From Acidobacteriota bacterium (GTDB lineage: Bacteria > Acidobacteriota > Terriglobia > Bryobacterales > Bryobacteraceae): a stretch of DNA of 30,677 nucleotides. Both the position numbers and the translations under genes were made by a program. Each line of letters opens with the position of its first letter. The stretch's first letter is position 1. The notes beneath the pieces are model-generated. The model was not told the DNA's origin and did no database searches. It was given only the letters and a program-made list of their open reading frames with translations. The stretch is from contig CANIFK010000001.1 of the NCBI GenBank assembly GCA_947466555.1, positions 1-30,677 on the forward strand, given 5' to 3'. Positions 1 through 30,677 of this stretch are shown here, piece after piece.

Positions 1-2
1 CC

Positions 3-239
3 GGCGGCCTGGCGAGCGGCAGCCCGCTTTCCATTCCGACGTTGCCGTACTCGGCGACGCTGGACGGCGCTCCGGTTTCGATTGCCTTCCTGGGTATGAC
101 GCCGGGCCAGATCGCACTCGGTCAGGCAAACATTCAGATTCCGCGGGAGACCAAACCCGGTACGTATCCACTGGTGATCCGGATCGGTGACACTTCCAGC
201 AACGGGCCGCTACTTACCGTCACTGCGCCACGTCCATGA
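3..239 (+). CDS. 3' fragment of a secreted protein ending in a Solibacter-type C-terminal Ig-like domain (TIGR03437-like); 5'-truncated by window edge
   Basis: Frame 3 is open from the window start: GGLASGSPLSIPTLPYSATLDGAPVSIAFLGMTPGQIALGQANIQIPRETKPGTYPLVIRIGDTSSNGPLLTV. This matches the pattern 'V.F.G..PG...L.Q.N..IP....G..P.VI..G...SN' that I recall for this family. The stop overlaps the next start (ATGA). Confidence 0.75.
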   Translation, partial: GGLASGSPLSIPTLPYSATLDGAPVSIAFLGMTPGQIALGQANIQIPRETKPGTYPLVIRIGDTSSNGPLLTVTAPRP

Positions 240-1210
240 ACACTCGGGCCAATTGGCGGTTGATTCTTGCAATTGCCGCCATCTTTCTGTCGTTGGGCGT
301 CGGGTTTACTCTGGCGACCACCAACAGCGAGGGAAGCCGTCCCAGCGGCTTCCCGGGGGCCGTCACGGTTGCGGTGCAGCCCGTTACAGTTCTGGTGACG
401 ACGAAGTCTGGCGGCGTTGTCGCTGAGGTATTTGGAAAGCCTGGAGACCATGTCGCCAAGGGTAGCCTTCTGCTTCGTTTGGAGACTGGCCCGCTGGGCG
501 AGCAGCGGCGTAACCTAGCCTCCGCGTTACGGGTGACTCGCGCAGCGCTGCAATCGTCGAAGGAGCTTTCGGTGCTTCCCGCGGGGCTTCGGTCAGCGTT
601 GATTGAGGTTCACCCGGATGTGACGGCGGCCGAGGATCGTTACGTTCGCGCGGTTGCTGTGCTCGATCGGGCACGATCGTCATCGGCACAAGCGGAATGG
701 AATCAAGCCGCCGCCGAACGGACTCTGGTTCGGGAGCGTCTCAGCCGTTCGCTCTCCGCTACGGGCGCGGCGGGCGATCTGGCGCCGATGATTCCCTTGC
801 TCGAAGGCCGGATCCGGGACATCGACCAGATCCTGGCAGATAGCGACGTACGCGCGACGACCGATGGTGTGATCGATATTCTGGATCTCCGTGCCGGAGA
901 TCGTTTGCTGCCGGGCGGCGCGGCGGCGATTTTGTTGCTCGCGGGCGAGTATTTCTGCGAGTTTCCCGTGCCCGTCGCGGACTCTGGCGCGCTGCGGGCC
1001 GGGCTGGAATCCGGTGGTACGATTGGCCCGGGCCGGGAGGCAATCCGATGGCGCGTTGATCGGCTCGGGTTGCGAACGATTCCCGTTGGGTTACGGGAGA
1101 ACCGGCAGGTGGCGCAGGAGACGCTGGTGCGCGCGCGGTTTTCGGCGGGTGAGGGCGTGCGTGGGTCGATGGCGGTGCTGGAACTTCCCAGGGTTCGGTT
1201 GGCGCAATGA
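236..1210 (+). CDS. HlyD/membrane-fusion family periplasmic adaptor
   Basis: N-terminal TM segment, lipoyl half-motifs (SGGVVAEVFGKPGDHVAKGSLLLRL; VRATTDGVIDILDLRAGDRL) flanking a helical hairpin. Lies directly upstream of ABC genes. Confidence 0.8.
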   Translation: MNTRANWRLILAIAAIFLSLGVGFTLATTNSEGSRPSGFPGAVTVAVQPVTVLVTTKSGGVVAEVFGKPGDHVAKGSLLLRLETGPLGEQRRNLASALRVTRAALQSSKELSVLPAGLRSALIEVHPDVTAAEDRYVRAVAVLDRARSSSAQAEWNQAAAERTLVRERLSRSLSATGAAGDLAPMIPLLEGRIRDIDQILADSDVRATTDGVIDILDLRAGDRLLPGGAAAILLLAGEYFCEFPVPVADSGALRAGLESGGTIGPGREAIRWRVDRLGLRTIPVGLRENRQVAQETLVRARFSAGEGVRGSMAVLELPRVRLAQ

Positions 1211-1845
1211 GCGTTCCGGCGGTTTCGGTTCGCGGCGTTTCGAAGAAATTCGGGGCGAATGTTGTACTCAGCGGCGTGGATATCGAGATCGCGCCGGGCG
1301 AGATATTTGGGATGTTCGGTGCGAATGGGTGCGGGAAGTCAACGCTGCTGCGCATCCTCGCGGGCGCGATTCTTCCGACGAGCGGAACGGTGGCCATCCA
1401 GGGCGTCGCCGGATACGTGGCGCAACGGTTCAGCCTCTATCAGGACCTGTCGGTGGAGGAGAACCTGTCGTTCTATGCGCGTTGCTATCGGCCCGGCGAC
1501 GACACGCTTCGCGCGGATATCGACGCGGTGATCGAGCGATTCGGACTCACGCCGTTTCGCGGCAAGCGGACCGGGTTGCTGTCCCACGGTTGGAAGCAGC
1601 GGGTGGCGATCGCTTCGGCGCTGTGCCACAAGCCTTCGGTCTTGCTGCTCGACGAAGTGACCGCAGGGATCGATCCCGACGCGCGGGATGATATGTGGAC
1701 GATTCTGGCGGACGCTTCGCGCTCCGGTACCGCCATAATCCTGACGACCCATTTCACGGATGAGGCCCGCCATTGCCATCGCACAGGGTATCTGCGCGAT
1801 GGGTTGCTGGGTCCCGGGCCGAAGACAGGCGGGGGGATCGGCTGA
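1207..1845 (+). CDS. ABC transporter ATP-binding protein (ABC-2/YbhF-like, single NBD)
   Basis: Walker A GANGCGKST, signature LSHGWKQR, Walker B LLLDE, switch TTH. ATGA overlap with the upstream gene. Confidence 0.93.
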   Translation: MSVPAVSVRGVSKKFGANVVLSGVDIEIAPGEIFGMFGANGCGKSTLLRILAGAILPTSGTVAIQGVAGYVAQRFSLYQDLSVEENLSFYARCYRPGDDTLRADIDAVIERFGLTPFRGKRTGLLSHGWKQRVAIASALCHKPSVLLLDEVTAGIDPDARDDMWTILADASRSGTAIILTTHFTDEARHCHRTGYLRDGLLGPGPKTGGGIG

Positions 1846-2966
1846 TGCATCGGATGCTTGCGGTCCTTTCCAAAGAGTTCCGGCACATGCTGCACGATCC
1901 GGTGACACTGGTATTGACCTTCGGATTGCCTGTGGTGCAACTGCTTCTTTATGGGTTTGCGCTGGAGACGCGGGTGCAGCACGTTCCGACGGCGTTGCTG
2001 AATTTCGATCATCACGCCACGGGCGAATTGCTGGCCCAGCGGATCTCGCAATCGTCGTTGTTTTCGCTGAAGGGTCCCTACCAGAGCGAGCAGGAAGCCG
2101 TTGCCGCACTGCGGCGCGGGGATGTTCGAGTCGCTATCGAAATCCCGTCCGGCTATACCGCGAACCTGATGTATCTGCGCAAGGCGAGCGTGCGCGTTTG
2201 GGTGGACGGGGCGGATGCGACTACCTCGACTTTTCTTTTGACCGCGCTTGATTCTCTCGGCCTGGAAGCCACGATGGAGCAGATTCGGGCGCTGCGGACG
2301 GCCTCCGCGGTTGAGGCCGGCGTGACCATCGAATCGAACGTCTTGTCCAACCCAAGCGGACGTACCGTGGCGTATCTGATTCCCGGTTTGCTGGCGATTT
2401 TGATTCAGACGATTGTGACTGTGCTGATGGCGCTATCGTTTGCTTCCGAGCGGGAGTCCGGGACGCTGGAGCAGATGCTGGTTACGCCGCTGGGGCGCGG
2501 GGCGATCATTGCCGGTAAAGCGACCGCCATCGCGATGGTCGGACTGACTGAAACCGCGTTCCTGGTTCTGCTGATGCGGTATGTTTTCGCGATTCCCATC
2601 ATGGGGAGTCTGGGGCTCTTTCTTTGCTTTGTGCCGCTCCTGGTGCTGATTCCGCTGGGGCTGGGCCTGTTTGTCGCTGCGCATTCCCATAATCATTCGC
2701 AAGCGATTCAGTTTGCGAACGTGATTCTGTTGCCTTCCATTCTGCTGTCCGGTTTTGTCTTCCCGCGCGAGTTCCTGAAGTTTCCGTTTGACCGGGTCAG
2801 CAGTTTTCTACCTGCTTCGTACCTTGTCGCGCTGAGCCGAGATATCATCCTGCGCGGCACGTCGGCGGCCGATCTTCTGCCGAAACTCGCCATTACCGGC
2901 GGGTTTGCGCTGGTGATGATGGTTGTTGGCTATTTGGCTGTGCGCCGTTCACTTGGGGTGCGCTAG
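1845..2966 (+). CDS. ABC-2 type permease (YbhS/YbhR-like)
   Basis: Start moved to the TGATG overlap at 1845 (MHRMLAVLSKEFRHMLHDP). One N-terminal TM, an extracellular domain, then ERESGTLEQMLVTP and 5 TMs. Confidence 0.9.
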   Translation: MHRMLAVLSKEFRHMLHDPVTLVLTFGLPVVQLLLYGFALETRVQHVPTALLNFDHHATGELLAQRISQSSLFSLKGPYQSEQEAVAALRRGDVRVAIEIPSGYTANLMYLRKASVRVWVDGADATTSTFLLTALDSLGLEATMEQIRALRTASAVEAGVTIESNVLSNPSGRTVAYLIPGLLAILIQTIVTVLMALSFASERESGTLEQMLVTPLGRGAIIAGKATAIAMVGLTETAFLVLLMRYVFAIPIMGSLGLFLCFVPLLVLIPLGLGLFVAAHSHNHSQAIQFANVILLPSILLSGFVFPREFLKFPFDRVSSFLPASYLVALSRDIILRGTSAADLLPKLAITGGFALVMMVVGYLAVRRSLGVR

Positions 2967-2969
2967 GCT

Positions 2970-4316
2970 TCAGGCGATGAGGGCGGGGACGGTGCGGCCG
3001 TGGATATCGGGCAGGGTGAAATCGCGGCCGGAGTAGCGGTAGGTCAGTTTGGTGTGGTCGATGCCGAGTAACTGAAGGACTGTGGCGTGTAAGTCGTGAA
3101 CAGTAACTACGTTTTCGACGGCGTGGTTGCCGAGTTCGTCGGTGGCACCATAAATGAGTCCCTTTTTCGAGCCGCCGCCGGCGAGCCAGATGGTGAACCC
3201 GAAGGGGTGGTGGTCGCGGCCGTCGCCGTTGCCGGTGTCGGGCGTGCGACCGAATTCGCCGGCCCAGATGATGAGGGTTTCGTCGAGAAGGCCGCGGGAC
3301 TTCAGGTCTTTGATGAGGGCTGTTACGCCTTGATCGGTGACCAGGGCGTTCGTCTGGTGGCCCTCGCGGAGTTTGTCGTGCTGATCCCAGGTGCCATTGT
3401 TGCCGCCGTAGAGGTTGGGCGGGGTGATCTCAACGAAGCGAACCCCGGATTCAATGAGCCGGCGGGCACGGAGGCATTGCAGGGAATAAGCCCGCTGGTG
3501 CTCGTTCTTGCTGTTGAGGCCGTATAACTCTTTGGTGGCTTCGGACTCTTTAGAGAGATCGAGAACGTCTGGCGTGAGGGCCTGCATGCGGTACGCCATT
3601 TCGCCGTTTTTGATGGCGGTTTCGATGGCGTCGTTATTGTGGGACTTGGCGAGGAAGGCGCGGTCCTGGGCGGCGAGGGCTTGGAGTTGGGCTCGTTGAA
3701 TGGGATCGGCCGCGGCGGGGACGATGTTTTCGACGGGGACGCCATCGGCACGGACGGACATGGCCTGGTGGGTGGCGGGGAGGAACCCGTTGGAGAAGTT
3801 TTCGAGGCCGCCGGGCGGGTTATCGCCGTGATTCAGTAGTAAGTAGCCAGGTAAGTTTTTGTTGGTGGAGCCGAGGCCGTAATTGACCCAGGAGCCGAGG
3901 GAAGGGAAGCCGCCGAAGTTCCGGCCGGTGTGGAGGAAGACGTTGGCGCGGGCGTGGAGCGGGAACTCCGATTTCATGCTGCGGACGACGCAGAGTTCGT
4001 CGGCGACGGTGGCGATGTGGGGGAAGAGTTCGCTGACGGGCAAGCCGGATTGGCCGTATTGCTTGAACTTCCAGGGGGAGCCGAGGTATTTGCGTTTGGG
4101 ACCGGAGACGTAGCTTTCCAGTTTTGCCTGCTGGCCGTCAAGCTGGGTCAACTTCGGTTTGGGGTCGAAGGTGTCCATGTGGGAAACGCCGCCGGGCATG
4201 AAGAGGAAGATGACGTTCTTGGCTTTGTGCTTCTGGACGGACTGGGCGTGGAGTGCCTGGAAGGCAAGGTAGCCGAAGCCGTTGGAGGCGGATTGGAGGA
4301 GTTGGCGGCGGGTCAT
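2970..4316 (-). CDS. DUF1501 family protein (Tat-exported, alkaline-phosphatase/sulfatase-like fold)
   Basis: Tat signal MTRRQLL. Family motifs VIFLFMPGGVSHMDTFDPKP, CLRARRLIESGVRFVE, WDQH, GEFGRTP, GRDHHP, DLHATVLQLLGID. Confidence 0.92.
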   Translation of the reverse strand: MTRRQLLQSASNGFGYLAFQALHAQSVQKHKAKNVIFLFMPGGVSHMDTFDPKPKLTQLDGQQAKLESYVSGPKRKYLGSPWKFKQYGQSGLPVSELFPHIATVADELCVVRSMKSEFPLHARANVFLHTGRNFGGFPSLGSWVNYGLGSTNKNLPGYLLLNHGDNPPGGLENFSNGFLPATHQAMSVRADGVPVENIVPAAADPIQRAQLQALAAQDRAFLAKSHNNDAIETAIKNGEMAYRMQALTPDVLDLSKESEATKELYGLNSKNEHQRAYSLQCLRARRLIESGVRFVEITPPNLYGGNNGTWDQHDKLREGHQTNALVTDQGVTALIKDLKSRGLLDETLIIWAGEFGRTPDTGNGDGRDHHPFGFTIWLAGGGSKKGLIYGATDELGNHAVENVVTVHDLHATVLQLLGIDHTKLTYRYSGRDFTLPDIHGRTVPALIA

Positions 4317-4328
4317 CAGCTTGTTGCT

Positions 4329-4334
4329 ATTGTA
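4329..4334 (-). promoter_or_regulatory. Candidate -10 hexamer (TACAAT) for the SD-less DUF1501 gene
   Basis: The 21-nt intergenic region reads acaTACAATagcaacaagctgATG on the minus strand. No SD and no convincing -35. Confidence 0.35.
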
Positions 4335-4337
4335 TGT

Positions 4338-5450
4338 TCAGATTGAGCCGTCCGCCAGATCCTGCGGGTAGAGGGACTCGATGTTGTCGCGGGTGAGGAC
4401 CTTCATTTTGGCGAAGAGGGCGGGGACGGTGGCCTTTTTCTCCAGCATGGGTGCGACGAGTTTCCACAACTGATTGCCGTAGTCTTCGGGTCCGAAGCCG
4501 ATGGCGCCAGCGAGGGGGCTGTCGGGGCGCCGGAGTTCGCGACGAATGTCGATGGCGCCCCCGAAACTCCAGACCTGCCAGAGACGGGCGCGGCCGGCCT
4601 CTTCGATGGCCTGGATGGCGCCCATGGCTGCCGGGTCACTGACACACACGACGATCCCGCGACGGAGGCGGGAGGAGCGCATTCTGGCGCGGAGGAGGCG
4701 GAGTCCGGTTTCAAAGGAGCCACGGCTATCGAGGCGTGTGAGCTGCAGTTCTTTGGCCCGGGGGGAGCGCTTCTCAAATGACTGGAGGAATCCGCTGAGG
4801 CGGGCGGCGGGGAGGGAGCCGAAGTGGATGTTGCCGACCAGGATGACTTCCTCAATGGGTTCTGCGGGTAGGAGTCGCCAGGCGGTCTGGCCGGCCATGA
4901 CCCCGGCGGCATAGTTATCGGCGCCGAAATAGGAGGCGCCGGCGATGGTCATGTCGATGGAGATGAGTGGAATACCGGAGCCATGAAAGAGGCTGGCCAG
5001 TTCGGGGCCGGTGTCGGATGCGGCTTGGAAGATGATCGCGACATCGACCTTCTCGCGAAGCATTCGCTGGGCGTTGCGGACGGTTTGGGAGACGCTGCCG
5101 CGATTGTCGAAGGAAAGGAGTTCGGCGTGGTGGGCGGCGGCGGTTTGGGTGATTGACTCGGTGACAGAGCGGGGGAAGGGAAGGCGATTGTCGCGGGAGG
5201 CGTAGCCGATGCGCGGGATGCGTTGTTCGCCGGTGGAGAAGAGGAGCGCGGCGGTATATCGGCCCGGGGACGGCTGGGTGACCCAGCCGTGGTGTTCGAG
5301 GGTCCGGAGGATGCGGAGGACGGTGGCTTTGTTGATTCCGGACTGGCGTGAGAGTTCGACAAGGGTCGTGGATTCACCGGGCAATTGCTGGAGGCGGGTG
5401 AAGACGTCGATCGCTCGTTCCAGATTGGTCAGGAGATAGGACGACGGCAT
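4338..5450 (-). CDS. Transcriptional regulator: IclR-type wHTH fused to a LacI/periplasmic-binding-protein-like sugar sensor domain
   Basis: N-terminus NLERAIDVF...TLVELSRQSGINKATVLRILRTLEHHGWV is an IclR HTH. C-terminal FDNRGSVSQTVRNAQRML...IPLISID...FGADNYAAGVMAG is a PBP type I fold. Start placed at 5450 because the upstream 9 codons overlap the operator and the -10. Confidence 0.85.
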   Translation of the reverse strand: MPSSYLLTNLERAIDVFTRLQQLPGESTTLVELSRQSGINKATVLRILRTLEHHGWVTQPSPGRYTAALLFSTGEQRIPRIGYASRDNRLPFPRSVTESITQTAAAHHAELLSFDNRGSVSQTVRNAQRMLREKVDVAIIFQAASDTGPELASLFHGSGIPLISIDMTIAGASYFGADNYAAGVMAGQTAWRLLPAEPIEEVILVGNIHFGSLPAARLSGFLQSFEKRSPRAKELQLTRLDSRGSFETGLRLLRARMRSSRLRRGIVVCVSDPAAMGAIQAIEEAGRARLWQVWSFGGAIDIRRELRRPDSPLAGAIGFGPEDYGNQLWKLVAPMLEKKATVPALFAKMKVLTRDNIESLYPQDLADGSI

Positions 5451-5467
5451 GGTTCTGTGAAAGAACC
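5451..5467. promoter_or_regulatory. Operator O1, palindrome GGTTCT-GTGAA-AGAACC
   Basis: Perfect 6-bp inverted repeat with a 5-bp spacer, abutting the regulator start codon. A second copy lies at 5539. Confidence 0.75.
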
Positions 5468-5476
5468 ACTCTATCA
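5468..5476 (-). promoter_or_regulatory. Candidate extended -10 (TGA-TAGAGT) of the regulator gene
   Basis: TGn-TAnnnT lying immediately upstream of O1, so O1 would cover the transcription start. Confidence 0.45.
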
Positions 5477-5538
5477 TTCAGGCGGAGGATTACCAGGGTG
5501 CTCTTCGTAAAGTGCGTAGGAAAGTGTCGCAACTGGTC

Positions 5539-5555
5539 GGTTCTATCAGCGAACC
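5539..5555. promoter_or_regulatory. Operator O2, palindrome GGTTCT-ATCAG-CGAACC
   Basis: Same length and arms as O1 (11 of 12 arm positions identical), about 10 bp upstream of the putative -35 of the receptor gene. Confidence 0.7.
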
Positions 5556-5565
5556 CTTTTCTCGG

Positions 5566-5595
5566 TTGCGTTGTGGTTGTTCTGTCTGTTACCTT
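5566..5595 (+). promoter_or_regulatory. Candidate sigma70 promoter of TonB-dependent receptor 1
   Basis: TTGCGT (5566-5571), 18 bp, then TACCTT (5590-5595) preceded by TGn. SD GAGGTG before ATG 5623. Confidence 0.4.
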
Positions 5596-5622
5596 TGCCC
5601 AATTCCCAGGTGAGGTGTCTCC

Positions 5623-8600
5623 ATGTTCATGAGAATGATTGCAGCGGCGGCGGTGTTGACCGGCCTGATCGGTGGTTTGCACGCGCAGACCGTGAGTGGT
5701 TCGATTGTCGGTTCCGTTCAGGATCCGAGCGGATCGGCGGTGCCGGGGGGCGATGTGAAGCTGAAGTCCGTGGACACGGGCGTTGAGCGGAGCTCGAAGG
5801 GATCGCCAACGGGCGACTTCGCGTTCCGAAACATTCCGCCGGGAGAGTACACGCTGAGTGTGACGGCGCAAGGATTCCGAAGACTCGAGCGGAAGGGACT
5901 GGTGCTGAGCCAATCGGAGACGCTGGCGACAGGCATCAGCACGCTGGAAGTGGGCGCGGTGACCGATACGGTGACGGTGACGACGCAGGGTGCGGTGGTG
6001 CAGACGGCGAGCAGCGAGCGCGGGAGCGTGATCACGGCGAGCCAGGTGGAGCGGATTCCGGTGCGCGGGCGCAATGCGTGGGACCTGATGCAACTGATGC
6101 CGGGGACGGTGCCCGCGGCGGCGACGAATGAGTCGATTTCTCGCAATACGCGCCTGAATGTGAATGGCGGCCGGATCAACTCATTGAGCGTTGTTGTGGA
6201 CGGAATGGGGATGAACCAAATCGGGAACTTCGCCAATCAATTGATGAACATCAGTATGGACGCGGTCGAAGAGGTGAAGGTCCTGATGTCGAACTATCAG
6301 GCCGAGTACGGCCGGACATCCGGGGCGGAGGTGCAGTTGGCGACCAAGTCCGGCAAGCGGGAGTTCCACGGGCTGTTCAGCTACTTCAAACGGCATGAAC
6401 AGTTCAATGCCAACAGTTTCTTCAACAACCGGAACGGACAGGTGAAGGGCCGGTACCGGTTCAACACGTTCAACTACAACATCGGTGGGCCTATCTTCAT
6501 TCCGGGGAAATTCAATACCGAAAAGAACAAGCTGTTCTTCTTCTTTTCGCAGGAGTTCTGGCCGGTAACGACGACTAGCTCGGGCCGGCTGACGATGCCG
6601 ACGGAACTGGAGCGAGCAGGGAACTACTCGCAAACGGTGGACCTGAATAACGCGTTGATTCCGATCCTTGATCCCACGTCCCGGCAGCCGATGCCGGGCA
6701 ATATCATCCCGGCGAGCCGGATCGATGGCAGCGGCCAGGCCTTGCTGAAAGTGTTCCCGCTGCCGAACTTCACGAACCGCCAGATTTCGGGTGGGAACTA
6801 CAACTACATCTTTAATGCCGAGACTGCGACGCCGCAGCGATTCGGAACGGCGCGCATTGACTACAACATCAGTGCGAAGCATCAGCTATACGGCACGTAT
6901 TCGTTCTATCTGGACCGGCAGACCGGGTGGCAGGTGGCAACGACGAGCGCCAACTGGAATCAATTGCCGCGGACCTACTGGACGGATCCGAAGCTGCTGG
7001 TGGTGCGCTACAACATGATCATTACGCCTACGCTGGTGAACGAATTGACTGTCGGGGCGAACGGGCGGAAGGAGGGCGAGGACATTGCCGCCGACGCCCT
7101 GGCGCAGAGCACGCGGAGCAAGATCGGCTTTACGGCCGGACAGTTCAGCCCCGGCGTGAACCCGTTGGGGCTGATTCCGAACGCCACGTTTGGCGGCGTT
7201 CCCGGGGCGGCGAATCTGTTTATGGACAACCGGACGCCGTTGCTTTCGACGCGACTGAATGTGCCGATCAGCGACAACATTACGAAGATCAAAGGCGGGC
7301 ACGTGTTTAAAGCCGGCTTTGTGGCGGAGCGGATTTTCGCCACCGCCAACGCGGCCAACCCATTCAATGGCAGCTACTCGTTCGCACGCGACGTGAACAA
7401 TCCGCTGGATACCGGGTACGCCTATAGCAACGCCTCTTTCGGTGTGTTCAGCTCGTACACGGAGCAACTGCGGCGGAATACGAATACGCAGTGGTTTACC
7501 TACGTGGAAGGGTATGTGCAGGATACGTGGAAGGTGAACAAGCACCTGACGCTCGACTATGGGTTGCGGTTCTCGCACCTGGGCAACGAGATTTTGCGTG
7601 GGAATATGGTGTCCACGTTCAACGCCGATTTCTGGGATCCGGCGAAGGCTGTGAAGCTGGTGCAGCCGGCGATCGTCGGCGGGCGTCGTGTGGGCCAGGA
7701 TCCGATTACGAAGGCGGTGTATCCGGCGACGGCGATTGGCGCGATCGCGCCGAACTCCGGGGATCCGGCGAATGGCATGGTGATCCCGGCGATCAATAAG
7801 TCCTATCCCGGTTCACTGATCGACACGCCGGCGGTGCTGGTGGCGCCCCGGTTTGGTTTTGCCTATGACCCGTGGGGCGACGGCAAGACGGCGGTGCGCG
7901 GCGGCGTGGGGCTGTTTAACCAGCGGAAGGACAACGCCTGGGGCGGACCGAATCCGCAGGTGCCGATCATCACTACGCCGACGGTTTACTACGGCACCCT
8001 TTCGACGTTGCTCTCTTCGACCGGGTTCACGTTCCCTTCGACGATCACTTCGGTGAAGCGGGATTCCAAGTCGCCGTACGCGATGAACGCGAGCCTTTCG
8101 GTCCAGCGGAATATCGGGTTTGGGACGGTGGTTGACGTTGCCTATGTGGGGACGTTCGGGCGGCATTTGGAGTGGGTGCGGGATCTGAACGCGATTCCGA
8201 TTGGGACGAATTTCAATCCGCGGAATGCGGATCCGACAAATGCCGCTGTGCCGTTGCCCTCGGCGTTTTTGCGGAAGTATCCGGGTTTCAACAACATTAA
8301 CCAGGCCGACTGGGCGGCCAACTCCAGCTACCACTCGTTGCAGGTGACGGCGAATCGCCGCTTTGCGAAGGGCCTGCAGTTTGGAGGGGCGTGGACGTGG
8401 TCGAAGGCGATGGGGTACGTGGATACCGACGGGTCCGCAGTCAGCGCGCTGGTGGATCCCAAGATCTGGAACTACTCGGTGGCCGGGTTTGACCGTACGC
8501 ATGTGCTGAAGCTGAACTACCTGTGGGAGGTGCCGGGCGGACCGTGGAAGAACCTGGCAGCCAAGCATGTGCTGCACGGGTGGCAGTTGTCCGGGATCAC

Positions 8601-9051
8601 CAGTTTCGTGACCGGTGCGCCGCTGGGCGTAGGGTACAACCTGGTGGTAAATCGGGACATTACGGGTACGCCGGATTTGGGCGCGCGCCTCAACGTACTG
8701 TCGAACCCGAATCTGCCGAAGGATCAGAAAACGTTCGGCCGGAATTTTAACACCGATGTCTTTGCACCGCCCGCGGTTGGCGCGATTGGCAACTCGGCGA
8801 AGTACCTGATTCGCGGACCCGGCGTGAACAACTTCGACATTTCGATGATCAAGAGCATTGCGGTGCGGGAGCCGTTCAAGGTGCAGTTGCGGTGCGAAGT
8901 CTACAACGCGTTCAATCACACGCAGTTCACGGCGATTGATACGACGGCGCGATTCGATGCGCAGTCGCGCCAGGTGAACGGGACGTTCGGGCAGTATACG
9001 GCGGCCAGCAATCCGCGGCTGATGCAGATTGCGATCCGGGCGCAGTTTTAG
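5623..9051 (+). CDS. TonB-dependent receptor 1 (carboxypeptidase-regulatory-like N-domain + plug + Oar-like barrel)
   Basis: Signal peptide, then GSIVGSVQDPSGSAVPG and plug motif EEVKVLMSNYQAEYGRTSGAEVQLATKSG. C-terminal PRLMQIAIRAQF with terminal Phe. 1142 aa. Confidence 0.93.
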   Translation: MFMRMIAAAAVLTGLIGGLHAQTVSGSIVGSVQDPSGSAVPGGDVKLKSVDTGVERSSKGSPTGDFAFRNIPPGEYTLSVTAQGFRRLERKGLVLSQSETLATGISTLEVGAVTDTVTVTTQGAVVQTASSERGSVITASQVERIPVRGRNAWDLMQLMPGTVPAAATNESISRNTRLNVNGGRINSLSVVVDGMGMNQIGNFANQLMNISMDAVEEVKVLMSNYQAEYGRTSGAEVQLATKSGKREFHGLFSYFKRHEQFNANSFFNNRNGQVKGRYRFNTFNYNIGGPIFIPGKFNTEKNKLFFFFSQEFWPVTTTSSGRLTMPTELERAGNYSQTVDLNNALIPILDPTSRQPMPGNIIPASRIDGSGQALLKVFPLPNFTNRQISGGNYNYIFNAETATPQRFGTARIDYNISAKHQLYGTYSFYLDRQTGWQVATTSANWNQLPRTYWTDPKLLVVRYNMIITPTLVNELTVGANGRKEGEDIAADALAQSTRSKIGFTAGQFSPGVNPLGLIPNATFGGVPGAANLFMDNRTPLLSTRLNVPISDNITKIKGGHVFKAGFVAERIFATANAANPFNGSYSFARDVNNPLDTGYAYSNASFGVFSSYTEQLRRNTNTQWFTYVEGYVQDTWKVNKHLTLDYGLRFSHLGNEILRGNMVSTFNADFWDPAKAVKLVQPAIVGGRRVGQDPITKAVYPATAIGAIAPNSGDPANGMVIPAINKSYPGSLIDTPAVLVAPRFGFAYDPWGDGKTAVRGGVGLFNQRKDNAWGGPNPQVPIITTPTVYYGTLSTLLSSTGFTFPSTITSVKRDSKSPYAMNASLSVQRNIGFGTVVDVAYVGTFGRHLEWVRDLNAIPIGTNFNPRNADPTNAAVPLPSAFLRKYPGFNNINQADWAANSSYHSLQVTANRRFAKGLQFGGAWTWSKAMGYVDTDGSAVSALVDPKIWNYSVAGFDRTHVLKLNYLWEVPGGPWKNLAAKHVLHGWQLSGITSFVTGAPLGVGYNLVVNRDITGTPDLGARLNVLSNPNLPKDQKTFGRNFNTDVFAPPAVGAIGNSAKYLIRGPGVNNFDISMIKSIAVREPFKVQLRCEVYNAFNHTQFTAIDTTARFDAQSRQVNGTFGQYTAASNPRLMQIAIRAQF

Positions 9052-9066
9052 AGGAGGCCGGCACGC

Positions 9067-10449
9067 ATGTCGATATCACGGAGAGAGTTCACCAGATTGT
9101 TGGGGGCTGGCGCGATGGCGCCAGCCGCGGGCCGGCGGCCGAACATCATTTTCATCCTGGCCGATGACCTGCGCTTTGACGATTTGAGCGCCGTGGGCAA
9201 CACGGTTCTTCGGACGCCGAACCTGGATGCCCTGGCGAAGAACGGAATCCGGTTCGAGAACGCGTTTGTGACGACGGCGATTTGCTGTTGCAGCCGGGCC
9301 AGCGTGCTGACCGGGCAGCATATGCGGCGCCATGGGGTCGAGGATTTCAAACGCCCCTTAACCGCCGCGCAGATGGAGAAGACCTATCCGGTGCTGCTGC
9401 GGAAGGCTGGTTATCGAACCGCCTTCCTGGGAAAGTTTGCCGTCGGGCAGCCCACGCCGGGAAACCGTGAGTTGGCATTGCCGAAGCACCAGTTCGATTT
9501 CTGGTACGGCTTTCCGCAGAGTATCGATTTCCGGCAGGAGATTGACGGAACTGTCCGGCATCTGACGCCGGTGATGACGGAGAAGGCGATCTCATTCTTG
9601 CGCTCGACGCCGGCGGAACAGCCGTTCCTGTTGTCGCTGAATTTCAAGGAACCGCACGGCCCGTTCAACTACTTTGATCCGGACCGGCCGAGTCAGTACA
9701 AGGACGCCCCGATTCCGGCGCCGGCGACGCATACCCGCGCGGATTTTGAAGCCGAGCCGGAGTTTCTGCGGCGTTCCTTGAACGGGAATAAAGACGGCCA
9801 GTGGCCGGCCGATGCCGAGGCGCAGCGGTTGGAGGAGGCGCGTATCTCCTACCACCTGGTGGCGGGGATTGATGACGCCGTGGGGAAGGTGATGGCGGCG
9901 TTGCGGGAGTTGAATCGGGACGGCGAGACGATCGTGATTTTCACGTCCGACAACGGGTCTTTCCGCGGGGCGCACGGGTTTACGGGCAAGTGGATCATGT
10001 ATGAAGAGTCGATCCGGGTGCCGCTGATTATTCGCGATCCGCGTATGCCGGAGAAGGTCCGGGGGACGTTGTGCAAGGAGATGGCGCTGAACATCGACAT
10101 GGCGCCGACGATGCTCTCCATGGCGGGCGTGGCGGTGGATTCGGGGATGCAGGGACTGGACCTGTCGCCGATTGTGGCAGGGCGGAAGATGTCGACGCGC
10201 ACCGAGTGGTTCTACGAACACACCTACAACACGGATGCGCCGCGGCTTCCGATTGTGCGGAGCGAAGGGGTGCGCGGGACGCGGTGGAAGTATATCCGCT
10301 ATCCGGACACCAAGCCGATGTTTGAGCAGCTATTCGATTTGGGCTCCGATCCGGTGGAGCGGCATAACCTGGCCGGGAAGGCGGAGCACAAGGCCGTGCT
10401 GGCGCGGTTACGGCGGCGGTGTGATGCGTTGAAGAGCGCGGCGGCGTGA
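9067..10449 (+). CDS. Formylglycine-dependent sulfatase (S1 family), Tat-exported
   Basis: Tat SRREF, PNIIFILADD, active-site AICCCSRASVLTG, GYRTAFLGKF, FTSDNG, YEESIRVPLIIRDP. SD GAGGAGG. Confidence 0.93.
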   Translation: MSISRREFTRLLGAGAMAPAAGRRPNIIFILADDLRFDDLSAVGNTVLRTPNLDALAKNGIRFENAFVTTAICCCSRASVLTGQHMRRHGVEDFKRPLTAAQMEKTYPVLLRKAGYRTAFLGKFAVGQPTPGNRELALPKHQFDFWYGFPQSIDFRQEIDGTVRHLTPVMTEKAISFLRSTPAEQPFLLSLNFKEPHGPFNYFDPDRPSQYKDAPIPAPATHTRADFEAEPEFLRRSLNGNKDGQWPADAEAQRLEEARISYHLVAGIDDAVGKVMAALRELNRDGETIVIFTSDNGSFRGAHGFTGKWIMYEESIRVPLIIRDPRMPEKVRGTLCKEMALNIDMAPTMLSMAGVAVDSGMQGLDLSPIVAGRKMSTRTEWFYEHTYNTDAPRLPIVRSEGVRGTRWKYIRYPDTKPMFEQLFDLGSDPVERHNLAGKAEHKAVLARLRRRCDALKSAAA

Positions 10450-10453
10450 GCGG

Positions 10454-13213
10454 TTACTGGAGGTAGAGGAACTCTTTGGAGTTGAAGATGGTGTGCGCGA
10501 GAGTGGGCCAGGGGTTCTGGCCCAAGGACTCGGCGAGCTGTTTGTAAGCTTTGACTTCTTCGGCCGAGGGAGGGCGGAGGAGGGCGGTTTCGAACATCTT
10601 CGTCAGGCGCTGTTCAAACGTTCCTTGAGGCAAGCGGTCGGCCCAGCCCTGGGCTTGCTGGAGGACGAAGGGATCGTTTAGCATTGCCAGGGACTGCGTG
10701 GGGACGTTGGTGACGTCTCGGTTGCCGCGGGTTTGGAGCGGGGCGGGGAAGTCGAAAATCTCCAGGAATTTGGGGCCTTGCATGCGGGTCACCTTGACGT
10801 AAATGCTGCGGCGGCCGTTGCCGTCGAGCGGACCCTGGAAGAGGCGGCGGTAGTCCGTGGGTTCCTTGCGGTGCGGCTGGACGCTGGGGCCGTACATGGT
10901 TTCGTCGAGGCGGCCGGAGACGGCGAGCAGCGTATCGCGGATGGACTCTGCGTCCAGACGGCGGATCTGATTTTCGGCCTGGAAGGCGTTGGTCAAAAGC
11001 AGTTGTTTGATGAGCGCCTTTGTGGACCAGCCGTTGCGCATGAAATCGGCGGCTAGGTGGTCGAGGAGATCGGGGTTCGAGGGCGGGTCACTCAGACGGC
11101 CGAAATTATCGGTGGAGGTGACGAGTCCTTTGCCGAAGATGTGATGCCAGACGCGGTTGACGAACACGCGCGCGGTGAGCGGGTTTTCCGGGCTGGCCAT
11201 GGCTTCTGCGACTTCCAGACGGCCGGAACCGTTCTTATCCACTTGGCGAAGCTTTTCGGGCATGAGGCTCAGGAAGTGCCGGGGCGCGGGACGGCCGGGG
11301 TTAAGCGCCTGGCCGCTTAGGAAGATGGGATGGTCGGCGCCGGGATCCATGTCGGCCATAGCGTTGACGACCGCGGGCGATTCCAGTTTGGCCTCGAAAG
11401 CGCGGTATTCGGCGGTCAATGTTTCCAGGGCGGGAATGGCGTCCCGACGGTTATTGAGGAGCCCGATCTCGATGGCGCGGTTGAGCGCGAGGACATCGGC
11501 ATCGGTAGCCTGCTGGGCGGCCCAGCGGCGGATGGCATCGGCGAGGGGGACCGTGTTCTTGATGGGTTTGGGTGCGTCGCTCTCGTTGTGATACCAGGCC
11601 TGGGAGACGACGAACCAGGAGCGGGTGATGGTTTCCGCCGGGTTGGTTTTGAATCTGCCGGGGCGCTCGGGCAGGCGGGGGTTGTCGGTGATGGTGTCGA
11701 CTTCCAAATAGGTACGGAGCGGTTGGTCGTTGCGGGTGGGGACCTTTTCGAGGTGGAGCGCGGGGCCTTCGATCAACTTGTGGTCTTCGCCGATGACGCA
11801 GTGGTCCATGACGGTGCGGTGGGCGGCGGCGTTAGCGCCGGACATCTGGAAGGTCAGGAACTTCTTGTCGCGCGGGAGGATGGGGGAGCGGAGGGAGCCG
11901 TTCCATCTGTCGGTCGTGGCGTTGGTGGCGAGGCCGTTGGGAAAGATGGTTTCTATGGCCGCGTCGCCGGTGGTGGCGATGGCGAAGTCGCCCGCTTTCA
12001 CTGGTTCCAGTCCAATGCCGGAGGCGGACCAACCGGGGGGGAGGCCATTGGCGAAATTGACTGACGGGGCGGGGAGTTGTTGGATCTCGATGGCCGATTG
12101 GCCGGCTTGCTGAAGCCAGAGCTTGGCGAGTTCGCTGCGGATGGACTGCTTGAGGTTGGCCAGGTTCGGTTTAGTTGGTTTGTTGAGCGTTTGAACGACG
12201 GGGCGGGAGCTATTGATGATGCCGTAGAGGGCGTAGTAGTCCTCGGTGGGAATTGGGTCGAACTTGTGGTCGTGGCAGCGGGCGCAACTGACGGTGACGC
12301 CCTGGAAGGCCTTTGTGAGGGTGTCGATCTGGTTGTCAACGACGTCGGTGCGGAGTTCGGGGAACTGGTTGCAGTTGTCGTGACCCATTTCGCCGAAGCG
12401 CCAGAAGGCGGTGGCGAGGGTGGATTCGTTTTGGCCGTTGGCGAGGCGCGGGGTTTTAAGCAGGTCGCCGGCGACGTGTTCCTTCACGAACTGATCGTAG
12501 GGGAGGTCCTGGTTAAAGGCGCGGATGAGGTAGTCCCGATAGCGCCAGGCGCCGTGGATTTCGTAGTTCCACTCGTAGCCGTAAGTCTCCCCGAAGCGCA
12601 TCAGATCGAGCCAGTGGCGGGCCCAGCGTTCGCCGTAGCGGGGGCTGCTTAGGAGCCCGTCGATGTAGTTGGCGTACGCGCTGGGTGAGGAGTCGTTGAG
12701 GAATTGCGCGAGGAGTTCGGGCTTGGGAGGGAGGCCGGTGGCTGCGTAGGCGGCGCGGCGGGCGAGGGTGCGTTTGTCGGATGATTTCGCGGCCGTTTTG
12801 AGGAAGGCGTCGATGGGTTGGGGCGGGACCTTACGGAGGGGCTGGAAGGCCCAGTGGGGGGCCTTGGCTTCTTTGGCTGGTTGCGCGTTGGGCCACGGGG
12901 CGCCTTGGTCGAGCCATCGTTCGATGGCGTTGATCTCGTCGTTGGTGAGTCTTCCGCCGGGTGGCATTTTGAGGGCGCCCTGTTGGCGGATGGCGGCTTT
13001 GATTTGCTCGGCGCCGGGGCCACGGTGGCCACCTTTGAGGATGGCGTCGCGCGAATCGAGGCGGATGCCGGAGAGCTGTTGGGCGGGGCCATGGCAGCCC
13101 TGGCATTTGGTGGCTAAAACGGGACGGACCCGGCTTTCAAAGAAAGCCGGGTCCGTGGTTGCCTCCTGCGCGTTCGCGAGTAAGGCGATGGCGGGCAGAA
13201 GTAGGAAGCGCAT
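10454..13213 (-). CDS. Planctomycete-type cytochrome c / PSCyt2 (DUF1549) / PSD1 (DUF1553) protein
   Basis: Sec signal, CQGCH (13091-13105), YGERWARHWLDLMRF, CARCHDHKFDPI (CxxCH at 12272-12286), NPLTARVFVNRVWHHIFGKGLV, RRLDAESIRD, NVPTQSLAMLN. Confidence 0.92.
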   Translation of the reverse strand: MRFLLLPAIALLANAQEATTDPAFFESRVRPVLATKCQGCHGPAQQLSGIRLDSRDAILKGGHRGPGAEQIKAAIRQQGALKMPPGGRLTNDEINAIERWLDQGAPWPNAQPAKEAKAPHWAFQPLRKVPPQPIDAFLKTAAKSSDKRTLARRAAYAATGLPPKPELLAQFLNDSSPSAYANYIDGLLSSPRYGERWARHWLDLMRFGETYGYEWNYEIHGAWRYRDYLIRAFNQDLPYDQFVKEHVAGDLLKTPRLANGQNESTLATAFWRFGEMGHDNCNQFPELRTDVVDNQIDTLTKAFQGVTVSCARCHDHKFDPIPTEDYYALYGIINSSRPVVQTLNKPTKPNLANLKQSIRSELAKLWLQQAGQSAIEIQQLPAPSVNFANGLPPGWSASGIGLEPVKAGDFAIATTGDAAIETIFPNGLATNATTDRWNGSLRSPILPRDKKFLTFQMSGANAAAHRTVMDHCVIGEDHKLIEGPALHLEKVPTRNDQPLRTYLEVDTITDNPRLPERPGRFKTNPAETITRSWFVVSQAWYHNESDAPKPIKNTVPLADAIRRWAAQQATDADVLALNRAIEIGLLNNRRDAIPALETLTAEYRAFEAKLESPAVVNAMADMDPGADHPIFLSGQALNPGRPAPRHFLSLMPEKLRQVDKNGSGRLEVAEAMASPENPLTARVFVNRVWHHIFGKGLVTSTDNFGRLSDPPSNPDLLDHLAADFMRNGWSTKALIKQLLLTNAFQAENQIRRLDAESIRDTLLAVSGRLDETMYGPSVQPHRKEPTDYRRLFQGPLDGNGRRSIYVKVTRMQGPKFLEIFDFPAPLQTRGNRDVTNVPTQSLAMLNDPFVLQQAQGWADRLPQGTFEQRLTKMFETALLRPPSAEEVKAYKQLAESLGQNPWPTLAHTIFNSKEFLYLQ

Positions 13214-13215
13214 AG

Positions 13216-16200
13216 TTAGAACTGGAGGTTCAGACCGAGCTTCAGGAAGCGGGGCAAGTTACCCTGCACCGGGTTGAGGCGGCCGAAGGCGCCGTTGGTG
13301 ACGTCGGTGGACTGAATGCCGGTGAACCAGGGGTGGTTCATGGCGTTCACCATTTCGAAGCGGAACTGCATCTTCACGCGCTCGTGGATCGGGAAGATCT
13401 TCGAGATCGAAGCGTCCCAGTTCTCGTAGCCAGGCGTGCGGACGTCGGAGAAGCGCAGGGGGAAGTTCCGGAGAGTGAACGGTTCCTGTGCGCCGACGAA
13501 ACGGTTGGTGGTGGGGCTGACCCAGAGGTCGGTGTTGAAGTACTTACCGAGCGTGGGGTTGTCGAGTTTGGCCGAACCGTTGGTGACCTGACCGGCGTTG
13601 GGGTAGTTGATCGTCGCACCAGCCATGTAGGTGATGTTGGCGTTCATTTCCCAGCCGCCGGCGATGAAGTCGGCAACTTTATTGAAGTTAGACCCGAACT
13701 TCTTACCCCGGCCGACGGGCAGCTGCCAGACGGTGGCGAGGTTGAACTTGCGCGGGATGTCGATATCGGGAGCCGACTGCTTGACGAGGTTCGAGGAGGC
13801 CGGGTCGGAGAGGTTGAAATCCTGCACGTTGAGGAAGGCAACCCGTTCGAGGGTCTTCGAGCCGGTGAAGCTGGCGAGGAAGGTCAGGCCCTGGGAGAAG
13901 CGCTTGGACGCCTTGATTTGGAAGGAGTCATAGCGCTGACGGCCGATGGGCAAGTTGTTGATGCTGAGCGGCGTGTACTGCGGGAAGGTGAACAGGAGGG
14001 TCTGGCGGGTGATGGTGGCACCGTTCAGAGCCGCGTTGTTCGGGATCAAGCCGCGCATCGGGTTGGAAACCTGCGCATTGTAGTAGGCGTTGTCGATCAC
14101 GCCCGCCGAGGTGCGGCGGCCGAGTTCGGCGGTCGGAATGAAGTTCGCCGTGGTGCCGATCGGCAGCTTGTTGATGAGGTTGCCAACGAAGGCCGCTTCG
14201 ACCAGGACGCCGCCGGCCAGCTCGCGCTGGATGTCGATGGAGTACTGATGCGAATAGGGCAGCGGGCGATCCTGCCAGTTGACGCCGAGGCCCTGGCCGA
14301 GGAAGCTGGCGGCGCCTTCGGCGTTGCCGACGGCGGAGAGCAAGCGACCGCCGACCTGGTTGGTGAAGGCGTTGGCGAGGGAGACCGCGGGACGGAGGTT
14401 ATCCACCGTGGTGGTCACGTTCGTGCGCTGCGAGTAGCCCTGGTTGGAACCGGTGGCCGACTGGCCCATGTAGAACAGACCATAGCCGCCGCGGACAACC
14501 CACTTCTCGCCGAGGCGATAGGCGAAGCCGACGCGGGGGGCGAAGTTGTTCTTGTCCGGGTTGAATGAGCCGCGAGGCGTGCCGCCCTGGCCGGCAAATT
14601 TCACGGCGCCCTTGAGGTTCAGACCGGTGGCCTGGGCCGCGATGGGGCTGGCGGCGTTGAAGTCGAGCGCCTGCACCATGCGGTCATAGCGTTCGTAGGC
14701 GGGCGACTCGTAATCCCAGCGCAAGCCCATGTTGATGGTCAGGCGGTTGGTGACTTTGAAGTCGTCCTGGAAGAAGCCGGCGTAGAAGTAGTTGACGAAA
14801 GCCGGGTCGATGTTGCGGTCGGCGAAGCCGGACGAGGGATAGCCGAGCAGGAACGTGGCGAGTTCGTTTCCGGCCGTGGCTTCCGCCTGGTTGGAAACAC
14901 GCTGAGTCCAGTTCTTGGTGAAGGTGTAGTTACCCGAAGCAAAGCCGGGGTTGGCAGTGTTGACGTTGTACTTGCGGGCTTCGACGCCAAACTTCATGAA
15001 GTGGCGGCCGATGACCTTATTGATGTTCGGCTGAATGGTGTAGGTGTCGAACGCGCCGGTGTTCTGGAGCGTGCCGGTTCCCATGGCCTGGTAGGCGCCG
15101 TTGAATTCAAAGCGCGGGAAGGCGAGCTTGGTGAACTGGTTGACGAGAGCCGAATCGAACCCGAGCTGCTTGGGGTCGAAGCCGGTGCCGTAGGAGCTAC
15201 CAGAGGACTCTTCCCAGCGGTTCAGGCCGAGACGCAAGTCGAAGGTGGTGGTGGGGTTCAACGTGGAAGTCCAGTTGAATCCGAAGGTGCGGCCGTTGCG
15301 GATCAGCGGCGCGTTACCGGTGGGTTCGGCGGGGTTGGCGTCGTTCACGTTCTTGACGAACACGAGACCGCGGTACTCGCTGAACGGATTCTGACCGTAA
15401 CGGAAGTTGGTGTTGTTCTTGGCGTTGACCTGATAGTCCATACGGCCGCCCCACTGGAACATGTCCGCAACCCAGCGCGAGGGGTAGGGGTAGTTGAGGA
15501 CTTGGGCCGGGCCGTTGCCGGCGGAGGTGGGGGCCGGGTAGTACTTGAGGGCCGCGGTGGCGATGGGGCTGATGCGCGAAGCCGGGATGATGTTGCCGGG
15601 GAACGCGGTACGGGTGCCATCGGCCTGCGTCGTCAACGGATCGTAGATGCCGACGAGCGCGTTCTGGGCGTTGCGCAGCGTGGAGAAGTTGCCACCGCGC
15701 CAATCCATGGCGGGCACGGTCTGCACACCGGGGTCGGCCGAGCGCTGGCGCATTTCTTCGTGCGAAATGGTCCAGAAGAGCTTGTTGCGGCCGTCGAGCA
15801 GTTTCGGAATCAGGACCGGGCCGGAGAGGAAGAAGCCGTAGGAGTTGATGTTGTTCGGAGACTTCTTGATGCCGCCGGCGTTCAATTCCCACTGATTGGC
15901 GTTCAACTTGTCGTTCTGGAAGTATTCAAAAAGATTGCCGTGGAGCTGGTTGGTACCGGACTTGGTCACCATGGTGACGATGCCACCACCGGTGCGGCCG
16001 TACTGCGCGTCGTAGGTATTGGTCAGCACCTTGAACTCCTGAACGGATTCCATGGTGGGGACGTGGATAACGGTACGGGAGGAGCGCACGTTGGACATAC
16101 CGTCCAGCAGCACTTCGTTTTCACCGGAGCGGCCGCCGTTGACGGAGAACCCGGTGGTGCCGCCGATGTCGAAGGAGCGCAGATAGCGCCAGCCGCCGGC

Positions 16201-16692
16201 CTTGAACACGCCGGGCGCGGCCCAGGCGATCTGGAAGGGGTTGCGGCCCTGCGTGGGCAGGTTGGCGATCAGCTGATTGTTGAGCGCCGTATCGCGGTTG
16301 GCGGTTTCGGTCTGCAGTTGGCTAACGGCGGCGTTCACCGTGATGGAGTCGGCAACAGCGCCGACCTGGAGCTGGACGTCGAGACGGGCCTTGTCGAGTG
16401 ATTGGAGAATCACGTTGTCCCGAACGACACGGCGGAAGCCGTCTTTTTCGAAGGTGACGTTGTAGGCTGCCGGTTCGAGGAGCGGGGTGCTGTACAGTCC
16501 GCCATCATTGGTGGACGTGGCGATTTTGGTGTTCTTGGCGAGGTTGGTAACGGTGACCTGGGCTCCCGGAATTGGGGCGCCGGAGGGGTCGGTAACGATG
16601 CCGGAGAGGCTGGCGCGGACTTCTTGCGCAGACACGGCGGCACCGGCTAGTACGCATGCTAACAAAGCACGCTGCAAGACGAGGCGATTCAT
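13216..16692 (-). CDS. TonB-dependent receptor 2 (carboxypeptidase-regulatory-like N-domain + plug + Oar-like barrel)
   Basis: Start re-assigned to 16692 (SD GGAG, MNRLVLQRALLACVLAGAAVSAQ signal peptide). Motifs LSGIVTDPSGAPIPGA and QEFKVLTNTYDAQYGRTGGG, C-terminal RFLKLGLNLQF. Only 2 nt separate it from the PSD1 gene. Confidence 0.92.
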   Translation of the reverse strand: MNRLVLQRALLACVLAGAAVSAQEVRASLSGIVTDPSGAPIPGAQVTVTNLAKNTKIATSTNDGGLYSTPLLEPAAYNVTFEKDGFRRVVRDNVILQSLDKARLDVQLQVGAVADSITVNAAVSQLQTETANRDTALNNQLIANLPTQGRNPFQIAWAAPGVFKAGGWRYLRSFDIGGTTGFSVNGGRSGENEVLLDGMSNVRSSRTVIHVPTMESVQEFKVLTNTYDAQYGRTGGGIVTMVTKSGTNQLHGNLFEYFQNDKLNANQWELNAGGIKKSPNNINSYGFFLSGPVLIPKLLDGRNKLFWTISHEEMRQRSADPGVQTVPAMDWRGGNFSTLRNAQNALVGIYDPLTTQADGTRTAFPGNIIPASRISPIATAALKYYPAPTSAGNGPAQVLNYPYPSRWVADMFQWGGRMDYQVNAKNNTNFRYGQNPFSEYRGLVFVKNVNDANPAEPTGNAPLIRNGRTFGFNWTSTLNPTTTFDLRLGLNRWEESSGSSYGTGFDPKQLGFDSALVNQFTKLAFPRFEFNGAYQAMGTGTLQNTGAFDTYTIQPNINKVIGRHFMKFGVEARKYNVNTANPGFASGNYTFTKNWTQRVSNQAEATAGNELATFLLGYPSSGFADRNIDPAFVNYFYAGFFQDDFKVTNRLTINMGLRWDYESPAYERYDRMVQALDFNAASPIAAQATGLNLKGAVKFAGQGGTPRGSFNPDKNNFAPRVGFAYRLGEKWVVRGGYGLFYMGQSATGSNQGYSQRTNVTTTVDNLRPAVSLANAFTNQVGGRLLSAVGNAEGAASFLGQGLGVNWQDRPLPYSHQYSIDIQRELAGGVLVEAAFVGNLINKLPIGTTANFIPTAELGRRTSAGVIDNAYYNAQVSNPMRGLIPNNAALNGATITRQTLLFTFPQYTPLSINNLPIGRQRYDSFQIKASKRFSQGLTFLASFTGSKTLERVAFLNVQDFNLSDPASSNLVKQSAPDIDIPRKFNLATVWQLPVGRGKKFGSNFNKVADFIAGGWEMNANITYMAGATINYPNAGQVTNGSAKLDNPTLGKYFNTDLWVSPTTNRFVGAQEPFTLRNFPLRFSDVRTPGYENWDASISKIFPIHERVKMQFRFEMVNAMNHPWFTGIQSTDVTNGAFGRLNPVQGNLPRFLKLGLNLQF

Positions 16693-16741
16693 TTGGACTC
16701 CAAAGCGAATGAGGTTCCCTGACATCGGGAAGACTTGCCAA

Positions 16742-16769
16742 ATTATATCGCAGTTCCTTAATGTATCCA
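16742..16769 (-). promoter_or_regulatory. Candidate sigma70 promoter for the receptor 2 - PSD1 operon
   Basis: Perfect TATAAT (16747-16742) with TGGATA 16 bp upstream, in an AT-richer intergenic region. Confidence 0.5.
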
Positions 16770-16902
16770 GGCCCTTAGTACTTTGGTTGGAGTATCGAAC
16801 CGGTCCGGGACTGGGCATGGTTTGGGTACTGAGTTGCCATGGCGCGGCCTCGGTTTTTCTCCTAATTTTAGGTATGGAAAAGAACAGCGAGGGCAGAACC
16901 GC

Positions 16903-17049
16903 ATGGGTCATTCTTTGGCTTTAATGTTCGAGACTGTCGCACAGGTCCTTCACCAATCGATCGATCCGGTGCCGGAACGCTTCTTTCATCTGATGTCCGG
17001 ACTGGTGTTGATCGCCGTGGGATTCCGGATGCGGAAGAGTTTCGAGTAG
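16903..17049 (+). CDS. Putative 48-aa (or 41-aa from 16924) membrane micro-protein with a PEP-CTERM-like C-terminus
   Basis: MGHSLALMFETVAQVLHQSIDPVPERFFHLMSGLVLIAVGFRMRKSFE*: VPE motif, hydrophobic helix and basic tail. GAGGG lies upstream. The stop is 5 nt from the convergent asparaginase stop. Confidence 0.5.
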   Translation: MGHSLALMFETVAQVLHQSIDPVPERFFHLMSGLVLIAVGFRMRKSFE

Positions 17050-17054
17050 CGAAT

Positions 17055-18104
17055 TTAACGAATTGACGAGTGCGGCGTGAGTTCGCCGCGGAGATTCTGG
17101 CGCATGGCGGAACTCACGTTCGAGTGGGTGGCCAGCAGCCAGGCGAGTTTGGTGTATGCAGCCTCCGGGGTCATGTCGGCGGCGCTGAGTACACCCCGGT
17201 CGGCCAGTGCGCGTCCGGCTTCGTACTGCTCCATGTTGACGCGGCCTCGCGGGCACTGGGTGACATTGACCAGCACCTTTCCGCTCGCGGCGGCACGTGT
17301 GATGGCGGCCAGCAGTTCCGGGTTGGACGGGAAGTTCCCCTGGCCAAACGTCCGCAGCAGGGCCCCTTCGATGGCGGGGCCGGAGAGAAGCGTATCCAGA
17401 ACGGCGGCGGGCATGCCGGGAACGATCGTCACGTCGACGATGCCGGTGGACATGGCTTTGTGGACGAAGAAGGGCTGGCCGGTGGGCTGGGTCCGCAGGG
17501 ACGGGTCCAGGAAGACGTCGGTCTCGATGGAGCCGAGGGGCCGGAGGTTGGGCGAGTCGAAGGCGTCGGAATCGGTGGTGCTCATTTTGCGGGCGCGGTT
17601 GCCGCGGACAACCCGTTTGCCGAAGCAGATGGCGACCTCGGCGAGGAGTGGAAGCCCGGTGGCGCGGTACCCGGCGATGCGGAGGGAGTGGATCAGGTTC
17701 AGGCGGCCGTCGGTTCGGTCGTGGAAGAGTGGCGTTTGGGAGCCGGTCAGGATGACGGGCTTGGCCAGATTTTCGCAGAGAAACGACAGCGCGCTGGCCG
17801 TGTAGGCCATCGTGTCCGTACCGTGCAGGATGACGAAGCCGTCCCAGTGGGCGTACTCGCGTTCGAGGATCGCCGCCAGGGCCAGCCATTCGCGGGCGCC
17901 GATGTCGGAAGAATCGACGGGCGGCAGCGATGGGTCGGCGAGGAGTTCCCAATCGATGCCATCTCGCGCGCCGACGCCAGGGATGTAGCGGAGGACGTCT
18001 TCTTTGGCTCCGGGGCGGCGGGTGCCATCGGGGTTGGCGGGATCAACCGGGACCATACCGATCGTGCCGCCGGTGTAGATAACGAGTACTCGAGAGGACG
18101 CCAT
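17055..18104 (-). CDS. ansA: L-asparaginase type I (cytoplasmic)
   Basis: IYTGGTIGM, ILHGTDTMAY, ILTGSQ, GNRARKMST, DMTPEAAYTKL. No signal peptide. Confidence 0.9.
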   Translation of the reverse strand: MASSRVLVIYTGGTIGMVPVDPANPDGTRRPGAKEDVLRYIPGVGARDGIDWELLADPSLPPVDSSDIGAREWLALAAILEREYAHWDGFVILHGTDTMAYTASALSFLCENLAKPVILTGSQTPLFHDRTDGRLNLIHSLRIAGYRATGLPLLAEVAICFGKRVVRGNRARKMSTTDSDAFDSPNLRPLGSIETDVFLDPSLRTQPTGQPFFVHKAMSTGIVDVTIVPGMPAAVLDTLLSGPAIEGALLRTFGQGNFPSNPELLAAITRAAASGKVLVNVTQCPRGRVNMEQYEAGRALADRGVLSAADMTPEAAYTKLAWLLATHSNVSSAMRQNLRGELTPHSSIR

Positions 18105-18116
18105 GCGCGTCTCAGT

Positions 18117-18156
18117 CTAGCGCATAGGGCTTCCTATGGCGGGTATATAGCGCTAG
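18117..18156. promoter_or_regulatory. Nested palindromes in the ansA/xfp divergent promoter
   Basis: CATAGG-GCTT-CCTATG (18123-18138); outer CTAGCGC (18117-18123) / GCGCTAG (18150-18156); self-complementary TATATA (18144-18149). SD AGGAGG at 18166-18171. Confidence 0.5.
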
Positions 18157-18180
18157 GGTGGGGGTAGGAGGTGTTGCAAT

Positions 18181-20541
18181 ATGCTTACGCCACTGAATTT
18201 GGAGCTTGCCGAACGGATGAACTCCTACTGGCGGGCGGCCAATTATCTCTCGGTAGGTCAGATCTACCTATATGCGAATCCGTTGCTGCGTGAGCCGCTG
18301 CGTGCCGAGCATGTGAAACGACGGTTGCTGGGCCACTGGGGGACGACGCCTGGTTTGAACTTTATCTATGTGCACATGAACCGGCTGATCCGGGAGCACG
18401 ACCTGAATATTTTGTATGTTACCGGGCCCGGCCACGGAGGACCAGGCATCGTTGCGAATACTTATCTGGAAGGTACTTACAGTGAGGTGTACCCGGATAT
18501 CTCTCAAGATGTCGAGGGCATGAGGAAGTTATTCAAACAGTTTTCGTTTCCAGGCGGTATTCCGAGCCACGTGGCTCCGGAGACGCCCGGGTCGATTCAT
18601 GAGGGCGGGGAACTGGGTTATGCGCTGGTGCACGCCTACGGTGCGGCGTTCGACAATCCTGATTTGCTGGTGTGCTGTGTTGTGGGCGATGGAGAGGCCG
18701 AGACCGGTCCGCTGGCGACGAGCTGGCACTCCAACAAGTTTTTGAACCCGGCGCGCGATGGCGCTGTGCTGCCGGTACTGCATTTGAACGGGTACAAAAT
18801 CGCGGGCCCGACGGTGTTGGCTCGCCTGCCAAACGAAGAACTGGAGCAACTCTTCGTCGGCTACGGCTACAAACCTCACTTTGTGGAGGGCAGCGACCCG
18901 ATGACAATGCACCAGCGGATGGCCGCGGTGCTGGATGAGGCGTTGGCGGAGATCCGCGCGATTCAAGCGGATGCTCGTGAACGCGGGGTGACGGCCCGGC
19001 CACGTTGGCCGATGATTGTCCTGCGCAGTCCGAAGGGCTGGACGGGGCCGAAGATGGTGGATGGGAAACCGGCGGAGGGATCCTTCCGTTCGCACCAGGT
19101 GCCTCTGAGCAACGTCGCCACCAATCCGGAGCATTTGCGCCAATTGGAAGAGTGGATGCGGAGCTACAAGCCGGAGGAATTGTTCGATGCTTCCGGGCGG
19201 CTGCTGCCGGAGTTGGCCACACTCGCGCCGGAGGGGACGAAGCGGATGAGCGCCAATCCGCATGCCAACGGCGGGCTGCTGTTGCGGGATCTGGCGATGC
19301 CGGACTACCGGGCCTACGCGGTGGATGTGCCGGCGCCGGGGACGGTGGTGGCCGAGTCGACCCGCGTGATGAGCGTCTTCCTGCGAGATGTGATGAAGCG
19401 AAATTGGGAAGAGAAGAACTTCCGCGTGTTCGGGCCGGACGAGACGGCGTCGAACCGGCTGGGGGCGCTGTTTGAAGTGACCGACCGGGAGTGGATGGCG
19501 GAGATCGTGAAGAGCGATGATCACATGGCCATCGATGGCCGTGTGATGGAAATTCTGAGTGAACATATGTGCCAGGGTTGGCTGGAGGGCTACCTGCTTA
19601 CCGGGCGTCATGGCGTCTTCTCCTGCTACGAAGCGTTCATCCACATCATCGATTCGATGTTCAACCAGCACGCGAAATGGTTGAAAGTGTGCAACAACAT
19701 TCCCTGGCGGCGGCCGATTGCGTCGTTGAACTATCTGCTGACCTCGCATGTCTGGAGGCAGGACCACAACGGCTTCAGCCACCAGGACCCCGGGTTCATC
19801 GATCAGGTTGTGAACAAGAAGGCCGACGTGGTGCGCGTCTATCTGCCGCCCGACGCCAATACCCTGCTGTCGGTCACCGACCACTGCCTGCGCAGCCGGA
19901 ATTATGTGAACGTCATCGTGGCCGGCAAGCAGCCGGAGTTGCAGTGGCTGAACATGGAAGAGGCGTCGCGGCACTGCGAGGTGGGGATCGGCATATGGAC
20001 GTGGGCGAGCAACGATGCCGGCCAGGAGCCGGACGTTGTGATGGCCTGCGCCGGGGATGTGCCAACACTGGAAACATTGGCGGCCGTCGACGTGCTGCGG
20101 CAGCATCTGCCGGACTTGAAGATCCGCGTCGTGAACGTGGTGGACCTGATGACGCTGCAACCGTCGACGGAGCATCCGCACGGGCTGAGCGACCGGGAGT
20201 TTGACTCCATCTTCACCGAAGACAAGCCTGTGATCTTCGCTTTCCACGGCTATCCCACGCTCATTCACCGCCTGACCTACCGGCGGCACAACCACGTCAA
20301 CATGCACGTGCGTGGCTTCAAGGAAGAGGGCACCACTACGACTCCCTTCGACATGACGGTACTGAATGAACTGGACCGCTATCACCTGGCCGGTGACGTC
20401 ATCGACCGTGTTCCCCGGATCCGCAATCTGGCGGGGCACACGAAACAATTCCTCCGGGAAAAGTTGATTGAGCACAAGCACTACATCGATCAGTGGGGAG
20501 ACGATATGCCGGAAATCCGGGACTGGAAGTGGCCCTACTAA
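18181..20541 (+). CDS. xfp: Xylulose-5-P/fructose-6-P phosphoketolase
   Basis: [26 protein letters not shown] motif [13 protein letters not shown]...[33 protein letters not shown]. Strong SD. Confidence 0.97.
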
Positions 20542-23174
20542 TGCCGGTTCCCAGTCCACATGCGGCAACAGTGGAAGCTGTTGCCGCGCAACTGGAGACG
20601 GATCCGCGTACTGGATTGCGGGAAGAGTTGGTGGCGGCGCGCCGGGAGAAGGCGGGGTGGAATGAACTGACAACCGTGGCGGGGGTTCCGTTGTGGCGGC
20701 GCGTGATGGAGCAGTTGGCCGATGCGCTGGTTCTGTTGCTTTTAGCAGCCGCCTTCGTCTCCGCGGTGGTTTGGTACGTGGAGAGGGAGACGCCGTACCC
20801 GTATGAGGCGTTGGTGATTCTGATCATCGTGGTGCTGAATGCGGGGCTGAGCCTGTTTCAGGAAGGTAAGGCCGAACAGGCGCTGGCGGCACTGCGGGCG
20901 ATGGCGGCGCCGGAGGTCACCGTTCTGCGCGATGGCGTGCCTCGTCGCGTGCCGAATCGCGACGTAGTGCCGGGCGACATGCTGGTGCTGGATGAGGGCG
21001 ACCTGGTGGCGGCCGACGCGCGGTTGGTGGAGTGTGTGGGGATGCGAACGCTGGAGGCGGCGTTGACCGGAGAAAGTGAGCCGGTCGAAAAACAGTTGGA
21101 GCCCGTCGATGAGCCGGCTGGGCTGGGGGACAGGACCAACATGGTGTTCGCGGGGACCGCCGTGAGCATGGGCCACGGTCGCGCGTTGGTGACGGCGACT
21201 GGAATGGAGACGGAGCTCGGCAAGATTGCGGGGATGCTGCGGAAGACCGAAAAACAGCTGACGCCGTTGCAACGCGAGTTGGACCGGACCGGGAAACAGT
21301 TGGGTGTGGCGGTGGTGGTGATCGCGGTCATCGTGGTTGCCACGCTGTTTTTTGTCGAGGGAATTCGCGATGCGAAGCAGGCCGTGCAGGTGCTGCTGTT
21401 TGGCGTGGCGTTGGCCGTCGCGGCGGCCCCGGAAGGGTTAGCCGCGGTGGTGACGGTGGTGCTGGCGTTGGGTGTCACGCGGATGGCCCGGCGCGGTGCC
21501 ATTGTGCGAAAGTTGCCGGCCGTGGAGACGCTGGGCGCGGCAACCGTGATCTGTACGGACAAGACGGGCACATTGACGCGGAATGAGATGACTGTGCGCG
21601 AGTTGGAAACGGCAAGCGGGCGCGAGGAGCCAAAGCTGCTTATGGCCGCTGTACTGGCGAACAACGCATCGGTGATTACGGAAGCCGGCGGGCCGCGATA
21701 CATGGGCGATCCGACGGAAACGGCGTTGTTGGTGGCCGCCGAGCGCAGCGGCATGGATGTGGTGGGCGTGCGCGCGAGGTACCCTCGCGTGGGCGAGGTG
21801 CCGTTCACTTCGGAACGGAAGCGGATGTCGACGGAGAACGAAGGCCCCGATGGGCGCGTAGGCTTCGCGAAAGGGGCAACGGGGCGGATCTTGGAGTTGT
21901 GCTCCGCCGAGCAAGTGGGGGACGACGTGCGGCCGTTGACCGATGCGCGCCGTGCTGAGATTCTGGCGAAGACAGAAGCGCTCGCGGCGAAGGCGCTTCG
22001 GGTGTTGGGTGTCGCGACGGGGAGTGGAGAAAGTGGCCTTACGTTTGTGGGTTTGATTGGAATGATGGATCCGCCGCGGCCGGAAGCTACGGCGGCGGTG
22101 GCGCGGGCGCGTAGCGCGGGGATCCGGCCCGTGATGATCACCGGCGACCACCCCGCGACGGCCCTGGCGATCGCCCGAGAGGTGGGAATCGCCGCCGAAC
22201 CACGTGTGGTGACGGGTGCGGAATTGGACAAGGCCTTTGACGGGGGCGCCGATGTCTACGCGCGCGTGAACCCGGAGCACAAGCTGCGGATTGTGCAATC
22301 CCTGCAGTCGACCGGCGCCGTAGTAGCGATGACTGGCGATGGCGTCAACGATGCGCCCGCGTTGAAGGCGGCCGATATCGGCATCGCCATGGGCAAAGTC
22401 GGCACGGATGTGGCCAAGGAGGCCGCCGACCTGATTCTGACCGACGACAACTTCGCCACCATCGTCGCGGCCGTGGAGGAGGGCCGCGCGGTTTTCGACA
22501 ACATCCAGAAGTTCTTGCGCTACCTGCTGTCGTCGAACGCGGGCGAAGTGCTGACTGTGTTTTTCGGCGTCTTGCTGGCGCGCCAGTTGGGTTTGGAGGG
22601 TGACCACGGGTTTGTTCTGCCGTTGCTGGCCACGCAGATTCTCTGGATCAATCTGGTGACTGACGGCGCGCCGGCACTGGCCCTGGGTGCCGATCCGGCC
22701 AGCCCCGATCTAATGACCCGCGCCCCGCGTCCGGCCGGTGCGGGCGTCATCGACCGCCGCATGGGATACGGGATCGTCATGATTGGCTTAGTGATGGCGG
22801 TGGGGACGCTCGCCGTGATGGACGCGTCGATGCCGGGTGGGTTCATTGAAGGCGTCGGCACGCTGGCCTACGGGCGCACGATGGCCTTTACGACGCTGGT
22901 GCTCTTCCAGATCTTCAACGCGTTTAACTGCCGTTCGGATGAGCGCAGCGCCTTTGTTGGCCTGTTCGCCAACCAATGGCTGTGGGCGGCGGCGGGCGCA
23001 TCGGTGGCGCTGCATTTGTTGGTGCTCTATGTTCCGGTGCTGCGGGCGGCGTTCAGCACCGTGCCCCTCTCCGGCGGCGATTGGCTGCTGGCGACGGCCG
23101 TGGCGAGCATGGTTCTTTGGGTTTCGGAGGGAATGAAGTGGATCAGCCGCGCCGGATGGCTGCGCGTCGAGTAG
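20541..23174 (+). CDS. P-type ATPase, P2A (Ca2+-transporting-like)
   Basis: Start at the TAATG overlap 20541. Motifs LTGES, PEGL, phosphorylation site ICTDKTGTLT, MITGD, MTGDGVNDAPAL, TM5 SSNAGE, TM6 WINLVTDG. Confidence 0.95.
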   Translation: MPVPSPHAATVEAVAAQLETDPRTGLREELVAARREKAGWNELTTVAGVPLWRRVMEQLADALVLLLLAAAFVSAVVWYVERETPYPYEALVILIIVVLNAGLSLFQEGKAEQALAALRAMAAPEVTVLRDGVPRRVPNRDVVPGDMLVLDEGDLVAADARLVECVGMRTLEAALTGESEPVEKQLEPVDEPAGLGDRTNMVFAGTAVSMGHGRALVTATGMETELGKIAGMLRKTEKQLTPLQRELDRTGKQLGVAVVVIAVIVVATLFFVEGIRDAKQAVQVLLFGVALAVAAAPEGLAAVVTVVLALGVTRMARRGAIVRKLPAVETLGAATVICTDKTGTLTRNEMTVRELETASGREEPKLLMAAVLANNASVITEAGGPRYMGDPTETALLVAAERSGMDVVGVRARYPRVGEVPFTSERKRMSTENEGPDGRVGFAKGATGRILELCSAEQVGDDVRPLTDARRAEILAKTEALAAKALRVLGVATGSGESGLTFVGLIGMMDPPRPEATAAVARARSAGIRPVMITGDHPATALAIAREVGIAAEPRVVTGAELDKAFDGGADVYARVNPEHKLRIVQSLQSTGAVVAMTGDGVNDAPALKAADIGIAMGKVGTDVAKEAADLILTDDNFATIVAAVEEGRAVFDNIQKFLRYLLSSNAGEVLTVFFGVLLARQLGLEGDHGFVLPLLATQILWINLVTDGAPALALGADPASPDLMTRAPRPAGAGVIDRRMGYGIVMIGLVMAVGTLAVMDASMPGGFIEGVGTLAYGRTMAFTTLVLFQIFNAFNCRSDERSAFVGLFANQWLWAAAGASVALHLLVLYVPVLRAAFSTVPLSGGDWLLATAVASMVLWVSEGMKWISRAGWLRVE

Positions 23175-23187
23175 AATTTCTTTAACC

Positions 23188-24450
23188 ATGTCCACATTCG
23201 ACAGACGCTCCTTCCTGCTTTCAGCGACCACCGCCGCACAAGCCGCCTTCGGCGCCGCACCGAGTGACCGGATGCGGATCGCCATCGTCGGCGTTGGCTC
23301 GCGCGGCTCGGCGCACATCAACGAGATTCTGCCGGTGCCAAACGTGGAAATCGCCGCACTCGTCGAAGTGGACGGCGCCCGCGCCGAAGCGGCCTCGCAA
23401 CGGATCTTCCAGAAGACCGGGAAGCGGCCGATCATCGAATCGGACATGCGACGGGTGTTCGACGATAAATCCATCGACGCGGTGACGGTGGCGACCTGCA
23501 ACCACTGGCACGCGCTATCGGGCATTTGGGCAATGCAGGCCGGCAAGGACGTCTATGTCGAAAAGCCCGTTTCGCACAACATCTACGAAGGCCGGAAGCT
23601 TGTCGAGACCGCGCGGAAGTACAACCGCGTGGCCGCCGGCGGCACGCAGCGGCGCTGGTGGGGCCGGTTCCGCAAGGCCGTCGAACTCATTCACGGCGGC
23701 GCGATCGGCGAGGTCTATCAAGGGAACTTTTTCTTCCCCGGCAATCGGGATTCGATCGGTTTCAAACCGGTCAAGCAGCCGCCCGCCAACCTGAACTGGG
23801 ACAAGTGGCTGGGGCCGGCGCAGATGGAGCCGTACCACGAAAATCTCGTCCACTATAACTGGCACTGGTTCTGGAATTTCGGCAACGGTGAGCTCGGCAA
23901 CAACGGCATTCACATGATCGATATTCTGCGCTGGGGCATGCAGCAGAAGTTGCCGGTATCGGTGCGTTCCACCGGCGGGCGGTTTGGCTACAAAGACCAG
24001 GCGGAAACGCCGAACACGCAGAACGTCACCTGGACGTTCGCCAACGGCGCCAGCATCGTCGGCCAGCTCCGCGGCTTGTATACGAAGGACCCGATGTCGT
24101 GGGATTTCTACGGCACCAAAGGCCATCTGCACATGATGGCCGACGGGCAGTTCACCATCCGCCTGGGCCGGAACAAAGTGGACGAACCGGTGGTCGAGTC
24201 GCCGAAGAATCTGGACCATTTCGCCAACTTCGCCGACGCCGTTCGCGCCCGCGATCCGAAGCTATTGCACGCCGAAATCGAAGAGACATTTCTCTCCACG
24301 GCACTGTGCCACTTGGGCAACATCTCCCACCGCCTGGGCCGCGAATTGAAGTTCGATCCAACGGCCATGCACTTCGTAAATGACAAAGAGGCGGATGGTC
24401 TGCTCACCCGCCCCTATCGTGCGCCTTACGTGGTGCCGGAGAAGGTTTAA
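23188..24450 (+). CDS. Gfo/Idh/MocA family oxidoreductase, Tat-exported
   Basis: Tat DRRSFLL, Rossmann IAIVGVGSRG, DVYVEKP, LNWDKWLGPA, GELGNNGIHMID. Confidence 0.92.
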   Translation: MSTFDRRSFLLSATTAAQAAFGAAPSDRMRIAIVGVGSRGSAHINEILPVPNVEIAALVEVDGARAEAASQRIFQKTGKRPIIESDMRRVFDDKSIDAVTVATCNHWHALSGIWAMQAGKDVYVEKPVSHNIYEGRKLVETARKYNRVAAGGTQRRWWGRFRKAVELIHGGAIGEVYQGNFFFPGNRDSIGFKPVKQPPANLNWDKWLGPAQMEPYHENLVHYNWHWFWNFGNGELGNNGIHMIDILRWGMQQKLPVSVRSTGGRFGYKDQAETPNTQNVTWTFANGASIVGQLRGLYTKDPMSWDFYGTKGHLHMMADGQFTIRLGRNKVDEPVVESPKNLDHFANFADAVRARDPKLLHAEIEETFLSTALCHLGNISHRLGRELKFDPTAMHFVNDKEADGLLTRPYRAPYVVPEKV

Positions 24451-25337
24451 CCCTTCAGGTACTTGTTGAAAAATTCCATCGTGCGGGTCCAGGCGAGATC
24501 CGCCGCGGCTTTGTCGAAGCGCGGCGTGGTGTCGTTGTGGAACCCGTGGTTGGTCTTCGGGTAGATGTGCACGGTGTAGTTCACGCTGTTGGCTTTCAGC
24601 GCCTCTTCGTAGGCCGCGATGCCGGCGTTGATCCGCTGGTCGAGCTCGGCATATTGGAGCAGCAGCGGACACTTGATCTTGGCCGCGTCGGCCGCCGTGG
24701 CTTGCGCGCCGTAGAAGGGAACGGCGGCGTTCAGGTCAGCGCCCAGTCGCACCGCAAGCATGTTCGAAACCCCGCCGCCGAAGCAGAAGCCAACGGCGCC
24801 CAGCTTGCCGGTGGCGTCGTCGCGGGTCTTCAGCCAGCGTGCCGCGGCGATGAAATCTTCCGCCATCTTGGCGCGGTCGACGGTGCCGAACAGCTTGCCG
24901 CCAGCCTCATCATTGCCCGGGTATCCGCCGACGCTCGTCAACCCATCCGGCGCGAAGGCGGTGAACCCGGCCGTGCCCAACCGGCGAGCAACGTCTTCAA
25001 TGTAGGGGTTCAACCCGCGGTTTTCATGCACCACAATGACGCCCGGCGTCTTGCCGCCCTTTGCCGGCCGGACCAGATAGCCCTTGATCGAACCGTTGCC
25101 TTGCGGCGAGGGGACCGTGGCGTATTCGGCCTTGATACGCGCATCGTCTTTGGCGATCTGCTGTGCCCAGGCGTAGTTGGGGCGAAGAGCTTCAAAGAGC
25201 ATCGCCGCCGTCACGGAGCCCGTAGCGTAGTGCTTGGCGCCTTCCAGAAAGTCGCGGCGTTCGATGTCGCCGTGGACGTACTTGTCAAAGAGATTTAACA
25301 ACTCTTGTGGGAAATCAGCGGCTGTTTTGCGTTCCAT
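24447..25337 (-). CDS. yghX: Dienelactone hydrolase family protein (YghX-like)
   Basis: Start at 25337 (SD AGGAG; MERKTAADFPQELLNLFDKYVHGDIERRDFL). Motifs HENRGLNPYIEDVARR, nucleophile GFCFGG, HGFHNDTTPR. Confidence 0.9.
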   Translation of the reverse strand: MERKTAADFPQELLNLFDKYVHGDIERRDFLEGAKHYATGSVTAAMLFEALRPNYAWAQQIAKDDARIKAEYATVPSPQGNGSIKGYLVRPAKGGKTPGVIVVHENRGLNPYIEDVARRLGTAGFTAFAPDGLTSVGGYPGNDEAGGKLFGTVDRAKMAEDFIAAARWLKTRDDATGKLGAVGFCFGGGVSNMLAVRLGADLNAAVPFYGAQATAADAAKIKCPLLLQYAELDQRINAGIAAYEEALKANSVNYTVHIYPKTNHGFHNDTTPRFDKAAADLAWTRTMEFFNKYLKG

Positions 25338-25415
25338 AGTGATGGCTCCTGAATGGGCTGAGAATAGCACACGGCGAGGGCATCGTATGATGGGAAGTTC
25401 GGGCTCTAAGCGATC

Positions 25416-28400
25416 ATGAAAACCGCGCGTCTCATCTGCTGGACTGGAGCCCTTGTTGTGGCACTTGCCTTCGCGCAAGAGAAACGCGAAGCCCCTGCTT
25501 TCCGGCGGGAGGCCTCCATTGGCCCTCGCCTGCGCGAGTTGGCCCGGCGGAGCAGTACGGTGCAGGTGATGATCGTGCTGACCGAGCAGCCGCACCGGGA
25601 GATCCTGGCTCGACACGGGCGTGCCGCCGAACTGGCCGAGGTGGAGCAACGCTACCGAACGCTGGCCGGACGAGCCGGGCGGGAATCGGCACTCCGGGCC
25701 GTCCGCGATGAATGGGATGCCCTGGAACTGGCGGTGCGGCGGTCGGCATTTGCGGAGATCGCGCCGGCGATTGGTCCCTCGCAAGACGCCGTTGAAGCGA
25801 TGTTGTTGCAATCCGGTTCGACGGTGCGCCGCCGCTACACCGCTGTGAACATGATCGCCGCCGAGGTGCCCACTGCGGCTCTTGACCGCATTGCGGCCAA
25901 CCCGTTCGTTGCTGAGATTTTTCCTCTGGAGCGGCACCTTCCGCAGTTGCAGTCGAGCGTGCCTTCCCTGGGCGCGGTGACTTTTTGGAACGCCGGTTTT
26001 ATGGGGGCGGGACAATCCGTCGCCGTTCTCGACACGGGCATTCGCCGGAACCACCCCGCCTTCGCCGGGGCGGCTATTGCAGATCATATTTTCTTGAGTG
26101 CGGGTGCAGGAGATCCGTGTTTTGGCGACGACCTAAACTCCCCGGACGATCAGAACGGTCACGGTTCGCACGTCGCCGGAATTGTGGCAAGCCGGGGCTC
26201 GTCCGAGTGTCCGAATTGCAAAGGTGTCGCGCGGGCGCTAGGTACCCTTTACAACGTGAAGATCGGCTACAGGAACACCAGTGGATCTGGCTGTCCCGGG
26301 GGCGCCGCGGCCAATGGCGGCGACGTCTACGATGCCATCGATTACCTGGCCCGAAACACTCCGGTGCGGATCTTCAATTACAGCTACGGTGCTCCGACGA
26401 CGACTGATGATTCTGGCAGCGTGCGCGTTCTTGATCAGTTGGCAGATATCTACAATCTTCTGCCCGTAGTTGCCGCAGGCAACGCTGGGCCCGGGGCGAC
26501 GACCGTCTCCGATCCAGCCATTGGGCGAAATGTGCTGGCGGTCGCCAACTGGTCTGGACGCGGGAGTATCTACAACTCCAGTTCTCGTGGTCCCACCGTT
26601 GGCGGGCGAAAGAAACCGGATATCGCCGCCCCCGGCACCGGCATTCTGTCGCTCGCTTTTGACTGGGATGCCACGGGCGCCAACGACTTTGTTTCCAAAA
26701 CGGGAACCAGTATGGCGACCCCGCACATCGCCGGCGCCGCGGCGCTATTGACAGAAGCCGGGGTGAATGACCCGCTGGCGATTCGCGCCGTTCTGCTCAA
26801 TACAACCGATGCTCCCGGCTGGGCCGCCGACAGCGGTTGGGGGTACGCCAACCTGGACAAGGCCCGTAACGCGCTGTTTTTCCGGACGGGCAGTTTGACG
26901 GCACGTCCTTCGCCCGGTTCGTTTCAGCTCTATCGCGTGCTTGCCGGCGCCTCCCTGCGCGCCACTGCTACCTGGAATCGTCACATCGTCAACGGTTCCA
27001 CCTCGGTCTTTCACGATTTGGATCTGATCTCTTACGACACGGCGACCAACCTGGAATTGGCCCTCGATGGCTCCGCCGACGAAAACGTGGAACAGATCTA
27101 CCAAACCGGCGCCGGTGACTACGTGGTCAAGTTGCGCCTGTTCAACACCACGCTCGGCGGTGGATTGCTTAACGAAAAATTCGCAATTGCATTCTCGGAG
27201 TCGAATGTGAACGCCGCCACCGGGCCGCGCCTGGGATTGACATGCGCGTCTGTCGGGACGCCGGTCGTGACGGCGGGGTTTGCCTACCAATGCACAGTGG
27301 TGAATACCGGGGATCTCGCTGCCTTCGCCGTGACTGGTTCCGTGACGCTGCCGGCCGGCTTTGCGGGATCGACTGTCCTGAATTTTGGAACTGTTCCGGC
27401 CGGTGCCAGCCGTGTGATTTCGCTGGGGTTGACGGCCCCGCCGGGCGCGGGCGGCTTCTCCATTAGCGGCAGCGTCCAGAGCATTTCCTTCGGAGAAACA
27501 TTTACAGCTACCGGTGCGTTTCCCCAGACGGTGAATCCGCCGGCTCCCGGAGTTGTCGCTGCCCCCTCGCCCGCCAACGCCGCCACCGGTGTTTCCGTTG
27601 CAACAGCCCTCTCCTGGACCACGGCGGCAAATGCTACATCCTACGATGTCTATTTCGGTACCGTCGCGCCGCCGCCGTTCGCCGGTAACACCACGGCCAC
27701 AACATTCAATCCAGGCGCGCTGGCGGGAGAAACCACTTACTACTGGCGGGTCGAATCGCGAAACGTTACGGGTACGTTCTCTTCCCAAACCTGGAGTTTT
27801 ACTTCTCAAATCGTTCTGAATGCGCCGTCCAATCCGTCGCCGTCCAACGGTGCCGGCAATGTCGTGGTGGCCCCCTCCATAACGTGGTCCGCCAGCGGGA
27901 CCGGGGTCAATTACGACGTCTACTTCGGCACGGCGTCTCCCCCGCCGCTAGTGGCCACAGTTACAGCGCTAACTTACTCGCCTGGGATCATCGCGGCTGG
28001 CAAAACGTATAACTGGGCTGTGGTCGCAAAGAAGGGAAACGTCGCCATCTCCTCTCCTCAATGGTCTTTCAATACGCTCCCCCGTGCCCTCGGCGTGAAT
28101 CCCCCGTCGTTCGTTTCCACGTCCCCAGCGGCCCCGATCGGTTCGCCCCAGCTTTTGAATTTCACAACCCGCGATGTCGACGGATTTGATGACATCAATC
28201 GGGTGTACTTCCTTGTGAATGACGCGCCGTCCGTGACGGGAGCCATTTGCTACGGCTACTACGACCGCGCCGGCAACGGCATCTATCTATACAACGATGC
28301 TCTCACCACGGCGCAGGGCCCCTTGACACCCGGCGCCGCCGGCATCCTCCAGAACGGACAATGCCTGGTCGATGGCACCGCATCGGCGCTCGTCTCTGCC

Positions 28401-30350
28401 TCTGGCACCGACGTAGCCGTTCGTCTCAGCGTTAGCCTGAAGGGTGCCTTCGCCGGCGCCGCCCGCAAGATCTACGCGTCCGTGTCCGACAACGAAGGAA
28501 ATACCACCGGTTGGATACAAACGGGCACCTGGTCAAGTACAAATCTGAATAGAGCTCCGTCGGTCGTATCCCCGACTCCCGGGACCCCCGTTGGTTCGCC
28601 GCAGACATTCACGATGGTGGCCCGGGACCCCGACGGCTTCGATAACATCAGCCGCATATATTTTCTTGTGAACCCAGACACGTCGATCCCGCAGAGTACC
28701 TGCCACGGTTACTACGACCGCGCGTCAAACTCTTTCTTCCTCTACAGCGACGGTCTCACCGCACTCACCGGGCCGATTGTCGGTGCTGTCGCCGGCACGC
28801 TGCAAAACAGCCAGTGCGCAATCGATGGCAGCGCGTCCGGCTTCCTCTCCGGCTCCGGCACGGACTTAACTATTCGCATGACGATGAGCCTCAAGGGCGT
28901 CTTCGCCGGCTCCGCCCAAAAGCTCAACTACTGGGTTGTAGACTACGACGGCAACGGCACCGGCTGGGTGCAGGCGGCAACCTGGGGTACCCCGAATCTC
29001 AATCGCGCGCCGGTACTTCTCGGTGCCTCGCCCATTGCCGTTACCGCACCGCAACAAACACTTACCTTTAATGTGCGTGACGCCGATGGCGTCGGCAATT
29101 TGAACCGGACTTACTTTCTCATACAAACCTCCACGGCCATCACAACAAATACCTGCCACGGCTTCTATGACCGCACTCTGAATGGTATTTATCTTTATAA
29201 CGACGCTCTGAATATCCTCCAAGGCCCACTTACTCCCGGCGGCGCCGGAGCACTCCAGAACACCCAGTGCGCCGTAAACGGTGCTGGTTCTTCGTGGAGC
29301 GTCGTTTCCCCCACCGATGCCAATCTTTCGCTCAACATGAGTCTATTGGGCTCGTATGCAAGCCCCGTGCCGAAGATCTACGTTTGGGCGACCGACGCGG
29401 AATCGAATGGTACTGGTTGGATCCAAACCGGCGCCTGGGCGCCGAATACGGCGTCGCTCGCTCCCACGGTCGCCTCCGGTACGCCCGCGGCCCCGGTTGG
29501 TTCCCCGCAAGTCTTTTCGGTCGTCGCAAGGTCGGTCGCCGGTGCAACCAACATCAGCCGGATTTACTTCCTCGTCAACAGCACCGCCACCGTCCAAGCC
29601 GGCACATGCCACGGCTTTTATGACCGCCCAGGTAACTATTTTGTGCTCTACAACGACGCCCTCACCGCCGCGCTCGGGCCGATGTCCCCCGGCGGCGCGT
29701 CGCTTCAAAATGGCCAGTGTACGCTCGACGGCGCCACCTCCGGTCCCGCCTCCGCCTCGGGCACGGATCTCACCGTCCGCTTCGGCCTAAGTGTCCAGGG
29801 CGCGCTCGGCGCCACACCACAAAACGTCTATTTCTGGGTTCAGGACGCGCTCAACAACGGCACCGGCTGGGTGAAGACCAGCACCTGGACCCCGCTCGCC
29901 GGCAGCCCGCAAGCGCCCACGCTCGCCGCCGCCACGCCGGCCACCACCACCGGCGCCACTCGAACATTTACGGTCACCGCCCGTGACGCCAACGGCTACG
30001 CCGACCTCAACCGCATCTACTTCGTCGTTAACACCAGTGCCTCCGTTCCGGTCAACACCTGCCACGGTTTCTACGATCGCCCCACGAACGCGATTTATCT
30101 CTACAACGACGCGCTCAACGCGCTTAGCGCGCCGTTGACGCCAGGCGCCTCCGGCACCATCCAGAACTCCCAATGCGTCATCGACGGCCCCGGTTCGACC
30201 GTCGTCCTCTCCGGCCTCGACGCTGTTCTCAACCTCGCCATCACCCGCAAAGGAACACTCGCCACCACCGCCCAAAAGCTCTTCGTTTGGATCACCGACG
30301 CCTCCGCCCTCGGCACCGGCTGGGTCCAGGCCAGCCAGTGGAATCCGTAA
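25416..30350 (+). CDS. Large secreted S8 (subtilisin-like) serine peptidase with FN3-like and five tandem 151-aa C-terminal repeats
   Basis: Signal peptide and prodomain, then catalytic VAVLDTG (Asp), NGHGSHVAGI (His), VAAGN (oxyanion) and GTSMATPH (Ser). 1644 aa. Confidence 0.92.
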   Translation: MKTARLICWTGALVVALAFAQEKREAPAFRREASIGPRLRELARRSSTVQVMIVLTEQPHREILARHGRAAELAEVEQRYRTLAGRAGRESALRAVRDEWDALELAVRRSAFAEIAPAIGPSQDAVEAMLLQSGSTVRRRYTAVNMIAAEVPTAALDRIAANPFVAEIFPLERHLPQLQSSVPSLGAVTFWNAGFMGAGQSVAVLDTGIRRNHPAFAGAAIADHIFLSAGAGDPCFGDDLNSPDDQNGHGSHVAGIVASRGSSECPNCKGVARALGTLYNVKIGYRNTSGSGCPGGAAANGGDVYDAIDYLARNTPVRIFNYSYGAPTTTDDSGSVRVLDQLADIYNLLPVVAAGNAGPGATTVSDPAIGRNVLAVANWSGRGSIYNSSSRGPTVGGRKKPDIAAPGTGILSLAFDWDATGANDFVSKTGTSMATPHIAGAAALLTEAGVNDPLAIRAVLLNTTDAPGWAADSGWGYANLDKARNALFFRTGSLTARPSPGSFQLYRVLAGASLRATATWNRHIVNGSTSVFHDLDLISYDTATNLELALDGSADENVEQIYQTGAGDYVVKLRLFNTTLGGGLLNEKFAIAFSESNVNAATGPRLGLTCASVGTPVVTAGFAYQCTVVNTGDLAAFAVTGSVTLPAGFAGSTVLNFGTVPAGASRVISLGLTAPPGAGGFSISGSVQSISFGETFTATGAFPQTVNPPAPGVVAAPSPANAATGVSVATALSWTTAANATSYDVYFGTVAPPPFAGNTTATTFNPGALAGETTYYWRVESRNVTGTFSSQTWSFTSQIVLNAPSNPSPSNGAGNVVVAPSITWSASGTGVNYDVYFGTASPPPLVATVTALTYSPGIIAAGKTYNWAVVAKKGNVAISSPQWSFNTLPRALGVNPPSFVSTSPAAPIGSPQLLNFTTRDVDGFDDINRVYFLVNDAPSVTGAICYGYYDRAGNGIYLYNDALTTAQGPLTPGAAGILQNGQCLVDGTASALVSASGTDVAVRLSVSLKGAFAGAARKIYASVSDNEGNTTGWIQTGTWSSTNLNRAPSVVSPTPGTPVGSPQTFTMVARDPDGFDNISRIYFLVNPDTSIPQSTCHGYYDRASNSFFLYSDGLTALTGPIVGAVAGTLQNSQCAIDGSASGFLSGSGTDLTIRMTMSLKGVFAGSAQKLNYWVVDYDGNGTGWVQAATWGTPNLNRAPVLLGASPIAVTAPQQTLTFNVRDADGVGNLNRTYFLIQTSTAITTNTCHGFYDRTLNGIYLYNDALNILQGPLTPGGAGALQNTQCAVNGAGSSWSVVSPTDANLSLNMSLLGSYASPVPKIYVWATDAESNGTGWIQTGAWAPNTASLAPTVASGTPAAPVGSPQVFSVVARSVAGATNISRIYFLVNSTATVQAGTCHGFYDRPGNYFVLYNDALTAALGPMSPGGASLQNGQCTLDGATSGPASASGTDLTVRFGLSVQGALGATPQNVYFWVQDALNNGTGWVKTSTWTPLAGSPQAPTLAAATPATTTGATRTFTVTARDANGYADLNRIYFVVNTSASVPVNTCHGFYDRPTNAIYLYNDALNALSAPLTPGASGTIQNSQCVIDGPGSTVVLSGLDAVLNLAITRKGTLATTAQKLFVWITDASALGTGWVQASQWNP
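27537..28082 (+). repeat. Two FN3/Ig-like repeats within the S8 peptidase
   Basis: PSPANAATGV...LSW...SYDVYFGTVAPPP...YYWRV...WSF and PSPSNGAGNV...ITW...NYDVYFGTASPPP...YNWAV...WSF. Confidence 0.8.
28092..30347 (+). repeat. Five tandem 453-nt / 151-aa coding repeats
   Basis: The equivalent Pro codons fall at 28104, 28557, 29010, 29463 and 29916, an exact 453-nt period. Conserved motifs R.YF, C(H/Y)G(F/Y)YDR..N...LY.D.L, QN.QC..(D/N)G and TGW.....W. Confidence 0.95.
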
Positions 30351-30371
30351 CGATACAGTAGTAGGAACGCC

Positions 30372-30677
30372 ATGCGCCCATCGTTGCTGTTCCTCGTTCC
30401 CACACTCCTCTCCGCCCAGACCTATTTCCCTCCGCCAGACACCGCCGGCGGCTGGCGGACACCCAACGGCGCCGCCGCCATTCGCAAGACGGCGGGCATG
30501 GATCTGAACCGTCTCGACGGCGCGTTCACCTACGCCACCCGCACCAGCGCCCACGGCGGCTTGCTCGTCGCGCGTCACGGATATCTGGTCTACGAAAAGT
30601 ACTTCGGCCAGGGCCACCGCGACGCCCATCCCGACATGGCCTCCATCGGTAAAGCCTATGCCAGCATCGCCGCCGGC
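30372..30677 (+). CDS. Serine hydrolase, beta-lactamase class C/PBP-like (3'-truncated by window edge)
   Basis: MRPSLLFLVPTLLSAQTYFPPPDTAGGWR...GGLLVARHGYLVYEKYFG...DMASIGKAY has a signal peptide and the SxxK motif SIGK. SD AGGA. Absent from the supplied ORF track because it has no stop in the window. Confidence 0.85.
   Translation, partial: MRPSLLFLVPTLLSAQTYFPPPDTAGGWRTPNGAAAIRKTAGMDLNRLDGAFTYATRTSAHGGLLVARHGYLVYEKYFGQGHRDAHPDMASIGKAYASIAAG

Follow-up and report, generated by a model that had tools for sequence, protein, structure and literature searches.

A TonB receptor-led PSD1-DUF1501 gene unit in Bryobacterales, split by an inserted regulator-receptor-sulfatase cassette

The 30,677-nucleotide stretch of DNA analysed here (the window) comes from the genome of a freshwater member of the Bryobacterales (Acidobacteriota), and comparison of gene order with related genomes shows that its segment 2970-16911 is made up of two nested modules and not of one system. 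Module A, as reconstructed from orthologous loci, is an ancestral operon-like unit in which a TonB-dependent receptor gene (TBDR2) is followed by the genes for a PSCyt1-PSCyt2-PSD1 protein (hereafter PSD1) and a DUF1501 protein. Module B is an autonomous cassette whose insertion, by the same comparison, fell precisely between PSD1 and DUF1501 and dates to the ancestor shared by the present genome (G000) and its closest relative (G004). Overall, we lean towards an explanation in which the ancestral triad was split by this cassette and the PSD1/DUF1501 pair is fed by the receptor.

Gene content and layout

The segment contains six genes, all of which were assigned by Pfam, while NCBIfam provided no informative names for them. 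The features are as follows.

2970-4316, minus strand: DUF1501 protein, 448 aa, Tat leader (Pfam PF07394, E 1e-136)
4317-10453: inserted cassette (module B), 6.1 kb, filling the PSD1-DUF1501 spacer, delimited by junction comparison
4338-5477, minus strand: regulator, IclR-type winged HTH with a Peripla_BP_4 sensor domain of sugar-binding fold (Pfam)
5451-5467 and 5539-5555: two palindromes, GGTTCT-N5-MGAACC, candidate operators in the divergent region between regulator and TBDR1
5623-9051, plus strand: TBDR1, second TonB-dependent receptor and cassette member (Pfam CarboxypepD_reg, Plug, OMP_b-brl_4)
9067-10449, plus strand: S1-type sulfatase, Tat-exported (Pfam Sulfatase and SGSH_C)
10454-13213, minus strand: PSCyt1-PSCyt2-(CBM-like beta-sandwich)-PSD1 protein, 919 aa, Sec leader (Pfam PF07635, PF07583, PF07587)
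13216-16692, minus strand: TBDR2, TonB-dependent receptor (Pfam CarboxypepD_reg and OMP_b-brl_4 on the ORF 13216-16911)
16742-16769, minus strand: promoter-like site TGGATA-16-TATAAT, 10/12 consensus matches only

TBDR2 is a receptor of the acidobacterial type, with a signal peptide, a CarboxypepD_reg domain, a plug and a barrel of ~900 aa, and its gene is the first of module A. The likely true start is at 16692, where the product reads MNRLV and continues into the signal peptide, as against an ORF end at 16911; the promoter-like site, a match to the consensus only, stands ~50 nt upstream of this start. The junction between TBDR2 and the PSD1 gene reads TTC TAA ct ATG, which leaves a gap of 2 nt. 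The DUF1501 gene is now 6.1 kb away from the PSD1 gene, with three genes in between, and lies 21 nt behind the regulator gene, with which it is probably transcribed, to judge from this layout, rather than with PSD1. Twin-arginine leaders are present in DUF1501 (MTRRQLL) and in the sulfatase (MSISRREF). The six genes, the 2-nt gap, both twin-arginine leaders and the two CxxCH motifs of PSD1 were thus confirmed as described in the original prediction, and so was the absence of SusD and glycoside hydrolases: neither the ORFs nor Pfam revealed a SusD-like or glycoside hydrolase/lyase gene in 2970-16911, and glycoside hydrolases and lyases are absent from the whole window. An inner-membrane sugar transporter was not found in the stretch either, and the neighbouring ABC-2 exporter genes represent a syntenic flank outside both modules.

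An autonomous cassette in the PSD1-DUF1501 spacer

The six genes had been read as one integrated, PUL-like uptake locus, and this reading is not supported by the comparison with related genomes. The cassette occupies the spacer, in collinear arrangement, only in the present genome and in G004, and five further orthologous loci do not have it (G013, G016, G018, G023, and G006). The regulator stop abuts ~17 nt before the DUF1501 ATG that are shared with the cassette-less G013. Among 40 relatives, regulator orthologues are found only in G004 (98% identity) and G023 (66-69%), and in G023 a homologous module of regulator, sulfatase and TBDR genes (66, 64, and 55% identity, respectively) stands free on another contig, with the triad intact; TBDR1, 55% identical to the receptor of this stand-alone module, is 99.6% identical in G004. 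The operator palindrome gives four strand matches against 0.15 expected, all of them at 5451-5555 and nowhere else in the window. Both candidate operators are thereby confined to the divergent intergenic region of the cassette itself, which also speaks against a single system.

Comparison of five genes between G000 and G004 gave an identity of 0.83-0.91 at codon position 3 and of 0.97-0.996 at positions 1+2, PSD1 being left out because of an indel, and these five genes of the window therefore appear to be under purifying selection. A recent horizontal arrival of the cassette was considered and rejected, since identity at synonymous sites is 0.88-0.91 in the cassette, close to that of DUF1501 (0.88), with TBDR2 at 0.83. 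A search for mobile-element signatures at the cassette ends revealed neither a target duplication nor inverted repeats, and no transposase or integrase. The 1.7-kb spacer of G016, which might have been a cassette remnant and thus a sign of deletion, does not resemble the cassette; it is related to a different ORF of the present genome.

The Sulfatase and SGSH_C domains of the cassette sulfatase are clear, but the active-site motif is CCCSR, where a cysteine replaces the Pro/Ala of C/S-x-P/A-x-R so that the motif for formylglycine maturation is lacking. CCCSR is kept in G004, and the G023 homologue has CCCNR.

The receptor-PSD1-DUF1501 triad across the genus

The receptor, PSD1 and DUF1501 genes are contiguous and in this order in three species of the genus (G023, G018, and G006). 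In these three and in G013, but not in the window, the PSD1 and DUF1501 genes are encoded side by side on the same strand, and because they adjoin each other in the orthologous loci, their separation in the window is best regarded as secondary. In two members of the genus, G005 and G003, DUF1501 does not follow PSD1.

Adjacency of receptor and PSD1 genes, by which the original prediction had tied the pair to TonB-dependent import, turned out to be conserved. TBDR2 precedes PSD1 at orthologous loci in six further species of the genus; in G004, G016, G018, G023, and G003, the gene immediately before the PSD1 orthologue is a TBDR2 orthologue of 78-96% identity, and the same 2-nt gap recurs in G004, G016, and G023. 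Altogether, the orthologous pair is retained in seven species, down to a PSD1 identity of 65-69%. In G023, G018, G003, and G006, the pair persists where the flanks of the window are undetected at ≥45% identity in the fetched stretches. Beyond this range the association fades: a clade of the genus with 58-60% PSD1 identity has a GH42-like/agarase-CBM-like gene upstream and no receptor, and in a different family, where PSD1 orthologues have 47-54% identity, no receptor precedes them. TBDR2-like receptors do not constitute a clade dedicated to PSD1, since the closest paralogues in the present genome (42-43% identity, contigs C719 and C345) are not located beside PSD1 genes. The closest paralogues of PSD1 and of DUF1501, on the other hand, adjoin each other on contig C378 of the same genome.

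Contigs from public RNA libraries, which derive from relatives (90-95% alike) and may include DNA carry-over, cover TBDR2 and parts of PSD1. As a source of evidence for co-transcription, these metatranscriptomes were discarded, the contigs being patchy and none of them bridging 13213/13216.

Recurrence of receptor-led arrays

PSD1-DUF1501 pairs are abundant, with ~55 in the present genome, which also holds 159 TBDR ORF pieces and ~98 PSD1-family pieces, and about 60-85 pairs per genome in this group, or ~2-3% of all genes; across many phyla, ~62 of 80 loci have the pair. Receptors are therefore expected beside some PSD1 genes by chance, and in the present genome 3 of ~50 PSD1 genes have one upstream, marginally above the ~1 expected; the same receptor-led arrangement is seen on contigs C825 and C826. 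A clearer signal comes from the complete genome of the relative G035, where at least four TBDR genes end 52-174 nt before a PSD1 gene as compared with a chance expectation of ~0.7 (Poisson P ~0.006), a count based on 65 scored receptors out of 160 TBDR candidates. Together with a further array in the order TBDR, sulfatase, PSD1, DUF1501 (L139), this makes at least five receptor-led arrays in G035. The junctions involve PSD1 genes of different sizes, and for this reason they look independent.

These counts show receptor-led PSD1-DUF1501 arrays as a recurrent architecture in Bryobacterales genomes. The receptor-PSD1 link at the level of gene order becomes convincing only once relatives are included. 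No such array was found outside Acidobacteriota; only one of the 80 loci sampled across many phyla has an upstream receptor, and there a gene intervenes. A sulfatase gene is found inside the pair in a planctomycete (L092, PSD1-sulfatase-DUF1501), and enrichment of sulfatases (~1% of genes) beside PSD1 genes is indistinguishable from chance.

Domain structure of the PSD1 protein

The AlphaFold2 model of PSD1 (pLDDT 91.6) comprises, after the Sec-type leader, a cytochrome c domain (residues 20-105), a helical PSCyt2 domain (~120-345), a beta-sandwich (~372-556), and a helical PSD1 domain (~560-919). CxxCH motifs are found at residues 37-41 (CQGCH) and 310-314 (CARCH). The first is placed in a class I cytochrome c domain with a conserved Met83, and Cys37, Cys40, and His41 are at least 90% conserved in 76 sequences; weak profile matches of residues 20-105 include cytochrome c-552, cytochrome c6 and the haem domain of hydrazine synthase. 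The second belongs to the CxxCHDHK motif of PSCyt2, in which Cys310, Cys313, His314, His316, and Lys317 are invariant in the same number of sequences. Of the earlier designation of the protein as di-heme, the two motifs stand, but the term reflects a motif count, and a recognisable cytochrome c domain surrounds the first motif only. Genes for cytochrome c maturation are present in the genome. In many of the PSD1 paralogues the cytochrome domain at the N-terminus is missing (HMM start at 115-145), so that the core function can evidently do without it.

Residues 380-546 match jelly-rolls of the CBM, MAM and reelin types (Z 8-10, E ~1e-3), which is a likeness of fold and not a sign of glycan binding. 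For the helical PSCyt2 and PSD1 domains, no relatives were found among solved structures by sequence profile, Foldseek or VIA-align.

DUF1501 and the predicted PSD1-DUF1501 complex

As had been proposed, DUF1501 resembles the sulfatase/alkaline phosphatase fold. The model (pLDDT 89) retrieves S1 sulfatases and LtaS in Foldseek at E 1e-8, and superposes on sulfamidase, arylsulfatase A, choline sulfatase, and LtaS (E 1e-8 to 1e-6), with an identity of 11-14% to alkaline-phosphatase superfamily structures and a TM score of ~0.4. The core fold of the model thus places DUF1501 in this superfamily. A formylglycine motif (CxPxR, C/S-x-P-x-R) is absent, and a long helical cap is formed by residues ~121-290. 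Ser45, Asp48, Asp51, Asp311, His313, Asp368, and His369 are at least 90% conserved, and we infer that these Asp, His and Ser residues form a metal site, the individual ligands being presumed.

Prediction of a PSD1-DUF1501 complex gave a score of 0.81 in three runs, where the best of three controls scored 0.00; in a calibration that, unlike the present runs, did not use cut chains and custom alignments, 58 of 80 solved complexes attained the mark, as did 2 of 110 mismatched pairs. An interface between the two proteins had been anticipated, and the model supports binding of the helical C-terminal PSD1 domain (interface at 748-919) to the cap subdomain of DUF1501 (~121-245), with a contact that adjoins His121 and residue 307, near the presumed metal-site residues. 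No homologous solved complex exists for the pair. Conservation was also considered as additional support, and was dropped because the predicted interface residues are no more conserved than the rest. Taken together with the neighbouring paralogues on C378, the complex prediction suggests that DUF1501 is the cognate partner of PSD1.

Proposed function and alternative explanations

In the explanation that we favour, TBDR2 would import an organic substrate whose size exceeds what porins admit, most likely an oligosaccharide that is esterified or otherwise decorated. Once in the periplasm, this substrate may be held by the Sec-exported PSD1 protein on its CBM-like beta-sandwich and presented to the Tat-exported DUF1501, which would act as a sulfatase-fold metallo-enzyme with a Ser/Asp/His site instead of formylglycine, the putative active site being composed of the seven conserved residues listed above. 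A redox or metal input to the pair could come from the class I cytochrome c domain together with the invariant CxxCHDHK motif, and the cassette would constitute a separate TBDR/sulfatase regulon under its own regulator and operators. A point against this explanation is that the predicted partners are on different promoters in the window, an unexpected arrangement for proteins that would have to be produced jointly. A wider generalisation, that the Bryobacterales PSD1-DUF1501 heterodimers, dozens in number, are periplasmic processing partners of TonB-dependent importers, an acidobacterial counterpart of SusC/D-type loci in which each pair recognises, through a variable CBM-like insert, and de-esterifies or redox-modifies a different import, is doubtful.

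It is unlikely that receptors, sulfatase, regulator, and the PSD1-DUF1501 pair share a sulfated substrate, with the cassette recruited to complete the pathway. The cassette has been kept in two species with its genes under purifying selection, and the position of DUF1501 behind the regulator gene probably brings it under cassette control; sulfatases recur inside arrays (L139 of G035 and L092), sulfatase genes near PSCyt genes are described for Verrucomicrobia in the available text of He et al. 2017 (PMC5615132), and in G027 (L133) a regulator paralogue is divergent from a PSD1-DUF1501 pair. Against this, the triad does without the cassette at five loci, a cassette-type module exists apart from it in G023, the same spacer has received an unrelated insert in G016, no operator precedes TBDR2, and sulfatases lie near PSD1 genes at about the level of chance. 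The RNA-library contigs, which cover almost none of the cassette, point weakly in the same direction. Even less probable is a functionally meaningless adjacency of receptor and PSD1 genes, whereby two abundant families (TBDRs make up ~3% of genes, and there are 60-85 PSD1 genes) adjoin by chance and are co-inherited for a while. The count in the present genome, the single locus among 80 across phyla and the receptor-less deeper orthologues would agree with it, but the pair has been kept in seven species, in four of them where the window flanks are undetected, with an unchanged gap in three, and the tight junctions in G035 exceed expectation.

The PSD1-DUF1501 pair could also be an electron-transfer or oxidoreductase module (Kamneva et al. 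2012) and not a hydrolase, where DUF1501 is structural or bears a redox cofactor and the receptor brings a substrate for oxidation. The cytochrome domain with its conserved CxxCH and Met, and the invariant second motif, fit such a role. Tat export of DUF1501 would be compatible with insertion of a cofactor in the cytoplasm (PMC3542564, available text), and the present genome contains fusions of cytochrome c with FGE, as well as a PSD1-DUF1501 pair on contig C139 whose next gene downstream is FGE-like. However, the only matches of the DUF1501 model are alkaline-phosphatase superfamily hydrolases and transferases, its conserved Asp, His and Ser residues line up as a metal site, and the cytochrome domain is missing from many PSD1 paralogues, which makes this possibility quite improbable.

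Comparison with known systems

Studholme et al. reportedly defined the PSCyt and PSD1 domains in Rhodopirellula baltica in 2004. Together with DUF1501 they belong to the gene families that have expanded most in Planctomycetota, Verrucomicrobiota, and Bryobacterales; literature searches returned no functional study of, or receptor link for, DUF1501, DUF1549, DUF1553, or PSCyt. The module of PSCyt1-PSCyt2-PSD1 and DUF1501 genes is described in the available text of Kamneva et al. 2012 (PMC3542564) and He et al. 2017 (PMC5615132), and that text contains no receptor link to PSCyt genes. The present proteins share with the module of Kamneva et al., as far as it is described there, the domain architecture, the Sec and Tat leaders, both CxxCH motifs and the massive paralogy seen in PVC bacteria, but here the unit is led by a receptor, the partners are split by the 6.1-kb cassette, and the host belongs to the Acidobacteriota and not to the PVC group. 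The pair as such was thus already known, and the link to receptors is real and recurrent; the gain is incremental and does not amount to a new kind of system. What the link to TonB-dependent import, the predicted clamp of PSD1 on the DUF1501 cap and the CBM-like insert achieve is to turn habitual neighbours into a testable arrangement. The cassette insertion also offers a natural experiment, in the form of closely related lake populations with (G000 and G004) and without (G013) the split. If PSD1-DUF1501 pairs do partner importers, the triad would be a first genomic handle that ties this 20-year-old enigma to nutrient uptake.

Carbohydrate utilisation (CUT) loci with TonB-dependent receptors (Blanvillain et al. 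2007, cited in the available text of PMC5615132) are similar in that the cassette, and more loosely the triad, joins a receptor, periplasmic degradative enzymes and a sugar-type regulator in the absence of SusD. They differ from the present stretch, which has no glycoside hydrolase or inner-membrane transporter, and where the enzymes are a sulfatase and a sulfatase-fold protein. In common with the SusC/SusD PULs of Bacteroidota, a CarboxypepD_reg TonB importer is found beside periplasmic processing proteins, and many paralogous loci exist, but the present stretch lacks SusD, CAZymes, and a hybrid two-component or ECF regulator. As for S1 sulfatases and LtaS, the DUF1501 model shares their fold, but differs in the missing C/S-x-P-x-R motif and in the long helical cap, which is predicted to hold the PSD1 domain.

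Gene content of the locus

The locus in the window is a new architectural arrangement of the known but uncharacterised PSD1/DUF1501 gene module. The original prediction of a single PUL-like uptake system, in which a TonB-dependent receptor (TBDR) is coupled to a PSD1/DUF1501 pair, is partly supported, with real comparative and predictive support gained for the receptor link and for the PSD1–DUF1501 partnership. The six genes on which it was built are each borne out by Pfam:

2970–4316, minus strand, DUF1501
4338–5477, minus strand, regulator with IclR-type HTH and periplasmic-binding-protein (PBP) fold
5623–9051, plus strand, TBDR1
9067–10449, plus strand, sulfatase (Sulfatase and SGSH_C)
10454–13213, minus strand, PSCyt1-PSCyt2-PSD1 protein
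13216–16911, minus strand, TBDR2

Based on signal peptide results and a promoter-like site about 50 nt upstream, the most likely TBDR2 start is 16692. As seen in the original sequence reading, 2 nt separate the TBDR2 stop from the PSD1 start, the PSD1 protein has two CxxCH motifs in addition to a Sec-type leader, and both DUF1501 and the sulfatase carry twin-arginine leaders. An ABC-2 exporter borders the six-gene stretch at one end, asparaginase and phosphoketolase at the other. A 1644-aa ORF at 25416–30350 would, from its sequence, be a giant subtilase bearing periodic repeats. The window comes from a metagenome-assembled genome (MAG; 5.69 Mb, 859 contigs, 84% complete), of which it forms the largest contig. 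The closest named relatives of this genome are Bryobacterales/Bryobacteraceae MAGs, and freshwater and lake-water metagenomes contain the window's DNA almost completely.

Kamneva et al. 2012 (PMC3542564) described the module of PSCyt1/PSCyt2/PSD1 and DUF1501 together with its leaders and expansion, proposing a role in electron transport while giving the function as unknown. He et al. 2017 (PMC5615132) report the same genes in freshwater Verrucomicrobia, note CBM inserts and neighbouring sulfatases, and handle TBDRs separately. No functional study under the DUF names was found in the literature.

In the PSD1 protein, Cys310, Cys313, His314, His316 and Lys317 do not vary across 76 sequences drawn from many phyla, while Cys37, Cys40, His41 and Met83 are at least 90% conserved in the same set; both CxxCH motifs are conserved. 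The confident AlphaFold2 model (pLDDT 91.6, pTM 0.87) has four domains, i.e., a small cytochrome c, a helical PSCyt2 domain, a β-sandwich (~372–556) and a helical PSD1 domain. Structural neighbours were found for the β-sandwich alone, namely CBM61, 29, 16 and a porphyran-binding CBM as well as MAM/reelin jelly-rolls (Foldseek E ~1e-3; VIA Z 8–10); the helical PSCyt2/PSD1 domains gave no match to solved structures. The DUF1501 model (pLDDT 89) adopts a sulfatase/LtaS fold (E 1e-8, TM ~0.4) that lacks the formylglycine motif, and the conserved Ser45, Asp48, Asp51, Asp311, His313, Asp368 and His369 are candidate catalytic and metal residues.

Conservation and recurrence of the receptor link

The PSD1 protein was searched against 40 relatives, and the gene families were mapped on 20 fetched loci.

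Orthologous loci (relative's genome, PSD1 identity, arrangement)
G004, 94%, architecture identical to that of the window, 18.9 kb collinear with 92.6% nucleotide identity
G016, 92%, regulator–TBDR1–sulfatase block absent, unrelated 1.7-kb insert between PSD1 and DUF1501
G013, 92%, block absent, 21 nt between PSD1 and DUF1501
G023, 75%, contiguous TBDR>PSD1>DUF1501
G018, 74%, contiguous TBDR>PSD1>DUF1501
G006, 65%, contiguous TBDR>PSD1>DUF1501
G003, 69%, TBDR>PSD1 retained, MacB-like gene next in place of DUF1501
G005, 70%, no receptor, histidine kinase next

The receptors upstream of the PSD1 orthologues are true TBDR2 orthologues (78–96% identity, compared with only 42–43% for the best own-genome paralogues), and G004, G016 and G023 have the same 2-nt gap as the window. 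The flanking genes of the window are common only to G004, G016 and G013, and were not found at ≥45% identity in the fetched stretches of G023, G018, G003 and G006; TBDR2>PSD1 nevertheless persists in these four, and the adjacency is conserved in the orthologous loci of six other species of the genus. Deeper relatives, with 58–60% identity in the genus and 47–54% in another family, have PSD1>DUF1501 but no receptor. In the 58–60% clade, a GH42-like protein with an agarase-CBM-like domain lies upstream on the same strand in the receptor's place (L038:6144–8270, L039:3016–5103).

In this orthologue group, the region between PSD1 and DUF1501 is a hot spot. The insert in G016 (L032:8460–10180) resembles the own-genome ORF C428_1_1477, while the spacer holds C-rich repeats in G023 (L033:8436–8744) and a hairpin with a T-run in G018 (L034:11423–11495).

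A census of the window's own genome, based on crude ORFs and HMMs from the window's proteins and therefore counting ORF pieces, gave ~98 PSD1-family pieces, a good part of which match the N-terminal cytochrome c domain only, 66 for DUF1501, 54 for sulfatase and 159 for TBDR; Pfam PSD1 has 66 matches. The dominant rule is DUF1501 directly after PSD1 on the same strand (~55 cases). A receptor directly precedes a true PSCyt2/PSD1 gene in three of ~50 cases with a visible 5′ flank (the window and contigs C825 and C826) against ~1 expected by chance, and the own genome alone is therefore insufficient to establish the link. ORFs of ~427 aa on three contigs (C351:4153–5436, C34:3048–4331, C696) combine an N-terminal PSCyt1-like cytochrome c with an FGE-sulfatase domain, and another gene with an FGE domain, at C139:4756–5445, comes immediately after a PSD1>DUF1501 pair.

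The complete genome G035, from another Bryobacterales family, has 86 PSCyt2 matches; 65 of its 160 candidate receptors were scored and six loci fetched. Two arrays are TBDR>PSD1>DUF1501, and one each is TBDR>PSD1>DUF1501>PSD1>DUF1501, TBDR>PSD1>PSD1>DUF1501, and a co-directional TBDR>SULF>PSD1>DUF1501 with the sulfatase within the unit (L139:443–9751); in the sixth, PSD1 follows the receptor after a 1.4-kb gap. At least four tight TBDR>PSD1 junctions (52–174 nt) were found among the scored receptors, where by our own estimate ~0.7 would be expected by chance (Poisson P ~0.006). Across 80 PSD1 loci from Planctomycetota, Verrucomicrobiota, Bacteroidota, Acidobacteriota, Armatimonadota and Poribacteria, PSD1>DUF1501 occurs in ~62. 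Receptors are present in acidobacterial loci only (5 of ~17), and one lies upstream of PSD1 in a single locus of the 80, with one gene intervening; Pfam found no SusC-type receptor upstream of PSD1 in four Bacteroidota loci. The triad is thus recurrent in Bryobacterales, but the receptor link is a minority architecture, limited to Acidobacteriota as far as seen. A planctomycete locus (Maioricimonas sp., L092:7899–14897) has a co-directional PSD1>SULF>DUF1501 unit.

In three freshwater metatranscriptome runs, contigs 90–95% alike cover most of TBDR2 and part of PSD1 and almost none of the intervening block, and none bridges the TBDR2/PSD1 junction; this evidence is weak since relatives are the source of the contigs, and DNA may have been carried over.

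Predicted PSD1–DUF1501 complex

The proposed interface is present in the predicted complex of PSD1 (residues 128–345 and 560–919) with DUF1501 (residues 30–448), which scored 0.81, 0.82 and 0.81, whereas the best of three controls scored 0.00. In calibration, 58 of 80 solved complexes but only 2 of 110 mismatched pairs attained that mark; these counts are only rough here because cut chains and our own alignments were used. There is no homologous solved complex, so the pass is unlikely to reflect a memorised structure. The predicted contact joins PSD1 748–919 to the DUF1501 cap (121–245), plus His121 and residue 307, and includes the conserved PSD1 residues Arg752, Gln840, Leu842, Asn846, Glu886 and Glu914. 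Conservation of the interface residues does not exceed that of the other residues. The best own-genome paralogues of PSD1 and DUF1501 adjoin each other on contig C378, which supports the window's proteins as cognate partners despite their separation.

An inserted cassette

The window, G004 and the cassette-less G013 share the ~17 nt that immediately precede the start codon of DUF1501. In the window the regulator stop codon abuts these nucleotides, and 4 nt separate the sulfatase and PSD1 stops; the 6.1-kb regulator–TBDR1–sulfatase cassette (4317–10453) therefore occupies precisely the former spacer. By parsimony across the relatives, it is an insertion on the branch to the window's genome and G004. 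No transposase or terminal repeats of the cassette were found, and its synonymous divergence resembles that of its neighbours. Among 40 relatives, only G004 and G023 have orthologues of the regulator, and in G023 a homologous REG|SULF|TBDR module (66, 64 and 55% identity) and the intact triad lie on separate contigs, which argues for an autonomous regulon. The six genes thus do not form the one system originally proposed: cassette-less loci and the stand-alone module set the sulfatase, second receptor and regulator apart as a separate inserted module.

Two palindromes, GGTTCT-N5-MGAACC, at 5451–5467 and 5539–5555 in the regulator/TBDR1 divergent region, probably serve as operators for the chimeric IclR-HTH/PBP regulator; they give four strand matches where 0.15 would be expected, and the rest of the window has none. 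DUF1501 is now 21 nt behind the regulator gene, and is probably transcribed with it rather than with PSD1. Regulator paralogues are divergent from a PSD1 ... DUF1501 pair in G027 (33% identity; L133, 1583–8988), and from a receptor gene in G028 (L132).

At residues 72–76 the cassette sulfatase has CCCSR where S1 sulfatases carry C/S-x-P/A-x-R; classical FGE requires the proline. The own genome has 13 FGE-domain matches, and CCCSR is the sole such motif among its 54 sulfatase ORFs. It is kept in the G004 sulfatase, and reads CCCNR in the stand-alone module of G023.
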